Shown: positions 1-64,000 of the stretch, one piece after another
Layout: each line of letters begins with the position of its first letter
Position numbering within the stretch: the stretch's first letter is position 1
From: Candidatus Omnitrophota bacterium
GTDB taxonomy: Bacteria > Omnitrophota > Gorgyraeia > Zapsychrales > Fredricksoniimonadaceae
DNA: 64,000 nucleotides
Direction: 5' to 3'
NCBI GenBank assembly: GCA_015233335.1
Contig: JADFXX010000005.1
Location: 1,550-65,549 of the forward strand
Translations under genes and position numbers: made by a program
The notes under the pieces: generated by a model
The model's database searches: none
What the model saw: the letters and a program-made list of their open reading frames with translations, nothing else
What the model was told of the DNA's origin: nothing

Positions 1-699
1 TTTGTCCTGCTTTTCAAAATATTTCTAAATGTGCATGTCTATCATTATGGATTTGCCCTAGCCATGCCCGGAGCACTTTTATTGGCGGGAGGCTTTGTGT
101 ATTACATCCCTCTCTTGGGAAGGGGCAAGTGGTATGCCCCAAGCGTTTGCAGACTTTTGGGCTTAGCACTCCTGATGGCCGGTATTATAGGCCATTTTAA
201 ATGGGCGAATTATTACTACAGCCGCAAGGACCATGCCGTGGGTCGAGGTTATGACACGATGTTGGCATGGAATCCGCATGTATTTTCAACACCATCCATG
301 ATGAGTTTCGCTATTGACTGGATCCAGAAGAACACAAGGAGCACAGATACAGTTGTTACAATTCCGGAAGGGGCCATGATCAATTTCTTATCCCGCAGAA
401 AAAATCCTATGCAGGACATCGAGTTTATGCCTAACATGAAAGAAGAAAAGATCATTGAGTCTTTTCAAAAGGTGCAGCCGAATTTTGTTGTTGTGGTCTT
501 CAGGGATATGTCTGAATACGGGGCTGCATTTTTCGGCAAAGATTACGGGACAAAAGTTGACCAATGGATCCAGGACCATTATAGTATGATTTTTTATATG
601 CAGGCACCCACTAAAGCAGGTTTAGAATTTGTCACCATATTAATGCGCGGTAAAAGACCTTCCTCCAGTTTTAAAGAAACTGAAGTTATTCTCCGGTAA
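1..699 (+). CDS. C-terminal part of a polytopic membrane protein, distant paralog of the GT-C-like pair at 4283-7715 (5' end lies outside the window)
   Basis: Frame 1 is open from base 1, with no stop before the listed GTG at 31. Stop TAA is at 697-699. A hydrophobic N-part is followed by a soluble tail ...SEYGAAFFGKDYGTKVDQWIQDHYSMI. This tail parallels GLGVFGKTYCPLIAQYIHDNFSPI and GLGFLGQTYCPLIGKYIQDNFIPI in the two paralogs. Confidence 0.6.
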   Translation, partial: FVLLFKIFLNVHVYHYGFALAMPGALLLAGGFVYYIPLLGRGKWYAPSVCRLLGLALLMAGIIGHFKWANYYYSRKDHAVGRGYDTMLAWNPHVFSTPSMMSFAIDWIQKNTRSTDTVVTIPEGAMINFLSRRKNPMQDIEFMPNMKEEKIIESFQKVQPNFVVVVFRDMSEYGAAFFGKDYGTKVDQWIQDHYSMIFYMQAPTKAGLEFVTILMRGKRPSSSFKETEVILR

Positions 700-707
700 T
701 ATTTTCC

Positions 708-1619
708 TCAATTCTTGATGAGCGGTCTTGGGGAAAACGATCTTCCTTTTTCTAAGAGGAGAGATTCATAGACTGTGTAGGGCAATAGAGCTAAGAACTG
801 GCGTTTCGTAGGGTTATGCAGGGCTTCCCGGATCATGGTTGAGGACGCCTCAAAGCTAAGAGCAGGTATAAAACTGACATTTAGCCGGGTCTTGATCAGA
901 ACATCAGAACCGCCTTTGCGTTTTGCAAATATCACCGAAACGGAATGGACAATTTTATTAAATACGCATAAGTTTTGTGCGATGTTCTCTTCTAGTTTTT
1001 GGATGGTATCAATTTCGTTTCCCTTAGGATTTAGACGGTAATAGTGATCCGTGCCCACGATATAAAATGTATCGGTTTTTTGGAAGGGATTTAGACTCAA
1101 AAGTCTAAAAATATTTGTTTCTCCATCGAACGTGTAGTTTCTAGTGATATCGGAGTAGGCTAACAAAGGGCTGAATTTGGACAGAACCCGTTCAGATATG
1201 TGGTGCCGCCATTGGCAGGGTGCTAATTGAGATTTTCTGGGGTCATCTCCGGCAATAATAAAAACAACCTTATCCAGTGAACAGTGGGCGATTGCCGAGA
1301 GCGCCACTAGCAAATGACCCCAGTGGATGGGGTTGGCGGAAATTGGATAAATACCTATTCTAAGAACTTTGTTGGTGAAATTTTTTGGGAAATCTGTTTC
1401 ATGGATAGCAAGGTCAAGAGAGGGAGAAATCTTTGAGGATGCTAAATGTTCCTTAATTTGTGCCAGTAACAGATCGCTTTCTTCTACAATTTTCAAAATC
1501 AAATTATCTTTTTCTTCGGATGGAAAAATGTCGATCATTTTGGCCGTTTCAAAACGGACATTTTTTTTGATAGTTTCGATGATTTTTTGCTCGGGTAGAT
1601 ACGGTTTGAGATTGAGCAT
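708..1619 (-). CDS. nadD: NadD-like nicotinate/nicotinamide-nucleotide adenylyltransferase with ~85-aa N-terminal extension
   Basis: Nucleotidyltransferase signature GIYPISANPIHWGHL (GxxxPxHxGH) and C-terminal ASSTMIREAL (the ISSTxIR motif of NadD). Convergent with the previous gene; only 8 nt separate the two stops. Confidence 0.6.
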   Translation of the reverse strand: MLNLKPYLPEQKIIETIKKNVRFETAKMIDIFPSEEKDNLILKIVEESDLLLAQIKEHLASSKISPSLDLAIHETDFPKNFTNKVLRIGIYPISANPIHWGHLLVALSAIAHCSLDKVVFIIAGDDPRKSQLAPCQWRHHISERVLSKFSPLLAYSDITRNYTFDGETNIFRLLSLNPFQKTDTFYIVGTDHYYRLNPKGNEIDTIQKLEENIAQNLCVFNKIVHSVSVIFAKRKGGSDVLIKTRLNVSFIPALSFEASSTMIREALHNPTKRQFLALLPYTVYESLLLEKGRSFSPRPLIKN

Positions 1620-1799
1620 ACGATCAATATAAACGAGGCAAGTAAGAATAGGATGATGGGAAAATTAAGTTTTATTTAAGGTTTTTCAGAACACCTTAAT
1701 CGTTATTTCACATATCCCTCATTTTGTATTTATATGAGTAGTTTATGCTGTACTTGTATAAATAACCCATTTAAACCTTAAACTATTTTTCTTGATCGA

Positions 1800-4286
1800 A
1801 TGCTACATAAATCCTTTTATCTCATACTGATAGCGATTTTTGCATGCACTTTGGTAACACCCGTTCCCCAAGCCAGCGCAGAGAGTCTTTTAAATCTGCC
1901 GGAACCGGGGATCATGGTAGATTTAAGTCCTGCCTATACTCCGGTCCTGATTAAAGGGCTCAAGGTCCACCCCGAAAATCCGTTTCTCTTTGATTTCATT
2001 ATAGATACGGGAAATGATATCTCGGATGTAACGCCATCTCTAGAAAAAGAATCCGAAAAGCTTGTTAAATATTTTCTGACGGCTATGACAGTGCCGGAAA
2101 AGGATTTATGGGTAAATTTGTCGCCGTATGAAAAAGACAGGATGATAGCTTCTAATTTATCCCAGACAGAAATGGGTCGTGATATGCTGGCGCAAGATTA
2201 TATCCTAAAACAACTGACAGCCTCTCTTATATATCCGGAAAAGAATTTGGGACGAACATTTTGGGATGAGATTTACAGCAAAGCCCGTCAGATGTATGGG
2301 GCAACAGAAATCCCTGTGAACACGTTTAATAAGGTATGGATCGTTGCGGACAAGGCAGATGTGTTTGAAGGGGATAATGTAGCATATGTGGTGGGGGCTC
2401 ACCTGAAGGTAATGCTGGAGGAAGATTATTTAGCATTGAAGGTGAAAGCATCCCAGGGGGAAAGCCCAGCCAACCAATTAGGTTCAAGCATCATCCGCGA
2501 AATTATTCTTCCTGCCATTGAAAAAGAAGTGAACCAAGGGAAGAATTTTGCTCCATTGCGACAGATGTTTTATTCGATGATACTTGCCAGCTGGTATAAG
2601 ATGGCGCTTAAGGACGCGATATTGACACAGGTTTATGGGGACCAGAGCAAGGTCAGGGTGGGGATCAACCAAGATGACCCTAAGGCCAATGAAGAGATAT
2701 TCAATCGTTATTTACGGGCGTATAAGAAAGGGGTATTTAATTATATCAAGGAAGATATTGACAAGATCAGCGGAGAAACGATTCCCAGGAAGTATTTTTC
2801 AGGGGGAGAAGCGATCTGGCAAAATATAAGGCCAAGGGTGGTTCATGCGGCTGACACTGCTATGTCAGGATTAAGAGATCATGCGGTCATCGCAACGGTG
2901 GATACTTTTCCCCGGGATGCGTCCATGAAGGCCCGAAAACATCAGAATTATTTAAAAACAGTGGTTTGGCAAAGCAAGACAGAAAATGATCAAGGGATAC
3001 CGGAAGTGCGTTACACCCGAGTGTCCACTTTGACCGTAGGCCCTGAGGAAGAAGAAGTTTTCTTAAAAGGGATATTAAAGAATAAAGATATTGTTCTTCT
3101 AACTAAAGAAACTGTCAGGGCGGCTCAAGACGGGAACACTAAAATTACACTCACAAGTGATAGGGGAATCATCCCTAAGAAATATTTGGGCCAAGAGGTT
3201 GTTCTTTCCGGTAATGTCGCTGAGGTACTTCCGGACTTCGAAGGCAGTGCTGAGGATTTGCCGCGCAAGCTTAGGGAGGCGCCTGAGGTTGCCATCAGGG
3301 TTAATGGAGTGTTTCGTGTGAGGGTCCATGACAGGGAGAAGGATCGTTATTTATATTTTTTAGTATTTAACAGAAAGGCCTTAGATCAGGGGAAATTTCG
3401 TCTTGTTAGTTTAGGGGGTGGTATCCGTTGGAAAAAAGGGGGCCTGGAATATTATAAAAAGAATGTGGACGGTCAGATGGATACGATAGAAGGGGAAGAC
3501 CCCCAAGATGTAAGGGTTAATATTCAAGGGAAAAATTTAGACAAGTTTTTTAAAAAGTTGAATGCAGGGGCGTTTGTTGAAGATAATGTCGATCACGAAC
3601 TAATAGATGAACTTAATGGGGAAAATGGTTTATTCCCAGAAGGTATTCCGAATCAATGGTTATCCGCAAAGGATGAAGCCATGTTGAATGGTTCACCAAA
3701 AGGGATAGATAAAGTGCATGATTTGATCACAGAAAAACAAATAACAAGGAAATATGCACAACAATATATTGAATCCCCAGACATAGCAGTTTCTGCAAGT
3801 CTTGACGGTCCCCGAGCTGCTAAATTAGTCGATGCCGTAAATGAGTTTAGAAGTAACGGTGAGCTGATTAGTTTAGTCTTTAAGGGGAGAGTTATAAATA
3901 TTAGTTCGACCCTTTTGCTTATTAGTTTAAGGGTGGCTCCAAATTCTATTGTGCGTGTAAGAATCGGTGGGGTTGGTGAGTTTGAGTCGCAACAAATAAT
4001 TAAAAAAGTGACGAAGGTGCTGACAGATCCTGCAATGATGGGTACACAAAATTCTCAAGAAAATCCGGGGGGGATTGATTTTAATTCCGAAAAAATGCAG
4101 ATGGACATTCAAAAAGAGAGATCGGGAGTGCAAATACACCCCGATCGTACGGTGTTCGATCGCATCAAGGCGGAAGGCTTTGAAGGACTTGAATTTAAAA
4201 TTGAGTCGATTGTGCCGATGACTAATTTGCCTCTACTGTTGGGGCTTAAGCCGCACCCCCAAGAGGGACAATTGGCCGGAGTTTAA
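1800..4286 (+). CDS. Secreted protein of unknown function (828 aa)
   Basis: Signal peptide MLHKSFYLILIAIFACTLVTPVPQASA/ES. I recognise no catalytic motif. Conserved-looking N-terminal block LPEPGIMVDLSPAYTPVLIKGLKVHPENPFLFDFIIDTG and C-terminal block NPGGIDFN...VPMTNLPLLLGL. Confidence 0.7.
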   Translation: MLHKSFYLILIAIFACTLVTPVPQASAESLLNLPEPGIMVDLSPAYTPVLIKGLKVHPENPFLFDFIIDTGNDISDVTPSLEKESEKLVKYFLTAMTVPEKDLWVNLSPYEKDRMIASNLSQTEMGRDMLAQDYILKQLTASLIYPEKNLGRTFWDEIYSKARQMYGATEIPVNTFNKVWIVADKADVFEGDNVAYVVGAHLKVMLEEDYLALKVKASQGESPANQLGSSIIREIILPAIEKEVNQGKNFAPLRQMFYSMILASWYKMALKDAILTQVYGDQSKVRVGINQDDPKANEEIFNRYLRAYKKGVFNYIKEDIDKISGETIPRKYFSGGEAIWQNIRPRVVHAADTAMSGLRDHAVIATVDTFPRDASMKARKHQNYLKTVVWQSKTENDQGIPEVRYTRVSTLTVGPEEEEVFLKGILKNKDIVLLTKETVRAAQDGNTKITLTSDRGIIPKKYLGQEVVLSGNVAEVLPDFEGSAEDLPRKLREAPEVAIRVNGVFRVRVHDREKDRYLYFLVFNRKALDQGKFRLVSLGGGIRWKKGGLEYYKKNVDGQMDTIEGEDPQDVRVNIQGKNLDKFFKKLNAGAFVEDNVDHELIDELNGENGLFPEGIPNQWLSAKDEAMLNGSPKGIDKVHDLITEKQITRKYAQQYIESPDIAVSASLDGPRAAKLVDAVNEFRSNGELISLVFKGRVINISSTLLLISLRVAPNSIVRVRIGGVGEFESQQIIKKVTKVLTDPAMMGTQNSQENPGGIDFNSEKMQMDIQKERSGVQIHPDRTVFDRIKAEGFEGLEFKIESIVPMTNLPLLLGLKPHPQEGQLAGV

Positions 4287-5944
4287 GGTTTTCTTTTAAA
4301 TATCATCACGCCGTGATTATTGGCCCAGCCGGGCGGCTGGGTCCAGTCTCCTCCCTGGCGGGCTATGGGGGAGAAGTTATCATGGATATATTGGGCGATC
4401 AGGGGGCAGTAAGTTTTACCGAATACGCCTAAGCCGGGTTCATTAGAAATGAAGCGGTTGGACATGATGACGTAACTTATTTTTTTGGTTTCCAGTTCTT
4501 TGATCACCTCAATTTCCTGCGAGCGCGGTATTTTGATATGATCAAAGTAGATCAACTGGCGTGTAGGACTTTCATGCCCGCTTAAATAGTAGTAGAGACA
4601 GTCGTAAGGCAGGGCAAAAAAATAGTCGTCTTTTTTGAGCGTGGTGTTCAAGAAATGGCTGACGGTATTGACGGTATCTGTCCATTGGGGTTCATTGTTG
4701 ACATAAACCCCGCCCCTTTCCATGTTTAAATAGTGCCCGGGATTCTTTTGGCTTTCAATCGATCCGATATGTGCCACAACCCCAAGAATCGCCAGTCCCC
4801 ATAAAAATATCAGGATCAATATACGTAAGAATTTAGGGGTAAATTTAAAAGCGAGGGATATCATCACAAAGTGAAATAAATCCAGAAAAGGCATAGACCA
4901 ATAGGTACGATACCAGATCCCGCTGACTAAAAATTCATTAAAATAGAGAACAAAAGAAAGCCCGAGTACCCCAAGTGTTAATAATATGTTTTGACGGTAT
5001 GTTTTCTCGAGTTTATTGGAAAGCAGCAGGTACAACCCAAAAAGCGTGCAACCGTGCAGAATAACACTGATGGTCATATTACTGGCGATCAGTACACACA
5101 GACCAATGAGCAGGGATTTGTGCAGGGCGATGTCAACGGACATAGCACTATGGACTAATGTCAGCCAATGCTGGGTCAAATAATAGGGGACGACCAAAAG
5201 CGGGGAGGCATGATAGGGCTGGTCATCACCGAAATAAGGCATGCATTGGCGGATGGCGTAAAGCGGCAGATCTTTGAGAAGTACCCAGTAAATAATACCC
5301 AGCCCCAAGGGTATAAAAAGAGCTGTTAGCCAATAAAATTTTTTCTTTTGCCCAAACGAAGAGTATTTTTTGAATCCGTCAATACAAAAAGTCGCAAGCC
5401 CAATGCCCGCTAAAGCCGCTAACCCGAAGTTAATTTTAATTAGTCCTAAAATAAAGCCCGTGATGATAGCGATCCATAAATAACGCATGGATCCCTTCAA
5501 GATATAGGATAAAAGACACCAGAGGATGATAAGCTCTGCGGTGATACCGCCGATGTGATTATATGTAAAGAAGAATTCCTGACGGGTTTCGGTAAACCAG
5601 GCAGCGGCCAGATACGCCAGGCCTGGCGACATGATGCACGTTGCGGATAAATAAAAAAAGGCAGAACATGCGATCACAAGCAAAGCCCGGCCTAAAAATA
5701 CGCTAGTCATATGCACCCCAAAAATCTTAAAGAACAGGCCGTAATAATACGGCATGAGAGGGCCGTAGACCCACCAGAAGTCTTTGTAAGGTAATTTTCC
5801 ATGAGTGACCGCATCAAAAGCGTATAGATCACGGCCGTGGTCTCCTTGAGACAGCAGGTCCTGAAAGTTCAGCTCAGGCCAGACAAAAATCCCAGCGGTC
5901 AGGATAGTTAAAAGGAGAAAAATGACTTTTGGAGTAAATTTCAT
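4283..5944 (-). CDS. Polytopic membrane protein, putative GT-C-fold (ArnT/PMT-like) glycosyltransferase, tandem paralog 1
   Basis: Many TM helices. First-loop block QGDHGRDLY...LPYKDFWWVYGPLMPYYYGLF resembles the acidic first periplasmic loop of GT39/GT83 enzymes. Soluble C-terminal domain. Start is either ATG at 5944 (MKFTPK) or TTG at 5950. The functional call is tentative. Confidence 0.55.
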   Translation of the reverse strand: MKFTPKVIFLLLTILTAGIFVWPELNFQDLLSQGDHGRDLYAFDAVTHGKLPYKDFWWVYGPLMPYYYGLFFKIFGVHMTSVFLGRALLVIACSAFFYLSATCIMSPGLAYLAAAWFTETRQEFFFTYNHIGGITAELIILWCLLSYILKGSMRYLWIAIITGFILGLIKINFGLAALAGIGLATFCIDGFKKYSSFGQKKKFYWLTALFIPLGLGIIYWVLLKDLPLYAIRQCMPYFGDDQPYHASPLLVVPYYLTQHWLTLVHSAMSVDIALHKSLLIGLCVLIASNMTISVILHGCTLFGLYLLLSNKLEKTYRQNILLTLGVLGLSFVLYFNEFLVSGIWYRTYWSMPFLDLFHFVMISLAFKFTPKFLRILILIFLWGLAILGVVAHIGSIESQKNPGHYLNMERGGVYVNNEPQWTDTVNTVSHFLNTTLKKDDYFFALPYDCLYYYLSGHESPTRQLIYFDHIKIPRSQEIEVIKELETKKISYVIMSNRFISNEPGLGVFGKTYCPLIAQYIHDNFSPIARQGGDWTQPPGWANNHGVMIFKRKP

Positions 5945-5978
5945 AAACAATATATTTTCACACTTTAGGGGAATGTAA

Positions 5979-6101
5979 GGATATGTTTTTTATAAGGCCT
6001 GCTACCCCACAGGCGCACAGGGGCTGCTTATAACTATAGCCCCGAAGCGCCGAGCTTGTGGGGATGGGGGTCATGCGTCCGGCCTTAGAAAGAATATATC
6101 C
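5979..6101 (-). repeat. Copy A of a ~122-nt TIR-bounded structured repeat (MITE/REP-like or intercistronic RNA element)
   Basis: Its reverse complement aligns with 15899-16020 with about nine substitutions/indels by hand alignment. Termini GGATATATTCTTTCTAAGGCC / GGCCTTATAAAAAACATATCC are inverted repeats. The arms are rich in C4-6/G4-6 runs and the core is AT-rich (TATAGTTATA). Confidence 0.85.
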
Positions 6102-7715
6102 TTATATTCCCTTACGCCTAAGAATCAGTGTCCCGTGATTCCACGCCCAGCCGGGCTCATTAGTCCAGTCCCCGAATTGGGCTATGGGAATGAAATTGTC
6201 TTGAATATATTTTCCGATCAGAGGGCAGTAGGTCTGCCCTAAAAATCCGAGTCCCAACTCCTGACGGACGTAAGCACGACTTGAGAGCACGACATAATTT
6301 ACGTGATTTCTTTCCAAATCGGCTATCACGGATTTTTCCTGTGCGGTCGGAATCTTGATATGTTCAAAAAAGATCAACTGGCGTGTAGGCGTTTTTTTAT
6401 CTGTCAGGAAATAATAGAGGCAGTCATAGGGAAGGGCAAAAAATAATTCATCCGGTTTTAGTGTTTTATTTAAGAAATCAGTAGTCTCCCTCACAGTGGC
6501 GATCCAGGCGGGGGAGTTGGTTAGGTAGATATCCCCTCGGGGGAGGTTTAAGTACTGGCCTTCTGTTTTTAAGGTATTTAAATGAGGCAGAACTGACCAC
6601 CAGGAGAATGCGATGAGAATGGCAATACAAAAGAAAATCATTCTGCGCATTATTTTATGAATGCTTTGGGCGGCTGTGTCAATGAGCACAAAAGAGATCA
6701 TCATACTCAAAGGTTGGGCCCAGAAAGCCCGGTACCAGACGCCGCTTTTAAGAAATTCATGAAAATTAAACACATAAAACAGGCAAAGCATGCCTAAGGA
6801 CAATCCCAAGGTGATTTTACGAGTGGGGGCCAATTTATTTTTCGCAAAGAGGTATAAACACCGCAGGCCGCTGGCATTGATCAAAACGGCAAAGGTAAGA
6901 TTCGGCCAGTTGGATGTCGCAGTACGAAAAGTTATTTTTAAAAAATTAATGATCGCAAGCCACGGACTTGTACTATACGGCTGATCTCCCTCCATATAAG
7001 GAAGGCATTGGCGTATTTCAGTTACCGACAGATTTTTTAAAAGAGACCAGTATATGCCATAGACTAAAAGAGGTAGGCCTATGAGGCCTAAAGCATAAAA
7101 GAGTTTTTTGGTCGTATTGAACGTAAGCTTGCGGACAAAATCGCATACCGCCACTGTTATGACACACATGGCAAGTGCGGCTAAGCCGAAATTGATCTTG
7201 ATGAGACACAACAGAAAGACAAGGGTAAGCGCACCCCATGCAAATTTAAGACGGAGGTTTTGAATATAAGATAACAGGCAAAAAACAATTCCCAAAATCA
7301 CGACTATGCCGCCTAAGTGATTATAAGTAAAGAAAAAGTCCTGGGCAAAAAGCATGAACCAACAGGCCGTCAGGAAAGCGGCGCTCAAGGAGCTTATTTC
7401 CGTCATGGCAAGACAAATGAGGACTCCACCTAGAATTTTGAGCAGCAGCTTCCCTAAGATAATGCTGCTGATGTGGATTCCGAAGATTTTATAAAATAAG
7501 CCATAATAATAGGGCATCAAGGGGCCGTAGACCCACCAGAAATCTTTGTAAGGGAGCTCTCCTCGATATACTGCCTGAGCGGCGTAAAGGTCTCTGCCAT
7601 GGTCGCCTTGAGAGAGGAATTCCTGAAAGCGGACATAGGGGGCACTGATGATAATTCCAGCCAATAGAACTGAAAGTAAAATTAAGCATTTGGCGTGTTG
7701 TTTAATGAAATGCAT
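6102..7715 (-). CDS. Polytopic membrane protein, putative GT-C-fold glycosyltransferase, tandem paralog 2
   Basis: 77 of 122 residues are identical to paralog 1 in an ungapped hand alignment of the N-terminal block (FQEFLSQGDHGRDLY...LLSYI). Same C-terminal domain (YCPLIGKYIQDNFIPIAQFGDW). Confidence 0.55.
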   Translation of the reverse strand: MHFIKQHAKCLILLSVLLAGIIISAPYVRFQEFLSQGDHGRDLYAAQAVYRGELPYKDFWWVYGPLMPYYYGLFYKIFGIHISSIILGKLLLKILGGVLICLAMTEISSLSAAFLTACWFMLFAQDFFFTYNHLGGIVVILGIVFCLLSYIQNLRLKFAWGALTLVFLLCLIKINFGLAALAMCVITVAVCDFVRKLTFNTTKKLFYALGLIGLPLLVYGIYWSLLKNLSVTEIRQCLPYMEGDQPYSTSPWLAIINFLKITFRTATSNWPNLTFAVLINASGLRCLYLFAKNKLAPTRKITLGLSLGMLCLFYVFNFHEFLKSGVWYRAFWAQPLSMMISFVLIDTAAQSIHKIMRRMIFFCIAILIAFSWWSVLPHLNTLKTEGQYLNLPRGDIYLTNSPAWIATVRETTDFLNKTLKPDELFFALPYDCLYYFLTDKKTPTRQLIFFEHIKIPTAQEKSVIADLERNHVNYVVLSSRAYVRQELGLGFLGQTYCPLIGKYIQDNFIPIAQFGDWTNEPGWAWNHGTLILRRKGI

Positions 7716-7760
7716 AACGGCATTTTAGAAGACCAGATGCAGATTGTAAAGGTATAACAA

Positions 7761-8762
7761 TTAATTGTCGGTAAGGGCGAACGGCTTCATGCGCAGGTTG
7801 CATTTTTTGAACAACAGGCGTCCGGCGCCTAAACAAAGCCCCAATAACCATGCGGTGTCCCTCATAGGCATGAAAAGAAAAAGTCCAAGCGCAGTTTTGT
7901 AGTTTTCATATCGGGCAATAAAATTCAAAAACGGAGCATTAACTATACCGTAGAGAGCCATCAGCAGGACAGGAAAGGCCCAGCATGCCGGATTGACCAA
8001 AATGAGCAACACGCTCAAATAAAAACCCGCCATGAGAAGTAAATTTCCGGCAATTTCATGGTTAGACCAGGTGGCTTTTCTTTTGAGAAAATCTTTTTGT
8101 GCCCATGCGATCGGCACCAGCCCGGCCATCCATTGGATGTGTTTCGCAAAATATTTATTTAAAGATGTATTAAAATAATGGGCCACCCCGTTATTTTTAT
8201 CCCATTTAATTTTATGTTTACGGCTAATAGCCAGACCCAAGGCGGTATCCTCTCCAAAAAAAGCCGGTAAAAAGCCGCCGGATTCGTCAAAGGCTTTTTT
8301 AGTGCATCCAAAATTGGCGCTGATACATATGTCGATAAAATCAGGCGTATTTCTTTGGCGAAAAAGGGTGTCATAGAATTGAAAAAGGGCAAAAGTTTCA
8401 CGGTTTTGAGACTTATGATAACCGGCACTGACCGCTGCCGTCCCGTCAGTTAGGCTTGAAATGATCCTGTTTAACCATTCCGGTTCCACCCGGCAATCAG
8501 CATCAGTAAAAACTAAAATACGGCCACTTGCCTCGCGGGCACCGGCATTGCGGCTGGCTCCGGGGCCGGCATTGGAGGGAAGTCTGATGATACGGCAATT
8601 TAAGTTTTTGAGTAACTCGCAGGAATCATCTGTGCTCACATCATCAACAACGATACATTCAAAATGAGGGTAGGAGCAGGCCAGAATACTTTTCACACAG
8701 GTTTGGATCGTATTCCGGGCGTTATGGCAGGGTACGATCACAGAGATTTTAGGGGTGCTCAT
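7761..8762 (-). CDS. Family 2 glycosyltransferase with C-terminal TM helices (GtrB/ArnC/CsbB-like polyprenyl-phosphate sugar synthase architecture)
   Basis: KISVIVPCHNARNTIQTCVKSILACSYPHFECIVVDDVSTDDS and the FTDADCRV (DxD) motif. Hydrophobic C-terminus (NLLLMAGFYLSVLLILV..., LFLFMPMRDTAWLLGLCLGAG). ATG at 8762 overlaps the upstream stop as ATGA; an alternative start is at 8777. Confidence 0.8.
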   Translation of the reverse strand: MSTPKISVIVPCHNARNTIQTCVKSILACSYPHFECIVVDDVSTDDSCELLKNLNCRIIRLPSNAGPGASRNAGAREASGRILVFTDADCRVEPEWLNRIISSLTDGTAAVSAGYHKSQNRETFALFQFYDTLFRQRNTPDFIDICISANFGCTKKAFDESGGFLPAFFGEDTALGLAISRKHKIKWDKNNGVAHYFNTSLNKYFAKHIQWMAGLVPIAWAQKDFLKRKATWSNHEIAGNLLLMAGFYLSVLLILVNPACWAFPVLLMALYGIVNAPFLNFIARYENYKTALGLFLFMPMRDTAWLLGLCLGAGRLLFKKCNLRMKPFALTDN

Positions 8763-9865
8763 GAAAACAGGCGGCATAGGATTTTAGGGTAAAGCAGGGG
8801 GTTAAGTGTGATATTCCACAGAGCAGCACATTCAAAAGTACAGGCGCAGCGGGTTTTATGAATGTGCTCGATGATTTGTCTGTATTTTTGAGTTTTGAGG
8901 ATGGAGTTAATATCATAATTGTGTCTACGCAGATCGCCCATGACAAAATCCTGGTCCGGCTTTAATTGTTTTAACATCTCACAGGGCACGACAAGTCCGT
9001 CATCAGTGATGGTAAGGATCCGCCTGCCGGCAACACAGGGGAGGACCATTTTCTGGGTTGCTAAGAATTGGCTGTTGATTTCCATCATCATGTTCAGCAA
9101 GACCTGCATCAGGCCTTTTTGAGAATTATTTTGCTGGTATAGATATTTCATGATGGCTTCGTATTCGGGTATGGTTACGTCCTTGGTGGCCGGTTCCCGG
9201 GCATTTCCACGGGCCAAGCCTATGCTGTGCGCATCGGGCTTAAGCTCATTTTTGACATAGTCAATGATGGTTTTCATGTCATCTTTGTTATAAGAATTGA
9301 GTACCGAGGATACGACCAAGACCAGATTCTTGTGCTTTTTTTTGAGTTCATTGAGTTTGGACAATGTCTGGACCATTTTGTTAAAATTGCCGGGGACAGC
9401 CCGGATATGGTCGTGTTTCTCTCCGATATGGTCGATGGAAAGATTGATCTTAAGCAGAATATCAGGGCATTTTGTTAATACGGAATACGCGATTTCAGCG
9501 GTCTTCTGGGGTAAAAGTCCGTTGGTCGTAAAATTAACATAGCGACTCGAGCTGTTTTTATAAAATAAGTGAATGATCTCATCTAAATCATCGCGCAGGG
9601 TGGGCTCACCTCCGGCTAAGCTGATGTAGGCCAAATTTTTAAAACCCTTGGTGATGCGTTCAATTTCTCTGATGGAAAGTAAGCCCCGCTCTTTGAATGC
9701 ATCGATCTCTTTCCAATAAAAGCACATGCGGCAGCGGGCATTGCATTGAGCCGTGACGAAGAAGATCAAATAGGTGAATCGTCCGAAACTTAAGGAACGT
9801 AAAAGATGATAGTAGCGGCTTAAGGAAAAATTCTCGATTTTTTTCTTTGGGGATACGGGAGTCAA
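8759..9865 (-). CDS. Radical SAM protein with SPASM/twitch-like C-terminal Cys cluster
   Basis: CNARCRMCFYW (CxxxCxxC), GGEPTLRDD, and C-terminal cysteines LPCVAGRRILTITDDGLVVPCE ... TRCACTFECA. Confidence 0.8.
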   Translation of the reverse strand: MTPVSPKKKIENFSLSRYYHLLRSLSFGRFTYLIFFVTAQCNARCRMCFYWKEIDAFKERGLLSIREIERITKGFKNLAYISLAGGEPTLRDDLDEIIHLFYKNSSSRYVNFTTNGLLPQKTAEIAYSVLTKCPDILLKINLSIDHIGEKHDHIRAVPGNFNKMVQTLSKLNELKKKHKNLVLVVSSVLNSYNKDDMKTIIDYVKNELKPDAHSIGLARGNAREPATKDVTIPEYEAIMKYLYQQNNSQKGLMQVLLNMMMEINSQFLATQKMVLPCVAGRRILTITDDGLVVPCEMLKQLKPDQDFVMGDLRRHNYDINSILKTQKYRQIIEHIHKTRCACTFECAALWNITLNPLLYPKILCRLFS

Positions 9866-9989
9866 TGTTTGGATTTTCTAACGATTAATAAAAATTTATT
9901 ATATCAAAAATAGGATGAATTGATATTAAGTAATTCGCTGTGCATAAAACCAATTGTTCAGAACTCCTAAGTCAGTTATAATATTTGCC

Positions 9990-12044
9990 ATGCTGCGTTT
10001 TTGGGCCTTTCTCTTTCCTTGCGTATTCTGGATATTCTTAATGCGCGATTTTGTTTTTGGTATCATCCCCGTTAATATGGATACCCACACTACATACGGG
10101 GCCGCTAAGTTTTATTTCAATAATATCCTTAATGGTGTCGTCCCTTTGTGGGATCCTTTTGTCAGTCTGGGCAGGAATTTTTATTTAATGGATATCTGTA
10201 ATCTTTTTGTCCCAGTCACTCAGGTCATAGGTTTTTTAAAACTAGCCGGTGTTAATTATGCAAATGCATTTGTTGCTTATTTGGTAGTTTATTTTTTTAT
10301 CGGTTGCGCAGGTTTTTATTTTTTGGCTAAGGAAATTCTCAAAAACCGCTCTATGGCGTATCTGGCGTATGTAGCCCTGATGTTCTCAAGCCTAGGGGCT
10401 TCCATGTTCACCCAGACAAAGCTGGTTGAATTAGTTGTTCCTGCTATTTGGTTTTTTTTCTTTTTAATACGTTTTGCCCGGCAGAAGAATAGAGGACATT
10501 TCCTGGGGATTGCTTTTACAGGGATGGTATTGATCAATTCTTACCTGCCTTTCTATTTTTTGACGGTGGGCATGGTTTTTACAATTGTTTTTGTTATTTT
10601 ATATCCCAGCCATGCCCGCGACTTTTGCATTAACTTTTATCGATTTCTCAGCAAACATTGGTTGTTGGCATTAATGTGTATTGTCGGTCTTATTTTAGCG
10701 GCGGCGCCTCTTTTGGCTTACAAGATTATAGATGCCCGCGGGGAATTTGTGTCTCCGGGCCGGCATTGTCAGTATTCTTCAGCACAAGAGTGCTATGACC
10801 GTACTATGGGCCGTCAGGGGGGGATGTCTTATGTAGAGATCACCCGCAGCGGGACTTTGGGTGAGCGTGTTGATATGCAGTATTTATTCGGACATTTAGA
10901 CAAGATCACGTATGGTAGCGATTCATTATTTTTTCTTCCCGTATGGGTGTTTGTGCTTTTAGCGTTGTCGCTGTTTTTACCGCTTCAACGCTTAACTGTA
11001 CTTTTGAGCGTCATGACGGTCTTAACTGGGTTGATTGCCTGCGGGCATGCAGCGGGGTTATTTGGATTTTTGTACAGGCATGTGCTTTTGTTCACGTATT
11101 TTCGCAATTTTTTCTTCTTTGGGGCGTTTTTTATACCGATTTTGATATTATTGGCGGTGGTTCAATTGCAGGCGCTCATAGGTGTTAAGCCGGCTGATGG
11201 CCGTTCTAAAAAATGGGCCGTTGGGGGTATTATTGCTTTGCATGTGGGTTTTTTCTGGTTTTTGATGCATTTTCAAGGAGTCCCCGCGGTTTCTTGGATA
11301 ACCTTAGGCTTGTCTGCAGTCGTATTTGTATTTTATTATGCCGGGGGATTTCGTTTTCCCCTTAGACTATGGACAGGCGCTTTTACTGTTCTTTTAGTTA
11401 TTCAGCCTGCGTGGATCATGAGAGCCTATGCATTAAACGCTATAGAATTCAAATATGTTTTACCATCTGCACATGTTACACCTGTATTTGGCTGGGTGCG
11501 TCCGGATAAACCCAAGGTGGACTCAAACCGCATTTATCAGTTCGGTCATTATGAAGGTTTTTGGTATGACATGAACATGACCGATGCTCCAGCTAATGTG
11601 GGTTTTTCGGAATCAGTACCGCGTTTTACATTTGACTTATCCGAGCACACCCCAGCAGATGTTTTGTCACAGTATGCTCGTTATAAAATCGTTCTTTATG
11701 ATGATCTAAATTCGGCGGGTGAGGCGGTGAGCGAATCTTCCCCTCAGCTTGATGTCATTCATTTTGATGTTAATACACTGAGGCTTAAAACAGATTTTTC
11801 TAGGCCTAAAATTCTGGTCTATAATGATAGTTATACCGCATCCTGGAAAGCTTATTTAGACGGAATGCCGGTTGAATTGTTAAGGGCGAACGGAGCTTTT
11901 AAGGGCGTCAGGGTGCCCGAAGGGCCGCACACCGTGGAGTTCACATATCGTCCTCCTGGGGGCGCGTGGGTATACATCACTGCCACCATCGCACTTTTTA
12001 CCTTTATGATAGGAACCATGTTTATGTTATATTGGGGGCTTTGA
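9990..12044 (+). CDS. YfhO-like polytopic membrane protein (putative GT-C glycosyltransferase)
   Basis: More than 10 TM helices. The C-terminal tail YNDSYTASWKAYLDGMPVELLRANGAFKGVRVPEGPHTVEFTYRPPG matches my memory of the YfhO-family C-terminus. The start is uncertain: TTG at 9954 or ATG at 9990. Confidence 0.5.
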   Translation: MLRFWAFLFPCVFWIFLMRDFVFGIIPVNMDTHTTYGAAKFYFNNILNGVVPLWDPFVSLGRNFYLMDICNLFVPVTQVIGFLKLAGVNYANAFVAYLVVYFFIGCAGFYFLAKEILKNRSMAYLAYVALMFSSLGASMFTQTKLVELVVPAIWFFFFLIRFARQKNRGHFLGIAFTGMVLINSYLPFYFLTVGMVFTIVFVILYPSHARDFCINFYRFLSKHWLLALMCIVGLILAAAPLLAYKIIDARGEFVSPGRHCQYSSAQECYDRTMGRQGGMSYVEITRSGTLGERVDMQYLFGHLDKITYGSDSLFFLPVWVFVLLALSLFLPLQRLTVLLSVMTVLTGLIACGHAAGLFGFLYRHVLLFTYFRNFFFFGAFFIPILILLAVVQLQALIGVKPADGRSKKWAVGGIIALHVGFFWFLMHFQGVPAVSWITLGLSAVVFVFYYAGGFRFPLRLWTGAFTVLLVIQPAWIMRAYALNAIEFKYVLPSAHVTPVFGWVRPDKPKVDSNRIYQFGHYEGFWYDMNMTDAPANVGFSESVPRFTFDLSEHTPADVLSQYARYKIVLYDDLNSAGEAVSESSPQLDVIHFDVNTLRLKTDFSRPKILVYNDSYTASWKAYLDGMPVELLRANGAFKGVRVPEGPHTVEFTYRPPGGAWVYITATIALFTFMIGTMFMLYWGL

Positions 12045-12265
12045 TGCTCAAAGTAATTTTTGGAAGGAATATTGTCTTCTGGGCCTTGCTGGCAGGGGCA
12101 CTATTCTTAAGTGTCAATTGGCGCTTGTGCACCATTGAGCGCGGGAAATATCTGTTAGGAATTTACTATAATGGTCATTTTCAAAATGAAAATGACGGGA
12201 CGGTCTACCGCGATTATCTAAAAACCCACGGCATCACGCATGAATTTATAAAAGAGAATATTTAA
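12044..12265 (+). CDS. Small single-pass membrane protein, hypothetical
   Basis: ATG overlaps the upstream TGA (TGATG). One TM helix (IVFWALLAGALFLSV). No homology recognised. Confidence 0.35.
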   Translation: MLKVIFGRNIVFWALLAGALFLSVNWRLCTIERGKYLLGIYYNGHFQNENDGTVYRDYLKTHGITHEFIKENI

Positions 12266-12278
12266 CGAAGGAGAATTG

Positions 12279-12599
12279 ATGGCAACGATAGAAGATTTTA
12301 AAAAAATCGAGCTGTTGGTCGCTCAAATCAAAGAAGTTAAAGAACATCCCAATGCGGACCGCTTGTATGTTTTGCAAGTAGACACCGGGCGTGATGTGCG
12401 CCAGATCGTCGCCGGAATCCGTAAGGCATATACTCCCCAGCAGCTCATTGGCCGGAGGATTGTTCTGGTCGCTAATATGGAACCGGCCGTCATCCGGGGA
12501 GAGGCTTCCAACGGCATGCTTTTGGCGTCTTCGAATGCTGAGGATATGGCTCTCTTGATGCCGGATCATGATATAGCCTTAGGCAGTGTGGTCAAATAA
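12279..12599 (+). CDS. CsaA/Trbp111-type tRNA-binding domain protein
   Basis: FKKIELLVAQIKEVKEHPNADRLYVLQVDTG...QIVAGIRKAYTPQQLIGRRIVLVANMEP is the OB-fold tRNA-binding domain found at the MetRS C-terminus and in CsaA. Shine-Dalgarno GAAGGAG lies 5 nt upstream. Confidence 0.8.
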   Translation: MATIEDFKKIELLVAQIKEVKEHPNADRLYVLQVDTGRDVRQIVAGIRKAYTPQQLIGRRIVLVANMEPAVIRGEASNGMLLASSNAEDMALLMPDHDIALGSVVK

Positions 12600-13087
12600 T
12601 GAGACCCGAAGTATCCCTTAAACAATTTGTTCCATCTTTAGTTTGTCTTAAATGTGACGGATGCTGCCGGTATAAGCAGGCAGATTCTATTTGGCGTCCT
12701 AAATTAGGACAAAATGATCAGAAAAATTTAGGGACGTTCGAAGACTATGTCCAAAGTGTTCAAGTCTGTGGACAACATTTTTGCCGTTTCCTTAATACAA
12801 CAGACAACACCTGTGGCGTTTATAACAAGCGGCCTTTTGAATGTCTCTTATATCCATTTATTCTTTCCCAAAGAACCGACACTATTCAAGTCTATGTGCA
12901 TTTAAGCTGCCCCTTTGTTCAGGACCATCAGCCCAAAGAAGAGTTCAAGGCCTATGTCGAATATTTGAAAGACTTTTTTAGCCGACAGGATATTCGGGAA
13001 TTTTTAATCAAGAATAAAGCCATGTTTCATGATTACACGCCGTTTGCCCCGGAATTACTGCATCTGTTCGATTTTTCTTATGAATGA
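12599..13087 (+). CDS. YkgJ-family Cys-cluster (CxxCxxCC) protein
   Basis: CLKCDGCCRY plus further conserved Cys residues. TAATG overlap with the upstream gene. Confidence 0.55.
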   Translation: MRPEVSLKQFVPSLVCLKCDGCCRYKQADSIWRPKLGQNDQKNLGTFEDYVQSVQVCGQHFCRFLNTTDNTCGVYNKRPFECLLYPFILSQRTDTIQVYVHLSCPFVQDHQPKEEFKAYVEYLKDFFSRQDIREFLIKNKAMFHDYTPFAPELLHLFDFSYE

Positions 13088-13994
13088 TACGCAGCTGTTA
13101 GAACAAAAATCTTTGGTGGAATCTTTTTTGGCAAAGGGACCTAGACCTTTATCCAGTTTTTCTTTTGTCAGCTTGTTTGCCTGGTGTGATTTTTTTGATT
13201 TTGAAATAAAGATGGTAAAGGAACGTTTATGTATCTTTGCGCATGGAGATTCGGGATGTTTTTTATATCTGCCGCCTTTGGGGGAAAGGGTAGATTCATC
13301 GACTATTGAGCTTGTGTTCGCGCACATGGCGCGTGGAAAAGCTCCCCAGGCGGTCAACCGCATAGAAAATATTCCGGAAAATTTATTGCTATCCTTTGAC
13401 CCGAACCGTTATAATCAATACTTAAAGCCCGCGGAATATGTCTATCGTAAAGAGGACCTGAAGGCGCTTCATGGCAATGCTTATAAGTCCAAGCGCCATG
13501 ATTACAATTGTTTTGTGAGTCGTCAGGGGGCGTGTTCTTTTAAACCTTATCAGGATGAAGATCTGAGCGCTTGTTTGGCGCTTTATGATCGTTGGGCCGC
13601 CGCCCGTGCAGAGGCGAACAGCGACGATATTTTTCGTTTCATGCTTAAAGAGAATCGTCTAGTGCACGAGCGTTTGCTGATCCATTGGCGCAGACTTGGG
13701 CTCATTGTACGGGTTTTGAAGGTCAAGGGCGAGACCATCGGGTATACCTTTGGTTACCCCTTGGACGAAATGACGTTTTGCGTTTATGCGGAAATCACAG
13801 ATTTAAGAATTACTGGCGCTGCGGCCTATATTTTCAGGAGTTTTTGCGCCGATGAGCAATTAAAAAATTTTAGCCGGATCAATACCATGGATGATTTTGC
13901 TATGCCAAACGTGGCGAGAGCCAAAAAAGCATATCATCCCTCTGAGTTAATTCCTTCCTATGCAGTATCGATGCTGGGATTAAAGGGGTGTTAA
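13080..13994 (+). CDS. DUF2156 / MprF C-terminal-like protein (phosphatidylglycerol lysyltransferase-type, aminoacyl-tRNA-dependent transferase fold)
   Basis: FSFVSLFAWCDFFDFEIKMVKERLCIF and YVYRKEDLKALHGNAYKSKRHDYNCF match the family pattern I recall for standalone DUF2156 proteins. The start at 13080 overlaps the upstream gene by 8 nt. Confidence 0.6.
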   Translation: MNDTQLLEQKSLVESFLAKGPRPLSSFSFVSLFAWCDFFDFEIKMVKERLCIFAHGDSGCFLYLPPLGERVDSSTIELVFAHMARGKAPQAVNRIENIPENLLLSFDPNRYNQYLKPAEYVYRKEDLKALHGNAYKSKRHDYNCFVSRQGACSFKPYQDEDLSACLALYDRWAAARAEANSDDIFRFMLKENRLVHERLLIHWRRLGLIVRVLKVKGETIGYTFGYPLDEMTFCVYAEITDLRITGAAAYIFRSFCADEQLKNFSRINTMDDFAMPNVARAKKAYHPSELIPSYAVSMLGLKGC

Positions 13995-14614
13995 TGGATA
14001 TCAAAGGTGCCGAATTTGTTATTTTTGACGTGGAAACCACAGGTCTTTCACCGACAGACGGCGATCGCATCATTGAAATCGCCGCCGTAAAAGTCAAAGG
14101 GACACAGGTGGTGGATCAGTTCTATTCTTTGGTCAATCCTCAAAGATCCATACCGCCGCAAGCAACCTTGGTCAATAATATTACAGATGATATGCTTGCC
14201 ACAGCTCCTGTTGCCGCGGATATTCTGCCTGAGATGATCCATTTTATCGGCGGGGCCTGTGTGGCCGGACACAATGTGCGGTTTGATCTTAATTTTTTAT
14301 GCTATGAGTTGGCCTTACTCGGCCGCAGGCTCAATGACCAGACACCAGCTGTGGATACTTTAAAGATGGCCCGGGATCTTTTGCCCTATTTAAGCAATCA
14401 TAAGCTCGCCTATCTGGCCCGATCCTTAGGTGTCGTAGTGGACCAGACCCATCGTGCGATGGCAGACGTTCAGCTGACCGTGGCGGTGTTTTTGCGTCTG
14501 ATGGAGATGGCCGGGGACAAGGATTTGCATAAGGCATCCATTTTTATCACACAATTCGGCGTCGAGAAGCCCATATTTAAACTACATCAGAAAGTCCAGT
14601 CATTGCTTTTTTAA
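13994..14614 (+). CDS. DnaQ-like 3'-5' exonuclease (DEDDh)
   Basis: Exo I FVIFDVETTGL, Exo II HNVRFDLNFL, Exo III HRAMADV. The ATG shares one base with the upstream TAA. Confidence 0.85.
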   Translation: MDIKGAEFVIFDVETTGLSPTDGDRIIEIAAVKVKGTQVVDQFYSLVNPQRSIPPQATLVNNITDDMLATAPVAADILPEMIHFIGGACVAGHNVRFDLNFLCYELALLGRRLNDQTPAVDTLKMARDLLPYLSNHKLAYLARSLGVVVDQTHRAMADVQLTVAVFLRLMEMAGDKDLHKASIFITQFGVEKPIFKLHQKVQSLLF

Positions 14615-14617
14615 CCT

Positions 14618-15889
14618 ATGGTTCAATACTCCCTGCGCTTTGCGGGGGATGCCTTCAATATTTTTCGTATTTTTAAAGACCAGCCGAATGCGTTCTTCTT
14701 AGACAGCAGTCTTGATCGTTCACAAACACGTTTCTCTTATATCGGGTTTGATCCGTTTACTACAATATCCGCCTGTGAATTATCCCAATTAAAGAAAAAT
14801 TTCAATCAACACCGGTTTTCTCAGAAGGCAAGCCGCCTTTCTTTTCCCGCCGGAGCGGTCGGGTATTTGGGATTCGACGGTTCTTTATTTTTTGGATTTT
14901 ACGATACCATTTTGACGGTGGATCATAAGGCCCGCAGGCTTATTGTCTCAAGTCTTTCAAAAAATCGTTTGAAAGATGTTTTAAGAAGTTTGCATCAAAC
15001 GCTAATGCCTCAGAGGGTCTCCAAGCCATTTTCAAAACAGCTTGATTTTATAAGCAATTTTACTAAGGCAGGCTATATAGAAGCCGTGCGCTCTGCTCTG
15101 GAGCACATACGCCGTGGGGACATTTATCAGATCAACCTCTCTCATCAAATCAGGGTGAACCTGCCGTCTTGGCGCCGGTATGCCGAACCCACGGATCTAT
15201 ATGGAGCTTTACGTAGGTTTTTCCCATCGGAATTTGGGGCTTATTTTGATGATGGGAGGCAGGTCATTTTAAGCGCTTCGCCGGAAAGATTTTTGAGGTT
15301 GCAAAAAGATATCGTTCAAGTCAAACCGATGAAGGGTACGAGGCCACGCGGAAAAAATAAAATTCAGGACCGGAATTTTAGAGAAGAGCTGCTCAAGAGC
15401 CCTAAAGAAATTGCTGAACTTCTGATGGTGACAGACCTGGAACGCAATGATCTGGGCCGTGTCTGTGATTATTCGTCGGTTAAGGTCAAGGCCATGCGAA
15501 CGATCGAGACTTACGCATCCGTGTTCCAGGCCACGTCTACGGTCGAGGGGCGTCTCTACAAGGGTTTTGACCAGTTTGACCTTCTGAAGGCCGCCTTTCC
15601 CAGCGGGTCCGTAACCGGCTGTCCTAAAATAGAGGCGATGAAAATTATCAAAAAGTTAGAGCACGGTCCTCGAGGACTTTATACCGGGGCGCTTGGGTAT
15701 ATTAGTTTTTCGGGAAACATGGATTTTAATGTGATGATACGTACAATGTTTTTAAAACGCGATGAGATAACTTTTCATGTGGGTGGGGGAATTGTGGCAG
15801 ATTCCAAGCCGCAGACCGAGTGGCAGGAAACTTGGATCAAGGCCCAGCCGTTAATGGATGCGCTTAATAAAATATTTAGGCGTGTGTAA
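14618..15889 (+). CDS. pabB: Aminodeoxychorismate synthase component I (chorismate-binding enzyme)
   Basis: PMKGTRPRG, TDLERNDLGRV, GSVTGCPKIEAMKII, GLYTGALGY. Followed by pabC. Confidence 0.8.
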   Translation: MVQYSLRFAGDAFNIFRIFKDQPNAFFLDSSLDRSQTRFSYIGFDPFTTISACELSQLKKNFNQHRFSQKASRLSFPAGAVGYLGFDGSLFFGFYDTILTVDHKARRLIVSSLSKNRLKDVLRSLHQTLMPQRVSKPFSKQLDFISNFTKAGYIEAVRSALEHIRRGDIYQINLSHQIRVNLPSWRRYAEPTDLYGALRRFFPSEFGAYFDDGRQVILSASPERFLRLQKDIVQVKPMKGTRPRGKNKIQDRNFREELLKSPKEIAELLMVTDLERNDLGRVCDYSSVKVKAMRTIETYASVFQATSTVEGRLYKGFDQFDLLKAAFPSGSVTGCPKIEAMKIIKKLEHGPRGLYTGALGYISFSGNMDFNVMIRTMFLKRDEITFHVGGGIVADSKPQTEWQETWIKAQPLMDALNKIFRRV

Positions 15890-15898
15890 AAGCCAACA

Positions 15899-16020
15899 GG
15901 TATATTTTTTCTAAGGCCGGACGCACGACCCCCATCCCCACAAGCTCGGCGCTTCGGGGGTATAATTATAAGCACCCCCCTGTGCGCCTGTGGGGTAGCA
16001 GGCCTTAGAAAAAACATACC
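15899..16020 (+). repeat. Copy B of the ~122-nt TIR-bounded structured repeat
   Basis: GGTATATTTTTTCTAAGGCC ... TATAATTATA ... GGCCTTAGAAAAAACATACC. The TIRs match at 19 of 20 positions. It lies between the pabB stop and the pabC start. Confidence 0.85.
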
Positions 16021-16047
16021 CGTCGGCTTCTTTGCGAAAAGTTTATT

Positions 16048-16791
16048 ATGAGATACACGATATTCTTAGACGGAAAATATATTTTTGTGACCCCGAGGGT
16101 TCTTCGGTCATTGACGCCCGGAGTTTTTAAGGCCAAAGGGGTTTTTGAAACGATGCTGGCACTGGACGGGGTGATTCTTGACGCTGATTTGCATTTGCGT
16201 CGACTTTGCAGGGGGCTTAAGGTTTTAGGGGTCCCACGACCATCAATCGATCCATCGTTATTTAAAAAAATATTAGTTCAAAATCATCTTTTGTGCGCCC
16301 GAGTGAGGATTATGGTATGGCAAGAGGGCAGTGAGGCCCATGTGATGGCCTCGGCACAACCTTATAAGATTTCTAACAAAAAAAAATATCACGTTTGTCT
16401 GGTTAAGACTGATCGCCTGGCTTCTGCTCGTTTTTCCGATGTAAAATCCTTAGACTATAGCATGTTCGCCGCAGCTTATGCCTATGCCAAAACGCATGGG
16501 TATGATGAGGCTCTTTTACTTAATCGTCACGATCACATTGTTGAAGCCAGCCGTGCTAATATTTTTTGGATCAAAAATAGTATTTTATATACGCCCCCAT
16601 TGACATCAGGATGTTTAAACGGCATAACACGTAGGCAAGTTATACGGATGGTGCGACGTTTAAAAATTCCTCTGAAAGAGAAGAATTTAACGCTGGAAAT
16701 GTTAAATAAAGCTGATGCCGCGTTTTTGACTAGTTCCCTTATAGGGATCAAGCCGATCAATGTTGCTTTATATGAAAGGATAGATAAATAA
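16048..16791 (+). CDS. pabC: Aminodeoxychorismate lyase / class IV aminotransferase
   Basis: EASRANIFWIKNSILYTPPLTSGCLNGITR (fold-type IV PLP motif). Adjacent to pabB. Confidence 0.7.
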   Translation: MRYTIFLDGKYIFVTPRVLRSLTPGVFKAKGVFETMLALDGVILDADLHLRRLCRGLKVLGVPRPSIDPSLFKKILVQNHLLCARVRIMVWQEGSEAHVMASAQPYKISNKKKYHVCLVKTDRLASARFSDVKSLDYSMFAAAYAYAKTHGYDEALLLNRHDHIVEASRANIFWIKNSILYTPPLTSGCLNGITRRQVIRMVRRLKIPLKEKNLTLEMLNKADAAFLTSSLIGIKPINVALYERIDK

Positions 16792-16845
16792 CATGGTGAG
16801 AATAAGATTGCAATAAAGGTGGGGGAGTTGATATAATAATTTTAT

Positions 16846-17985
16846 ATGAACATATATACTAAATCCGTACATACCGGTGTCAGCATTGACAAAACATTCA
16901 ACTCGGTGATCACCCCGATTTACCCGACTTCGACTTTTTTCTTCGATGAGATAGGGAAAAACAAGGGCTATGATTACACTCGTTCAGGCAACCCTACGCG
17001 TGCGGCCCTGGAAGCTAATATCGCGGCCTTGGAAGGCGGAGTTGGTTGTTCAGCGACAGCCACCGGTATGGCGGCTGTCAGCGCCGTGCTGTTTTTTCTC
17101 AAACCAGGGGAGCATGTCATTACGGGCAATGATATTTACGGCGGGACGTGGCGTTTGTTTAATTCTGTTTTAAAACCCATGGGTTATGAATTTTCTTTTG
17201 TCAATATGCGCGATCTGTCCGCGGTCAGGGCTGCGGTCAGAAAGAATACCAAAATGGTCTGGATCGAAACACCGTCTAACCCTTTGCTTAATATTGTGGA
17301 TATGGGGGCAGTCATTTCATTGGCCCGGAAGATAAAATCTTTAAGTGTGGTTGACAACACGTTTTTGTCTCCCTATTTTCAAAAGCCATTTGAATTCAAA
17401 GCGGATATCGTGGTGCATTCGACAACCAAGTACATCAACGGTCATTCGGACGTTGTTGGAGGTGCGATCATTTACGGTAATCAACAGCTCCACGAGCGGG
17501 GTCGGTTTTTGGTTAATGCTCTGGGGGTTGCCCAATCCCCGTACGACGCATGGCTTGTTTTGCGGGGGATTAAAACTTTGGGGCCTCGGATGGAGGCGCA
17601 TCAGGCGAATGCTATTAAAATTGCCCATTTCCTTGAAAGCCACCCTTGTGTTAAGAAAGTTTATTATCCGGGCCTTAAAAGTCATCCTCAGCAGGCATTG
17701 ATTAAAGAGCAGATGAAAGGTTTTGGGGGCATGCTGGCATTTGAGTTAAAGACTAAAAAAGTATCCTTGAATCAGTTTTTCAAAAAATTAAAATATTTTG
17801 CATTGGCGGAATCACTGGGAGGTGTAGAATCATTGGTGGAGGCTCCCTGGTTTATGAGCCATGCTTCTATGGGCCCTCGAGGTCTTCGAGCTTCCGGCAT
17901 TACCAAAGAAACCGTGCGTGTATCCGTCGGTATTGAAGGGGCGGAAGATTTGATCGCGGATTTAACACAAGCTTTGAAAGGATGA
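16846..17985 (+). CDS. Cys/Met-metabolism PLP enzyme (cystathionine gamma-synthase/beta-lyase family)
   Basis: YTRSGNPTR and HSTTKYINGHSDVVGG (PLP-lysine motif). Confidence 0.85.
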   Translation: MNIYTKSVHTGVSIDKTFNSVITPIYPTSTFFFDEIGKNKGYDYTRSGNPTRAALEANIAALEGGVGCSATATGMAAVSAVLFFLKPGEHVITGNDIYGGTWRLFNSVLKPMGYEFSFVNMRDLSAVRAAVRKNTKMVWIETPSNPLLNIVDMGAVISLARKIKSLSVVDNTFLSPYFQKPFEFKADIVVHSTTKYINGHSDVVGGAIIYGNQQLHERGRFLVNALGVAQSPYDAWLVLRGIKTLGPRMEAHQANAIKIAHFLESHPCVKKVYYPGLKSHPQQALIKEQMKGFGGMLAFELKTKKVSLNQFFKKLKYFALAESLGGVESLVEAPWFMSHASMGPRGLRASGITKETVRVSVGIEGAEDLIADLTQALKG

Positions 17986-18758
17986 TTATGAGACATTTAA
18001 CCGTGTCATTGCAAGGGATGTTTTTTTTAGCATTCGTTTTTGCAATGGTCCCATCGGTTTTTGCCGGCCTGCCCGACATTGAGGCTGCCGTTATGAATAA
18101 AGATTATGCTCAGGTTCGTCAATTGGCCTCCCAAGTGCTCAAAGACAGCAATGATCCCTCCCAGCGTACTGAGGCGCAATACTATTTTGGTTTGGCGCAG
18201 CTTCGTCTGGGACAATACACCGATGCCCGCAGTGCATTTCAAACAGTGATGGATGCGCATCCTAATCAGGATATTTATGACCGGGCGGCCTTGGGCATGG
18301 CCGAGGGATTTTATATGGCGGGATATTATAAGGACGCGCTCGATACCGGGGGCAAACTGTTAAAACACAGCCCGCATTCTTCGTTTTTAAGTCTTATTTA
18401 TTTAAAGATCGCCCGTGCCAATTTGAAATTGATGCGCTGGGAGAAAGCCAATGAATATTTAAATAGGGTCATCAATGAATTTCCTAAAAGTCCCGAAGCT
18501 CCCATTGCCCGTCAGCTTTTGGAAGAAAAGCAGTATTTTGCAGTTCAGGTGGGATCCTTCTTAGACAAAGGCCGGGCGATCACTTTAATTGATGATTTGA
18601 AAGGCGGCGGACAGTACGCTTATATTGTTGAGACAACCAGGGCCGATGGGCAGAAATTCTATCGTGTGCGCGTGGGGCAGATGAGCTCTCTTAAAGATGC
18701 CGAGGAACTGGAAAAACGTTTGGCTAAGTTAGGTTATCCCACCTTGATTTATCCTTGA
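17982..18758 (+). CDS. Secreted TPR plus SPOR-domain protein
   Basis: Signal peptide, then TPR-like repeats. C-terminal SPOR domain YFAVQVGSFLDKGRAITLID...FYRVRVGQMSSLKDAEELEKRLAKLGY. ATGA overlap with the upstream gene. Confidence 0.75.
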   Translation: MIMRHLTVSLQGMFFLAFVFAMVPSVFAGLPDIEAAVMNKDYAQVRQLASQVLKDSNDPSQRTEAQYYFGLAQLRLGQYTDARSAFQTVMDAHPNQDIYDRAALGMAEGFYMAGYYKDALDTGGKLLKHSPHSSFLSLIYLKIARANLKLMRWEKANEYLNRVINEFPKSPEAPIARQLLEEKQYFAVQVGSFLDKGRAITLIDDLKGGGQYAYIVETTRADGQKFYRVRVGQMSSLKDAEELEKRLAKLGYPTLIYP

Positions 18759-19678
18759 TGAAAGAGATTCCTCTTATTTTTATCGTCGGTCCAACCGCGG
18801 TCGGTAAATCTGAGATCGGTTTGGCGCTGGCCCGGCATCTTAATGGTGAAATTGTCTGTTGTGATGCCATGCAGGTTTACCGGGAAATTGCAATTGCCAG
18901 CGATAAGCCTTCCACTGAGATTAGAGCGGAAGTGAAACATCATGTGTTAGACATCGTTTCAGTCACACAAGACTTTAATGTGGCACGCTACCGCCAATTG
19001 GCTTCCTCTGCCATCGAAAACATCTTTACACGCAACAAAACACCATTGATCGTAGGCGGCAGCGGAATGTATATGTCTGTTTTGTTAGACGGTATTTTTG
19101 AGAAAAATATTAGCGACGGTAGTTTGCGGGAAGAGTTAACACAACAGGCATCTGTGAATGGCTTAGGGGTTTTGCATGAGCGCTTGAAAGTCTTAGACCC
19201 GCAGGCGGCGGAAAAGATCCACCCTAACGACACTCAGAGGATCATTCGGGCTTTGGAAGTGGCTTTGACAACAGGAGAGCCCATTACGAAGTTACAGCCA
19301 AAACGCGAAGGAATATGGGGGAAAATGCCTATTAAGATTTTTGCTCTTAACCGGCCGCGCGAAGAGCTTTATCAAAGGGCAGAGGCCCGTGTGGAAGAGA
19401 TGTTTGCCAAAGGCTTAGTCGATGAGATCAAGCAGATTGCGTCACTACCTTTGAGCGTGACAGCCGGTAAAGTCATCGGTGTCCCGGAAGTGATAGGATA
19501 TCTAAAAAATGAGCACGATCTAAGCCGTGCCAAATATTTAATGAAACTTAATACCCGTCACTATATTAAGCGTCAACTGACCTGGTTTCGACGGGACAAG
19601 CGCCTGACATGGATAGATATTGTGTCCGGCCAATCTGCGCAACAGATAGCGGGCGTTATTGCCGGTCTAATAGATTGA
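18758..19678 (+). CDS. miaA: tRNA dimethylallyltransferase
   Basis: IVGPTAVGKSEIGLALA (P-loop), DAMQVYREIAIASDKP. Confidence 0.9.
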   Translation: MKEIPLIFIVGPTAVGKSEIGLALARHLNGEIVCCDAMQVYREIAIASDKPSTEIRAEVKHHVLDIVSVTQDFNVARYRQLASSAIENIFTRNKTPLIVGGSGMYMSVLLDGIFEKNISDGSLREELTQQASVNGLGVLHERLKVLDPQAAEKIHPNDTQRIIRALEVALTTGEPITKLQPKREGIWGKMPIKIFALNRPREELYQRAEARVEEMFAKGLVDEIKQIASLPLSVTAGKVIGVPEVIGYLKNEHDLSRAKYLMKLNTRHYIKRQLTWFRRDKRLTWIDIVSGQSAQQIAGVIAGLID

Positions 19679-19702
19679 CAAGGAGGAGTGCCTAGGAGCG
19701 AT

Positions 19703-20956
19703 ATGAAAGAAAAAATTATATTAGCTGTTGTCGTTGAACATGCGCATAGCAGTTGGTCTCCTGATGATGAGGCGGCCGAGATGCGGGAGTTGATTGCGTC
19801 CTGCGGAGGTGAAGTTGTGCAGACAGTTTTTTGCAAAACTCAGCCGCCCACAGCATCCCATATGCTCACCAAGGGCAAGGTCGAAGAGATCGCGGCATTG
19901 TGTCAGGTTGGGGGTGTTGATGCTGTTGTTGTGAGCACTGACCTTAAGGGCACCCAGCAGAGAAACCTTGAGGAAGCTTTTGGTATTAAAACCTTAGACC
20001 GCACCCAGGTCATTCTTGATATTTTTGCCCGGCGTGCGACTTCTTTGGAAGGCAAAATGCAGGTAGAGTTAGCCCAGCTGCAATACAGGCTACCAAGGCT
20101 CACCGGACATGGTGAAGAGATGTCGCGTTTAGGCGGCGGTATCGGCACCTCCGGTCCGGGGGAGACCAAGCTCGAGGTTGACCGGCGACGCATCGGGGAG
20201 CGCATCACGAGGCTTAAAAAAGACCTTAAAGAAGTGACCCAAAGCCGTCAAGTCAAACGCAAAAAACGCCATGAGCAGAAGATACCGACCTTAGCCATCG
20301 TCGGATACACCAATGCCGGAAAATCGACCTTGTTAAACACACTGACAGAGGCAGGAGCAGTTGTACACGACGGGCTTTTTACCACTTTGGACTCACTTTC
20401 CCGCCAGGCTTTATTGCCGAATAACCGTAAAGTCATTTTTTCTGATACCGTCGGGTTTATGCATGCCTTGCCGCATGGGTTGATCGAAGCTTTTAAAGCC
20501 ACCCTTGAGGAGGTGCAGGAGGCGGATTTGTTGTTGCATGTGCTGGATATAAGCCACCCCGATTATCGGAAATTCTACGACGCGGTTAATGCCGTGCTTG
20601 ATGAACTCAAGGTTATGGACAAGCCTGTGATTATAGTGCTGAATAAAATAGATAAGTTATCTGACAGGCAGCGTTTGGAAGAGTTCAAGAGGGATGTTTC
20701 CTGCGCCATAGGCATCTCGGCCCTTAAGGGAGAGAATATTCAACAGCTGTTTTTGCTGATCGAGGATATCTTAGGGCAAGATTCACAGGAAGTGGACATC
20801 ATATTGCCGGCGGATCGTATGGATTTGATCAATCTGGCTCACAGCCAGGGGCAGGTGCATGAGGTCAAATTTTTAAGCGACGGAATACACCTGAAAGCTT
20901 CTCTTCCGGCTAAGATTGCCGGCGCACTTAATCTTAAGCAGAAACGCCCCGGTTGA
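19703..20956 (+). CDS. hflX: GTPase HflX
   Basis: HflX N-domain, then G-domain motifs VGYTNAGKSTLLN, DTVGF and NKID. The GTG at 19688 sits too close to its AGGAGG, so the ATG at 19703 is preferred. Confidence 0.9.
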   Translation: MKEKIILAVVVEHAHSSWSPDDEAAEMRELIASCGGEVVQTVFCKTQPPTASHMLTKGKVEEIAALCQVGGVDAVVVSTDLKGTQQRNLEEAFGIKTLDRTQVILDIFARRATSLEGKMQVELAQLQYRLPRLTGHGEEMSRLGGGIGTSGPGETKLEVDRRRIGERITRLKKDLKEVTQSRQVKRKKRHEQKIPTLAIVGYTNAGKSTLLNTLTEAGAVVHDGLFTTLDSLSRQALLPNNRKVIFSDTVGFMHALPHGLIEAFKATLEEVQEADLLLHVLDISHPDYRKFYDAVNAVLDELKVMDKPVIIVLNKIDKLSDRQRLEEFKRDVSCAIGISALKGENIQQLFLLIEDILGQDSQEVDIILPADRMDLINLAHSQGQVHEVKFLSDGIHLKASLPAKIAGALNLKQKRPG

Positions 20957-20997
20957 TCCGACTCCAATCTTAAGCGGGTTGACAAAGGGGGTTAACT

Positions 20998-21960
20998 ATG
21001 TTAAATTTACAAAATATGTTCCGTCGAAATACGGTTTTATCCCTATTATTTTTAGTGCTGTGTCCATCCTTGGGTCGCGCCGTCTGGATTTGGACTCCCG
21101 AAACAGGGAAATTCATTAACCCTAAATGGGAGGTTAAATCGACCCCTCAAGACCAGTTGGAGTACTCCCAAAGTTTTATGGATCAGGGGAAGTGCCCTAA
21201 GGCTATTGATGAATTTAAAAAATTAATCAAGAATTATCCGCGTGCCAAAGAAGCGCCTGAAGCCCAATTTTTTATCGGCCAGTGTCTGCAGGACATGAAT
21301 AAGCCTTACGAGGCCTATAAAGCGTATCAGATCGTCATTGATAAATATCCTTTCAGCGAACGCGCCGCACAAATTGTGAGTTTGGAGTACCAGATCGGAA
21401 ATTATATGATCGAAGGCCGTGATCACCGCAGCAAATGGTCAGAGGCTGTTTTAGGAAGTGATGAGAGGGTTATTGAAATATTCCGCACAGTGATCAAAGA
21501 TGCGCCTTACGGCAAGTATGCGGCGATCTCTCAGTATAAAATCGGGCTTTTTTTGAAGGAGAAGGGGATGTATCAGGAGGCCCGGGATGAGTTTGCCAAA
21601 ACCATGAATGATTATCCGACCTCCGAATGGGCCAATGCCGCTAAATTTCAGATTGCCATGGCTGATACCAGCCGTGCTTCCAACCCACAACATGAGCAGA
21701 AGGTGACGGATGTGGCCATGCAGGAGTTTAAGGAATTTGTCAAGAATCACCCGGACAGTGAATTGACCCCGCAGGCCAAACAGCAGATCTCCCTTCTTAA
21801 AGAAAAAGAAGCGGAAAATAATTTTGTCATCGCCAAGTTCTATGAAAAACAGAAAAATCTGAAATCTGCGAGGATTTATTATAAAGAGATCACGAACAAC
21901 TATACGGATACGACATGGGCACCCAAAGCCCAGGCTCGTTTAAAGTCCATTGGGGAATGA
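20998..21960 (+). CDS. bamD: Outer membrane protein assembly factor BamD (TPR lipoprotein family)
   Basis: YfiO/BamD-type TPR repeats: CPKAIDEFKKLIKNYPRAKEAPEAQFFIGQC..., YKAYQIVIDKYPFSE. Confidence 0.7.
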   Translation: MLNLQNMFRRNTVLSLLFLVLCPSLGRAVWIWTPETGKFINPKWEVKSTPQDQLEYSQSFMDQGKCPKAIDEFKKLIKNYPRAKEAPEAQFFIGQCLQDMNKPYEAYKAYQIVIDKYPFSERAAQIVSLEYQIGNYMIEGRDHRSKWSEAVLGSDERVIEIFRTVIKDAPYGKYAAISQYKIGLFLKEKGMYQEARDEFAKTMNDYPTSEWANAAKFQIAMADTSRASNPQHEQKVTDVAMQEFKEFVKNHPDSELTPQAKQQISLLKEKEAENNFVIAKFYEKQKNLKSARIYYKEITNNYTDTTWAPKAQARLKSIGE

Positions 21961-22481
21961 TGACTCGTCTTATACTGTCGATCTTGCTTGTGTTAGAGTT
22001 GGCCGGTTGCGGCTATACGACCGGATCGCTTCTGCCCCCTCAATACCGTAAGATTGCCATTCAGCCTTTCAAAAATAAAATATCTTATGTCAGCGAAAAT
22101 GTCCGTTCCCTTTATGTGCCTGCTTTGGAAACCAATGTCCGCACAGCTGTGATTGACAGGTTTTTATTCGATGGGCATTTGCATATCGCCGATCCGGACA
22201 AAGCAGATCTGGTTTTGCAAGGTGATCTGATCAGCCTTGATCAGGATTCTTTGCGTATCGACGTCAATCAGAATGTCCAGGAATATCGTATTCACGTTAC
22301 TATCTCAATGTCTTTGACCGATACCGCGACAGGTAAGATCCTTTGGACGGAGCCGTCTTTTGCCGGAGAGGCAACTTATTTTACGACCGGTTCCCAGGCC
22401 CAAACCCAATCCCAAGCCCTTGACGCCGCTCTGACTGACCTTGCTACTCGTGTTGTCGAACGTACCGTTGAGAGCTGGTAA
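21957..22481 (+). CDS. lptE: LptE-like LPS-assembly lipoprotein
   Basis: Lipobox LELAGC. Size and beta-rich sequence fit LptE. It lies immediately upstream of holA, the conserved lptE-holA synteny. Confidence 0.6.
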   Translation: MMTRLILSILLVLELAGCGYTTGSLLPPQYRKIAIQPFKNKISYVSENVRSLYVPALETNVRTAVIDRFLFDGHLHIADPDKADLVLQGDLISLDQDSLRIDVNQNVQEYRIHVTISMSLTDTATGKILWTEPSFAGEATYFTTGSQAQTQSQALDAALTDLATRVVERTVESW

Positions 22482-22483
22482 TT

Positions 22484-23137
22484 ATGATCTATCTATTTTT
22501 GGGTGATGACCTGGCGCGAAAAGATGCCAGGATCGCCGAAATCAGAAACAAATTATTCAAAAACTCTCAAGAAGCGCTGGCATTTGATTTCGACAATTTC
22601 GATGCCAAAGAACTCCCCGATGAGAAGCTCAAAAAAGCGTTTCTAACCCTGCCGGTGGTCGCTCCTTATCGTTTGATTGTCCTTCGCCAAGCCCATCGAC
22701 TAAAAGCTTCAGATGTAAAGGTTCTACTCGATTTTTGTAAGAAACCAGCGGAGTATTGTGAGCTCATTTTAGAATCATCTGAAAGAATACTCAAAGATGA
22801 TTTAAAAGATGTAGCCCTTTACGCCAAGGGTGAGGTTTTTGCCTTGGCAGAAGGACCGAACGCTTTTGATATGACCCGTTTGATAACAGCAGGGAGAAGC
22901 GCTGATGCGTTAAAAATGCTTCATCAATTATATCAAGAGCATGTGCCTGACTTAAAAATCATGGGAGCTTTGGTGTGGTATTGGGGCAAAGAAGGCAGGA
23001 TTTGCGGTAAAGAACGTTTTGAGCGGGGACTTCAAGCCCTGCAGGAGGCGGACCTCAACATTAAACGCAGTCGTCTTGAACCCCATTACGCGGTCGAGAA
23101 ATTGGTGGTAGAACTGGGATTACTTCGCCAACGCTAA
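22484..23137 (+). CDS. holA: DNA polymerase III delta subunit, compact form (217 aa)
   Basis: N-terminus MIYLFLGDD..., PYRLIVLRQAHRLK. Position after lptE. Much shorter than the ~330-aa norm. Confidence 0.55.
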   Translation: MIYLFLGDDLARKDARIAEIRNKLFKNSQEALAFDFDNFDAKELPDEKLKKAFLTLPVVAPYRLIVLRQAHRLKASDVKVLLDFCKKPAEYCELILESSERILKDDLKDVALYAKGEVFALAEGPNAFDMTRLITAGRSADALKMLHQLYQEHVPDLKIMGALVWYWGKEGRICGKERFERGLQALQEADLNIKRSRLEPHYAVEKLVVELGLLRQR

Positions 23138-23380
23138 AGTTTTTGCAAAACGGGATTTACGGCGGGCGGCTGTTTTTTTATGCATCACATGACGTTTGGC
23201 CGCTTTATCGAATTTTTTGTAAATTTCTTTTAAGAGATCCTTAGAATCGTCTTTTTTAGCGGTCGCGGAAGTCAGGAACTTTTTGACTGTATGTTTCAAG
23301 TCAGTCTTTATCTGCAGATTATGCAGGTGTTTGGTATGGGCTTTGCGTAAATCTTTGATAGCAGTGCGGCGTTGTGGCAT
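23120..23380 (-). CDS. rpsT: 30S ribosomal protein S20
   Basis: MPQRRTAIKDLRKAHTKHLHN...HKKTAARRKSRFAKTLA. Shine-Dalgarno AAGGAG upstream. The 3' end overlaps the holA 3' end by 18 nt. Confidence 0.9.
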   Translation of the reverse strand: MPQRRTAIKDLRKAHTKHLHNLQIKTDLKHTVKKFLTSATAKKDDSKDLLKEIYKKFDKAAKRHVMHKKTAARRKSRFAKTLALAK

Positions 23381-23437
23381 GAAGAAATTCTCCTTTTGAT
23401 TGTTATAAGGCACAGATATTAGCAAACCACCCCGAAT

Positions 23438-24775
23438 ATGTCAACTGATAAATCTCGTTCCCATCTTTTGAAATCCGGCGGCATTGTTGCCTGTGGGGTA
23501 TTATCCTCACGGGTACTGGGATTTTTGAGGGATGTGATCCTGGCACGATTTTTAGGCACAGGCTTTTTAGCGGAAGCTTTTTTTGTTGCCCAGCGCATTC
23601 CTAATCTGTTAAGGGATTTGGCAGGGGAGGGAGCCGCTAACGCGGCCTTTGTTCCTGTTCTTTTGGAATACTCCCAGAAAAGATCTAAAGAGCACTGGCA
23701 GGAATGTATCAATGCGGTCCTGGCCTGGAGCGTGATTATTTTAGGGATCATCACCGTTATAGGCATGGTCATGGCGCCCTGGATCGTGCGGATGATAGCG
23801 CCCGGATTTGCCCGGGAACCCGGCGAGTTACAACTGACAGTTGATCTGACCCGTATCATGTTCCCCTATTTGATCTTGATCGCCCTGACCGCATTTCAGG
23901 CAGGGATCTTATATTCTTTAAACGCTTTTTTTGCTCCGGCCTTTGGTCCGTGCCTGTTGAATCTGGCTATGATCCTAAGCGTTTGGGTGGCGGTCTTTTT
24001 TTCTTGGCCCTTGGCATATACCATTTCTTTCGGTGTTTTGATAGGAGGGGTTTGGCAGTTTTTGGCCCAGTGGGCTGCTTTGCGCCGCAGGGGAGTTTGT
24101 TGGCAGAGACCTGCTACCCTTAACCATGAAGGGGCCAGGCAAATTGGGAAGCTTTTGTTGCCCAGATTATGGGGCTCCGCGGTTTACCAGATGAATGTTT
24201 TCATAGACACTTTTTGTGCGTCGCTGGCATTTATCGTGGGGGCCGGTGGTATTGCCGCGATCTATTATGCCAATCGCATGATCCAGTTTCCTCTGGGTGT
24301 TTTTGGTTATGCCCTGTCGTCTGTGACCTTGCCGTCACTTTCTAAGCTCGCCCAGGAAGGGGATATGGCACAATTTAGATCAACGCTATTTTTTGCACTA
24401 CGGAATCTGATGCTCATCTTAATCCCCACGGCTTTGGTTATGGCCATTGGTTCACGATGGATCATCCATATTGTTTTTCAGCGCGGGGCTTTTGATGCCT
24501 ACTCGACAAATATCACCTCTCAGGTGATGTTCTATGCCGCTCTGGGCCTGCCGTTTTTTGGCGCGTCGAGAATTTTAGTATCTGCTTTCTATGCTCTGCA
24601 AGACACCAAGACGCCTGTTAAGACAGCGACGGCATGTCTCGTGATCAACGCAGTCTTAAATGCAATTTTGATGTTTCCCTTGAAAGTAGGCGGTATAGCC
24701 TTGGCCAGCAGTATTGCGGGGATGGTTAACTGCTTGCTCTTATGGACGGCATTAAAGAAGAAGATAGAAAAATAA
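23438..24775 (+). CDS. murJ: Lipid II flippase MurJ
   Basis: SRVLGFLRDVILARFLGTGFLAEAFFVAQRIPNLLRDL..GEGAANAAFVPVL and a polytopic profile. Confidence 0.9.
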   Translation: MSTDKSRSHLLKSGGIVACGVLSSRVLGFLRDVILARFLGTGFLAEAFFVAQRIPNLLRDLAGEGAANAAFVPVLLEYSQKRSKEHWQECINAVLAWSVIILGIITVIGMVMAPWIVRMIAPGFAREPGELQLTVDLTRIMFPYLILIALTAFQAGILYSLNAFFAPAFGPCLLNLAMILSVWVAVFFSWPLAYTISFGVLIGGVWQFLAQWAALRRRGVCWQRPATLNHEGARQIGKLLLPRLWGSAVYQMNVFIDTFCASLAFIVGAGGIAAIYYANRMIQFPLGVFGYALSSVTLPSLSKLAQEGDMAQFRSTLFFALRNLMLILIPTALVMAIGSRWIIHIVFQRGAFDAYSTNITSQVMFYAALGLPFFGASRILVSAFYALQDTKTPVKTATACLVINAVLNAILMFPLKVGGIALASSIAGMVNCLLLWTALKKKIEK

Positions 24776-24796
24776 AAACGTCCCCCTATTTTTTAA

Positions 24797-26047
24797 ATGA
24801 CGGATATTAAGTCAAAATTAAGAGGATTACCGACTAGCAGCGGCGTTTATTTGTATAAGGATGCTGCGGGGTCTGTGATTTATATTGGCAAAGCGATTAA
24901 TATCCGCAAGAGAGTTGAGTCCTATTTTCGTCCTAATGCCAGAACCCTAAAGACTGATAGATTAGTCAGCAATATAGCGGACATTAGCACCATTCAAACC
25001 GCCTCGGAAGCTGAAGCTTTGTTGTTAGAGGCCAGCCTTATCAAGCAGTATCAGCCTAAATACAATGTTGAGCTTAAGGACGGTAAAACGTATCCTTTTA
25101 TTCAGATCACCAAGGAAAAATTTCCTTTAATATCCGTCATAAGATTCAATGCCCTCAAGCATAAGGACATAAACGCAGAGCTTTATGGGCCGTATGTCAA
25201 TCCGACGCTTATCCGTGAGGCCCTGCAGATCATCCGTAAGATTTTTCCTTTTCGCACCTGCGAGCCTTTTGCGGAGAAATTATGTCTTTATTATGATATA
25301 GGCCTTTGTCAGGGGCCTTGCGAGGGCAAGATCAGTTCGCAGGACTATGCCCGTAATATCCGCCATATCAAATTTATTCTGGACGGCAAAAAGGACCATC
25401 TCTATCGGAATTTGCGTTTGGAAATGGAAGAATTATCCCGGCTCAAAGATTTTGAAGGCGCGGCGCGCCTGCGCGACCAGATCCGTGCGATCGGCGCTTT
25501 GTATTCAGGCACCGGTGATATAAATTATTTTAAAGAAGCTGAACAGCTGCAAAGGGCCATAGGGCTTACAGCCGCTTTAGTACGTATTGAATGTTTTGAT
25601 ATTTCCAATACGATGGGGCAACAGTCTGTCGGCTCGATGGTGTCTTTTTTAAACGGCAAACCGGACAAGAACAATTATCGCAGATTTCGCATCAAAACTG
25701 TTGAAGGCATCGATGATTTCAAGATGATCGCGGAGATCGTGCGCCGCCGTTATTCCCGCCTCCAAAAAGAGGGGGGGGCTTTTCCGGATTTGATCGTTAT
25801 TGATGGGGGGAAAGGCCAGCTGGCCGCTGCGATGCAGGAGGTTAAGAAATTAAATTTATCCTTAAATCTGGTTTCGTTAGCCAAGCGGGAAGAAGAAGTT
25901 TTTACTCCAACCAAGCGCCTTCCTATCAAGATGGCCCATGATTCTCTGGGCCTACAGCTTCTGATGCGTGTGCGCGATGAGGCACACCGGTTTGGGTTGA
26001 AATACCATACACTTTTGCGTGCTAAAAAATTCTTAAATAAGGTTTAA
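24797..26047 (+). CDS. uvrC: Excinuclease ABC subunit C, short form lacking the C-terminal (HhH)2 domain
   Basis: GIY-YIG (GVYLYKD..GSVIYIGKA), Cys motif CLYYDIGLCQGPCEG, UVR domain (FEGAARLRDQIRAI) and endonuclease domain (IECFDISN..., IDGGKGQL). The protein ends right after DEAHRFGLKYH. Confidence 0.85.
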   Translation: MTDIKSKLRGLPTSSGVYLYKDAAGSVIYIGKAINIRKRVESYFRPNARTLKTDRLVSNIADISTIQTASEAEALLLEASLIKQYQPKYNVELKDGKTYPFIQITKEKFPLISVIRFNALKHKDINAELYGPYVNPTLIREALQIIRKIFPFRTCEPFAEKLCLYYDIGLCQGPCEGKISSQDYARNIRHIKFILDGKKDHLYRNLRLEMEELSRLKDFEGAARLRDQIRAIGALYSGTGDINYFKEAEQLQRAIGLTAALVRIECFDISNTMGQQSVGSMVSFLNGKPDKNNYRRFRIKTVEGIDDFKMIAEIVRRRYSRLQKEGGAFPDLIVIDGGKGQLAAAMQEVKKLNLSLNLVSLAKREEEVFTPTKRLPIKMAHDSLGLQLLMRVRDEAHRFGLKYHTLLRAKKFLNKV

Positions 26048-26050
26048 ATC

Positions 26051-26356
26051 ATGAAAATTAAAAAAGAGTTGACTGATTTTGAATGGCAAGTTTTGAAAGC
26101 CGCATTGACCATTCCATTAGGAGAGACCCGTTCATATCAGTGGATTGCCCGAAGAATAGGAAAGCCTAAGGCGGTGCGTGCGGTGGGGCAGGCTTTGCGT
26201 AAAAATCCCTATCCTTTGATCATCCCCTGTCACAGGGTAATTAAATCCGATGGGACTCCCGGCGGATATGCCGGTCAAATGGACGGGAAAAAAGCCAAAC
26301 TGTTGGATATGGAACAGATTATTGTCCGCCGGATCAAGGCAGCAAGACGCCTTTAA
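26051..26356 (+). CDS. ogt: Methylated-DNA-protein-cysteine methyltransferase, single-domain
   Basis: Active site IPCHRVI, preceded by the helix-turn-helix SYQWIARRIGKPKAVRAVGQAL. Confidence 0.85.
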   Translation: MKIKKELTDFEWQVLKAALTIPLGETRSYQWIARRIGKPKAVRAVGQALRKNPYPLIIPCHRVIKSDGTPGGYAGQMDGKKAKLLDMEQIIVRRIKAARRL

Positions 26357-26364
26357 AAAACACC

Positions 26365-26393
26365 TCGACAAGCTTTAATTTTAAGATTATCAT
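26365..26393 (+). promoter_or_regulatory. Candidate sigma70-type promoter for the ychF-prfB-secA-lnt run
   Basis: TCGACA, 17-nt spacer, TATCAT. Located ~120 nt upstream of the ychF ATG. Confidence 0.35.
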
Positions 26394-26420
26394 GTTCAAG
26401 TTTTTAAGTGTGCCCTAACT

Positions 26421-26486
26421 GTCATCCTGAATGTAGTGAAGGATCTTAAGATGTCCTTAGATTTTTCGGCTTTGCCTCAGAATGAC
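26421..26486 (+). repeat. Imperfect 66-nt inverted repeat / hairpin in the putative ychF leader
   Basis: GTCATCCTGA...TCAGAATGAC (9 of 10 complementary) flanks an inner AAGGATCTTAAGATGTCCTT stem. It is built from two inverted ~30-nt units (GTCATCCTGAATGTAGTGAAGGATCTTAAG / GTCATTCTGAGGCAAAGCCGAAAAATCTAAG). Confidence 0.6.
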
Positions 26487-26515
26487 GATATACGCTATCC
26501 TAGAAAGGTTTTTTG

Positions 26516-27592
26516 ATGGAAATTGGTATTGTCGGGCTGCCCAATGTCGGCAAGTCCTCGCTGTTTAATGCTCTGACCGGCGCTGCGGCGGCTGCGGAAA
26601 ATTTCCCTTTTACGACGATAGAGCCTAATATCGGTATTGTTCCCCTGCCTGATGAGAGATTGGAAGTTTTAAGCCGCGAATGGAATTCCGCTAAGGTTAC
26701 CCCATCCGGTATCCGTTTTGTGGACATCGCCGGAATAGTGGCGGGGGCGTCCCAAGGGGAGGGTTTAGGCAATAAATTTCTTTCGCATATCCGTTCGGTC
26801 GATGCCATAGCCCACGTGGTGCGTTGTTTTAAAGACGAGAATGTGGTCAATGTGATGACAGAGCTTAATCCGCAGTCTGCCGCGGACATCATCACAACAG
26901 AGCTTTTATTGGCGGATATTCAGCAGTGCCAAACATCACTGGACCGCTGGTCTAAAAAAGCCAAGTCCGGAGACAAAGACTCCATTGCCAAATGCAATGC
27001 TTTAAATGATTGTGTAAAAGCGTTCAATGAAGGGATCCCGGCCCGCCGGGTCAAAGATATACCACCGGAAATCTTGAATGAATTTCAATTTTTGACCGCC
27101 AAGCCATTGTTGTATGTGGCCAATACCGATGAGGGAGCTCCAGATGAAGCGCTGCTTAAACCTTTGCGCGAGCGCGCTGCTGCGGAAGGCGCCGCTTTGG
27201 TTGCTTTATGCACGAAGCTTGAATCCGAGATCGTGCAATTGCCGTCAGATGAGCGCGCAGCTTATTATGAAGAGGCAGGAATCGCCTCGCCGGGCTTGGC
27301 ACGGCTGGCTCAGGCCGGCAAAGAGCTGCTTGGGCTTATCTGTTTTTTCACGGCAGGACCGCAGGAAACCCGTGCTTGGCTTATCCCGCAAGGAACGATG
27401 GCCGTTAAGGCCGCCGGAAAAATCCATTCGGATATCGAACGCGGGTTTATCCGCGCAGAAATCTATAAATTTGATGACCTTAAAAGACTGGGTTCCTATA
27501 AAGCGGTACAGGGAAAAAATCTGGTGACCCTTGAGGGAAAAGAATATATCATGCAGGACGGGGATGCGGCATATTTCCGATTTAGTGTATGA
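26516..27592 (+). CDS. ychF: Ribosome-binding ATPase YchF
   Basis: GIVGLPNVGKSSLFNALT, the OLA1/YchF coiled-coil insert, and a C-terminal TGS-like region GKEYIMQDGD. Confidence 0.9.
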   Translation: MEIGIVGLPNVGKSSLFNALTGAAAAAENFPFTTIEPNIGIVPLPDERLEVLSREWNSAKVTPSGIRFVDIAGIVAGASQGEGLGNKFLSHIRSVDAIAHVVRCFKDENVVNVMTELNPQSAADIITTELLLADIQQCQTSLDRWSKKAKSGDKDSIAKCNALNDCVKAFNEGIPARRVKDIPPEILNEFQFLTAKPLLYVANTDEGAPDEALLKPLRERAAAEGAALVALCTKLESEIVQLPSDERAAYYEEAGIASPGLARLAQAGKELLGLICFFTAGPQETRAWLIPQGTMAVKAAGKIHSDIERGFIRAEIYKFDDLKRLGSYKAVQGKNLVTLEGKEYIMQDGDAAYFRFSV

Positions 27593-28723
27593 CAGATAAT
27601 CTTACCAAGAAATTTGATGAACTTGCCAACAGGCTGGCCGGCCTAAGGGGGTATCTTTGACTTATCCCACAAAGAGGCGGCCATAGCCGACATACAAGCA
27701 CGGATGTCTCAGGAAGGTTTTTGGGATAATCAGGAAAAATCTAACAAGACCATGCAGGAGCTTAAGGGGCTTAAAAATATCGTTGAGCCTTTTGCGGAAT
27801 GCTTGAAGCGCGTGCATGATGCAAAAGAGTTTTTGTCTTTGACAGAAGATGATGAAGATTTAGAGAAGCAATTAGCCGATGAAGCTCTTGTGTTAGAGTC
27901 GCAAATTGACGCCTTGGAATTGCAGGCACACCTCAGTGGGCCTTTTGATCAAAACAACGCGCTTTTAAGTATCAATGCCGGCGCCGGGGGGACGGAGTCC
28001 TGCGACTGGGCTTCTATGCTGATGCGCATGTATCTGCGTCATGCGGATTTAAAAGGATATAAATGCGAAACGATCGATATTTTAAACGGAGATGAAGCCG
28101 GCATTAAAAATGTGACTTTGCGCATCGAGGGGGACAAGGCCTACGGATATTTAAAATCGGAAAAAGGGGTTCATCGGCTGGTGCGCATTTCCCCGTTTGA
28201 TGCCAATAAGCGCAGGCATACTTCCTTTGCGTCCGTTGAAGTTATCCCCGAAGTCGATGATGATACCGAGGTCGACATAGACCCATCCCAGCTGCGCATC
28301 GATGTTTACCGCGCTTCAGGGCCCGGTGGGCAGGGGGTCAATACTACGGATTCTGCGGTGCGTATAACGCACTTACCGACGAATATCGTAGCCCAATCTC
28401 AAAAGGAACGCTCTCAACTGCAGAACAAAGCCCAGGCCATGAAAGTGTTAAGGGCACGGTTAAGTGCCCTAAAAAGTCAGCAACAGGAAGAGGCGATGAA
28501 CAAAGAGGCCGGTGATAAACAGAAAATTGAGTGGGGTTCACAGATCCGTTCCTATGTGCTGCATCCGTATCTGATGGTCAAAGATCATCGGACAGGGGCG
28601 GAAACAGGTAATGCCCAGAAGGTCTTAGACGGAGAGATCGACCTTTTTATCGAAGGATTTTTAAAAACCAGACCCGAAGACCGGGACAAACGTCTTAAAA
28701 CACGAGGGAACGACGATGTTTGA
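27589..28723 (+). CDS. prfB: Peptide chain release factor 2, requires a programmed +1 frameshift at 27655-27661
   Basis: Frame 0 reads ATG(27589) [23 protein letters not shown], then TGA at 27658-27660. Shifting +1 after CTT continues [22 protein letters not shown]... into the listed ORF. SPF (VRISPFD) and GGQ (SGPGGQGVN) motifs are present. The ATG overlaps the ychF TGA. Confidence 0.95.
27646..27661 (+). promoter_or_regulatory. RF2 autoregulatory +1 frameshift site
   Basis: AGGGGGTATCTTTGAC: an internal SD-like AGGGGG, a 3-nt spacer, then the CTT TGA C slippery/stop context. As I recall it, this is identical to the E. coli prfB site. Confidence 0.95.
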
Positions 28724-31685
28724 TTTTATTGTACGTAATGGGATGGTGCAAAGTGCCCAAAAATTTATTGACCGTTTAAATCCACCGGTACAGATCCATA
28801 TTCATCCGGAAGCGCCCTTGCCTTCAATAAGTCTAGTCAAAAGGTTATCCCAACGCGCTTCAGAAATTTGTGCTATGGAAGCGAGCATCAAAGCCTTAAG
28901 CGACGATGACCTGAGGGCCAAGACCTCGGAATTCAAAGCCCGCATTTTCAAGGCCATCAGCGTTAAAAAGAACGAATACGAACAGTTTCAATCCAATTAC
29001 CGCAAGGCATCCTCGGCGCAGGAACGCGAAGATCTGGTTGTTGAGATCAAGCGTTTAGAAAAGGAATTATTTGAATCCAAGCAGGGCGTTTTAGATGAGA
29101 TCCTTAATGAAGCTTTTGCGGTTGTGCGCGAGGTGGGAAGACGGGTTTTGAATATGCGGCATTTTGACGTGCAGTTAGTCGGCGGCATGGTGCTGCATAA
29201 CGGGGGTATCGCGGAGATGACCACCGGTGAAGGAAAGACCCTGGTGGCTACCCTGCCGGCGTATCTGAACGCTTTGACCGGTGACGGGGTTCATGTGGTC
29301 ACCGTCAACGACTATTTGGCCCACCGGGACCGTAACTGGATGGGCCCTATTTATGAATTTTTGGGGTTGTCGGTAGGGGTCATTCAGCATGATATGAACC
29401 CGCGTGAACGCCAGGCTGCTTATGGCTGCGATATCACCTATGGGACCAATAATGAGTTCGGCTTTGACTATCTACGCGACAACATGGTGTCTTTTAAACA
29501 AGAAATGGTCCAGCGCGGGCATGCATATGGGATCGTTGATGAGGTTGATAGTATCTTGGTGGATGAGGCGCGTACCCCTTTGATCATTTCAGGGCCTGCG
29601 GAAGAAAGCACGGATAAATATTATAAAGCTTTTGAGATCGCCCGGCAGCTAAAAGGCCGCCGGGTCACCGAGGCGCAGGAGATCGATGCTAAGCATAAAG
29701 GTGAAGATCTTTATAAAGGGTTTGATTATTTGGCCGATGAGAAGGCTAAATCTATTTCGTTATCAGAAGAGGGGGAGAATAAGGCCGCTCTTCTTTTTGG
29801 CGTTAAGAATTTGCATGAGATCGACACCAACGAATACCGGCATCATGTCATTTGTGCCCTGCGTGCCAAAGAGTTTTTCACCCGGGACGTAGACTATGTG
29901 GTCAAGGGCGGGCAGGTTATTATTGTTGATGAATTTACCGGCCGCATGATGCCGGGACGCCGCTGGTCTGACGGATTGCATCAGGCCGTGGAGGCCCGTG
30001 AAGGGATCAAGATCGAGCGTGAAAATCAGACCTTGGCCACCATCACCTTCCAGAATTATTTTCGTATGTACGGCAAGTTGGCGGGGATGACAGGTACCGC
30101 TTATACCGAGGCCAATGAGTTTAAGCAGATCTATAATCTGGACACGGTGGTCATTCCCACCAACCGCCAGCTGATCCGTGTTAATTATCCGGACTGTATT
30201 TATAAAACCATGCAGGAGAAATACAACGCAGTCGTCGATGAAATTGCAACCTGCCATAAAAAAGGCCAGCCGGTCTTAGTGGGTACTATTTCCATAGAAA
30301 AATCCGAGCTGATCGCAGGCCTTCTTAAGAAACAGGGGATCCCTCACCAGGTCCTTAACGCCAAATATCATGAACTGGAAGCACATATTATCGCTCAGGC
30401 AGGCCGGTATAACGGGGTGACCATTGCGACCAACATGGCGGGTCGCGGTACGGATATCGTGCTGGGAGGCAACGCAGAATATTTGGCACGGGCATTGGCC
30501 GCGGAAAAGTCTAAAGATGCCGATGACAAAGCTCGGGAAGAGATGATCAAAACCTTCATCACCCAATTTAAAGATCAGGTTTCCAAGGAAAGAGAACAGG
30601 TGCTGACCGCCGGCGGTTTGCATGTCATCGGTACCGAACGTCATGAATCTCGCCGTATTGATAATCAGCTAAGAGGCCGCTGCGGCCGTCAGGGTGACCC
30701 GGGTTCGTCGAGATTTTATGTCTCCCTGCAGGATGATCTGATGCGTTTATTTGCTTCTGAAAATATTATGACCGTTATGGATAAGCTGGGCATGAAAGAA
30801 GGCGAGGTCATTGAATCCCGCATGGTCTCCGGAGCGCTTGAGGTGGCCCAAAAAAGGGTCGAGAACTATAACTTTGAGATCCGCAAGCAATTGCTGGAAT
30901 ATGACAATGTCATGAACAAGCAGCGGGAGGTCATTTATAGTCTGCGCCGTTCTATCCTTGAGGGGGAAAACGTGCGGGATGTCATTTTGGATGCTGTGCT
31001 GATGGCCTCAGATGAGGTGGTCGACAATCACTATGCTCTCGCACAAAGTGAAGAAGCTTTAAATTTTGTGGCTTTTGATATCCTTTCTAAATTTACGGTG
31101 GACATCAGCCCCGTCAAAGATCAGTGGAGTTCATTTAACAGTCAGCAGGTTAAAGATGAGCTTGCTCATGTTTTGACCCAGGCCTATGAAGCCAAAGAGA
31201 CCCAGGTGACGCCTGAGGTCATGCGCGGAATGGAGCGCATGATCCTTTTACACGTCATTGACACTAAATGGAAAGAACACCTGCATACCATGGACCAAGT
31301 TAAAGACGGGATCAGCTTGCGTGCGCTGGGGCAGCGCGATCCTTTAGTCGAGTATAAAAAAGAAGGTTTCTCATTATTTAAGACCATGTATGGGTCGATC
31401 AATCATGAAGTGGCAGCGATGATCTTTAGGTTGCAGGCGATGCCGCAGGAAGTTCGTCCGCGTTCCGTCTTCAGCACGATCCCGCAGAAGGCGGTCCATC
31501 AGGAATTTCAGGCAGGTATTCCCACACCGGTTGCACCTCAACAGGCAATATTACAGGAAACCTCGTTATCTCAACAGGCTATGCCTTCAGCAGCTCCGGC
31601 GGTGCGCAGCACTGATAAAGTCGGCCGCAATGAACCTTGTCCTTGCGGGTCCGGCAAAAAGTACAAAAAATGCTGCGGTACATAA
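28716..31685 (+). CDS. secA: Preprotein translocase ATPase SecA
   Basis: [40 protein letters not shown], and the C-terminal zinc motif [14 protein letters not shown]. The N-terminus is ~40 aa longer than usual, so the true start may be internal. Confidence 0.95.
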
Positions 31686-31686
31686 A

Positions 31687-33171
31687 ATGGTTTTTTTATC
31701 CTGTCTATTATCTGCAGGTCTTTTAATACTTTCTTTTCCCCGTATCGAATGGGCGCTTTTGGCTTGGGTTTCGCTGGTTCCGCTATTTCACGTTCTTGAC
31801 GGACAGGCACCATGGAGGGCTTTCCGGCGGGCCTATTTGTGCGGGTTCTTGTTTTTTTTCGGCACTTTGGGATGGTTTGTCTATGTCACCTATCCGGGCG
31901 CGATTCTTTTAATTACTTTTTTGTCTCTTTATTTCGCTGTTTTTGGAGTGATGTTTGTTTATTTTCAGAAATTGCCTATAACCCCGCGTATTTTTGTTCT
32001 GGCCTCGAGCTGGGTAGCTTTAGAATATATCCGGGCACATTTGTTCAGCGGTTTTGGCTGGGTGATGCTGGGGCATTCGCAATATCAGAATCTTTTGTTT
32101 ATCCAGATGGCGGACATAACAGGCGTATACGGGGTTTCTTTTGTAGTTATTTTAGTCAATCTCTTGTTTTTTGAAACCTTGCGGGCAATTTTGAAAAAAG
32201 ACGATCGCGCGCGACGTTCGTTATTCAGCGCTCAGATAGCTGTGATCGCCATTTTATTAGGGGTTTTGATCTATGGACTTTTGATCGCCAGTCAAAAAAA
32301 ACAATATAGAGCGGTCAATATTGGGGTGGTACAGCCGAATATTCCTCTGGAAGTCAACTGGGACCAAGAACGCAAGCCTTGGATCGTGAACCAAGCTCTT
32401 CAATTGACCGAGCAGCTTGGGGCAAGCAAGCTTGATCTTATCGTCTGGCCGGAAACGTCGCTGCCGGGTATTATCAGCGATGCGCCTCTTTTAGTGAAGA
32501 AGATCCAGCTAACCGCGCTTCGTTTGCGGGTACCCATTCTCATCGGTTCTGTGGCCCATGAAAACGGACATTATTATAATTCTGCGTTTTTGATAGGTGC
32601 TGATGGACAAATTCAGGGGCGGTATGATAAGATTCATCTGGTGCCTTTTGGGGAGTACCTGCCTTTAAGACCGATTCTAGGCTGGATCAATAATTTTGTT
32701 GAGCTTGATGATTTTACTTCAGGGCAAACGTATAAAATTTTTTCAGCGGCGGGCGGGAAAAAGAAATTTGGGGTATTGATCTGTTTTGAAGATACTTTAG
32801 GGTATCTGCGACGTAATTTTACCCAAGAAGGGGCTGAGTTTTTTGTCAACATGACCAATGACGCATGGTTCAAAGACACTAAGGCGCCTTTTTTGCAATT
32901 GCAGGCCGCGGTGTTCGGCTGTGTGGAGAACAGGCGGGCTCTTGTCCGTGCGGCCAATACCGGTGTGAGCGCATGGGTTGATACGTACGGCCGCATCCTT
33001 CATTTCGTTCACGACGGGCATGGGAAGAAAACTTTTATCGCAGCTTCAAGCTGGGGCCGGCTGCCTTTAGGGCAGGGGAAGACTTTTTATACAAAATACG
33101 GAGATGCTTTTACTTATCTGTGTTTTTTGTGTATATTAGTGGCTGTGGGGGTAAGAAGGATGTTCCATTAA
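31687..33171 (+). CDS. lnt: Apolipoprotein N-acyltransferase
   Basis: N-terminal TM block, then a CN-hydrolase domain with WPE, VLICFEDT (catalytic Cys) and NMTNDAWF. ATG 31687 follows the secA stop by 1 nt; the longer listed ORF overlaps secA. Confidence 0.85.
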   Translation: MVFLSCLLSAGLLILSFPRIEWALLAWVSLVPLFHVLDGQAPWRAFRRAYLCGFLFFFGTLGWFVYVTYPGAILLITFLSLYFAVFGVMFVYFQKLPITPRIFVLASSWVALEYIRAHLFSGFGWVMLGHSQYQNLLFIQMADITGVYGVSFVVILVNLLFFETLRAILKKDDRARRSLFSAQIAVIAILLGVLIYGLLIASQKKQYRAVNIGVVQPNIPLEVNWDQERKPWIVNQALQLTEQLGASKLDLIVWPETSLPGIISDAPLLVKKIQLTALRLRVPILIGSVAHENGHYYNSAFLIGADGQIQGRYDKIHLVPFGEYLPLRPILGWINNFVELDDFTSGQTYKIFSAAGGKKKFGVLICFEDTLGYLRRNFTQEGAEFFVNMTNDAWFKDTKAPFLQLQAAVFGCVENRRALVRAANTGVSAWVDTYGRILHFVHDGHGKKTFIAASSWGRLPLGQGKTFYTKYGDAFTYLCFLCILVAVGVRRMFH

Positions 33172-33183
33172 ACAGGAGTACCT

Positions 33184-33552
33184 ATGTCCAAGAAAATTTT
33201 ATTAGTTGATGATGATCCGGGTGCGCATTTAATCATTGTTCCTATCATAAGCAAGGCAGGATATACTGCGATCTCCGCAAAAAATGGAGAGCAGGCTTTG
33301 CATTTGGCGCTCAATGAACGTCCGGACCTGATCATCCTGGATGTTATCATGCCGGGCATTAAGGGACGAGAATTGTGCAAAAAAATCAAAGCTTATGATG
33401 TGCTCAAAAGCATTCCGGTTGTTTTTCTGACGGCTAAAGATTCTGAAGATGATATCAAAGCCGAACTGGAAGCCGGAGCCGTCACCCACCTGACTAAACC
33501 AGTCAACCCGAATGATTTATTGCAGACGATCAGCGCCATTATCGGGAAATGA
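33184..33552 (+). CDS. Stand-alone response regulator receiver domain (CheY-like)
   Basis: KILLVDDDP, DLIILDVIMPG, THLTKP. Confidence 0.85.
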   Translation: MSKKILLVDDDPGAHLIIVPIISKAGYTAISAKNGEQALHLALNERPDLIILDVIMPGIKGRELCKKIKAYDVLKSIPVVFLTAKDSEDDIKAELEAGAVTHLTKPVNPNDLLQTISAIIGK

Positions 33553-34511
33553 CCATGGCCACAGACTGGAAGAAAAAAACTGAAAGAACCTTGGTGCGCT
33601 ATGCGTTTTACTTTTTTTCATGGCTGTTTCGGGCTTTGCCGTACGTTGCTATCAAGGCGATGACCAACGGATTGTTGTCGGTCGCGTATTTTGTTGTGCG
33701 GCGTATGCGTCGATCGGCTATGGATACGTTGAGTATTGCATTCGGCCAGGAAAAATCCCGAGCTGAATTAGAAAAAATTTGCAAGGAATGTTTTTATAAC
33801 GCAGGACGCGGGGCCATTGAGCTGGGGACTTTCACGGTGCGTCCGCACTTGATCAAAGAGACATTTTCTTTTACCGGGGATTCCCGGAAGAACCTGGATG
33901 CGGCTATGAAAGAAGGACGCGGGGTCATCGGTATTTCCGCGCATTTTGGCAACTTTCCGTTAATGCTGCTTTATTTGGCACAGATGGGGTATCCCACCAA
34001 TGCCATCATTCGCCCCAGCCGTGATGAGATCATCGAGAAAGATTTTCAGGCATCAAGGTCACGGCTAGGCTTGAAAACCGTACATAGTTATCCCCGCGAA
34101 GCCTGTGTGGCCCAGTCACTGAAAGCTTTGCGGAACAAGGAATTATTAGTGGTTTTGCTCGATCAGAACACCGGCAGCAAATCAGGCGTGTATGTTGATT
34201 TTTTTGGACAGAAGGCAGGGACAGCCACAGGCCCTATTATTTTTGCCATGCGTACCGGCGCCCCGTTATTGCCGATTTTCACCCTGCGCGAGGGGGATGG
34301 AGACCATCATACCCTTTTGATCGAGCCGCATTTTTATCTGGAACAAAAAGCGAGCGACGAAGAAACCATCCAATACAACGTCCAGAAGCTGACGGATATC
34401 ATTGAAGGCTATATCCGCAAGTATCCCCGGGAGTGGGGCTGGATGCACCGTCGCTGGAAAAGTCGGCCTAGATCGACCGGCGAAGAAAGAGCGAGGGCCA
34501 ATGCTTCGTAA
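33549..34511 (+). CDS. LpxL/HtrB-family lysophospholipid / lipid A acyltransferase
   Basis: N-terminal TM anchor, SAHFGNFPLM (H-x4-acidic-type motif region), LLDQNTG. ATGA overlap with the upstream gene. Confidence 0.7.
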   Translation: MTMATDWKKKTERTLVRYAFYFFSWLFRALPYVAIKAMTNGLLSVAYFVVRRMRRSAMDTLSIAFGQEKSRAELEKICKECFYNAGRGAIELGTFTVRPHLIKETFSFTGDSRKNLDAAMKEGRGVIGISAHFGNFPLMLLYLAQMGYPTNAIIRPSRDEIIEKDFQASRSRLGLKTVHSYPREACVAQSLKALRNKELLVVLLDQNTGSKSGVYVDFFGQKAGTATGPIIFAMRTGAPLLPIFTLREGDGDHHTLLIEPHFYLEQKASDEETIQYNVQKLTDIIEGYIRKYPREWGWMHRRWKSRPRSTGEERARANAS

Positions 34512-34665
34512 AGTGATGTTGTTTATAGCCGGATTCGCTGTGACAATTTTTGGGGTTACTCTGGTTTTACAGCAGTGGGATGCTGTGGTTTTAGTCTTCA
34601 AGGGGTTTATTGGATCGCTTCTGGCGGTCATCGGACTGGTCATTTTGTTTTCTGCTACCCTTTAA
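34501..34665 (+). CDS. Small two-TM membrane protein, hypothetical (54 aa)
   Basis: MLRKVMLFIAGFAVTIFGVTLVLQQW...LLAVIGLVILFSATL. Fits the gap between the acyltransferase and the HAD gene. Confidence 0.4.
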   Translation: MLRKVMLFIAGFAVTIFGVTLVLQQWDAVVLVFKGFIGSLLAVIGLVILFSATL

Positions 34666-34669
34666 GACT

Positions 34670-35335
34670 ATGATTAAATTAATTATTTTTGATTTAGACG
34701 GCACTCTCGTTAATGCATACCCGGCGGTTGCCCGGAGTGTGAATTATACTTTAAAAGTTTTGGGTCTGCCGCCTCGATCGGATCAAGAGATCAAGCGCAG
34801 TGTTGGTGAAGGCGACCGACAGTTGATGGTTAAATTCGTCGGGGAAAAGTTGGCAGACAGGGCTCTTGCTATCTACCGGCCGAATCATGCTAAAGTTTTA
34901 AAGGAGAAAGGGACTGTTCGATTTTTGCCCGGAGTGAAGGGTGTGTTAGGGTTTTTAAAAAGCAAAGGGTATAAAATCGCCATTGCCAGTAACCGTCCGA
35001 ATAAATTTACACGTATCATCTTGAATGTTCTTGGAGCTCTTGATCTTTTTAATAGTGTTCTTTGTGCAGACCGTGCCAGCAAACCTAAACCGCATCCGGA
35101 TATGTTATGGGCGATTACCAAGCGTCTGGGGTTCGATCAAGCACAGGCTTTATATGTTGGAGATATGACGATTGATGTTAGATGTGCCCATGCGGCGGGG
35201 ATACGCATGGTGGCGGTCCATACCGGGTCAAGTTCAAAGAAAGAATTAAAAAGTTTGAAACCATGGCGAATTATTAGTAAAATGACTCAACTTAAGGCAA
35301 TTATGTCTTCCTTCCCCGTTTGTGGGGAGGGTTAG
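34670..35335 (+). CDS. HAD-superfamily phosphatase (phosphoglycolate phosphatase-like)
   Basis: IIFDLDGTLVNA (motif I), ASN (motif II region), YVGDMTIDVRCAHAAG (motif IV). Confidence 0.8.
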   Translation: MIKLIIFDLDGTLVNAYPAVARSVNYTLKVLGLPPRSDQEIKRSVGEGDRQLMVKFVGEKLADRALAIYRPNHAKVLKEKGTVRFLPGVKGVLGFLKSKGYKIAIASNRPNKFTRIILNVLGALDLFNSVLCADRASKPKPHPDMLWAITKRLGFDQAQALYVGDMTIDVRCAHAAGIRMVAVHTGSSSKKELKSLKPWRIISKMTQLKAIMSSFPVCGEG

Positions 35336-35350
35336 GGAGGGGGGAGAGTA

Positions 35351-35431
35351 ATGAGCAAAAGACTACGTAAGGGGAAATTAAACTGGCGTTCTAAAAAGGC
35401 CAATCATGGGGCCAAACCAGGCAAGGGCTAA
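35351..35431 (+). CDS. Candidate 26-aa highly basic small protein (possible ribosome-associated, bL37-like)
   Basis: ATG..TAA encodes MSKRLRKGKLNWRSKKANHGAKPGKG (10 K/R, no acidic residue). GGAGG lies 10 nt upstream. It exactly fills the 100-nt gap between two genes and is below the ORF-track length cutoff. Confidence 0.45.
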   Translation: MSKRLRKGKLNWRSKKANHGAKPGKG

Positions 35432-35435
35432 TCCT

Positions 35436-36898
<1,463 letters not shown>

Positions 36899-36938
36899 GA
36901 ATTCCGCTAATCGGGTAGTTGAGTACTTTGTTTCGGAC

Positions 36939-36977
36939 AAAAGGCCAGCTGTGAAAAAAACGCAGCTGGCCTTTTTT
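36939..36977 (+). terminator. Rho-independent terminator after gap (A-tract/T-tract, potentially bidirectional)
   Basis: AAAAGGCCAGCTG - 11-nt loop - CAGCTGGCCTTTTTT. A perfect 9-bp GC-rich stem followed by T6. Confidence 0.85.
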
Positions 36978-36999
36978 ATAAAGTGCCACAAATAATCCC

Positions 37000-37027
37000 T
37001 TGACCATACTCAATTTTTGGTTATAAT
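37000..37027 (+). promoter_or_regulatory. Sigma70-type promoter of the glycan supercluster
   Basis: TTGACC (37000-37005), 16-nt spacer, TATAAT (37022-37027). It sits directly after the gap terminator. Confidence 0.65.
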
Positions 37028-37042
37028 GTTCAATTATTGAAC
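37028..37042 (+). promoter_or_regulatory. Perfect 7-1-7 palindrome, candidate operator for the adjacent wHTH regulator
   Basis: GTTCAAT-T-ATTGAAC lies between the -10 box and the ATG at 37044. Confidence 0.5.
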
Positions 37043-37043
37043 A

Positions 37044-37622
37044 ATGTATCCCATTATGCCCAATAAGCTTTTAAACGAACGTGAATTTGAACTGGTCAAC
37101 ATTGTAGGTGCCAGGCTTGCGGCCAATCAGCGCGATCTCTCCCGCCACATGAATCTTTCTTTAGGAATGACCAATATGCTTTTAAGGCGGTTGGTGACTA
37201 AAGGCTACATCCGTATCAAGCAACTTGACCGTCGTAAAGTCGAATACCTATTGACCCCCAAAGGGTTTGCGGAGAAGATGCGCAAGTCCGTCAAATACAC
37301 GCTAAACACCATTAATTCCATAGGGTTAATTAAAAAGCAGCTTTTAGATATTTTGGAAAGCCTTTATACAAAAGGCCACAGGAAGTTTTATATTTTAGGC
37401 GATTCAGATTTTGCCCAATTGGTGGAGAGTTCTTTAGTACAGTTTCAATGGGTTGGGGTTGAAGTTAAACGGATTAAATCTCAATTGGAAAATCCTGATG
37501 GACTGGTGCTTATTTGCCGAGAAGATGAAGATAGTCCGGGATCAGGCGGGGAGCGTTATGTGGATTTGATTAAAGAATTGGCTAGCCATAAGAATAACGG
37601 ATTTGCGGCTGTAGAGAGGTAA
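37044..37622 (+). CDS. Winged-helix (MarR-like) transcriptional regulator with an uncharacterised C-terminal domain
   Basis: QRDLSRHMNLSLGMTNMLLRRLVTKGYIRIKQLDRRKVEYLLTPKG (HTH plus wing). First gene of the cluster. No SD; a near-leaderless start is possible. Confidence 0.6.
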   Translation: MYPIMPNKLLNEREFELVNIVGARLAANQRDLSRHMNLSLGMTNMLLRRLVTKGYIRIKQLDRRKVEYLLTPKGFAEKMRKSVKYTLNTINSIGLIKKQLLDILESLYTKGHRKFYILGDSDFAQLVESSLVQFQWVGVEVKRIKSQLENPDGLVLICREDEDSPGSGGERYVDLIKELASHKNNGFAAVER

Positions 37623-37627
37623 GGAAG

Positions 37628-38629
37628 ATGGGGAAGAATGTCTTAGTCACGGGGGGAGCGGGTTTCATTGCAAGTCATTTGGTGGACCATCTCCTTCAGG
37701 AAGGGCATAGCGTTACGATCGTCGATAATTTATCAACAGGGCGCTTAGCCAATATCGCTCATTGTCAAAACCATCCCAGATTGACATTCGTTAAAGAGGA
37801 CATTGTTAATTTTGACAGCATAAGCTCTCTATTTAAAAACAAGGACATGGTGTTTCATCTGGCCGCGTTGGCAGATATTGTGCCTTCTATTGTTGAGCCA
37901 AGAAGTTATTATATGGCGAATGTGACGGGCACGATGAATGTGCTTGAGGCATCCCGTTTAGCAGGGGTTAAACGGTTCGTTTATGCAGCGTCTTCTTCTT
38001 GTTACGGGGTACCTCTTCCCGAGCATTACCCTACTAATGAATCAGCACCGATTAACCCTCAATATCCCTATGCGTTGACAAAATATATGGGAGAGTGTGC
38101 TCTCTTACATTGGGGGCAGGTTTATCATATGCCGGTTATTTCTTTACGATTATTTAATGTGTATGGACCCCGTTCACGAACATCAGGCACTTATGGGGCT
38201 GTTTTCGGTGTTTTTCTAAGCCAGAAATTAAACAATAAACCCTTTACCGTGGTCGGTGATGGTAGTCAAACGCGCGATTTTATTTTTGTCACGGATGTTG
38301 CCAGAGCATTCTATACTGCGGCCTTTTCCGATGTGAGCGGCCAAGTTTTTAATGTCGGAACAGGCCATCCGCAGAGTGTTAATAAACTGGTTTCTTTATT
38401 GCAAGGACAGAAGGTGCATATTCCTAAAAGACCAGGTGAGCCGGACTGCACTTGGGCGGACATACATAAAATTCAGTCTATGCTTGGCTGGCAGCCGCAG
38501 GTATCCTTTGAGCAAGGGGTCGACAAGGTCGTAGAAAATATTGATTATTGGCGGCAAGCACCGGTATGGACCCCTGAAACAATACAGGAAGCAACTAAAG
38601 ATTGGTTTAAATATTTAGTAAGAGATTGA
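37628..38629 (+). CDS. NAD-dependent sugar-nucleotide epimerase/dehydratase (extended SDR)
   Basis: VLVTGGAGFIASHL, catalytic YALTKYMGE (YxxxK). Confidence 0.8.
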   Translation: MGKNVLVTGGAGFIASHLVDHLLQEGHSVTIVDNLSTGRLANIAHCQNHPRLTFVKEDIVNFDSISSLFKNKDMVFHLAALADIVPSIVEPRSYYMANVTGTMNVLEASRLAGVKRFVYAASSSCYGVPLPEHYPTNESAPINPQYPYALTKYMGECALLHWGQVYHMPVISLRLFNVYGPRSRTSGTYGAVFGVFLSQKLNNKPFTVVGDGSQTRDFIFVTDVARAFYTAAFSDVSGQVFNVGTGHPQSVNKLVSLLQGQKVHIPKRPGEPDCTWADIHKIQSMLGWQPQVSFEQGVDKVVENIDYWRQAPVWTPETIQEATKDWFKYLVRD

Positions 38630-38669
38630 GGGTGCATTAAAATATTAAATCGAAAGGACAATCAGAGAA

Positions 38670-39695
38670 ATGGATCAACTTAAAACTGTTCTGGTGACAG
38701 GTGGTGCGGGGTATGTGGGAGCGGTGTTAGTCCCTAAGCTTTTAAATAAAGGGTACCGGGTTAAGTGCCTGGATCTTTACACTTATGGTGAGGATATTTT
38801 TGATGATATCAAGGATAAGTCCAATTTGGTTGAAATTAAAGGCGATATTTGTGATCAGGCCCTGTTAAGCCACTCCCTTAAAGGGTGTGACGCTGTTATT
38901 CATTTGGCCTGTATTTCCAACGATCCATCTTTTGAATTAAACCCGGGTTTGAGTTTAAAAGTCAATTATGAAGCTTTTGAACCATTGGTACGCATCAGCA
39001 AAGATAAGGGTGTAAGACGATTTATTTACGCATCGACCTGCAGTGTGTATGGAGTCAGCGATGCCCCGGAAGTTACTGAGGACCATCCATTGTTGCCGAT
39101 CACGGATTACAACAAATATAAGGGCATGTGCGAACCTGTTCTAGGGAAATATCAATCAGCGGAATTTACCACCATCACCATACGCCCGGCTACGGTTTGC
39201 GGTTATTCTCCCCGGCAGCGTTTTGATTTGACGGTCAATATTTTGACTAATCATGCTTACCATAAGAACCATATTACGGTCTTTGGAGGCAAACAGGAAC
39301 GACCCAATATCCATATCAATGATATAACTGATTTGTATGTACAGTTATTGGAACTGCCCGAGTCCAAAATTGCCGGTAAGATTTACAATGCCGGCTATCA
39401 AAATCGATCAGTCGCGGATATCGCCTTGATCGTTCAGAAAATAATGGCCCAGGAATTTCCCCAACGGCCGCAAGCGACCATTGAAACCAAGCCTTCAGAC
39501 GATATCCGTTCTTACAGGATATCTTCCGAGAAAATTAAAAAAGAACTAGGGTTTGTGCCCCGTTTTACCATTGAAGATGCGGTGCGGGATTTGCTCAAGG
39601 CTTTCCGGGGCAATAAGTTTCAGGATTCTATGAATAATCCCCGCTATTTTAACATCAAAATGTTGAAATCTTTGGAGGCCGAGGCAAAGGTATGA
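38670..39695 (+). CDS. NAD-dependent sugar-nucleotide epimerase/dehydratase (extended SDR)
   Basis: VLVTGGAGYVGAVL, YNKYKGMCE (YxxxK). Confidence 0.8.
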   Translation: MDQLKTVLVTGGAGYVGAVLVPKLLNKGYRVKCLDLYTYGEDIFDDIKDKSNLVEIKGDICDQALLSHSLKGCDAVIHLACISNDPSFELNPGLSLKVNYEAFEPLVRISKDKGVRRFIYASTCSVYGVSDAPEVTEDHPLLPITDYNKYKGMCEPVLGKYQSAEFTTITIRPATVCGYSPRQRFDLTVNILTNHAYHKNHITVFGGKQERPNIHINDITDLYVQLLELPESKIAGKIYNAGYQNRSVADIALIVQKIMAQEFPQRPQATIETKPSDDIRSYRISSEKIKKELGFVPRFTIEDAVRDLLKAFRGNKFQDSMNNPRYFNIKMLKSLEAEAKV

Positions 39696-40630
39696 TATCC
39701 AAAGATTTAAAAAAGAAGCTCCTTAGAGGAATGCTCCGTTTGAGACTCATTGAAGAGAGACTGGCCGCTATTTACCATCAAGCAGATGAAATTAAGACAC
39801 CCATGCACCTTTACACGGGGCAGGAAGCCGTTGCCGTAGGAGTTTGTGCTGCTTTAAGGCCAGAGGATACGGTTTCTCCTTATCATCGTTCGCATGGTTG
39901 GTACATCGCTAAAGGCGGGAATTTGTGTGCGATGATGGCAGAATTGATGGGGAAAGAAGCCGGCTGTTGCAAAGGATGGGGAGGATCCATGCATCTTTTG
40001 GATGTGTCTGCGGGGGTCATGGGTTCATCGTCTATTCTCGCCGGAACGGTTCCTCATGCCGTAGGTGCCGCGTTGGCATTTCAGATCAAAGGGGAAGACA
40101 GGGTTGCGATCGCGCCCGCCGGGGATGCGGCCATTGAGGAAGGTGTCTTTCATGAGAGTTTGAACTGGGCTTCGCTCAAGAAGCTTCCTGTTGTATTTAT
40201 TTGTGAAAACAATCTTTACTCAACATCGACACATCTCCGTGACCGTCAGCCTTCTGTTGATATATTTAAGCGTGCTGAGGCTTATGGTATGCCGGGCAGT
40301 CGTTGTGATGGTAATGATGTGGGGGATGTTTATACTAAGACCCTGGAGGCGGTCAACAGGGCGAGGCGTCTGGAAGGCCCAAGTTTTATAGAAGTCATGA
40401 CATATCGGTGGCGGGAACATGTGGGGCCTAATTACGATTGGGACCTGGGGTATCGGACAAAACAAGAGGGAGAAGAGTGGATGATTCGTTGCCCGATCAA
40501 AGCATTGGCCGCAGAATTTCCGGCAGCCCAGGTGCAGTCTTACACAGATGAATTTGAAAAAGAAATTGATGAGGCCTTAGTTTTTGCCCGCCAAGCAGCC
40601 TTCCCTCGAGAGGAAACGATCAGAGTATGA
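39692..40630 (+). CDS. Thiamine-diphosphate-dependent 2-oxoacid dehydrogenase E1 component, alpha subunit-like
   Basis: YHRSHGWYIAKG, GSMHL, and the ThDP-binding motif GDAAIEEG...VVFICENNLYS. ATGA overlaps on both sides. Confidence 0.8.
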   Translation: MISKDLKKKLLRGMLRLRLIEERLAAIYHQADEIKTPMHLYTGQEAVAVGVCAALRPEDTVSPYHRSHGWYIAKGGNLCAMMAELMGKEAGCCKGWGGSMHLLDVSAGVMGSSSILAGTVPHAVGAALAFQIKGEDRVAIAPAGDAAIEEGVFHESLNWASLKKLPVVFICENNLYSTSTHLRDRQPSVDIFKRAEAYGMPGSRCDGNDVGDVYTKTLEAVNRARRLEGPSFIEVMTYRWREHVGPNYDWDLGYRTKQEGEEWMIRCPIKALAAEFPAAQVQSYTDEFEKEIDEALVFARQAAFPREETIRV

Positions 40631-41649
40631 AATATTCAGAAAGCATACGGGATGCTCAAGCCGTGATGATGCGCCATGACAAAAGGGTTTTTATTTGCGG
40701 ATTAGGCGTTCCTGATCCCAAAGGAGTGTTTGGTTCGACCGTGGGGCTCAAAGAAGAGTTCGGCGATAAGCGTGTTTTTGATACCCCCGCATGCGAAAAC
40801 GGGACGTTAGGGATTTTACTTGGGGCTTCATTGCAGGGGATGCGTCCCATCATGGTCAACCAAAGAGTTGATTTTTTCCTGCTCGCTCTTGATCAACTGA
40901 TCAACCATGCTTCTAAGTGGAAGTGTATGTTTGCAGGCCGCCAGGAAATGTCTGTTTTAGTCCGGCTTATTGTAGGCCGGGGATGGGGGCAAGGGCCGCA
41001 GCATTCTCAAAGCATGCATGCTTTGTTTGCGCATATTCCCGGTCTTACGGTGGCGGCTCCGGCGACGCCTTATGATGCTAAGGGGATGATCATTTCAGCT
41101 TTGCAGGAAGGCGGCCCGGTCGTGATGATTGAACATCGCCGGCTATATGATGAAAATCAAGATGTTCCAGAGGGGATTTATCGTGTAGCTTTTGGTCAAG
41201 CCCATGTAGCCATAGAGGGCAAAGACGTTACCTTGGTTGCTTCATCGCATATGGTGGCTGAAGCCAAGAAAGCTGCCCGGGTGCTCCTGGGGCAGGGCAT
41301 ATCGGTAGAATTAATCGATTTGAGGAGTTTAAGGCCGTTGGATGTACAGACGGTCTATGCTTCAGTCAAGAAGACCGGTCGTTTGGTTCTTGTAGAGGGG
41401 GATTGGAAACCATGCAGTGTTTCCGGAGAGATCATAGCCGCATTGGCGGAAAAAGACCCGAAGATTTTTAAATCAGCCCCTGTACGGGTCATGTGGCCAG
41501 ATATGCCTGTACCGACGAGCGCTCCTCTGGAGACGGCATTTTATCCTTCCATTAAGGACATAGCGGACGCCTGTTTAAAAGTTTTAGGAAGACCTGTTTT
41601 GGCGGCAGAAGTCAAACCGGAAAAAGCCAATTTTAACGGGCCATTTTAG
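40627..41649 (+). CDS. E1 component beta subunit-like (transketolase pyrimidine-binding plus C-terminal domains)
   Basis: FDTPACENGTLGILLGASLQGMRPI..., HSQSMHALFAHIPGLTVAAPATPYDAKG, IDLRSLRPLD. Confidence 0.8.
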   Translation: MKYSESIRDAQAVMMRHDKRVFICGLGVPDPKGVFGSTVGLKEEFGDKRVFDTPACENGTLGILLGASLQGMRPIMVNQRVDFFLLALDQLINHASKWKCMFAGRQEMSVLVRLIVGRGWGQGPQHSQSMHALFAHIPGLTVAAPATPYDAKGMIISALQEGGPVVMIEHRRLYDENQDVPEGIYRVAFGQAHVAIEGKDVTLVASSHMVAEAKKAARVLLGQGISVELIDLRSLRPLDVQTVYASVKKTGRLVLVEGDWKPCSVSGEIIAALAEKDPKIFKSAPVRVMWPDMPVPTSAPLETAFYPSIKDIADACLKVLGRPVLAAEVKPEKANFNGPF

Positions 41650-41672
41650 GCATGCTGCTGTGTGCGGCATGC
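41650..41672 (+). other. Stem-loop immediately after the E1-beta stop (intra-operon hairpin; not a canonical terminator)
   Basis: GCATGCTGC-TGTGT-GCGGCATGC: 9-bp stem with one G-U pair and no T-tract after it. Confidence 0.35.
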
Positions 41673-41711
41673 AGGTTATCGAATTTTTAAAAGTATAAAA
41701 ACGGAGAGATT

Positions 41712-42374
41712 ATGGGACAAGAAATTGATTTATTGGATCTTTATCCTCGATCAAAACGGCCTATTGATGAGCGGGGGGCGCTTGCCACGGATGAAAACAA
41801 GCGTATCGCCAAACAGTTCGGTCAGCAATATTTCGACGGTGACCGGATGTTTGGTTACGGCGGGTACTCCTATCAAGAAAGGTTCTGGAAAGATACTGTG
41901 CGTCGTTTTCGCGACCATTACCGGTTAACGGAAAATGCGCGCATTCTGGATGTGGGTTGTGCCAAGGGTTTCATGATGTATGATTTTAAGAAATTGATGC
42001 CTCAGGCACATATCGAAGGGGTGGATATCTCAACCTATGCCAAAGAAAATGCCGTCGAGACCATGAAGCCGTTTATTCATGTCGGCAATGCCAAGAAATT
42101 GCCGTTTCAGGATAACTCATTTGATCTGGTGATATGCATCAACACGGTCCATAACCTTAAACTGGATGAATGTAAATTGGCTTTGCGCGAACTGCAACGG
42201 GTGTCCGGCGGCAAAGCTTTTTTAACGGTGGATGCCTGGCGTAATGAAAAAGAACATCAGAATATGCTGAAATGGAATCTAACGGCCGAAACATATATGC
42301 ATGCCGATGATTGGAAGAAACTATTTGCAGAGACCGGGTATCAGGGCGACTATTTTTGGTTTATCGCCCAGTAA
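41712..42374 (+). CDS. Class I SAM-dependent methyltransferase
   Basis: ILDVGCAKGFMMYDF (motif I), FDLVICINTVHNL. Shine-Dalgarno GGAGAG upstream. Confidence 0.8.
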   Translation: MGQEIDLLDLYPRSKRPIDERGALATDENKRIAKQFGQQYFDGDRMFGYGGYSYQERFWKDTVRRFRDHYRLTENARILDVGCAKGFMMYDFKKLMPQAHIEGVDISTYAKENAVETMKPFIHVGNAKKLPFQDNSFDLVICINTVHNLKLDECKLALRELQRVSGGKAFLTVDAWRNEKEHQNMLKWNLTAETYMHADDWKKLFAETGYQGDYFWFIAQ

Positions 42375-42395
42375 TCTAAGGGAGGTTGAATTTCA

Positions 42396-43427
42396 ATGTT
42401 AGCAGCGATACTGGTAGAATCCCGGAAGCCTTTGGTTTTAGATGAAGTCCAACTGCCCTTGTCCCTGGAATACGGTCAGGTGCTTGTTAAGGTGTTTTAT
42501 ACCGGCATTTGCGGGGCACAGATCAATGAGATCGAAGCACGTAAGGGGCCGGATAAATTTTTGCCTCATTTGTTGGGGCACGAAGGCGGTGGGGTCGTTG
42601 AATCCTGCGGTCCGGGGGTCACGACGGTCAAACCAGGTGACCATGTTGTCATGCATTGGCGTCCGGGGCGTGGTATACAGTCTCCCACACCGAAATACCT
42701 TTGGAAGGGAAAGCCCATCAATGCGGGCTGGGTGACGACATTCAACGAAAAGGCGATCGTCTCGGAAAATCGGGTTACCGTGATCCCCAAAGATTTCGAC
42801 CTTAAATTGGCGGCTCTTTATGGATGTGCTATTACCACCGGCTATGGTGTCGTCCATAACGATGCCCGTTTAAAAAGCGGGGAATCGTTAGTGGTCGTAG
42901 GGGCGGGGGGCGCCGGTATGTCCGTTATATTAATGGCATCCCTGATAGGTGCAAATCCCATTATTGCCGTCGATATCCATGATGATAAGCTTAAACAAGC
43001 CAGGAAGTTTGGCGCCACGCACGTCATTAATTCTAAAAAAGAAAACACTGTTGAAAAAATAAGGCAGGTTCTTCCTCAGGGGGCTGATGTGGCGGTCGAC
43101 GCTACCGGAATTAAAGAAATCCGGGAGCTTTGTTATGAGTTGGCTTCGGGCATGGGACGTACTGTATTAGTCGGGGTACCGTTAGCCGGAGAGAAAATCA
43201 CCATTGATTCTTTTCCCTTACATTTTGGTAAAAGCATTACCGGATCTCACGGCGGAGATGTCAACCCGGACTATGTCATTCCCCGTTTGATCTCTTTGCA
43301 AAACACCGGACGCCTTTCTTTAGATGGGATGATTTCCCATGAATTTCCGTTTAACCGGATTAACGAAGCTCTGGATATGGTGCGACGGGGGGAAGCGTTG
43401 CGTTGTGTCTTACAGATGGCACACTAA
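42396..43427 (+). CDS. Zinc-dependent medium-chain alcohol dehydrogenase
   Basis: GICGAQ..., LGHEGGGVVESCGPGV, Rossmann VVVGAGGAGMSV. Confidence 0.85.
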   Translation: MLAAILVESRKPLVLDEVQLPLSLEYGQVLVKVFYTGICGAQINEIEARKGPDKFLPHLLGHEGGGVVESCGPGVTTVKPGDHVVMHWRPGRGIQSPTPKYLWKGKPINAGWVTTFNEKAIVSENRVTVIPKDFDLKLAALYGCAITTGYGVVHNDARLKSGESLVVVGAGGAGMSVILMASLIGANPIIAVDIHDDKLKQARKFGATHVINSKKENTVEKIRQVLPQGADVAVDATGIKEIRELCYELASGMGRTVLVGVPLAGEKITIDSFPLHFGKSITGSHGGDVNPDYVIPRLISLQNTGRLSLDGMISHEFPFNRINEALDMVRRGEALRCVLQMAH

Positions 43428-43468
43428 CAGATCGGGTATTATTTTTCATTCTACTTGAGGAGTAAGTC

Positions 43469-44245
43469 ATGGATTTAGGAATTAAGGGAAAATTAGCATT
43501 AGTGACGGGTGGCGGTAGGGGTATTGGTCGGGCTATAGCGATGTGTTTAGCTCGGGAAGGAGCACGCGTTGCCGTTGTATCGAGAACAGAGGAAGATGTG
43601 AAGGAAACCGTTGAAGTCATGGGGGGCCGATCGGCTGGTCATCACGGCATAGTGATGGATTTGTCCCCAGATGAGGCCCCGGGACTTTTAGTCAAGGATT
43701 TAAGGGCCAATTTCGGTGATCCGGCGATTGTGGTGCATAATCTTGGCGGGACATTGGGTATCACCGACCCTTTTTGTTCGCGGGAGGAATGGCGGCGAGT
43801 CTATCGTTTTAATTTTGAGATTGCGGTTGAATTGAATGTTTATTTAGTGCCCGGCATGCAGAAGGCTAAATGGGGACGTGTTATTCATATTTCTTCGATT
43901 TCAGCGATGGAGAACCATGGGCCGGCAACGTACTGTGCGATGAAAGCAGCTTTGACGGCGTATACGCGTAGTTTCGGCGGCTATGTGGCTGCGGATGGGG
44001 TGATGGTTTCTGCTGTTCTTCCGGGGGCTGTTTTTACAGAAAAAGGGTATTGGGATATCACTTCCAGGGAGAGGCCGGAACATGTCAAAAAATATCTGAC
44101 TGAGCGTCAACGTATCGGCCGATTCGGAAAAACTGACGAGATCGGTAATTTTGTTGCTTTTCTTTGTTCCCAGCAGGCTTCTTTCAATCCCGGGAGTGTC
44201 ATTCCGATTGATGGTGGACAAGGCAGAGGGTATTTTGGGCAATAA
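43469..44245 (+). CDS. Short-chain dehydrogenase/reductase (classical SDR)
   Basis: LVTGGGRGIGRAIA, YCAMKAAL (YxxxK). Confidence 0.85.
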   Translation: MDLGIKGKLALVTGGGRGIGRAIAMCLAREGARVAVVSRTEEDVKETVEVMGGRSAGHHGIVMDLSPDEAPGLLVKDLRANFGDPAIVVHNLGGTLGITDPFCSREEWRRVYRFNFEIAVELNVYLVPGMQKAKWGRVIHISSISAMENHGPATYCAMKAALTAYTRSFGGYVAADGVMVSAVLPGAVFTEKGYWDITSRERPEHVKKYLTERQRIGRFGKTDEIGNFVAFLCSQQASFNPGSVIPIDGGQGRGYFGQ

Positions 44246-44306
44246 CATTTTTCAAGACCCTTGACTGACGGTCGTGTCAAAGCGTCAGGGGTTGTAAGGA
44301 GCAGAA

Positions 44307-45080
44307 ATGAACAATGAATTCCGTCGAAAGATTGTGGATATGGTATGTAAAGGCAGGGATGGCCATATCCCTAGTTCGTTTTCTATTATTGATGTTATTT
44401 CAATTCTCTATAGAGATTTCTTAAAGTTCAATAGCAAGGATCCGCATTGGGAGGGACGGGATTATTTTATTCTTAGTAAAGGACACGGTTGTTTAGCTTT
44501 ATATGTTGTGTTAAGGGAGCATGGATTTCTGACAGATCAGGATATCGCCAATTTTTGTAAAAAAGGCGGGATTTTAGGGGAACATCCTGATTCCACGAAG
44601 GTCCCAGGAGCCGAAGCTTGTACAGGGTCACTAGGGCATGGTTTTCCGTTTGCAGTTGGCGTTGCCTTGGGACTGCGTATTCAAAATCGGGAAAATCATG
44701 TTTTTGTTCTTGTGGGAGACGGCGAATGCCATGAGGGTACAATATGGGAAGCGGCCAATGTCTCAAACAATATGGAGTTAGGAAATCTTTGTCTCATTGT
44801 TGATTGGAATGGTTCGGCGGCACAACTGATGCCCAAAGATGATTTACCGGCAAAGTGGCGTGCATTTGGCTGGAATGTTCAAGTTATTGACGGCCATTCT
44901 GAGGAGGAAATTAAGAAGGCGTTAGGGAATGTTCATTTTTCTTCCCGAGGGACCCCGAATGTCATCATCACCAAGACTGTTAAAGGCAAAGGTGTTCCCA
45001 TGTTGGAAGGACACGGGGTTTGGCACCATCGCATTCCCAATGAGGAAGAGTATAAGACGATCATGGAGGCGTTGAAATGA
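44307..45080 (+). CDS. Split transketolase, N-terminal (ThDP-binding) subunit
   Basis: LSKGHGCLALY, GSLGHGFPFAVGVALG, VLVGDGECHEGTIWEAANVSNN...VDWNG. Confidence 0.85.
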   Translation: MNNEFRRKIVDMVCKGRDGHIPSSFSIIDVISILYRDFLKFNSKDPHWEGRDYFILSKGHGCLALYVVLREHGFLTDQDIANFCKKGGILGEHPDSTKVPGAEACTGSLGHGFPFAVGVALGLRIQNRENHVFVLVGDGECHEGTIWEAANVSNNMELGNLCLIVDWNGSAAQLMPKDDLPAKWRAFGWNVQVIDGHSEEEIKKALGNVHFSSRGTPNVIITKTVKGKGVPMLEGHGVWHHRIPNEEEYKTIMEALK

Positions 45081-45997
45081 GTATGAAGAAAATGAGGCAA
45101 CAGTTTGCTGATACAATGCTGGAAGTAGGCCGGGCAGATCCCAAGCTTTCTGTTTTGATCGGGGATATCAGTCATTTTATTTTACAGCCTTTTGCGCGTG
45201 CTTGTCCCGGAAGATTTTATAATGTCGGCATTTGTGAACCAACGATCATCAGCATGGCGGCAGGGATGGCCAAAACAGGGCTTCATCCGGTAGTCCATAC
45301 GATTGCCCCGTTTATTTTAGAGCGTTCTTTCGAACAAATTAAACTTGATTTTTGCTATCAAGGATTATCGGGGAATATAATCACGGTAGGAAGTGCTTTT
45401 GATTATTCCAATTTAGGATGTACCCATCACTGTTACGATGATTTTGCATTGATGAAGTCCCTTCCCCGTACGCAGGTCGTTTATCCGGCCTCACCGGTAG
45501 AATTTGATTTGCTATTTAGAGAGACATATCGTAATGATCACCTGACCCTTTTTCGGCTTCCGGAATATCAGCATGATCAGGTCATTGATCCTTCTTTGAT
45601 CAAGTTTGGGAAGGCCATTCGATTGAGGGAGGGGTCTGACTTAACGATCATTGCTGCAGGGCCGCAGCTTAAGAATGCAGTTTTAGCCAAACAACAATTA
45701 GAGAAGCAGGGAAAGAGCATCGAGATTATTTATATCCCAACCATCCATCCGTTAGATGCCGAGATGATCCATCAAAGTGTATCAAAGACTAAAAGAGTGG
45801 TCATTGTAGAAGAACATAATGTTTTTGGCGGCGTTGGCGATGATGTTCGAAAAATCGTTACAGATATTTCTGGGGTCAAGTTGATCAATTTGGGAATTAA
45901 AGGGTTTGTGCGCGAATATGGTACCTACGAACAATTGTGTGCAGAGGCCGAGCTTTCGGTCGAAGGCATTTTGAAAGCAGCCGGGTATGGAGAATAA
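45077..45997 (+). CDS. Split transketolase, C-terminal (pyrimidine-binding) subunit
   Basis: NVGICEPTIISMAAGMAKTGLHPVVHTIAPFILERSFEQIKLD. ATGA overlap with the N-terminal subunit. Confidence 0.85.
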   Translation: MSMKKMRQQFADTMLEVGRADPKLSVLIGDISHFILQPFARACPGRFYNVGICEPTIISMAAGMAKTGLHPVVHTIAPFILERSFEQIKLDFCYQGLSGNIITVGSAFDYSNLGCTHHCYDDFALMKSLPRTQVVYPASPVEFDLLFRETYRNDHLTLFRLPEYQHDQVIDPSLIKFGKAIRLREGSDLTIIAAGPQLKNAVLAKQQLEKQGKSIEIIYIPTIHPLDAEMIHQSVSKTKRVVIVEEHNVFGGVGDDVRKIVTDISGVKLINLGIKGFVREYGTYEQLCAEAELSVEGILKAAGYGE

Positions 45998-47144
45998 TCA
46001 CCAACGGCCTTTTATTGATTATTATAAAAAACACAAGATATCCCCTGTTTCTCAGGATATCTCAGACCTCAAGAAGCATTATGACCGCAGGGCATTTTTG
46101 TATCGCCGTCTGGGTATATTGCCGTCCTTTCTTAACGGCCGTACAGTCATCGAGTTCGGCCCGGGCAGCGGATATAATTCTTTATTTACTTTGAGCCTTC
46201 AGCCTTTAAAATACGTTCTTGTCGATGGTAATCCGACGGCATTGAAAGGGTGTATAGAGCTCTTCACAAAATATTTTCCAAGAGAAAAGAACTATGAGCT
46301 GGTAGATTCTCTGATCGAAGAATATCATAATAATGAGCTGTTCGATCTGGTTATTTCCGAAGGTTTGATCCCTAATCAGAAAGATCCTGCGCAATTCGCA
46401 CGTTCTATCGCCGGCTTTACCAAGCCGGGGGGTGTTTGTGTTATTACTTGTCAAGATGCAGTCGGAGTTTTTGCGGATCTTTTGCGCTATTTGATTGGGA
46501 ATATGGTTATAAATGAGGGCCTTTCATACGAAGAGAATGTTAATGTGCTGGTAGCCATGTTTAAACCGCATTTGGAAAGTTTAAAAGGCATGAGCAGGCC
46601 TCATCAAGATTGGGTCGCAGACGCGATTTTGCACAAGGATATGTGGTGTCGGGGCAGCCATTTCTCTATCGGACATGCGATCGAAGCGTTAGATTCTTCT
46701 TTTGATGTTTATGGAGTATCACCGTATATTTTTACCGATTGGCGCTGGTATAAAGATGTTTTTGGCAAGCAACGGGCTTTTAATGCGGTTGCCAAAGAGT
46801 GTTATCTACGGAATCTTCATAATTTTCTTGATTACCGTTTTGAATTTCCTGCGAGATCTGCTGAAGACAATATTCAGCTTATGGGTCATTGTCAGGCTAT
46901 ATGGGAGCTGATAAAACTTTTTGGGGAAGGAAGGGATAAAAAATATATTGAGGCCATCTGTACTGAAATATCCAGGCTGGAGATGAAAGTAAGGGATTAT
47001 TCGCCCAGTACTGCGGACTCGTTGGCGGATTTTCTATTGGGCCTGAAACAATACCCAGAGATTACTGGAAAGACCAATTGGGGGAGGTTTTCAGATTTTT
47101 GGGGGAGAGGGATGCAGTATTTAAGTTTTATTCGGACGCAATAG
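45987..47144 (+). CDS. Class I SAM methyltransferase-like protein with a long C-terminal extension
   Basis: VIEFGPGSGYNSLF (motif I), FDLVISEG, PGGVCVITC. Confidence 0.6.
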   Translation: MENNHQRPFIDYYKKHKISPVSQDISDLKKHYDRRAFLYRRLGILPSFLNGRTVIEFGPGSGYNSLFTLSLQPLKYVLVDGNPTALKGCIELFTKYFPREKNYELVDSLIEEYHNNELFDLVISEGLIPNQKDPAQFARSIAGFTKPGGVCVITCQDAVGVFADLLRYLIGNMVINEGLSYEENVNVLVAMFKPHLESLKGMSRPHQDWVADAILHKDMWCRGSHFSIGHAIEALDSSFDVYGVSPYIFTDWRWYKDVFGKQRAFNAVAKECYLRNLHNFLDYRFEFPARSAEDNIQLMGHCQAIWELIKLFGEGRDKKYIEAICTEISRLEMKVRDYSPSTADSLADFLLGLKQYPEITGKTNWGRFSDFWGRGMQYLSFIRTQ

Positions 47145-47187
47145 TAAAAGTTTAAGAAAGCATACGCTGAAAAAAGAAGGAATTCCA

Positions 47188-48684
47188 ATGGCTTTAAAAC
47201 TTGATATGAAGGCACGACAAGCATTAAAGGCAATCAAGAAGATGGTCCGTAAGGGAGAGCGGATTGTTTTTGTTTCAGGTAATTTTAATATTGTCCACCC
47301 GGGGCATTTGCGTTTGTTGCGTTTTGCCGCTCAATGCGGGGATTTTCTTGTGGTGGGGGTTCAAGCGGATGCCTTGACGCAGTTAACGCTGTTACCGCAG
47401 GCCCTTCGATTGGACGGTGTGCAATCAACGAGCTGGGTGAAGTATGCCTTTCTTTTAAGCGTGCCCCCTGAGGTTTTTATCCGGCATTTAAAACCCGATT
47501 TCGTCGTTAAGGGGCAGGAACATGAGAATCAATACAATCCGGAATCGGCGGCCGTTGAATCTTATGGGGGGAAGTTGCTTTTTAGTTCCGGGGAGGCTAG
47601 TTTTTCCTCATTGGACCTTTTACGGGATGAGTTTAAGAACTTGAATTTTTCAACGATTGTGAAGCCCAAAGATTTCTTGATCCGCCATGGGTTTAGTTTG
47701 GTGGACTTGAGGAAAACTGTTGGGAAAATGAAAGGCCTTCGGGTGGTGGTCATCGGTGAAACGATTGTGGATGAGTATATCACGTGTGATCCGCTGGGGA
47801 TGTCCCAGGAAGACCCGACCATTGCAGTGACACCAATTGCCAAAGACCGTTTTGTAGGTGGGGCAGGTATTGTATCGGCACATGCACGCGGTTTTGGGGC
47901 TGATGTGCACTTTTTTTCGGTCGTGGGAAAGGATGAGCCTTCTGATTTTGTCCGGCATTGTTTAAAAAAATATGGCGTTAATGCGCATATTTACGAGGAT
48001 GAAAGTCGTCCCACCATACGCAAGGAAAGGTTCCGTGCTCATGGCAAGACTTTGTTAAGGGTCAATCATTTTCATCAGCACCCCATCAATCAAGGTATAC
48101 AAAAGAAGATCATTCGCAACCTCAGCGATATTCTGAATGATACAAAGCTGTTGATATTCTCCGATTTTAATTATGGCTGCCTTCCTCAACCTTTAGTGGA
48201 TGAAATCATTGCTCTTTGTCAGGCCAAGGATGTGATGATAGTCGCAGACAGCCAGGCTTCATCCCAGATCGGGTATGTATCGCGTTTTCATGATGCTTTG
48301 TTATTGACGCCGACCGAGCGGGAAGCTCGAATTTCAGTGGGTGATTTTAATGCAGGGTTGGTTGTCCTAGCGGAAATGCTCAGGACCAAGGCACGGGCCC
48401 AAAATATCCTTTTAACATTGGGAGCTGAAGGATTGCTTATTCATGCCCCCTCAGCTTCTCCCAAAGAATCGGTAACGGACCGTTTGCCGGCCATGAATGC
48501 GTCACCTAAAGATGTTTCCGGAGCAGGGGATTCGTTGCTCACATGCGCCTCGATGGCCATAGCGGTCGGGGCTGATATTTGGCAGGCCGCGTACTTAGGT
48601 TCGATTGCAGCCGCTTGTCAGCTTAGTCGTATCGGCAATATTCCTTTGACTGTGAATGAATTAATGATGGAGATAAAAAGTTGA
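47188..48684 (+). CDS. Bifunctional cytidylyltransferase-fold / PfkB sugar kinase protein: HldE (RfaE)-like with reversed domain order
   Basis: N-terminal half IVFVSGNFNIVHPGHLRLLRFAAQCGDFLVVGV...PDFVVKGQEHE resembles RfaE domain II. C-terminal half VVVIGETIVDEYITCDPLGMSQEDPTIAVTP...GGAGIVSAH...DVSGAGDSLL resembles RfaE domain I / PfkB. Confidence 0.7.
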   Translation: MALKLDMKARQALKAIKKMVRKGERIVFVSGNFNIVHPGHLRLLRFAAQCGDFLVVGVQADALTQLTLLPQALRLDGVQSTSWVKYAFLLSVPPEVFIRHLKPDFVVKGQEHENQYNPESAAVESYGGKLLFSSGEASFSSLDLLRDEFKNLNFSTIVKPKDFLIRHGFSLVDLRKTVGKMKGLRVVVIGETIVDEYITCDPLGMSQEDPTIAVTPIAKDRFVGGAGIVSAHARGFGADVHFFSVVGKDEPSDFVRHCLKKYGVNAHIYEDESRPTIRKERFRAHGKTLLRVNHFHQHPINQGIQKKIIRNLSDILNDTKLLIFSDFNYGCLPQPLVDEIIALCQAKDVMIVADSQASSQIGYVSRFHDALLLTPTEREARISVGDFNAGLVVLAEMLRTKARAQNILLTLGAEGLLIHAPSASPKESVTDRLPAMNASPKDVSGAGDSLLTCASMAIAVGADIWQAAYLGSIAAACQLSRIGNIPLTVNELMMEIKS

Positions 48685-49391
48685 AGGCTTTGCTTTTAGC
48701 AGCCGGCCTTGGGATACGTTTAAGGCCCGTGACAGATAATATCCCTAAATGTTTGGTCCCTATACAAGGCCGCCCGTTGTTGGCCTACTGGTTGCGGTTA
48801 TTAATTGAAGGCGGCTGTCAGCCGCTTCTGGTCAATACACATTATTTTGCAGATAAGGTGGAGGGGTACATTAATGGAAGTGAATATCGAAGCTGTGTTA
48901 AAACTGTTTATGAGGGTGAGCTTCTTGGCACAGGGGGGACAGTTTTAAAGAATCGAAGTTTCTTTGGTTGTGATCCTTTCATGTTGATCCATGCGGATAA
49001 TTTATCGCAGTTCGATGTGCGGGCATTTATCGCCCGACATGAGGCCCGTCCGGCAGGTTGTGCCATTACGATGATGACATTTGCTACGCCTACACCTGAA
49101 TCCTGCGGAGTCGTAGAGCTAGATGATCAGGGAGTGGTACAGGCTTTTCATGAAAAAGTGAAGAACCCTCCGGGAAATCTGGCCAATGGGGCTGTTTATA
49201 TTCTAGAGGGGTCGGTTTTTGATTTTTTAGAAAGCTTAAATAAAAGCAAAATCGATTTTAGTACCGAAGTATTGCCGTATTATTTAGGAAAGATATACAC
49301 CTTTCATAATGATGTTTATCATCGCGATATTGGAACACTTGAAAGTTATATTTTAGCAGAGAAAGAGTTTATAGGCAGAGGTGATGGATAG
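48681..49391 (+). CDS. Sugar-1-phosphate nucleotidyltransferase (HddC/ManC/LicC-like)
   Basis: MKALLLAAGLGIRLRPVTDNIPKCLVPIQGRPLL. The TTG start overlaps the upstream TGA. Confidence 0.85.
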   Translation: MKALLLAAGLGIRLRPVTDNIPKCLVPIQGRPLLAYWLRLLIEGGCQPLLVNTHYFADKVEGYINGSEYRSCVKTVYEGELLGTGGTVLKNRSFFGCDPFMLIHADNLSQFDVRAFIARHEARPAGCAITMMTFATPTPESCGVVELDDQGVVQAFHEKVKNPPGNLANGAVYILEGSVFDFLESLNKSKIDFSTEVLPYYLGKIYTFHNDVYHRDIGTLESYILAEKEFIGRGDG

Positions 49392-49459
49392 GACAGTTTT
49401 TAATTGTTGATGGACGAGTGAGATCATAAGTTAGGAGCGCAACAATAGGGAAAATTGAA

Positions 49460-50206
49460 ATGGAAAAAATGTTAAAGATCAAAGAGTTTATTAAATCAAC
49501 CCCGGTAAAACACTTGATCCGAAGGATCCGGGCCGAAAAAGTAGCCAAAGAGCATGCGAAACTTCATAACGAAAATGAATTGTTTTATACGCTTTCCCCG
49601 GCACTATTAATCGGAATTTTGAAAGCTTTTAAAATGTTAGATAAGTCTTGTGAGGGGCAAGCTTATTATGAATTTGGTTTATTTAAGGGATTCAGTTTTT
49701 GGTTTGCAGAACAGGTCTCCAAAGAATATGTGGGGAGCGAATTTACCCTATATGGCTTTGATTCTTTTGAAGGACTTCCCCAGACTAAGGTCGATAATGA
49801 GGTCATTCAATGGGCTAAAGGGAATTATGCCGCTTCTTATGATTTCGTCACTTCCGAGCTTTTAAAAAATGATGCAGATTTCTCGAGAATCAAATTATTT
49901 AAGGGTTTTTTTCAGAAAAAGTATTTTGATCGGCTGAAAAAGGAAGAAAAGTTTAAGAAAGCGGCCATTTGCGTCATTGATTCAGATATTTATGAAAGCT
50001 GTGTGGCGACGCTAGATTTTATAAAAGAATATTTGGCCCCCGGTTCTGTTTTGTTGTTTGATGATTACAATGCTCTCAATAAAAATGATCATCATGGCGA
50101 AAGGAAGGCCTTAAAAGAATTTGAAATGAGTAACCCGGCTTTTCAAAAGCAGCATCTTTTTGATTTCGGCGGGAACGGAGTGGCCTTTAAAGTCATTCGT
50201 GTATAA
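49460..50206 (+). CDS. TylF/MycF-family O-methyltransferase
   Basis: YGFDSFEGLP and VIDSDIYESCVATLDFIKEYLAPGSVLLFDDY. Confidence 0.7.
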   Translation: MEKMLKIKEFIKSTPVKHLIRRIRAEKVAKEHAKLHNENELFYTLSPALLIGILKAFKMLDKSCEGQAYYEFGLFKGFSFWFAEQVSKEYVGSEFTLYGFDSFEGLPQTKVDNEVIQWAKGNYAASYDFVTSELLKNDADFSRIKLFKGFFQKKYFDRLKKEEKFKKAAICVIDSDIYESCVATLDFIKEYLAPGSVLLFDDYNALNKNDHHGERKALKEFEMSNPAFQKQHLFDFGGNGVAFKVIRV

Positions 50207-50229
50207 GGTTTTTTAATTTGGAGGTAAAG

Positions 50230-51093
50230 ATGATAACGTCTTTGGTGTTAACTGATTTGATTCAGGTGTTGCCTTTAATCACAGAACATCATGCGCCAAG
50301 CGACCCATTACATTTGTTGTTAAAAAAAGTCGCTAGGAAAGAAGCGGAGCATGTTTTCAAGTCTTCATCTAAACTGCGATCTGTGGAATTTGGTCCTTTT
50401 GGAGGAATTATTTTTCCCTATTTTGAAATGGGAGCTGTTTCTTCGTTGAATCTTTTTGATCTTGATGAGTTGATTATTTTTAGTTTTTATTGGCAAAATC
50501 GTAAAAGGTATAAAAATGTTGCTGATGTAGGAGCGAATATCGGTCTGCACTCGATAGTATTAAGCCGTTGCGGTTTTAATGTGAATTCTTATGAGCCTGA
50601 TCCAGGGCATTACAAGATCTTGAAAAGGAACCTTGCTCTTAATCGTTGTGCCCACGTTACAGGGCACAATTCAGCGGTATCCAATGAAGCGGCGATAAAA
50701 GAATTTGTTAAAGTTTTAGGTAATACGACGGGCAGCCATATTGCCGGTTCAAGGGCAAATCTTTATGGGAAGCTTGAACGTTTTCCTGTAAAGACCGAAC
50801 CGATTCAGGAGATCATGGATTGGGCGGACCTAGTTAAGATTGACGCCGAAGGTCATGAAAAAGATATCTTGCTAGCCACCAAACGATCGGACTGGACAGG
50901 CACAGATGCCATGGTTGAAGTTCAGAGCCAGGAGAATGCCAGCGCTATTTTTAAGCATTTTAAGAAGTTGAAGGTCAATCTTTTTGCCCAAAAAATTAAT
51001 TGGCGGAAGGTTGTATCTGAGGATCAGATGCCCAAGGGGTATAAAGACGGATCGCTTTTTATAACGGCAGGCTCCGCATTCATTAAGGGGTGA
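50230..51093 (+). CDS. FkbM-family methyltransferase
   Basis: VADVGANIGLHSIVLSRCGFNVNSYEPDPGHYKILKRNLALN. Shine-Dalgarno GGAGG lies upstream of the ATG at 50230. Confidence 0.75.
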   Translation: MITSLVLTDLIQVLPLITEHHAPSDPLHLLLKKVARKEAEHVFKSSSKLRSVEFGPFGGIIFPYFEMGAVSSLNLFDLDELIIFSFYWQNRKRYKNVADVGANIGLHSIVLSRCGFNVNSYEPDPGHYKILKRNLALNRCAHVTGHNSAVSNEAAIKEFVKVLGNTTGSHIAGSRANLYGKLERFPVKTEPIQEIMDWADLVKIDAEGHEKDILLATKRSDWTGTDAMVEVQSQENASAIFKHFKKLKVNLFAQKINWRKVVSEDQMPKGYKDGSLFITAGSAFIKG

Positions 51094-51116
51094 TTCTAAA
51101 TTTTTTAAGGAAATCG

Positions 51117-52340
51117 ATGGGGAAAAAGTACAACAAGTATGAGAAAAAAGACTGGAAGTGGGTACTCTTTGCTGTACTCCCCAAGCTTCCGGCTTTCTTG
51201 TTGGCATTGCCGGCAGTTCTATTGATGCGCATTCTGCGGCCATTTATTTGGGTGCGGTTATTCCCTATATCGGAACGTATCGGCCATGGCGCGGGCAATA
51301 TTGATGTTTATTTGCTGGAGCGCAAGAATGGTAAGCATGATGATGCGAAGGTCATAAATATTTATTATCCTAACCATCCTGGCAGATGCAATAAGCAGTT
51401 GGTAAAAATGTGGGCAAGGGTCATTCCGGTTTTCGGACTTGGCCGTTGGCTTGCATGGGCCAATGATGAGCTACCTGGCGGGGAGCCGTTTCATTATCAC
51501 TGCACCCGCGGTGCAGCCGATATTTATGGTTTCACCAACGACGCTCCGCCGCCTTTTTCGTTTACGCCTCAAGAGGAGAATCATGGCCAGGAAGTATTAC
51601 GCGCCATGGGTATCCCCGTAGGCAAGCCCTTTGTCTGCCTACTTGCTCGCGACAATGCATTTTTAAATAAATTATTACCGGCAGAGGATTGGTATTACCA
51701 TAATTATCGGGATGTAAACATAGATAATTATGTCATGGCTGTCAGGGAGTTGGTGAACAGGGGGTACTATGTTTTAAGGATGGGGGCCGTGGTCAATAAA
51801 AGGTTCCCTGTAGCCCTCCCAAGTCTCATTGACTATGCGAACAGCCCTTGGAGAGATGATTTTATGGATATGTATTTACCGTCGAAATGCCATTTTTTTA
51901 TTTCGTGCGGGGCTGGCCTGGATGTCGTGGCAAGCCTTTTTCGAAAAGAGCTGGCTTTTGTGAATTATATCCCTTGTGGGTATCTTGTATCGTGGATGAA
52001 AAAGGGGCTTATTATTCCTAAGAAATTATGGTTAAAGAAAGAAAAGAGATTTATGAAGTTTCGTGAAATTATACAAACAGATGTGGGGACTTTCATCAAC
52101 ACAAGACTTTATGAAGAAAGAGGTATTGAATGCGTTGAAAATTCGCCTGAAGAGGTTTTAGATCTCATTGTTGAAAAGGAAGAAAGGATGAAAGGTTGTT
52201 GGCGGACGAACGAAGAAGATGAAGAGTTGCAGAAACGTTTTTGGGGGCTTTATAAGCCAGATGTTCGGCATAACGTTTTTCATGCGAGGATAGGCGCGAA
52301 GTTTTTAATGCAAAATAGGGATCTGTTAGGCTCAATATGA
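51117..52340 (+). CDS. Hypothetical protein, possibly an atypical glycosyltransferase
   Basis: I see no classical motif. Its size and its position after an FkbM gene remind me of a putative-GT family that often neighbours FkbM methyltransferases; this rests on memory only. CDS quality is good and it fills the gap exactly. Confidence 0.4.
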   Translation: MGKKYNKYEKKDWKWVLFAVLPKLPAFLLALPAVLLMRILRPFIWVRLFPISERIGHGAGNIDVYLLERKNGKHDDAKVINIYYPNHPGRCNKQLVKMWARVIPVFGLGRWLAWANDELPGGEPFHYHCTRGAADIYGFTNDAPPPFSFTPQEENHGQEVLRAMGIPVGKPFVCLLARDNAFLNKLLPAEDWYYHNYRDVNIDNYVMAVRELVNRGYYVLRMGAVVNKRFPVALPSLIDYANSPWRDDFMDMYLPSKCHFFISCGAGLDVVASLFRKELAFVNYIPCGYLVSWMKKGLIIPKKLWLKKEKRFMKFREIIQTDVGTFINTRLYEERGIECVENSPEEVLDLIVEKEERMKGCWRTNEEDEELQKRFWGLYKPDVRHNVFHARIGAKFLMQNRDLLGSI

Positions 52341-54109
52341 AAGCATTGGCTTTTATCATATCGATTTTTAAAAAGCATCCCAGCATGGTTCTGTCCAATG
52401 TCATCGTCGCTGTAGCGATGAGTTTTCTGGGCACGGTTTCTTTCTTAAGTTTGCCTCCGATTATCGATATGTTTCTTTACCCTGATGGTCATGGACGAAG
52501 TTCAATGACATTAAAGGTCATTGCTGTCTTTCGATCCGTGGGCCTGCCGACGTCGTTACCTTTTTTGGTCAGTGTTTTTGTTGTCTTAGTGATCGCCACG
52601 TCATTGCTGCAGGTTATTTGCAACCTTTTGATTTATCGCACCAAGTATGCGATCGTTAAAGACTTCATGTTAGGCGCCATGCAGGATTTTTTTAATGCCA
52701 AGTGGCTTTTTTTCAGCAGCAGCGACCAGGGGAAGATATACAGCACCTTGAATCGTGAGATCAATGCAGTCGGTGACGGGTTAACGGCCATGGGGGGGAT
52801 ATTTGCGAATCTTATTCAGATTATGGTTTTATTGTTTGTTCCCTTTTGCATATCATGGAAGGTGACCTGCATTTGTCTTGGCTTAGGCGGCCTTGTTTCG
52901 TTGTTTTTTATTTTTATAAGTCGATCTGCGTATGAATTAGGCCGGCTTAATACGCATACCGCCAATGTCTGTTGGGGGTTATATCACGAGAACATTAGCG
53001 GGGCTAAATTAGTGCTCGGACACGGCAATGCCAAGCAAGTCTTAAAAAAGATCGAAGTTGCGTATGATGCTCATTTAGATTGCACGATCAAATCTCAAAT
53101 CCTTGCTTATGTCATAACAACATCCTATCGGCCGGTTGGCGTTATTGTTGTTGTTGCCGCGTTGTTTGCTTCCCGGATGTTCATGGTCCCGGTATCAGAA
53201 GTGGCCGTTCTTTTGTTAGCATTGTTACAAGTAACAAATTTATTTGGCAATTTGGTGGCGCAAAAGAGTGCGATTTCGAATATCGTCCCGGGCTACGAGC
53301 AGATCCAACACTTGCGTCAACGGGCTTTGGACATGAAGCAGGTTTCAGGTACTAACATTTTCAAAGGGTTTACGAAAGAAGTCATGATGAAGGAGGTTTC
53401 TTTTGCGTATCCGGGAAGAGGCATGGTGTTGCACAACATTTGTCTCTCTATTCCCAAGGGCAAGGTTGTAGCTTTTGTAGGCAAGTCAGGTGCCGGAAAA
53501 TCGACCATCATTGACATATTAATGGGATTTCATGAGATTAATTCTGGAGAAGTGACGATCGATGGGGTGGGGTTATCAACTTTTGAAATTAATTCTTATC
53601 GAAAGAAGATTGGATATGTTCCGCAGGATAGCTTACTATTTAACATGACTATCAAGGAAAATCTTTTATGGGCTAATCCTGAGGCTTCTCAGGAGGAGGT
53701 TGCAGAAGCTTGCCGGATGGCCTATGCTGAGGAGTTTATTGATCAACTGCCGCAAAAATTTGACACCGTCGTCGGTGACCGTGGAGTGCGTCTTTCGGGC
53801 GGTCAGATCCAGCGCTTGGCGTTGGCGCGGGCCTTCTTAAGGAACATGGATATACTTTTTTTGGATGAAGCCACCAGCTCGTTGGATAGTCATTCCGAAA
53901 CATTGATCCAGAAGGCCATTGAGACCGTTTCCGGAAAGACAACAGTCGTGGTGGTGGCTCACCGATTGGCCACCATCAAGAGGGCAGATACGATCTATGT
54001 TTTGGACAAGGGCTGTATAGTTGAACACGGGAGTTATGTAGAATTATGCCGTCAAAACGGTATTTTTTCAGATCTCGTACGGTTTCAAGAGTTGAATATT
54101 GTAGCGTGA
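52337..54109 (+). CDS. Fused TMD-NBD ABC exporter (MsbA/PglK-like)
   Basis: Six-TM N-terminal half; Walker A GKSGAGKST, signature LSGGQIQR, Walker B ILFLDEATS. Confidence 0.9.
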   Translation: MKALAFIISIFKKHPSMVLSNVIVAVAMSFLGTVSFLSLPPIIDMFLYPDGHGRSSMTLKVIAVFRSVGLPTSLPFLVSVFVVLVIATSLLQVICNLLIYRTKYAIVKDFMLGAMQDFFNAKWLFFSSSDQGKIYSTLNREINAVGDGLTAMGGIFANLIQIMVLLFVPFCISWKVTCICLGLGGLVSLFFIFISRSAYELGRLNTHTANVCWGLYHENISGAKLVLGHGNAKQVLKKIEVAYDAHLDCTIKSQILAYVITTSYRPVGVIVVVAALFASRMFMVPVSEVAVLLLALLQVTNLFGNLVAQKSAISNIVPGYEQIQHLRQRALDMKQVSGTNIFKGFTKEVMMKEVSFAYPGRGMVLHNICLSIPKGKVVAFVGKSGAGKSTIIDILMGFHEINSGEVTIDGVGLSTFEINSYRKKIGYVPQDSLLFNMTIKENLLWANPEASQEEVAEACRMAYAEEFIDQLPQKFDTVVGDRGVRLSGGQIQRLALARAFLRNMDILFLDEATSSLDSHSETLIQKAIETVSGKTTVVVVAHRLATIKRADTIYVLDKGCIVEHGSYVELCRQNGIFSDLVRFQELNIVA

Positions 54110-54130
54110 ACGACATGAGGTAAAAACACA

Positions 54131-55105
54131 ATGAAAAAAATATTAGTTACTGGCGCAGGCGGTTTTATCGCAAGCCATCTTGTTGAGAAGTTGGTTCAAA
54201 AGGGCTATAAGCCAAGGGCTTTTGTTCATTATAATTCCAGCGGTTCTTGGGGGTGGTTGGAATGCTCTCAGTACAAAAATGCCATTGAAGTCGTATCAGG
54301 GGATATTCGTGATTTCGATGTTGTTCAGCAGGCGATGCGGGATGTTGATACGGTTTTTCATTTAGCAGCATTGATCGGTATTCCCTATTCTTATGTTTCT
54401 CCGCAGGCTTATGTTGAAACCAATATCAAAGGCTCTTTAAATATTTTTCAGGCCGCCCGGGATCTTGGTGTTTCGAAGGTTATTCATACATCAACCAGTG
54501 AAATATACGGGACCGCAGAGTTTGTCCCTATTCATGAAAAACATCCGGTCAATCCCCAGTCCCCTTACGCGGCAAGCAAATCTGCTGCTGATTTTTTGGC
54601 GTTATCTTTTTTTCGCTCTTTTGATCTTCCTGTCGTGGTTGTTCGTCCTTTTAATACCTATGGTCCCCGGCAATCAGCAAGGGCGGTCATTCCGACCATT
54701 ATTACCCAAGTACTCTCCGGCAATAGGACAATAAAATTGGGAGCATTGGATCCCACTCGTGATCTGACCTATGTTGAGGATACAGTGGATGGATTCATTT
54801 GTGCGGGGATGTCTGATCAGGGTGTGGGCCAAATCATAAATCTTGGCAGTAATAGTGAAATTTCTATTCGAGAATTAGCTCATTTGATTGCCAAGCTCAT
54901 GGGGGTAAAGATCACCATTAAAGACGATAAGAATAGAAGACGGCCGATCAAGAGTGAAGTGGAACGATTATGGGCGGATAATACTAAAGCCAAGCGGATA
55001 TTGAAGTGGGCGCCCACATACACATTAGAAAAAGGCTTGAAGGAAACAATAGAGTGGTTCAAGAAGAACATGGATATGTATAAATCTAAAATCTATAATA
55101 TATAA
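54131..55105 (+). CDS. Extended SDR sugar-nucleotide 4,6-dehydratase, LegB-like
   Basis: ILVTGAGGFIASHL, HYNSSGSWGWLE, YAASKSAAD. Immediately upstream of a LegC-like aminotransferase. Confidence 0.7.
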   Translation: MKKILVTGAGGFIASHLVEKLVQKGYKPRAFVHYNSSGSWGWLECSQYKNAIEVVSGDIRDFDVVQQAMRDVDTVFHLAALIGIPYSYVSPQAYVETNIKGSLNIFQAARDLGVSKVIHTSTSEIYGTAEFVPIHEKHPVNPQSPYAASKSAADFLALSFFRSFDLPVVVVRPFNTYGPRQSARAVIPTIITQVLSGNRTIKLGALDPTRDLTYVEDTVDGFICAGMSDQGVGQIINLGSNSEISIRELAHLIAKLMGVKITIKDDKNRRRPIKSEVERLWADNTKAKRILKWAPTYTLEKGLKETIEWFKKNMDMYKSKIYNI

Positions 55106-55112
55106 AAGATCG

Positions 55113-56294
55113 ATGAAAATGATCCCCCTTTCTGTTCCAAATTTGTCAGGTAGGGAATTACAGTACGTCAAGAAATGCATTGATACCAATTGGGTTTCTT
55201 CGGCAGGCAGCTTTGTTCGGAAATTTGAGGAGGCTCTCTGTCATTATGTTAAATCCCCCTATGCCGTAGCCTGCGTGAGCGGGACCGCGGGGTTACAGGT
55301 CGCCCTTAGGCTCTGTGGGGTCAAGACAAATGATGAAGTGATTGTGGGGACACTCACATTTATTGCTCCTGTGAATGCGGTTAAGTATCTTGGAGCAGAG
55401 CCGGTTTTTATGGATTGTGATGATTATATGAACATTGATCCCGTCAAGTTGGAGGAATTTTGTGTTAAAGAATGTAAGGTCACAAAAGAGGGTTTACGAA
55501 ATAAGAGTACCGGAAGGATTATCAGGGCCCTCGTCCCAGTTCATATTTTTGGCAATCCCTGCGATATGAAGGAAATCATGAGAATCGCAAAAGCTTATAG
55601 GTTAAAAGTGATTGAAGATGCGACCGAGAGCTTAGGTGCGTATTATACCTCGGGGTCGTATAAAAATAAATTTACCGGTACAATCGGGGATATCGGGGTT
55701 TTTTCCTTTAATGGTAATAAAATAATTACTACCGGCGGTGGCGGCATGATCGTAACCGGTGATAAGGCCATGGCCCAAAAGGCCGGCTACTTAGTTGATC
55801 AGGCTAAAGATGACCCGGTCAATTATATTCATCATGAGATCGGGTATAATTTTAGGATGAACAATGTGCAGGCGGCTATGGGGTTGGCTCAACTTGAACA
55901 GTTGAAAAAATTCATAAGGATTAAAAAGAGTAATTATGAATTGTATGGCAAGCTACTAAGGCCCATTAAAGGTGTCAGACTGCTGGGAATACCCCCAGGC
56001 ACTTCACCTAATTATTGGTTTTATTCGTTGTTGGTGGACAGGAAAGAATATGGGATAGACCGTAATAAGCTAATGGATCATCTGTCAAAACAAAGTATTC
56101 AATCCAGGCCTGTCTGGTATTTAAATCATTTACAGCTTCCGTATGGTCGGAATCAGGCGTATAAGATCGAGAACGCGGTTAAATTCCGGGAATGTGTACT
56201 TAATTTACCTTGCAGTACCACTTTGAAAGAGAATGAAATCGAAGAAATTGTTATTGCTGTAAGAATATTTGGAAGATCACAGGGAGAATATTGA
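55113..56294 (+). CDS. DegT/DnrJ/EryC1-family PLP sugar aminotransferase, LegC-like
   Basis: MIPLSVPNLSGRELQYVKKCIDTNWVSSAGSFV and GDIGVFSFNGNKIITTGGGGMIVT. Confidence 0.8.
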   Translation: MKMIPLSVPNLSGRELQYVKKCIDTNWVSSAGSFVRKFEEALCHYVKSPYAVACVSGTAGLQVALRLCGVKTNDEVIVGTLTFIAPVNAVKYLGAEPVFMDCDDYMNIDPVKLEEFCVKECKVTKEGLRNKSTGRIIRALVPVHIFGNPCDMKEIMRIAKAYRLKVIEDATESLGAYYTSGSYKNKFTGTIGDIGVFSFNGNKIITTGGGGMIVTGDKAMAQKAGYLVDQAKDDPVNYIHHEIGYNFRMNNVQAAMGLAQLEQLKKFIRIKKSNYELYGKLLRPIKGVRLLGIPPGTSPNYWFYSLLVDRKEYGIDRNKLMDHLSKQSIQSRPVWYLNHLQLPYGRNQAYKIENAVKFRECVLNLPCSTTLKENEIEEIVIAVRIFGRSQGEY

Positions 56295-56965
56295 TGTGGG
56301 ACAGTCATTGGGAGAAGGTTTTTCAAGATAGAGAATGGGGCAGATACCCGGCAGAAGATCTAGTGAGATTCATGGGAAGGAATTATTACAACGTCCCCAA
56401 CCGCAAACAGGTAAAGATTCTGGAGGTGGGAAGCGGGACGGGAGCCAATTTGTGGTATTTAGCCAAGGAAGGATTTGATGTGACCGGAATCGAAGGCAGT
56501 AAGACCGGGGTCGAGCGTTCAATTAAAAGATTAAAAGAAGACGGATTGTCGGCCCGGGTCATGGTCGGAGATGTCATTAAGTTGCCCTTTGAGGATGATT
56601 ATTTTGATTGTGTAGTGGATATTGAATGTATTTACGCGAACAGTTACGGAGACTCAAAGAAAATAATCAGAGAAATACGCAGGACTTTAAAGCCCGGAGG
56701 GAAATTATTTTCCAAAACGCTGATGAGCGGGACATCAGGAGACGGTAAAGGCCAAAGACTTGAAGGGGAAGAGAATACCTATATTGAATTTGATGAAGGG
56801 GCTTTTCGTCGTGATGGTCGCTTGACAAGGTTTACTGCCGAGAAGGAAATAGGTGATCTTTATAATGAATTTAATATGGTGAGCCTTGATTATTCTGTTC
56901 GGACAGAGAAAAACAGAGAAATTGAGATAAAGGAGTGGCTGATCATATGCCAGAAAAAGACATGA
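56294..56965 (+). CDS. Class I SAM-dependent methyltransferase
   Basis: ILEVGSGTGANLWYLAKEGFDVTGIE, PGGKLF. Confidence 0.8.
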   Translation: MWDSHWEKVFQDREWGRYPAEDLVRFMGRNYYNVPNRKQVKILEVGSGTGANLWYLAKEGFDVTGIEGSKTGVERSIKRLKEDGLSARVMVGDVIKLPFEDDYFDCVVDIECIYANSYGDSKKIIREIRRTLKPGGKLFSKTLMSGTSGDGKGQRLEGEENTYIEFDEGAFRRDGRLTRFTAEKEIGDLYNEFNMVSLDYSVRTEKNREIEIKEWLIICQKKT

Positions 56966-58575
56966 AGAAAATAAGAAAAGTGCTTCTGGTCGTCCCGCCT
57001 GTGACGCGTCCTTCGGATTTTTCCGCCAAAGTCGCCCGCGTGACTGTCTTTATTCCCTTAGGGATAGCTTATATCGCGGCAACGATCGAGAATACCGGCC
57101 GTTATGAGGTGAGCGTGTTGGATGCCTTGATCGAAGGGGACAATCAGACCGGGATCCCGATGAAGAATGCGACATATTTTCGTTATGGGCTTACCGATGA
57201 AGAGCTTGCCCAAAGGATAAAGGACTTTCAGCCCGACGTTGTTGGGGTGTCCTGTTTGTTTTCCGCAGCCCAGGACGATATGGCGAATGTTTGCCGTATC
57301 GCAAAAAGGATTAACCCTGATATTGTTACCATTGTCGGAGGAACACATATTGGTAATATGGCAGAGGAAGCCATAGGACTTTATCCAGCAGTTGATTTTG
57401 TGATCGTTGGCGAGGCTGAACGTACTTTCTTGGATATCTTGGAGGTCCTAGAAGGGGATATGGGCTTGGATGAGCTCAATGGGGTGGCCTTCCGAAAGGG
57501 CGAAGAAAAACGGTTTATTCCCAAGACGCAGTACATTCAAGACCTGGATAAAATTGATTTTCCCGCATATCATTTTTTTAATTTACAGCGTTATTTTGAC
57601 CGTGGTGAGTCGCACGGGTTTTATCGGCGGACGCCCTACATGCAAATGATCACCTCGCGCGGCTGTCCTTGCCATTGCACGTTCTGCGCCTTGGGGCCGC
57701 ATTGGGGGGCTCGCCAGCGTAAGCGTAGTGCCAAGAACATTCTGGATGAAATGGAGAAGTTGATTGGCAAGTACGGGATACAGGAGTTTCATTTTGAAGA
57801 TGATAATCTGACGGCGGACAAAAAGCGTGCTATCGAACTTTTTGATGGTATGATCGAACGCAAATTCAACATTCTCTGGCATGCTCCCAGCGGTATTGCG
57901 GCTTATACGCTTAGTCCCGATATCATCGAGAAAATGGCGGCGTCTGGATGTTACTCGATCACTATAGCCATTGAGAGCGGCAGCCAGCGGGTGTTGACGA
58001 AGTTGATGCGTAAGCCGGTCGATCTTAAGAAAATTCCGGCACTGGTGCAGACAATCCGCAAGCACAAGATTGATGTCCGCGCTTTTTTTATGCTGGGTTT
58101 TCCCGGAGAGACAAAAGAGGATATGAAAATAACGATCGATTATGCGCGCGGACTGGAATTAGACTGGGCCTATTTTTCGATCTTTTCTCCGCTGCCTAAG
58201 ACTAAGATGTACGATGTTTGTTTGGAGAAAGGCTATATTAAAGAAGGAGATTTTGATCCGATCCGGAGCTTCCACCGCAGCATTGTTCACACGCCGGAAT
58301 TTGCCCCCGAAGAACTTCAGCAGATCAGGGAAGAAGCCATTGTTGATATTTGTTTTCGCAATAACCCCAATTTGCGCAAATATGATGTTGATACGGCCAT
58401 TGAGAATTTTTCTTCGGTGGTTCGTCGGTATCCTCATTTTGATTTTGCCAATTTTTATCTCGCGGAAGCTTATCTGAGAAAAGGTGACAAAAAAAAAGCG
58501 GCCATATATTATCAAAAAACGATTCAGGCGAACCCTGCTCATCGAGAAGCGATTTCAAGGCTGAAGACCTTTTGA
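56962..58575 (+). CDS. B12-binding radical SAM enzyme (class B, methyltransferase-like) with C-terminal TPR
   Basis: Cobalamin-binding-type N-domain (VVGVSCLFSAAQDD...IVTIVGGTHIG), SRGCPCHCTFCA (CxxxCxxC), and a TPR tail (YLAEAYLRKGDKKKAAIYYQKTIQANPAH). The start is 56962 (ATGA overlap) or 56947. Confidence 0.8.
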   Translation: MKKIRKVLLVVPPVTRPSDFSAKVARVTVFIPLGIAYIAATIENTGRYEVSVLDALIEGDNQTGIPMKNATYFRYGLTDEELAQRIKDFQPDVVGVSCLFSAAQDDMANVCRIAKRINPDIVTIVGGTHIGNMAEEAIGLYPAVDFVIVGEAERTFLDILEVLEGDMGLDELNGVAFRKGEEKRFIPKTQYIQDLDKIDFPAYHFFNLQRYFDRGESHGFYRRTPYMQMITSRGCPCHCTFCALGPHWGARQRKRSAKNILDEMEKLIGKYGIQEFHFEDDNLTADKKRAIELFDGMIERKFNILWHAPSGIAAYTLSPDIIEKMAASGCYSITIAIESGSQRVLTKLMRKPVDLKKIPALVQTIRKHKIDVRAFFMLGFPGETKEDMKITIDYARGLELDWAYFSIFSPLPKTKMYDVCLEKGYIKEGDFDPIRSFHRSIVHTPEFAPEELQQIREEAIVDICFRNNPNLRKYDVDTAIENFSSVVRRYPHFDFANFYLAEAYLRKGDKKKAAIYYQKTIQANPAHREAISRLKTF

Positions 58576-58612
58576 GAGTATAATTACAATTTAGAATTTT
58601 GGTAAGGGCATC

Positions 58613-60115
58613 GTGCTATTCAATACATACAGTTTCATCTTTATATTCTTACCAATTGTTGTTGCCGGTTATTTCTGGCTTACGCATAAAAGGCTTATCA
58701 TTGGCAGCAAATTATGGATAGTTGCCGCGAGTCTATTTTTTTATAGTTATTGGAGCATTTATTATTTGCCCTTATTGCTATTGAGCATATTTATCAATTT
58801 TTTTGTAGGCTCAGCTATTGCGGAGATAATACCAAAAGAAAATACGACTTACAGTTCGAACAAGAAGAAAATAACCAAATATTTATCTTCCAGGCAGCTT
58901 CTTCTTTTTGGCGTTGTATTTAATGTGGGGCTGCTGGGGTATTTTAAATACACCGATTTTTTATTAACAAATCTAAACACCATCTTTTCTTTTAACCTTC
59001 CGCTGCTTCATGTGGTATTGCCGCTGGGGATCAGTTTTTTTACTTTTACCCAGATCGCATTTTTGGTTGATGCCTATAAAGGAAAAGTCAAAGAATACGA
59101 TCTGTTAAATTACATGCTGTTTGTTAGTTATTTCCCTCATCTTTTGGCAGGGCCAATCCTTCATCATGCAGAAATGATGCCTCAGTTTTATTCTCGCTGG
59201 AATTGGGTGATCAGATGGCGGAATGTCGCTCACGGTCTGTTCTTATTCTCCATAGGACTTTTTAAAAAAGTCATTATAGCCGATACATTTGCCCAATGGG
59301 CCAATGCTGGATTTGACACGGCTACAACACTTAATTTCTTTTCAGCTTGGGCCACTAGTCTAAGTTATACGTTTCAACTATATTTTGACTTTTCCGGCTA
59401 CACAGATATGGCCATAGGCATGAGTTTATTCTTTAGCATTAAACTGCCGGTTAACTTCAATTCTCCGTATAAAGCAAGTGACATACAAGACTTTTGGAGA
59501 AGATGGCATATGACATTAAGCAGATTCCTGAAAGATTACGTTTATATTCCCTTGGGGGGCAATCGGGGGTCAAAACTACACAATTACTTTAATCTTTTTA
59601 CTGTTTTTTTGGTTGGGGGACTATGGCATGGGGCTTCTTGGATGTTTGTTATTTGGGGAGGACTCCATGGGATAGCTACAGTTATCCATAGAGTTTGGAA
59701 GGATTTAGGCTTTAGAATGTCAAGTTGGCTCGGCTGGTTTATCACTTTCAACTTTGTAAACGTCGCTTGGGTATTTTTTAGGGCAAAAGATTGGGGAAGC
59801 ACTATTAAAGTTCTTGGAGGCATGGTTGGTGCCGGCGGGCTTGTTTTGCCGACCCCCTTAAGGACCAGGTTATGTTTTTTGGAAAGATTTGGGATAATTT
59901 TTGGTGATTGGTTTGGAAGCATTGAAGAGCGGGGGTATAAAGGGATATTGCTGATGTTTTTATTTGCGGTGTGCGTTCTTGGCGCTAAGAATTCAATGGA
60001 ATTAAACAGGCAAATTAAGCCGACGACGCCTTATCAACTTATCGTCACAGGGGTGTTTTTAACGGCAGTTTTACACCTTTGCAAAATATCCCGGTTTATT
60101 TATTTTCAATTTTAG
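58613..60115 (+). CDS. MBOAT-family membrane O-acyltransferase (AlgI/DltB/PatA-like)
   Basis: FSGYTDMAIGMSLFF...NFNSPYKASDIQDFWRRWHMTLSRFLKDYVYIPLGGNR (conserved His region). GTG start. Confidence 0.9.
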   Translation: MLFNTYSFIFIFLPIVVAGYFWLTHKRLIIGSKLWIVAASLFFYSYWSIYYLPLLLLSIFINFFVGSAIAEIIPKENTTYSSNKKKITKYLSSRQLLLFGVVFNVGLLGYFKYTDFLLTNLNTIFSFNLPLLHVVLPLGISFFTFTQIAFLVDAYKGKVKEYDLLNYMLFVSYFPHLLAGPILHHAEMMPQFYSRWNWVIRWRNVAHGLFLFSIGLFKKVIIADTFAQWANAGFDTATTLNFFSAWATSLSYTFQLYFDFSGYTDMAIGMSLFFSIKLPVNFNSPYKASDIQDFWRRWHMTLSRFLKDYVYIPLGGNRGSKLHNYFNLFTVFLVGGLWHGASWMFVIWGGLHGIATVIHRVWKDLGFRMSSWLGWFITFNFVNVAWVFFRAKDWGSTIKVLGGMVGAGGLVLPTPLRTRLCFLERFGIIFGDWFGSIEERGYKGILLMFLFAVCVLGAKNSMELNRQIKPTTPYQLIVTGVFLTAVLHLCKISRFIYFQF

Positions 60116-60124
60116 GTGTTGAAT

Positions 60125-61297
60125 ATGTGGCGGAAATTCAGTATTAAAATCCTGGCACTCTCTTCAATAGTGATCAGTTTTGTGATCGGTTTTAATTGGT
60201 TTATTGATCCTTTTGACATTTTTGATTCACCAGCCATACCCCATCTAAATTCAATTAAGACAGAAACAGAGCACAGGGACAGGATTTTTAAAGAAAGGAA
60301 TTTAATAAGAATAAAACCACTTTTATGTGTTTTGGGAAATAGCAGTGCAGATATAGGGATAGACCCGCAAAATGTCAATTTTGGAGGGATCCGTGGTTTT
60401 AATGCGGCCATGAATTCCATGACACCGACGGAATACGAATATATTCTTAACACAGCGATCGGCAATGGTTGTCGAAATTTTATAATAAGCACTGATTACA
60501 GAAATTTTGGAGAAACTTTTTTAACCAAGGATACTTTTGATAAGGAAGCCCTGGGAAAGTCAGTGCCGATCAAATATTACATTAGTTATGACGCTTTGCA
60601 GTCTTCCGTTGAGACAGTCATCCGTAATATAAGCGGCAGCAGCCTAGATATATATTTGAAAAATGGGCAGCATAATTTTATGTATATGCTGAAAGGGACT
60701 GAGAAAGGAGAGGGGTATAAGAAATCTTTCAGAACTTCAGAGGCCGCCTATTATCATTTTTATCTTCATTTGGACCTTCAAGACCAACATTGGCAGGCTT
60801 GGGAGCGGGTTCTTAATAAGGCATATAAGGAAGGAGTGAAAGTCACGCTTTTTATTTCCCCATGCCATGCTAGACATTTAGAAATCCTGAGCCTTTCTCA
60901 AGGGTGGAGTAAGTTTGAAGAATTTAAAAAACGGTTAATCGCGACAAACGAAAGGATTGCCTTTCAAAATGGCAAAAAACCTTTTGTTTTATGGGATTTT
61001 ACGGGGTATAACAAATTTACAACGGAAATAGTTCCAGATGATCCAGGGGCTAAAATGAAATGGTATTGGGACAGCATGCACTATAAAAAAGAGCTTGGAG
61101 ATATCCTGCTGGATAGGATATTTGATGGCAATTTCTCAGGCGGACAGAATTATGCAGATTTTGGAGTAAAATTGACAAGTCAGAATATTGAAGCTCACTT
61201 GGTTTTGCTGCGTGCACAGAGAGAAGAATGGGAGTCTTCCCACCCGCAAGATGTAAGTGAAATAGCAGCCTTAAGCAATAATCAAATAAGATACTGA
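60125..61297 (+). CDS. Membrane-anchored extracytoplasmic protein, putative acyl-transfer partner of the MBOAT (AlgJ/DltD/SGNH-like role)
   Basis: Single N-terminal TM. It lies directly after the MBOAT with no gap. VLGNSSADIG resembles a degenerate GDS block and a WDSMHY block is present. The functional call rests mainly on context. Confidence 0.35.
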   Translation: MWRKFSIKILALSSIVISFVIGFNWFIDPFDIFDSPAIPHLNSIKTETEHRDRIFKERNLIRIKPLLCVLGNSSADIGIDPQNVNFGGIRGFNAAMNSMTPTEYEYILNTAIGNGCRNFIISTDYRNFGETFLTKDTFDKEALGKSVPIKYYISYDALQSSVETVIRNISGSSLDIYLKNGQHNFMYMLKGTEKGEGYKKSFRTSEAAYYHFYLHLDLQDQHWQAWERVLNKAYKEGVKVTLFISPCHARHLEILSLSQGWSKFEEFKKRLIATNERIAFQNGKKPFVLWDFTGYNKFTTEIVPDDPGAKMKWYWDSMHYKKELGDILLDRIFDGNFSGGQNYADFGVKLTSQNIEAHLVLLRAQREEWESSHPQDVSEIAALSNNQIRY

Positions 61298-61345
61298 GTG
61301 TAACATTGCATGAGATGTGCGTTCATAATCAGGGAGAAACAGGGA

Positions 61346-62398
61346 ATGTCGGCGCAGTTTTTTTGGTGGGATCTTTCTCGGCGGGAAATGTGGCAAAAGT
61401 TCTCCTCGGCGCTGCCCAGGGTGCAACAGGATGTTTATTATACGCCGGAATATCTTGAGCTTTATGCCAATGACACGACCAGCGCAAACTGCTACGCTTA
61501 CGTGGAACAGGACAACATTTATATTTATCCTTTCATGTTAGGAGAGATCCCCGGGGCCAGGGGATATTTTGATATTTGCACACCTTATGGATACGGCGGC
61601 CCTGTCGCTAATACAACGGATCAAGGGTTCATTCGTTTAGCGTATGAAACCTTTTACCGTGAGGCGGTTAAACGCAATGTGATTGCTGAGGTTATAAAAT
61701 TTCACCCGCTTTTGGATAACAGCGAGTGTTTAGCGGATATTTATCATGGGAAGATCTTAAGGATGTGTCAGACCGTTTATGTCGATTTGACCGAGAATGA
61801 AGACCGGCTCTGGAGCGCTATTTACACGCATGCCAACCGCAAGAACATCAACAAGGCTCTCCGGCAGGGCATTAAAGTGCGATTTGATCAAAGTCAAGAA
61901 GCTTGGGGAGCGTTCTTAGAACTTTATGAAGCAACAATGATTGAAAACAAAGCGGCGGGGTTTTATTTCTTTTCGCCGGGGTATTACAGGAGCCTTCGGG
62001 AAACGATGGCTGAGCATTATGTATTGGTCTCCTGCTGGCTTGACGGACGCGCGATTGCCGTTATGCTGGTGTTGCTGGGCAATACCATGGCGCATTGTCA
62101 TCTTCTGGGCATTGACAGGGCGGTCTTATCAACGGGTGTTGGGAATTATCTTCATCATGAACTAATCGGCTGGTGCCGGGGGACTGGATATCGATATTTA
62201 CATATCGGGGGTGGAAGGGGCAATGAGGAGAGTGATCCGTTATTGTCCTATAAGAAGAATTTTTCTGACCGCACGGCGACTTTTTATGTGGGAGAGAGTA
62301 TATTCAATGAGGAAGTATACCAGGACGTTTGTGCCCGTTGGGAAAACTTAAATGTAAAAAGAGAACCGAGCGGACGTCTTTTAAAATACAGGCATTAA
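61346..62398 (+). CDS. FemAB-like / GNAT (Acetyltransf_6) family transferase
   Basis: THANRKNINKALRQGIKVRF..., tandem GNAT-like layout, HCHLLGID, GYRYLHIGGG. Confidence 0.55.
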   Translation: MSAQFFWWDLSRREMWQKFSSALPRVQQDVYYTPEYLELYANDTTSANCYAYVEQDNIYIYPFMLGEIPGARGYFDICTPYGYGGPVANTTDQGFIRLAYETFYREAVKRNVIAEVIKFHPLLDNSECLADIYHGKILRMCQTVYVDLTENEDRLWSAIYTHANRKNINKALRQGIKVRFDQSQEAWGAFLELYEATMIENKAAGFYFFSPGYYRSLRETMAEHYVLVSCWLDGRAIAVMLVLLGNTMAHCHLLGIDRAVLSTGVGNYLHHELIGWCRGTGYRYLHIGGGRGNEESDPLLSYKKNFSDRTATFYVGESIFNEEVYQDVCARWENLNVKREPSGRLLKYRH

Positions 62399-62408
62399 CA
62401 CTGATCAT

Positions 62409-63317
62409 ATGATCATAGAAAAGAAACAGTCCAACCAAAATATTTTTGCCTTTAAGTGGAACTATTTTTCTTCTGCCCGCGAGGGATTAAAGCATATTCT
62501 AAGCCAGCCGCAGCTAAGGGCCAAAAAGATCCTACTTCCGGCGTATATCGGTTATAGCACGCGGGAAGGATCAGGGGTATTTGACCCTGTTGCCGCTGCC
62601 GGGACGCCGTATGTTTTTTATCATATGGACCGCTCCTTGAATATTGATCTGCCTTCTTTAACAAAGTCTATCCGGCAAAATCCCGGGCAGATGTTGATGC
62701 TGATCCATTATTTTGGTTTTATAGATAAGCATATCGACAGCGTGAAAAAATTAGCTCGGGCGTATAAGATGGTGCTCATCGAGGATTTTGCCCACGCGTT
62801 CTATACATTTTACAATGATCCGTCTAATGATTTTGATTACGCCATTTTTTCATTACATAAAATGTTTCCTCGAAATGACGGGGGCATGGTTCTTTCGGAT
62901 AGGGACATGAAGGTGACGAAATCTGCTTTTGACAATGATTTATTCAGGTATAATTTGCCTCTGATCGCCCAACGGCGCAGAAAAAACTACACGGATATTT
63001 TAAAGGTCCTGCGCGGGCAGGGCCGTAAACACGACCTTCGCCTTTTGCGTCCCGTACTTGGGAGGCATGTACCGCAAACTTTTCCGGTCATTTTGCCAAA
63101 CCGCGAGACTAGGGACCGGTTATATTTTTCGTTGAATGAAGCAGGTTTCGGGGCGGTCAGCTTATATCATCAATTGATAGACCAGATAGATGAATCTTTT
63201 ATTGATGAACATGCGATTTCAAATACAATTTTGAATTTGCCCGTTCATCAGGATATTCTTCCAGAGCAGCTGGATGGCATGTTGAAAACATTCTTTTTAC
63301 TTTTAAAGAAGAGCTAA
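62409..63317 (+). CDS. DegT-like PLP-dependent enzyme (short form)
   Basis: LLPAYIGYS..., LIEDFAHAF, FSLHKMFP (Schiff-base Lys context). Confidence 0.45.
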   Translation: MIIEKKQSNQNIFAFKWNYFSSAREGLKHILSQPQLRAKKILLPAYIGYSTREGSGVFDPVAAAGTPYVFYHMDRSLNIDLPSLTKSIRQNPGQMLMLIHYFGFIDKHIDSVKKLARAYKMVLIEDFAHAFYTFYNDPSNDFDYAIFSLHKMFPRNDGGMVLSDRDMKVTKSAFDNDLFRYNLPLIAQRRRKNYTDILKVLRGQGRKHDLRLLRPVLGRHVPQTFPVILPNRETRDRLYFSLNEAGFGAVSLYHQLIDQIDESFIDEHAISNTILNLPVHQDILPEQLDGMLKTFFLLLKKS

Positions 63318-63318
63318 T

Positions 63319-64000
63319 ATGGGGCATGTTTTTATAATAGCCGAAGCGGGGGTCAACCATAACGGCGATATGCGTTTGGCGAAAAAATTGATTGATGCGG
63401 CCGCGTATAGCGGTGCAGACGCCGTTAAATTTCAGACTTTTCGCACGGAAAAGAATATCAGCCGTTTGGCACCTTTGGCGGAATATCAGCAGAAGCGCGG
63501 CCGTCAGGAGTCGCAATTTGATATGATCAAACGTCTGGAGTTGGACCATGGGCAGTTTTCACAACTGGCACGATATTGCCGTAAAAAGAAGATTCTGTTC
63601 CTTTCGACACCAGATGACGCGGATAGCGTTGATTTTTTAGACCGTCTGGGGATGCCCATCTTTAAGATTGCTTCAGGCGAGATCACAAATTATCCACATT
63701 TGCGCCATATAGGCAGCCTTGGTAAGAAGGTGATCCTCTCTACAGGAATGGCAAATCTTAAAGAGATAGCCTCGGCCATGGAGGTATTGATCAAGCATGG
63801 GACCCGACGGAGGGATATCAGCTTGCTTCATTGTACCAGTGAGTACCCCGCTCCATTGGCTGATGTAAATATCCGGGCGATGTTGACCATGAAAGAAAAG
63901 TTTGGGGTTGTAGTCGGATATTCTGATCACACTCACGGTATCGAAGTATCCATTGCCGCGGTGGCCTTAGGCGCCGGGATTATTGAAAAACATTTTACGA
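63319..64000 (+). CDS. neuB: Nonulosonic acid synthase (NeuB/LegI/PseI family), 3' end outside the window
   Basis: MGHVFIIAEAGVNHNGDMRLAKKLIDAAAYSGADAVKFQTF..., ILSTGMA, GYSDHT. The frame is open to base 64000. It is absent from the ORF track because no stop is reached. Confidence 0.9.
   Translation, partial: MGHVFIIAEAGVNHNGDMRLAKKLIDAAAYSGADAVKFQTFRTEKNISRLAPLAEYQQKRGRQESQFDMIKRLELDHGQFSQLARYCRKKKILFLSTPDDADSVDFLDRLGMPIFKIASGEITNYPHLRHIGSLGKKVILSTGMANLKEIASAMEVLIKHGTRRRDISLLHCTSEYPAPLADVNIRAMLTMKEKFGVVVGYSDHTHGIEVSIAAVALGAGIIEKHFT

Follow-up and report, generated by a model that had tools for sequence, protein, structure and literature searches.

A TA-bounded palindromic repeat at operon stop codons of Candidatus Omnitrophota, probably a co-transcribed MITE

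Introduction

The Correia repeats (NEMIS/CREE) of Neisseria are non-coding palindromic repeats of 100-155 bp with terminal inverted repeats of ~26 bp and TA at their ends; they are mostly intergenic and co-transcribed, and their long hairpin is cleaved by RNase III (PMC2229807, PMC10969869). The ERIC or IRU elements (RU-1) are imperfect palindromes of 127 bp, which are transcribed, intergenic and often located at the 3' ends of genes (PMC2229807, PMC10969869). As summarised in PMC2229807 and PMC10969869, the effect of ERIC on the upstream mRNA is described as orientation-dependent, an RNase E site of the 3' arm becoming unmasked in a ribosome-dependent manner (De Gregorio 2005). RUP of Streptococcus pneumoniae is a non-coding element of ~107 bp with terminal inverted repeats that inserts at TA; a transposase of the IS630 family is assumed to mobilise it in trans (PMC2229807). 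YPAL (RU-2) of Yersinia is an intergenic palindrome of 168 bp, for which filled and empty sites are known and which targets dyad symmetries or positions adjoining them (PMC2229807).

Here we describe a palindromic element of 140-170 nt, first noticed in a 64-kb stretch of Candidatus Omnitrophota DNA (the window). The Omnitrophota, an uncultured phylum with a wide distribution, are very small bacteria that may be predatory or parasitic, and a full-text literature search found no family of repeats or mobile elements described for them. The element resembles the Correia repeats in its size, palindromic nature, lack of coding capacity, terminal inverted repeats, TA at the ends and long hairpin. 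It occurs, however, in a different phylum, has no sequence similarity to Correia, and neither the optional IHF site of Correia nor its promoter boxes were detected in it. Correia is present in hundreds of copies, whereas the Omnitrophota element seems to have few per genome, and the latter differs further in its strong transcription-linked orientation, its invariant GC-rich core and its fixed position at the stop codon. It is not a member of the Correia family, but by analogy it could work in the same way.

With ERIC the element shares an imperfect palindrome, a similar size and a location at gene 3' ends, but blastn gave no similarity in 5,426 genomes of E. coli, a species that carries ERIC. 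The 127-bp ERIC consensus is common to Enterobacteria and Vibrio. To our knowledge, ERIC is not fixed at the stop codon itself. RUP is likewise non-coding with terminal inverted repeats and TA. The partner insertion sequence of RUP, with matching ends, is known, whereas none was found for the Omnitrophota element; conversely, RUP has no reported structural or functional signature, unlike the covarying stem and unusually conserved core described below. YPAL is comparable in size, contains internal inverted repeats and shows filled and empty sites between relatives, but it has no terminal TA, makes duplications of 3-26 bp and has no sequence similarity to the element. Like the REP/BIME/REPIN palindromes (PMC3733652), the element is a GC-rich hairpin, intergenic and vertically persistent, with GTAG next to the stem. 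REPs, which have a GTAG or CGTC head, are, however, only 20-40 nt and REPIN doublets ~70-110 nt long, usually very numerous and without long TA-bounded terminal inverted repeats, and no RAYT gene was present among the 19 window ORFs scanned. The integron attC site was rejected: the ends AGGGAAC...GTTCCCT do not fit RYYYAAC/GTTRRRY, and the copies stand singly in housekeeping operons, with no arrays. Only the better folding of the bottom strand resembles attC.

The element adds one more representative to a class of bacterial repeats already known, and is not a new kind of system. It is probably a TA-targeting MITE, co-transcribed as an intercistronic hairpin, under orientation-dependent selection and confined to a clade of Omnitrophota.

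Results

Copies and extent of the element

A profile search and an inverted-repeat search of the window gave two copies, A and B (Table 1). The profile matched copy A at 5967-6113 (-) with 164.9 bits, compared to 45.5 bits on the opposite strand, and copy B at 15891-16033 (+) with 140.7 bits. The initial annotation had described a repeat of ~122 nt present twice. The relationship of the two copies was confirmed, the reverse complement of 5979-6101 aligning with 15899-16021 at ~93% identity; the similarity ends sharply on both sides and the flanks cannot be aligned. The length had to be corrected, as the inverted repeat runs ~10-13 nt further on each side. The window has only these two copies; at least 16 further copies were found in public data, all in Candidatus Omnitrophota MAGs or metagenomes.

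Table 1 Element copies, their parts and the neighbouring genes in the window
Feature	Position	Strand	Remarks
Copy A, full element, 149 nt including terminal TA...TA	5966..6114	-	Between two tandem paralogous membrane-protein genes
Copy A, 5' arm, outer helix and inner inverted repeat (TAAGGGAATATAAGGATATATTCTTTCTAAGGCC)	6081..6114	-	Stop at +10 from first paired base
Copy A, invariant GC-rich core: CCCCACAAGCTCGGCGCTTCGGGG, apical hairpin, CCCCTGTGCGCCTGTGGGGTAGC	6001..6063	-	From motif positions
Copy A, 3' arm, outer helix and inner inverted repeat (GGCCTTATAAAAAACATATCCTTACATTCCCCTA)	5966..5999	-	From inverted-repeat search and fold
Gene upstream of copy A, 537 aa membrane protein, paralog of 4283-5950	6102..7715	-	C-terminal 'GI*' encoded by element
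Gene downstream of copy A, 555 aa, weak PMT_2 match	4283..5950	-	
Copy B, full element, 140 nt	15890..16029	+	Between pabB-like and pabC-like genes
Copy B, 5' arm, outer helix and inner inverted repeat (AAGCCAACAGGTATATTTTTTCTAAGGCC)	15890..15918	+	Starts 1 nt after pabB-like TAA 15887-15889
Copy B, invariant core	15936..15999	+	1-nt insertion and apical-stem G/C flip compared to copy A
Copy B, 3' arm (GGCCTTAGAAAAAACATACCCGTCGGCTT)	16001..16029	+	Outer part unlike other copies
Gene upstream of copy B, aminodeoxychorismate/anthranilate synthase component I-like (Chorismate_bind)	14618..15889	+	
Gene downstream of copy B, class IV aminotransferase (pabC-like)	16048..16791	+	Identical to NCBI protein from Candidatus Omnitrophica MAG

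The 18 copies comprise the two of the window, two from Omnitrophota MAGs, 13 from metagenome contigs and one detected via an ORF call. A 20-mer of the core had a single match per genome in the two GTDB representatives with the element. Chance duplication or misassembly, for which the presence of only two copies in the window and an N-run adjoining one MAG copy could be cited, is refuted by these 18 copies, which come from independent assemblies of at least seven samples and have sharp boundaries and differing flanks; we attach practically no probability to it. Viral contigs gave no match to the element, and no similarity was found in E. coli genomes, plasmids or phages (blastn with word size 11 and E<=0.01 for the 5,426 E. 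coli genomes).

Three candidate members were rejected. A match in Rhizobiaceae (L001) was a chance 20-mer within coding DNA, and the inverted repeat at 43198-43505 of the window, with TAAGGGAA-like arms, was likewise a chance match in coding DNA. The palindrome of L017 is a different one at the pabB-pabC junction, which agrees with the element only in short end motifs and is not seen by the profile.

Ends and insertion sites

The inverted repeat is bounded by TA on both sides in seven full copies (window copy A, L003, L004, L007, L008, L010 and L011), while L013 and L015 have TA at one end and TG at the other. TA ends agree with a target of the IS630/Tc1-mariner type. The identical ends of L007, L010 and L013, which lie in unrelated flanks, indicate recent copying. 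When copy A was excised in silico together with one TA, the upstream protein ended in '...RRKV*', with the same length as its paralog ('...KRKP*'), and a spacer of 13 nt to the next ATG was left. Judged from the flanks and this one excision, TA would be duplicated on insertion.

In the window the pabB-pabC junction is filled, as the element lies in the 158 nt that separate the two genes. The junction is empty in both L018 and L021, where the genes overlap by ATGA. The large membrane proteins of L018 were considered as orthologs of the neighbours of copy A, which would have given a second empty site, but they are not homologous.

Neither an autonomous element nor separated left and right ends flanking a gene were found in the window and 22 loci (~300 kb). 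The elements of L012 and L009 are truncated halves after ordinary genes. A large transposon with these as its right end was rejected, since in each the ordinary upstream gene has its stop codon directly before the truncated right half. Compared to bacterial MITEs as they have been defined (PMC2229807), the element is short (<200-300 bp) and non-coding, has terminal inverted repeats and occurs in dispersed copies with presence/absence between relatives, but no cognate insertion sequence was found in the window and the 22 loci. The initial annotation had offered two readings, a MITE with a target or orientation preference and a functional intercistronic RNA. The multiple copies, the TA-bounded ends, the filled and empty junction, the absence of coding capacity and the preference for stop codons and for one orientation all favour the first.

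Position and orientation

The two copies had been described as beginning 0-9 nt after a stop codon and ending ~27-34 nt before the next start. With the shorter bounds then used, copy A indeed starts 0 nt after TAA 6102-6104 and copy B 9 nt after TAA 15887-15889, and the next start codons follow 27-34 nt downstream. Across the family the upstream stop codon lies 0-12 nt from, or within, the 5' base of the hairpin, with one case at 65 nt.

In strand-blind DNA scans all 12 copies with a visible upstream gene, representing 11 independent loci, were co-oriented with that gene. One reversed copy, L022, was found via an ORF call. The orientation is thus non-random; that it is always co-oriented with transcription, as first stated, holds for both window copies and for 11/11 independent scan loci but fails for L022. 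The GC skew is positive across the whole window, and copies A and B lie on opposite strands, each matching its own operon. Since the skew does not switch between the two copies, orientation follows transcription and not replication, and a replication-linked orientation was rejected.

Coding capacity, transcription signals and RNA families

No reading frame is conserved, in agreement with the earlier observation that the ATG of a 38-codon frame in copy A is ACG in copy B. The ATG is lost in many copies, the frame is broken by a 1-nt indel in copy B, and the peptide corresponds to only one called ORF among 5.8 billion proteins. A small protein was rejected, the frame being neither conserved nor, with that exception, called as a gene. 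Neither an intrinsic terminator nor a sigma-70 promoter was detected in either copy on either strand, and in both orientations a T-run precedes and an A-run follows the GC stem. A canonical terminator and promoter are present elsewhere in the window (36935-37029). The element was therefore rejected as a canonical transcription signal. Rfam 15 gave no matches over the 64-kb window at gathering thresholds and none at E<=10 for copy B plus or minus 100 nt on both strands, so that the element matched no known Rfam family, as had been suspected, and no family already described.

Structure and paired changes

The element is built of an invariant GC-rich core of three helices, an inner inverted repeat that is conserved, and an AU-rich outer helix that is variable and has 25-35 bp. 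Terminal inverted repeats are present in all full copies, and these, the local pairing of C and G runs and the TATAGTTATA / TATAATTATA centre are as originally claimed. The 34-nt arms of copy A are 85% complementary, and the 5' arm holds the final two codons of the upstream gene and its TAA stop. In copy B the 29-nt arms are 90% complementary, and the outer arms have changed in step, from GGGAA/TTCCC to GCCAA/GTCGGC. At core pair 95-111, 13 copies have CG and one has GC.

The sense strand of copy A folds with -62.3 kcal/mol (z -5.55) and that of copy B with -65.7 kcal/mol (z -7.24), and 0/200 shuffles equalled this stability. As they are also the two longest local inverted repeats of the 64-kb window, both copies exceed chance. 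The stem shows paired changes: 17/54 modelled pairs have changed on both sides, compared to 8.5 in shuffles (0/500 reaching the observed number) and 3-6 in slid controls. In the outer helix this applies to 14/25 pairs. At the apical pair 10 copies have U-A and 4 have C-G, and intermediates are absent. Helices 4 and 5 do not vary among 14 copies; being invariant, the inner helices are silent on pairing. Mean pairwise identity is 94% in the core (columns 71-130 of alignment A2) and ~74% in the outer arms, which are the least conserved part.

It is possible, though in our judgement doubtful, that the element, irrespective of a mobile origin, is foremost a co-opted cis-acting RNA module under host-level selection. 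Its core, presented by the covarying stem where the upstream cistron ends, would be a putative sequence-specific binding or processing site on the operon mRNA that sets the relative expression or stability of the neighbouring cistrons. The continued pairing of a diverged outer helix and the covarying apical pair would fit such a module, as would a position and orientation that are fixed relative to the upstream stop and follow transcription. It is further favoured by conservation at orthologous sites: for L004/L006 and for L003/L011 the core is 93-97% identical compared to 52-58% at flanking third-codon positions, and the short spacer beside the element cannot be aligned. An identical core is even found across distant genomes that share no more than 63% identity in their pabC proteins. 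Conservation as high as that at the orthologous sites would not be expected of a decaying selfish insertion, unless gene conversion or repeated insertion is at work. With paired stem changes and conservation above the synonymous rate, the second reading of the initial annotation stays alive. However, the invariant inner helices are uninformative, the stem mismatches of the sense RNA are A.C and not G.U, and the gain and loss at the pabB-pabC junction indicate turnover rather than retention. A reversed copy exists (L022), and the core is replaceable, since L005 has kept the ends with a different core segment. Paired changes can also arise without selection on RNA, as quasipalindrome template-switch repair or arm-to-arm conversion can yield them in a stem.

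Strand asymmetry of folding

Both window copies fold better on the antisense strand, with -83 to -84 kcal/mol (z ~-9.3) compared to -62 to -66 kcal/mol in sense, and both have an uninterrupted helix of 26-29 bp there. The antisense fold is the better one in 11/12 copies, by 10-23 kcal/mol. The reversed copy L022 shows the same asymmetry. Of the alignment cells, 95.4% are paired in antisense and 88.6% in sense, a difference inflated by a modelled structure that was derived from antisense folds. The sense mismatches of the outer helix comprise 25 A.C cells compared to 9 G.U. Counted by independent columns the asymmetry is 11 versus 5, which is not significant, and most of it stems from a few mismatches common by descent. 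Two sources of the A.C excess were rejected: replication bias predicts opposite signs in copies A and B, and under deamination of the non-template strand the sense strand should show G.U. The reading as a TA-targeting MITE leaves the better antisense folding unexplained.

The better folding of the bottom strand would be accounted for if an enzyme acted on the hairpin of one strand only. The element could then be a DNA-level palindrome of the REP/BIME/REPIN type, recognised by a host protein (gyrase or an IHF-like protein) or, as a single-stranded hairpin, by an enzyme of the RAYT/HUH type. In accordance with this, the asymmetry is the element's own, being kept in the reversed copy, and GTAG stands beside the core helix (GGGGTAGC); REPs tagged with GTAG form a described super-family (PMC3733652). 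We nevertheless consider this improbable. The long TA-bounded terminal inverted repeats are MITE-like and not REP-like, the element has ~150 nt and few copies where a REP has 20-40 nt, there was no Y1 transposase among the 19 window ORFs scanned, and the asymmetry falls short of significance by independent columns. Orientation, moreover, tracks transcription and not replication, whereas single-strand transposition is expected to track replication (IS200/IS605).

The same folding data raise the question of whether the functional product is an antisense RNA, made from the other strand than the neighbouring genes and forming a near-perfect hairpin with G.U wobbles. Its greater predicted stability and higher share of paired cells would be in its favour. 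This is very improbable, as no promoter- or terminator-like site is found on either strand while canonical ones exist in the genome, the paired-cell difference is inflated by the origin of the model, few independent events lie behind the asymmetry, and antisense transcription would be unusual in operons as tight as these.

Discussion

A TA-targeting MITE, the reading that we favour, would insert at a TA which is very often that of a stop codon, or next to one, in tightly packed operons, and the first base of the element (A or G) would rebuild the stop codon. The operon mRNA would then include the element as one long hairpin with, judging by its position, the upstream stop at the base of the AU-rich outer helix, and folding could reunite the stop and the next start in space. 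Surviving copies would be almost only those in the orientation with the weaker, mismatch-interrupted RNA helix, as the reversed orientation would put a perfect double-stranded RNA of 26-29 bp into the message. By analogy with Correia and ERIC, the hairpin may lead to RNase cleavage or altered decay at the cistron boundary.

The reading as a MITE is weakened by the distribution of conservation, as a transposase-driven element should conserve its termini most, whereas here the core is the most and the arms are the least conserved part. The low copy number, the absence of a partner transposon from the ~300 kb examined, the A.C-rich sense mismatches and the core conservation at orthologous sites also count against it.

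More tentatively, MITE and RNA function could be combined in a mobile cis-regulatory RNA cassette. A core of ~60 nt, as a candidate binding or cleavage site for an Omnitrophota-specific factor, would together with the covarying stem be carried by a TA-targeting MITE, installed at stop codons and kept one-way for cistron-specific mRNA processing or for termination/re-initiation. We regard this as speculative. In a variant of it, the better folding of the bottom strand may come from a stage of mobility that passes through a single-strand hairpin, something that would be new among TA-bounded MITEs.

Its strong orientation rule, its strand asymmetry and a conservation that exceeds the synonymous rate make the element a testable case of whether bacterial MITEs are tolerated or recruited as RNA-level regulators. 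It also shows, as a natural case, how a genome with overlapping genes can tolerate a palindromic insertion: it hits a stop codon, would rebuild the stop and would fold away. For practical work with these genomes, the element is a lineage marker; it causes assembly breaks, and it adds spurious C-terminal extensions or small ORFs to annotations.

Structure and distribution of the repeat

The two palindromes of the window, copies A and B, belong to a MITE-type repeat of Candidatus Omnitrophota (MITE, miniature non-autonomous mobile element) that is previously undescribed. The initial annotation had reported a pair of repeats of about 122 nt. The reverse complement of 5979-6101 and the stretch 15899-16021 are indeed approximately 93 % identical, with the similarity stopping sharply on both sides, while the length had been set too short, as the inverted repeat reaches further out. 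A repeat search of the window gave only these two copies, which are also its two longest local inverted repeats.

Copies A and B and other features of the window
Feature	Position	Strand	Context
Copy A	5966-6114	-	between tandem paralogous membrane-protein genes
Copy B	15890-16029	+	between pabB-like and pabC-like genes
Stop codon of gene upstream of copy A	6102-6104	-	
Stop codon of gene upstream of copy B	15887-15889	+	
Gene upstream of copy A	6102-7715	-	membrane protein, weak PMT_2 match
Other neighbour of copy A	4283-5950	-	paralog of the upstream gene (46 % identity), membrane protein, weak PMT_2 match
828-aa ORF	1800-4286	+	sub-threshold SMODS-associated NUDIX match (22 bits, cut-off 25), otherwise unannotated
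GAPDH gene	35837-36898		
Intrinsic terminator and promoter	36935-37029		3' of the GAPDH gene
MarR-like ORF	37044-37622		

In the family alignment (A2) both ends have TA outermost. The outer helix is variable and AU-rich (GGGAAnnnAAGGATAT / ATATCCTTnnnTTCCC), in some copies extended by GCATGA.../...TTTAGC, and the inner inverted repeat is conserved (ATATTTTTTCACGGCC / GGCCTTATCAAAAA). The 5' side has a C-rich bulge (GGACGCAYGACCCCCAT), 7 nt of which are absent in three copies, and the invariant core consists of three short GC helices with a small apical hairpin on top. Mean pairwise identity climbs from outside inward: 27-30 % in the flanks, 73-75 % in the outer arms, 84-89 % in the inner parts and 94 % in the core.

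The sense RNA, i.e. the mRNA strand of the flanking genes, folds into one long hairpin of -62.3 kcal/mol in copy A (z -5.55) and -65.7 kcal/mol in copy B (z -7.24), and none of 200 shuffles was as stable. Covariation was counted on an explicit 54-pair structure, in which 88.6 % of the cells are paired. Both sides had changed in 17 pairs, compared to 8.5 in shuffles (0 of 500 reached 17) and 3-6 in slid controls. The 25-bp outer helix holds 14 of these pairs; the two inner helices show no variation and are thus uninformative on pairing. At the apical pair, ten copies have U-A, four have C-G and intermediates are absent. Template-switch repair in a quasipalindrome can yield paired changes without any RNA function.

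When one genome per GTDB species was scanned with an exact 20-mer of the left core, true copies were found in two Candidatus Omnitrophota MAGs only (loci L002 and L003); a match in Rhizobiaceae was due to chance, the 20-mer falling in coding DNA. An independent 20-mer of the right core gave 13 loci in metagenomes, seven of them from one sample, and no match was obtained in the viral contigs scanned. With a profile made from the alignment of 12 full-length copies, the two orientations were told apart cleanly (~165 vs ~45 bits), and neither the window nor ~230 kb of loci yielded additional diverged copies. Rfam contains nothing similar, as had been presumed from the sequence, and E. coli genomes, plasmids and phages had no sequence similar to the element. 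No Omnitrophota repeat was described in the literature covered by a full-text search. Locus L002 (MAG JABDGZ010000013) starts within the element and has an N run at 113-135, 12 nt upstream of it; the element may be a cause of such broken or confused assemblies.

Position and orientation in operons

An upstream gene was visible for 12 copies, which represent 11 independent loci after merging of orthologs. Each of the 12 is co-oriented with this gene and starts 0-12 nt from its stop codon, or in one copy 65 nt from it. The scans behind this count were strand-blind, and the 11:0 ratio corresponds to a two-sided binomial p of ~0.001. A search of called ORFs with the sense-frame peptide of the element returned one protein, P0121 on locus L022, where the sole reversed copy found (1932-2075) lies between two genes, the upstream stop again being within the arm. 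The orientation preference is therefore strong, not absolute: the earlier statement that the repeat is always co-oriented with transcription holds for the 11 independent loci, not as a rule without exception. P0121 is a 72-aa ORF called on the sense strand of the element; it overlaps the terminal part of the genuine upstream gene and illustrates the annotation artefacts that the family produces.

GC skew is positive over the whole window (0.07-0.19) and does not switch at the strand change at 9.9 kb, so replication passes copies A and B in the same direction, yet they are oppositely oriented, each in line with its operon. Element orientation tracks transcription. All genes from 9954 to 63317 are on the + strand (~53 kb, with many overlapping stops and starts), those on the - strand lie at 708-1619 and 4283-9865 only, and the window has no tRNA genes.

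For copies A and B the upstream stop codon either falls within the 5' base of the hairpin or precedes it by 1 nt, and the gene upstream of copy A receives its last two codons and stop from the element. Neither strand of A or B contains a sigma-70-like promoter or an intrinsic terminator. Such scans are meaningful for this organism, since canonical signals occur behind the GAPDH gene, namely a textbook terminator (AAAAGGCCAGCTG...CAGCTGGCCTTTTTTAT) and next a promoter, TTGACC-17-TATAAT, before the MarR-like ORF.

In 11 of 12 copies the complement of the sense strand folds better, by 10-23 kcal/mol. The antisense folds of A and B (-83 and -84 kcal/mol, z ~-9.3) gain about 20 kcal/mol over the transcribed strand and have an outer helix of 26-29 bp, which is uninterrupted, as transition mismatches without exception read A.C in sense and G.U in antisense. 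In the outer helix across the family, A.C occupies 25 cells in 11 columns and G.U 9 cells in 5 columns, an excess that is suggestive, yet not significant when counted by columns. Replication bias and non-template deamination were rejected as its cause, both predicting other patterns. The reversed copy shows the asymmetry too, which makes it a property of the element itself. In the reading we prefer, operons tolerate the element only in the orientation whose RNA helix is weaker and interrupted; alternatively, a bottom-strand DNA hairpin might matter for mobility.

Mobility and constraint

Three copies (L007, L010 and L013) have identical ends and unrelated flanks, a pattern indicative of recent copying. 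TA is present on both sides of seven full copies and on one side of two more. Excision of copy A and one TA in silico changes the end of the upstream gene from '...RRKGI*' to '...RRKV*', the same length as '...KRKP*' of the paralog, and the spacer to the following ATG is then 13 nt. In two relatives (L018, L021) the pabB-pabC junction, filled in the window, lacks any insert and the genes overlap by ATGA; in three others (L017, L019, L020) it is occupied by other sequences. The pabC-like protein of the window has an identical counterpart in NCBI, encoded on a 142,773-nt contig of a Candidatus Omnitrophica MAG. No autonomous partner element was found in the window and the loci examined. Bacterial MITEs are described as non-coding elements of <200 bp with terminal inverted repeats, terminal TA and hairpin RNA (PMC2229807), a description that the features of this element fit. 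On balance, it is more likely than not a mobile palindrome of the MITE kind that is transcribed together with the operon genes.

Two orthologous locus pairs from different samples bear on constraint. Flanking genes of L004/L006 are 52-58 % identical at third codon positions, the element ~90 % overall and its core ~93 %; the corresponding values for L003/L011 are 53.5, ~82 and ~97 %, with at least five paired substitutions in the outer helix. The core is identical even across genomes with pabC proteins 63 % identical. There are two explanations: selection by the host in favour of the element, or recurrent replacement of resident copies, through gene conversion or new insertions at permissive junctions, by a family that needs the core in order to spread. 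That the host actually uses the element seems rather unlikely to us.

In its working the Omnitrophota element would come closest to the Correia repeats of Neisseria and the enterobacterial ERIC repeats, as a co-transcribed hairpin with orientation-dependent consequences at the RNA level; it belongs to neither family. It lends itself well to testing MITE domestication, because it is fixed at stop codons, its orientation is linked to transcription and its core is over-conserved.

The L017 junction, in a relative with a 73 % identical pabC, contains a ~235-nt palindrome (9355-9590; -111 kcal/mol, z -12.7) unrelated to the family; short end motifs alone are alike (TAGCATG..., ...CACGG) and the profile gives no match. 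Several palindrome families may favour the same junctions in Omnitrophota. The gaps in L019 (9836-10000) and L020 (1532-1696) have a small GC hairpin, CCCTCCCCTTTGTGGGGAGGG, and what appears to be a degenerate second copy of the 5' end of pabC. Variant copies also occur: L005 (1575-1775) keeps the family ends, with a different 92-nt palindrome replacing the left part of the core, and L012 (2118-2180) and L009 (3117-3153) are right halves only, abutting the stop codons of ordinary genes, the right core of L012 being of the L005 type (ACAGACCC).

What the first reader, a model, noticed from the sequence alone, without database searches (positions are those of the whole stretch)
39692..45997. Two different thiamine-diphosphate enzyme pairs (E1 alpha/beta without E2/E3, and a split transketolase) embedded among sugar-modifying genes
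Seen: E1-alpha carries the ThDP motif GDAAIEEG...ENN and is ATGA-coupled to E1-beta. No lipoyl-E2 or E3 gene is present in the window. Five kb downstream lie a 257-aa transketolase N-subunit (GDGECHEG...N) and a 306-aa C-subunit, also ATGA-coupled. Between the two pairs are a SAM methyltransferase, a Zn-ADH and an SDR.
Established: orphan E1 alpha/beta homologs (for example AviB1/AviB2 of avilamycin biosynthesis) and other ThDP enzymes (YerE in yersiniose synthesis) attach two-carbon branches to keto-sugar nucleotides. Transketolases move C2 ketol units between sugars and can supply sedoheptulose-7-phosphate.
Inference: this block may build a C-branched or chain-extended sugar, followed by reduction (ADH/SDR) and methylation. 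Two such systems in one locus is unusual.
Basis: partly seen in the sequence, partly recalled or inferred. Interest (0 to 1): 0.65.

Follow-up and report, generated by a model that had tools for sequence, protein, structure and literature searches.

The report
Sugar-branching thiamine enzyme cassette
Two pairs of thiamine-dependent enzyme genes in a cell-surface sugar gene cluster of an uncultivated Omnitrophota bacterium are probably not central-metabolism genes; they most likely add two-carbon units to sugar building blocks, and the two pairs recur together in many environmental bacteria.

Summary
In detail: all seven genes, both ThDP motifs and the ATGA overlaps are as described. No E2 or E3 homologue occurs in the 64-kb window or in 166 related loci (2.1 Mb).

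The E1 alpha/beta pair scores below NCBI's PDH-E1 cut-offs. It groups with E1 pairs from actinomycete deoxysugar clusters, including the kosinostatin producer Micromonospora okii. These are the 'alpha-KADH2' enzymes that add an acetyl branch from pyruvate to keto-sugars.

The split transketolase keeps every cofactor and donor-side residue. It has lost the sugar-phosphate and acceptor residues (E. coli S385, H461, D469, R520). This signature defines a large clade of environmental sequences.

The pairing is not a one-off. Of 39 long metagenome contigs found with the TK C-subunit, 23 also carry the E1 pair, usually with the same methyltransferase, Zn-ADH and SDR. In sister cassettes an acetolactate-synthase-like, possibly YerE-like, enzyme takes the transketolase's place, and the two never co-occur.

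Best reading: a conserved cassette with two successive ThDP carboligations on keto-sugar intermediates, each followed by reduction and methylation. The substrates and the product are inferred, not shown. This is a new variant of known or proposed enzyme kinds and is of moderate interest.

The parts
37044..37622 (+). MarR-like winged-helix regulator, first gene of the array. A strong sigma-70-like site lies at 37000-37027.
   Evidence: PF01047 1.4e-5. The same regulator + SDR + SDR + E1ab order occurs in L001 and L003. TTGACC-16-TATAAT is reported, but scan counts there are not above chance.
37628..38629 (+). Extended SDR of the GalE/TviC 4-epimerase type (SSSSCYG, no dehydratase Asp-Glu).
   Evidence: PF01370 9e-60; GalE 188 bits and TviC 147 bits, both below cut-off. 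58-73% identical homologues in L001, L005, L029 and L068.
38670..39695 (+). Extended SDR, ATGA-coupled to E1 alpha. It is the candidate enzyme that provides the keto-sugar acceptor.
   Evidence: PF01370 4e-37. ATGA overlap at 39692. 92% identical in L001 and 58-59% in L012, L032, L059, L061 and L076, mostly directly upstream of the E1 pair. The role is inferred.
39692..40630 (+). E1 alpha subunit of an orphan ThDP enzyme (alpha-KADH2 type). It is the proposed acetyl (C2) donor-activating subunit, with pyruvate as the likely donor.
   Evidence: PF00676 8e-62. TIGR03182 271.5 bits against a cut-off of 393.85. Motif GDAAIEEG...ENN. Clade and signature loop YRWREHVGPNYDWDLGYRT are shared with actinomycete natural-product E1 alpha.
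40627..41649 (+). E1 beta subunit, with a C-terminal extension of about 20 aa compared with G. stearothermophilus E1 beta.
   Evidence: PF02779 + PF02780. PRK09212 270.5 bits against a cut-off of 321. Matches 1W85_B at 2e-67 with the catalytic His (QHSQS) retained.
41712..42374 (+). Class I SAM methyltransferase ('MT220'), a conserved cassette member.
   Evidence: PF08241 6e-16. 53-68% identical orthologues in 24 of 87 E1-anchored loci and 28 of 39 TK-anchored loci.
42396..43427 (+). Zn-dependent medium-chain dehydrogenase, a conserved cassette member. It is the proposed ketoreductase of an added C2 unit.
   Evidence: PF00107 + PF08240. Present in 20 of 87 and 23 of 39 loci, typically next to MT220. 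The role is inferred.
43469..44245 (+). Classical SDR immediately upstream of TK-N. It either generates the keto acceptor or reduces the product.
   Evidence: PF13561 4e-37. A classical SDR is the gene directly upstream of TK-N in 28 of 39 TK-anchored loci, with 50-74% identity. It is 70% identical in L052.
44307..45080 (+). N-terminal (PP-domain) subunit of a non-canonical split transketolase-like enzyme.
   Evidence: PF00456 1e-40. Matches 6YAK at 3e-58. H26, H66, H100, D155 and N185 (E. coli numbering) are conserved. The H261 equivalent was read by eye from the alignment.
45077..45997 (+). C-terminal (Pyr + C domain) subunit of the transketolase-like enzyme, with a rebuilt acceptor and phosphate site.
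   Evidence: PF02779 + PF02780. R358, E411 and H473 are kept; S385F, H461G, D469L and R520E are changed. The same signature dominates the 135 best cluster representatives. NCBI calls it 'hypothetical protein HQL14_03930'.
45987..47144 (+). 385-aa methyltransferase-domain protein overlapping the end of TK-C. It has no counterpart in the related loci examined.
   Evidence: PF13489 1e-7. No NCBIfam hit. No homologue in the 21 compared loci.
47188..48684 (+). HldE-like bifunctional protein with reversed domain order (nucleotidyltransferase-like at the N-terminus, PfkB kinase at the C-terminus). It is the proposed sugar-phosphate kinase and activating enzyme of the cassette.
   Evidence: PF01467 + PF00294. 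rfaE_dom_I 187 bits (cut-off 345) and rfaE_dom_II 60 bits (cut-off 181). 49-61% identical copies at cassette ends, followed by an NTP_transferase where the contig continues.
48681..49391 (+). Sugar-1-phosphate nucleotidyltransferase, coupled to the preceding gene.
   Evidence: PF00483 4e-32. Best NCBIfam matches are mannose-1-P guanylyltransferase and HddC-like models, all below cut-off.
50218..51093 (+). FkbM-family methyltransferase, a cassette member in many loci.
   Evidence: TIGR01444 3e-20. 55-58% identical in L012, L070, L075 and L086. Present in 16 of 39 TK-anchored loci.

Best explanation
The seven genes are the core of a conserved, widely distributed sugar-building cassette in which two different ThDP enzymes act as carboligases rather than as central-metabolism enzymes.

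Step 1 (inferred). An NDP-activated sugar is made. In many sister loci this goes through divergent GmhA-, HldE- or HddA-like enzymes; here through the reversed HldE-like protein and the nucleotidyltransferase at 47188-49391. The extended SDR coupled to E1 alpha then oxidises it to a keto-sugar.

Step 2. Family membership is shown; the chemistry is inferred from characterised relatives. The orphan E1 alpha/beta heterotetramer decarboxylates pyruvate to hydroxyethyl-ThDP and adds it to the sugar carbonyl, giving an acetyl-branched tertiary alcohol. This is what is reported for the alpha-KADH2 enzymes of aldgamycin, kibdelomycin, avilamycin and paulomycin biosynthesis.

Step 3 (inferred). A second carbonyl is generated or exposed by the classical SDR next to TK-N. 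The split transketolase-like enzyme keeps all residues that hold ThDP and the dihydroxyethyl intermediate, but its sugar-phosphate and acceptor pocket is rebuilt. It would transfer a hydroxyacetyl C2 unit, from hydroxypyruvate or a ketose, onto that carbonyl. The same role is proposed for the split-gene transketolases of miharamycin and amipurimycin.

Step 4 (inferred). The new side-chain ketones are reduced (Zn-ADH, SDR) and hydroxyls are methylated (MT220, FkbM and other methyltransferases). The finished higher-carbon sugar is then passed to glycosyltransferases for a cell-surface glycan.
For: Not housekeeping enzymes:
- The E1 subunits score below NCBIfam PDH-E1 cut-offs: 271.5 against 393.85 and 270.5 against 321. 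The two TK halves together score about 365 against 488.
- No AceF or Lpd homologue occurs in the window plus 86 genome loci (1.36 Mb), and none was assigned in the 39 TK-anchored loci of at least 8 kb. No E2/E3 motif occurs in neighbouring ORFs.

E1 family:
- At least 498 GTDB-species loci carry the family.
- Mean pairwise identity within the group is 50%, against 38% to AcoA, PdhA and human PDHA1.
- The group separates from those three in 81 of 100 bootstraps.
- E1 alpha from the kosinostatin producer M. okii TP-A0468 (54% identity in the trimmed alignment) and from a Streptomyces deoxysugar cluster nest inside it. Both share GD[GA]A[TVI]EEG and the YRWREH[VC]GP..D.D.GYR loop.
- The literature describes alpha-KADH2 enzymes adding C2 branches from pyruvate to keto-sugars. 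KbDH was shown in vitro and aldgamycin by genetics (PMC12247030; PMC4753412).

TK:
- All six glycan-locus pairs keep H26, H66, H100, D155, N185, R358, E411 and H473.
- They carry S385F/A/E, H461G and D469L, and R520 is changed to E, A or K in five of the six (kept in L052). The validated split TK 6YAK keeps all of these residues.
- Among the 135 best cluster representatives, about 110 have Gly at 461, 67 have both G461 and L469, and only 2 are canonical.

Cassette:
- Among TK-anchored loci of at least 8 kb, 23 of 39 have E1 alpha, 24 E1 beta, 28 MT220, 23 Zn-ADH and 25 the SDR258 type. A classical SDR lies directly upstream of TK-N in 28 of 39.
- The position 'E1ab - SDR - [X] - MT220 - Zn-ADH' is filled either by an AHAS-like ThDP enzyme (11 loci) or by split TK (9 loci), never both.
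- Split-gene TKs have been proposed to add hydroxyacetyl to a keto-sugar (PMC12247030).
Against: - No enzyme of this cassette has been assayed. Substrates, regiochemistry and product are inferred from context and from relatives that are only 46-54% identical.
- The role of split TK in miharamycin is itself unproven (PMC12247030).
- E1 keeps both histidines used for reductive acylation of lipoamide, so use of an E2 encoded elsewhere cannot be excluded from sequence.
- Only three canonical outgroups were used in the tree.
- Whether both enzymes act on the same sugar is unknown.
- The window lacks the GmhA-like gene found in many sister cassettes.
- The rest of the genome could not be checked for housekeeping PDH and Tkt.
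Confidence: 0.6

Rival explanations
1. Precursor supply. The E1 pair branches the sugar, but the split transketolase only raises the supply of sedoheptulose-7-phosphate, or another ketose phosphate, that feeds the HldE/GmhA-like nucleotide-heptose branch. This would parallel the transaldolase LmbR in lincomycin octose synthesis.
For: Divergent GmhA-, HldE- and HddA-like genes accompany the cassette in many loci. A transaldolase-family gene lies next to the E1 pair in 5 loci. The TK keeps R358 and the full donor-side catalytic set.
Against: Three of the four phosphate-binding residues (S385, H461, R520) and the acceptor-recognising D469 are replaced across the clade, while a genuine split TK keeps them. 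The TK is flanked by an SDR and by methyltransferases and Zn-ADH, not by the isomerase or kinase. Its position is taken by an AHAS-like enzyme, which cannot make ketose phosphates.
Confidence: 0.12
2. Side-group synthesis. One or both ThDP enzymes build a small non-sugar unit, such as an acyloin or diol, or an acyl group later used for N- or O-acylation. This unit is then attached to an ordinary sugar, rather than forming a C-C bond on the sugar itself. A special case is a 2-oxo-acid decarboxylase role, for example on phosphonopyruvate.
For: Zn-ADH and SDR partners resemble butanediol and acetoin dehydrogenases. DegT aminotransferases and acyltransferases are frequent neighbours. In L003/L004 the E1 pair sits directly before a PEP-mutase fusion with no canonical phosphonopyruvate decarboxylase in view.
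Against: PEP mutase occurs in only 2 of 87 loci. The nearest relatives with experimental data act on keto-sugars or ketone analogues of sugars (PMC12247030). E1 alpha is translationally coupled to an NDP-sugar-type SDR. NDP-hexose C-methyltransferase-like genes sit inside the cassette.
Confidence: 0.1
3. Chain extension rather than branching. The E1 pair, the TK-like enzyme or both add their C2 unit to a sugar aldehyde, for example at C6 after oxidation. This would lengthen the backbone, as DXS does with glyceraldehyde-3-phosphate, instead of forming a tertiary-alcohol branch at a ring ketone.
For: UDP-glucose/GDP-mannose dehydrogenase-family and GFO-type oxidoreductases accompany the E1 pair in one recurrent locus type. 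ThDP enzymes generally prefer aldehydes as acceptors.
Against: All characterised or genetically supported relatives of this E1 clade make ring branches at C3 or C4 (PMC12247030). No direct evidence either way exists for this cassette.
Confidence: 0.12
4. Housekeeping genes. These are the organism's ordinary pyruvate dehydrogenase E1 and transketolase, and they merely lie inside a glycan cluster.
For: Pfam and NCBIfam best hits are PDH E1 alpha/beta and transketolase. Catalytic residues are intact. The rest of the genome could not be inspected.
Against: Scores are below equivalog cut-offs. No E2/E3 occurs in 2.1 Mb of related loci. The TK substrate site is rebuilt. Both pairs travel together with sugar-modifying genes across many phyla.
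Confidence: 0.03

Closest known systems
alpha-KADH2-type sugar-branching E1 alpha/beta enzymes of actinomycete antibiotics: AviB1/AviB2 (avilamycin), Pau11/Pau12 (paulomycin), AlmDI/DII (aldgamycin), KbDH-alpha/beta (kibdelomycin) and the kosinostatin enzyme
   Same: Two adjacent genes encode E1 alpha and E1 beta with no E2/E3, and sit among NDP-sugar genes. The window's E1 alpha is 48-54% identical to E1 alpha of M. okii TP-A0468 and of a Streptomyces deoxysugar cluster. It shares their GDxAxEEG motif and YRWREHVGP..D.D.GYR loop, and they nest in the same clade. Downstream tailoring by reduction, methylation or transamination of the added ketone matches the neighbouring gene types (PMC12247030).
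   Different: The host is an uncultivated Gram-negative-type Omnitrophota bacterium. The locus looks like a cell-surface glycan cluster (ABC exporter, glycosyltransferase, MBOAT, LegB/LegC), not an antibiotic cluster. The sugar may start from a heptose-type route rather than TDP-glucose. The pair is coupled with a second ThDP carboligase. The named reference sequences themselves were not compared.
Split-gene transketolases proposed to add a hydroxyacetyl branch to a keto-sugar in miharamycin and amipurimycin biosynthesis
   Same: Split N and C subunits, an oxidoreductase directly adjacent, and a location inside a sugar-tailoring cluster (PMC12247030).
   Different: The review lists only 13 such sequences, all from Streptomycetes and none characterised. 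Here the clade is large (534 clusters at 50% identity with E<=1e-30; 509 metagenome loci) and lies in Omnitrophota, Planctomycetota, Desulfobacterota, Chloroflexota, Methylococcaceae and CPR. Its relationship to the Streptomyces sequences was not tested.
YerE / ErwE / MyGE (acetolactate-synthase-like ThDP enzymes that branch CDP-4-keto-3,6-dideoxyglucose in O-antigens)
   Same: The proposed chemistry is the same: a ThDP-bound acyl anion adds to a sugar ketone and a reductase follows. An AHAS-like enzyme occupies exactly the TK position in sister cassettes (PMC9306805).
   Different: The fold family is different: a single chain with three TPP_enzyme domains, described in PMC4753412 as a flavoprotein. 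Neither window enzyme is a member. Whether the sister-cassette AHAS-like proteins are true YerE relatives was not tested.
Canonical split transketolase of Carboxydothermus hydrogenoformans (PDB 6YAK/6YAJ)
   Same: Best solved-structure match for both subunits (3e-58 and 9e-42). The split architecture and ThDP-binding residues are the same.
   Different: 6YAK keeps S385, H461, D469 and R520 (E. coli numbering). The window enzyme has F, G, L and E at those sites.
Pyruvate dehydrogenase / acetoin dehydrogenase E1 alpha2beta2 (human PDHA1/PDHB, G. stearothermophilus 1W85, AcoA/AcoB)
   Same: Same fold, ThDP motif and catalytic histidines in both subunits.
   Different: Identity is 35-39%. Scores fall below equivalog cut-offs. 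The active-site 'phosphorylation' loop differs. E1 beta carries a C-terminal extension. There is no E2/E3 partner nearby, whereas the Leisingera pdhA used as outgroup has an E2 next to it.

Membership tests
alpha-KADH2-type sugar-branching E1 alpha/beta (AviB1/B2-like) | Adjacent genes for an E1 alpha (PP-domain) and an E1 beta (Pyr + C-domain) subunit with an intact ThDP motif and catalytic residues | tested here: met
   PF00676; PF02779 + PF02780; ATGA coupling; GDAAIEEG...ENN; catalytic His retained in alpha and beta and activating Glu in beta.
alpha-KADH2-type sugar-branching E1 alpha/beta (AviB1/B2-like) | No cognate lipoyl-E2 or E3 in the cluster | tested here: met
   tblastn with E. coli AceF and Lpd gives no hit at E<=1e-3 in the window plus 86 loci, and no E2/E3 assignment in the 39 TK-anchored loci of at least 8 kb. 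A genome-wide absence could not be tested.
alpha-KADH2-type sugar-branching E1 alpha/beta (AviB1/B2-like) | Sequence clade shared with the natural-product enzymes and separate from PDH/BCKDH/acetoin E1 | tested here: met
   E1 alpha of M. okii TP-A0468 (kosinostatin producer) and of a Streptomyces deoxysugar cluster nest within the group. The split from AcoA, PdhA and PDHA1 has 81/100 bootstrap support, and the signature loop is shared. Caveats: AviB1, AlmDI and KbDH themselves were not available; only three outgroups were used; and placement of the M. okii gene inside the kosinostatin cluster is likely but not proven.
alpha-KADH2-type sugar-branching E1 alpha/beta (AviB1/B2-like) | Embedded among nucleotide-sugar modifying genes | tested here: met
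   SDR epimerase/dehydratases occur in 60 of 87 loci, DegT in 39, nucleotidyltransferases and kinases in about half. E1 alpha is coupled to an extended SDR.
alpha-KADH2-type sugar-branching E1 alpha/beta (AviB1/B2-like) | Catalyses addition of the C2 unit of pyruvate to a keto-sugar | not testable with these tools
   Needs an enzyme assay. Known for KbDH in vitro and for aldgamycin by genetics (PMC12247030).
Metabolic PDH / BCKDH / acetoin dehydrogenase E1 | Reaches the curated equivalog score | tested here: not met
   TIGR03182 271.5 bits against 393.85; TIGR03181 189 against 411; PRK09212 270.5 against 321; PRK11892 265 against 454.
Metabolic PDH / BCKDH / acetoin dehydrogenase E1 | Encoded with, or next to, E2 and E3 components | tested here: not met
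   None in the window or in related loci. The canonical control, Leisingera pdhA, has an adjacent E2.
Canonical transketolase (Tkt) | ThDP-binding and donor-side catalytic residues (E. coli H26, H66, H100, D155, N185, H261, E411, H473) | tested here: met
   All are conserved in the window enzyme and in five other glycan-locus pairs. H261 was read by eye from the alignment.
Canonical transketolase (Tkt) | Sugar-phosphate binding residues (R358, S385, H461, R520) and the acceptor C2-OH-recognising D469 | tested here: not met
   Only R358 is kept. The window has S385F, H461G, D469L and R520E. The pattern holds across the clade, while 6YAK and E. coli TktA keep all of them.
Canonical transketolase (Tkt) | Reaches the curated equivalog score | tested here: not met
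   Against PRK05899.2-5 the N half scores 220.6 and the C half 144.5, against a cut-off of 488 for a full-length enzyme. Adding the two halves is only a rough sum.
Split-gene TK proposed as keto-sugar hydroxyacetyl transferase (miharamycin/amipurimycin type) | Split N/C genes next to an oxidoreductase inside a sugar-tailoring cluster | tested here: met
   ATGA-coupled N/C genes. A classical SDR lies directly upstream in 28 of 39 loci.
Split-gene TK proposed as keto-sugar hydroxyacetyl transferase (miharamycin/amipurimycin type) | Sequence relationship to the Streptomyces enzymes | not tested
   Reference sequences were not obtainable.
Split-gene TK proposed as keto-sugar hydroxyacetyl transferase (miharamycin/amipurimycin type) | Transfers a hydroxyacetyl unit to a ketone acceptor | not testable with these tools
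   Not yet shown for any member (PMC12247030).
YerE family (AHAS-like sugar-branching enzymes) | Single polypeptide with TPP_enzyme_N, _M and _C domains | tested here: not met
   Neither window enzyme has this architecture. Such proteins occur in sister cassettes in place of the TK pair.

The most novel reading that the evidence does not exclude
The E1 pair and the transketolase-like pair act one after the other on the same nucleotide-sugar. They would form the core of a conserved, uncharacterised cassette of about 12 genes, spread across Omnitrophota, Planctomycetota, Desulfobacterota, Chloroflexota, CPR and some Proteobacteria. Its product would be a doubly C2-branched or C2-extended, multiply methylated higher-carbon monosaccharide (C10 or larger) for a cell-surface glycan. 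This would be a sugar class and a tandem use of two ThDP enzyme superfamilies not yet described. The H461G/D469L transketolase-like clade would be a new, environmentally abundant family of ketone-accepting carboligases.
Probability: 0.35. Interest if true: 0.75.

Novelty: new variant of a known kind. Interest (0 to 1): 0.55.

Why it matters
C-branched and chain-extended sugars are rare and immunologically distinctive. Their biosynthesis is known for only a few cases. A 2025 review (PMC12247030) counts about 120 alpha-KADH2 gene clusters and only 13 candidate ketone-accepting transketolases, all from Streptomycetes and none characterised.

This locus, and the roughly 1,000 related loci sampled here, show three things:
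- Both enzyme types are common in surface-glycan clusters of uncultivated phyla.
- They are genetically linked into one cassette.
- The transketolase type can be recognised by a simple active-site signature.

That gives enzymologists a large new pool of potential tertiary-alcohol-forming biocatalysts. It gives glycobiologists a concrete prediction of an unknown sugar. It also points to a culturable entry point, the Azospirillum oryzae KACC 14407 plasmid. On the practical side, these genes are currently annotated as PDH E1, 'transketolase' or 'hypothetical', which would mislead metabolic reconstructions of such MAGs.

Tried and rejected
- Coxiella lead. I recalled that the Coxiella burnetii O-antigen region carries E1 or transketolase genes linked to virenose or dihydrohydroxystreptose. 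Two LPS genetics papers hold no mention of them (searches failed on term length). Dropped.
- General literature searches combining transketolase, E1 and O-antigen or capsule terms gave nothing relevant.
- Phosphonate hypothesis (E1 as phosphonopyruvate decarboxylase), prompted by L003/L004. PEP mutase is present in only those 2 of 87 loci and not in the window. Rejected as a general role and kept as an open oddity.
- The regex screen for E2/E3 motifs was judged too crude and replaced by tblastn with E. coli AceF and Lpd.
- Automatic ORF calling failed on the high-GC actinomycete loci. One apparent conserved cluster (c10) was an antisense artefact. Codon-position GC was used instead.
- Krug 2024 and Romo 2019, which hold the reference enzymes, are not in the library. 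Cluster look-up of transketolase-like representatives returned no names or taxa.
- tRNA and Rfam scans of the window found nothing.
- The promoter and terminator scan was not above shuffled expectation. Only the site at 37000 is notable.
- Structure prediction was not used, because the decisive residues could be read from alignments to solved structures.

Full report
**1. Observation**

- E1 alpha, 39692-40630, 312 aa.
- E1 beta, 40627-41649, 340 aa.
- A class I SAM methyltransferase, 41712-42374.
- A Zn-dependent dehydrogenase, 42396-43427.
- A classical SDR, 43469-44245.
- A transketolase N-subunit, 44307-45080, 257 aa.
- A transketolase C-subunit, 45077-45997, 306 aa.

The ThDP motifs GDAAIEEG...ENN and GDGECHEG...WNG are present. 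The junctions E1a/E1b and TKN/TKC are ATGA overlaps. A third ATGA overlap joins the upstream extended SDR (38670-39695) to E1 alpha.

The genes sit in a single-strand array running from a MarR-like gene at 37044 to beyond 63317. The array also encodes:
- two extended SDRs;
- further methyltransferases;
- a reversed HldE-like kinase/nucleotidyltransferase;
- a sugar-1-P nucleotidyltransferase;
- a TIGR04372 glycosyltransferase;
- an MsbA-like ABC exporter;
- LegB and a LegC-family aminotransferase;
- a B12-radical-SAM enzyme;
- an MBOAT.

Upstream of 37000 the genes are housekeeping (GAPDH, LpxL-like, Lnt, SecA, RF, YchF, UvrC). The window is from a Candidatus Omnitrophota MAG, on a contig of 142,773 bp. 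No E2 or E3 homologue is detectable anywhere in the 64 kb.

**2. The E1 pair is not a metabolic PDH E1**

Both subunits score below NCBI's curated equivalog cut-offs: 271.5 against 393.85 for alpha and 270.5 against 321 for beta. The best solved structures are human PDHA1 (about 1e-42) and G. stearothermophilus E1 beta (2e-67). Both catalytic histidines are kept. The alpha 'phosphorylation' loop is different, and beta has a C-terminal extension of about 20 residues.

A pattern scan of one genome per GTDB species found at least 498 loci encoding relatives. They come from Omnitrophota, Planctomycetota, Chloroflexota, Poribacteria, CPR groups, Chlamydiota, Nitrospirota, Desulfobacterota, Proteobacteria and a few actinomycetes.

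I called and clustered the ORFs of 87 loci. E1 alpha is normally followed directly by E1 beta where the contig and the ORF calling allow. The recurrent neighbours are:
- NDP-sugar-type SDRs, 60 loci;
- DegT aminotransferases, 39;
- a reversed HldE-like protein, 31;
- B12-radical-SAM enzymes, 28;
- a GmhA-like SIS protein, 25;
- the same 220-aa methyltransferase, 24;
- a Zn-ADH, 20;
- GHMP (HddA-like) kinases and nucleotidyltransferases, 14 each.

tblastn with E. coli AceF and Lpd found nothing in 1.36 Mb of these loci.

**3. The E1 pair belongs with the sugar-branching E1 enzymes of antibiotic pathways**

Two of the loci are actinomycete natural-product clusters.
- In Micromonospora okii TP-A0468, the kosinostatin producer (PMC8698034), the E1 pair lies beside an EryCIII-type glycosyltransferase, a P450 and an MFS exporter.
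- In a Streptomyces locus it lies beside a GFO-type oxidoreductase, a sugar-1-phosphate nucleotidyltransferase and an EryCIII-type glycosyltransferase.

Their E1 alpha proteins are 48-54% identical to the window's. The canonical AcoA, PdhA and human PDHA1 are only 37-39% identical. All members of the group share GD[GA]A[TVI]EEG and the loop YRWREH[VC]GP..D.D.GYR, where canonical enzymes have YRYHGHSMSDPGVSYR.

In a neighbour-joining tree the three canonical sequences separate from 106 group members in 81 of 100 bootstraps. The actinomycete pair nests inside the group.

The literature calls these enzymes alpha-KADH2. They add a C2 acetyl branch from pyruvate to keto-sugars at C3 or C4. This is shown genetically for aldgamycin and in vitro for KbDH of kibdelomycin. 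It is proposed for avilamycin (AviB1/B2), paulomycin (Pau11/12) and kosinostatin. The new ketone is then reduced, methylated, oxidised or transaminated (PMC12247030; PMC4753412).

**4. The split transketolase is not a canonical transketolase**

Its best structural relative is the validated split TK of Carboxydothermus hydrogenoformans (6YAK/6YAJ; 3e-58 and 9e-42). I aligned it with E. coli TktA, fetched from NC_000913, and with five other glycan-locus pairs.
- Conserved in all: H26, H66, H100, D155, N185, E411, H473 and R358.
- Changed: S385 becomes F, A or E; H461 becomes G; D469 becomes L; R520 becomes E, A or K in five of the six pairs (L052 keeps Arg).
- 6YAK keeps all of these residues.

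From established transketolase enzymology, the changed residues bind the substrate phosphate, and D469 reads the acceptor's C2-hydroxyl. The conserved residues hold ThDP and the dihydroxyethyl intermediate.

An exhaustive HMMER search found 534 clusters (50% identity) at E<=1e-30. Among the 135 best full-length representatives, about 110 have Gly at position 461 and 67 have both G461 and L469. Only two are canonical, and both sit at the bottom of the list. This is a large, distinct, environmentally abundant clade. NCBI annotates the window protein as 'hypothetical'.

**5. The two pairs are parts of one conserved cassette**

I repeated the context analysis starting from the TK C-subunit in metagenome contigs: 509 confirmed loci, of which 80 were fetched. 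Of the 39 loci of at least 8 kb:
- 23 carry E1 alpha and 24 carry E1 beta;
- 28 carry the 220-aa methyltransferase;
- 23 carry the Zn-ADH;
- 25 carry the SDR258-type reductase;
- 19 carry a TylCIII-like C-methyltransferase;
- 16 carry FkbM;
- 14 carry the SIS protein;
- none carries an AHAS-like gene, an E2 or an E3.

A classical SDR is the gene directly upstream of TK-N in 28 of 39.

A typical order is: SIS - SDR - SDR - MT220 - E1a - E1b - (C-MT) - SDR - TKN - TKC - FkbM - MT220/Zn-ADH - HldE-like - NTP-transferase. The window has the same parts in a slightly different order.

In E1-anchored loci the position after 'E1ab - SDR' and before 'MT220 - Zn-ADH' is filled in one of two ways. It holds either an acetolactate-synthase-like ThDP enzyme (11 loci; TPP_enzyme_N/M/C domains, below the AHAS cut-off) or the split TK (9 loci). 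The two never occur together.

The AHAS-like fold is that of YerE, ErwE and MyGE, which attach acyl branches to CDP-4-keto-3,6-dideoxyglucose (PMC9306805). This non-homologous replacement argues that the TK-like enzyme does the same kind of job, namely carboligation onto a sugar carbonyl, rather than supplying sedoheptulose-7-phosphate.

The 2025 review notes that split-gene TKs have been proposed to add a hydroxyacetyl branch to a keto-sugar in miharamycin and amipurimycin. It also notes that only 13 candidates, all from Streptomycetes, are known and that none has been characterised.

**6. Mechanism proposed**

Shown:
- family placement of both enzymes;
- absence of E2/E3 nearby;
- retention of catalytic residues and loss of canonical substrate residues in the TK;
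- the conserved linkage and the AHAS/TK replacement.

Inferred:
- an SDR makes a keto-sugar nucleotide;
- E1ab adds an acetyl unit from pyruvate;
- a second SDR prepares or processes a second carbonyl;
- the TK-like enzyme adds a hydroxyacetyl unit;
- Zn-ADH and SDR reduce the side-chain ketones, and methyltransferases cap the hydroxyls;
- the product, a higher-carbon branched sugar, goes into a surface glycan.

The divergent GmhA-, HldE- and HddA-like genes all score below cut-off. They suggest a heptose-type starting sugar in many loci. That is a hint only, and the window itself lacks the SIS gene.

**7. Rivals**

- TK as precursor supplier, 0.12.
- Synthesis of a non-sugar substituent, including a decarboxylase role suggested by the PEP-mutase neighbour in L003/L004, 0.10.
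- Chain extension at an aldehyde rather than ring branching, 0.12. This is really a variant of the main model.
- Plain housekeeping genes, 0.03.

The evidence for and against each is given in the structured fields.

**8. Limits**

- There is no biochemistry.
- The reference sequences AviB1, AlmDI, KbDH and the miharamycin TK were not available.
- The tree has only three outgroups and uses neighbour-joining.
- ORF calling in the loci was crude, and family assignment was by BLAST.
- The rest of the MAG could not be searched for housekeeping tkt or PDH.

**9. Verdict**

Each enzyme kind is known or already proposed. Three things are new:
- the presence of both in surface-glycan loci of many uncultivated phyla;
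- their tight linkage in one cassette, with an interchangeable second ThDP enzyme;
- a clear sequence signature for the transketolase-like clade.

Novelty: new variant of a known kind. Interest: 0.55.

Noticed in passing
window 54131-56294: LegB (NAD-dependent 4,6-dehydratase, 491 bits against a cut-off of 475) and a LegC-family aminotransferase (475 against 420) lie side by side. No NeuB-, NeuC- or NeuA-like gene follows down to 63.3 kb. The pair may therefore make a GDP-linked 4-amino-4,6-dideoxy sugar rather than legionaminic acid.
   Followed up: partly
window 47188-48684 (also L005, L089 and others): This HldE-like bifunctional protein has its two domains in the reverse order: nucleotidyltransferase first, PfkB kinase second. 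Two kinds exist, only about 25% identical to each other. The window's kind is followed by an NTP_transferase gene in every compared locus that extends far enough.
   Followed up: partly
L003 10001-16622 and L004 (E1 alpha 67% identical to the window's): The E1 pair sits directly upstream of a PEP-mutase/nucleotidyltransferase fusion, an APS-kinase/NTP-transferase protein and an Fe-ADH. No canonical phosphonopyruvate decarboxylase is in view. In this phosphonate context the E1 pair might decarboxylate phosphonopyruvate. It is seen in only 2 of 87 loci.
   Followed up: partly
L089 = Azospirillum oryzae KACC 14407 plasmid NZ_CP054615.1, 201669-226544: A cultured bacterium carries a version of the cassette: SDR, SDR, HldE-like, SIS, SDR, E1 alpha (51% identical), E1 beta, two DegT, a radical SAM enzyme, NUDIX and three glycosyltransferases. 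It lacks the transketolase. It could serve as a usable experimental model.
   Followed up: partly
window 1800-12044: A second, separate glycan-type region. It holds three large ORFs with no Pfam match (828, 555 and 537 aa), a GT2 glycosyltransferase (7761-8777, minus strand), a radical-SAM/SPASM gene (8759-9865, minus strand) and a YfhO-like membrane protein (9954-12044). The radical-SAM/SPASM type also recurs next to the E1 pair in other loci.
   Followed up: no
window 56935-58575: A B12-binding radical-SAM enzyme with a C-terminal TPR extension. Its best NCBIfam match is the Sden_1168 P-methyltransferase family (272 bits, cut-off 575). B12-rSAM genes accompany the E1 pair in 28 of 87 loci, which suggests C-methylation of an unactivated sugar carbon.
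   Followed up: no
window 62409-63317: A 302-aa ORF matches only the central third of the DegT/DnrJ aminotransferase profile (positions 80-190 of 360). It may be a truncated or degenerate aminotransferase.
   Followed up: no
window 45987-47144 and 60116-61297: Two cluster genes had no counterpart or no family match. The 385-aa methyltransferase-domain protein overlaps the end of TK-C and has no homologue in the 21 compared loci. The 393-aa protein has no Pfam or NCBIfam hit.
   Followed up: no
L016 7710-8672; also L003, L014, L032: A GSU2086-family protein (383 bits, cut-off 250; weak deoxyhypusine-synthase-like Pfam hits) recurs next to the HldE-like and SIS genes in several E1 loci. Its function is unknown.
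   Followed up: no
window 31531-33171: The listed Lnt (apolipoprotein N-acyltransferase-like) ORF starts at a TTG inside the end of secA (28716-31685). The true start is probably further downstream.
   Followed up: no
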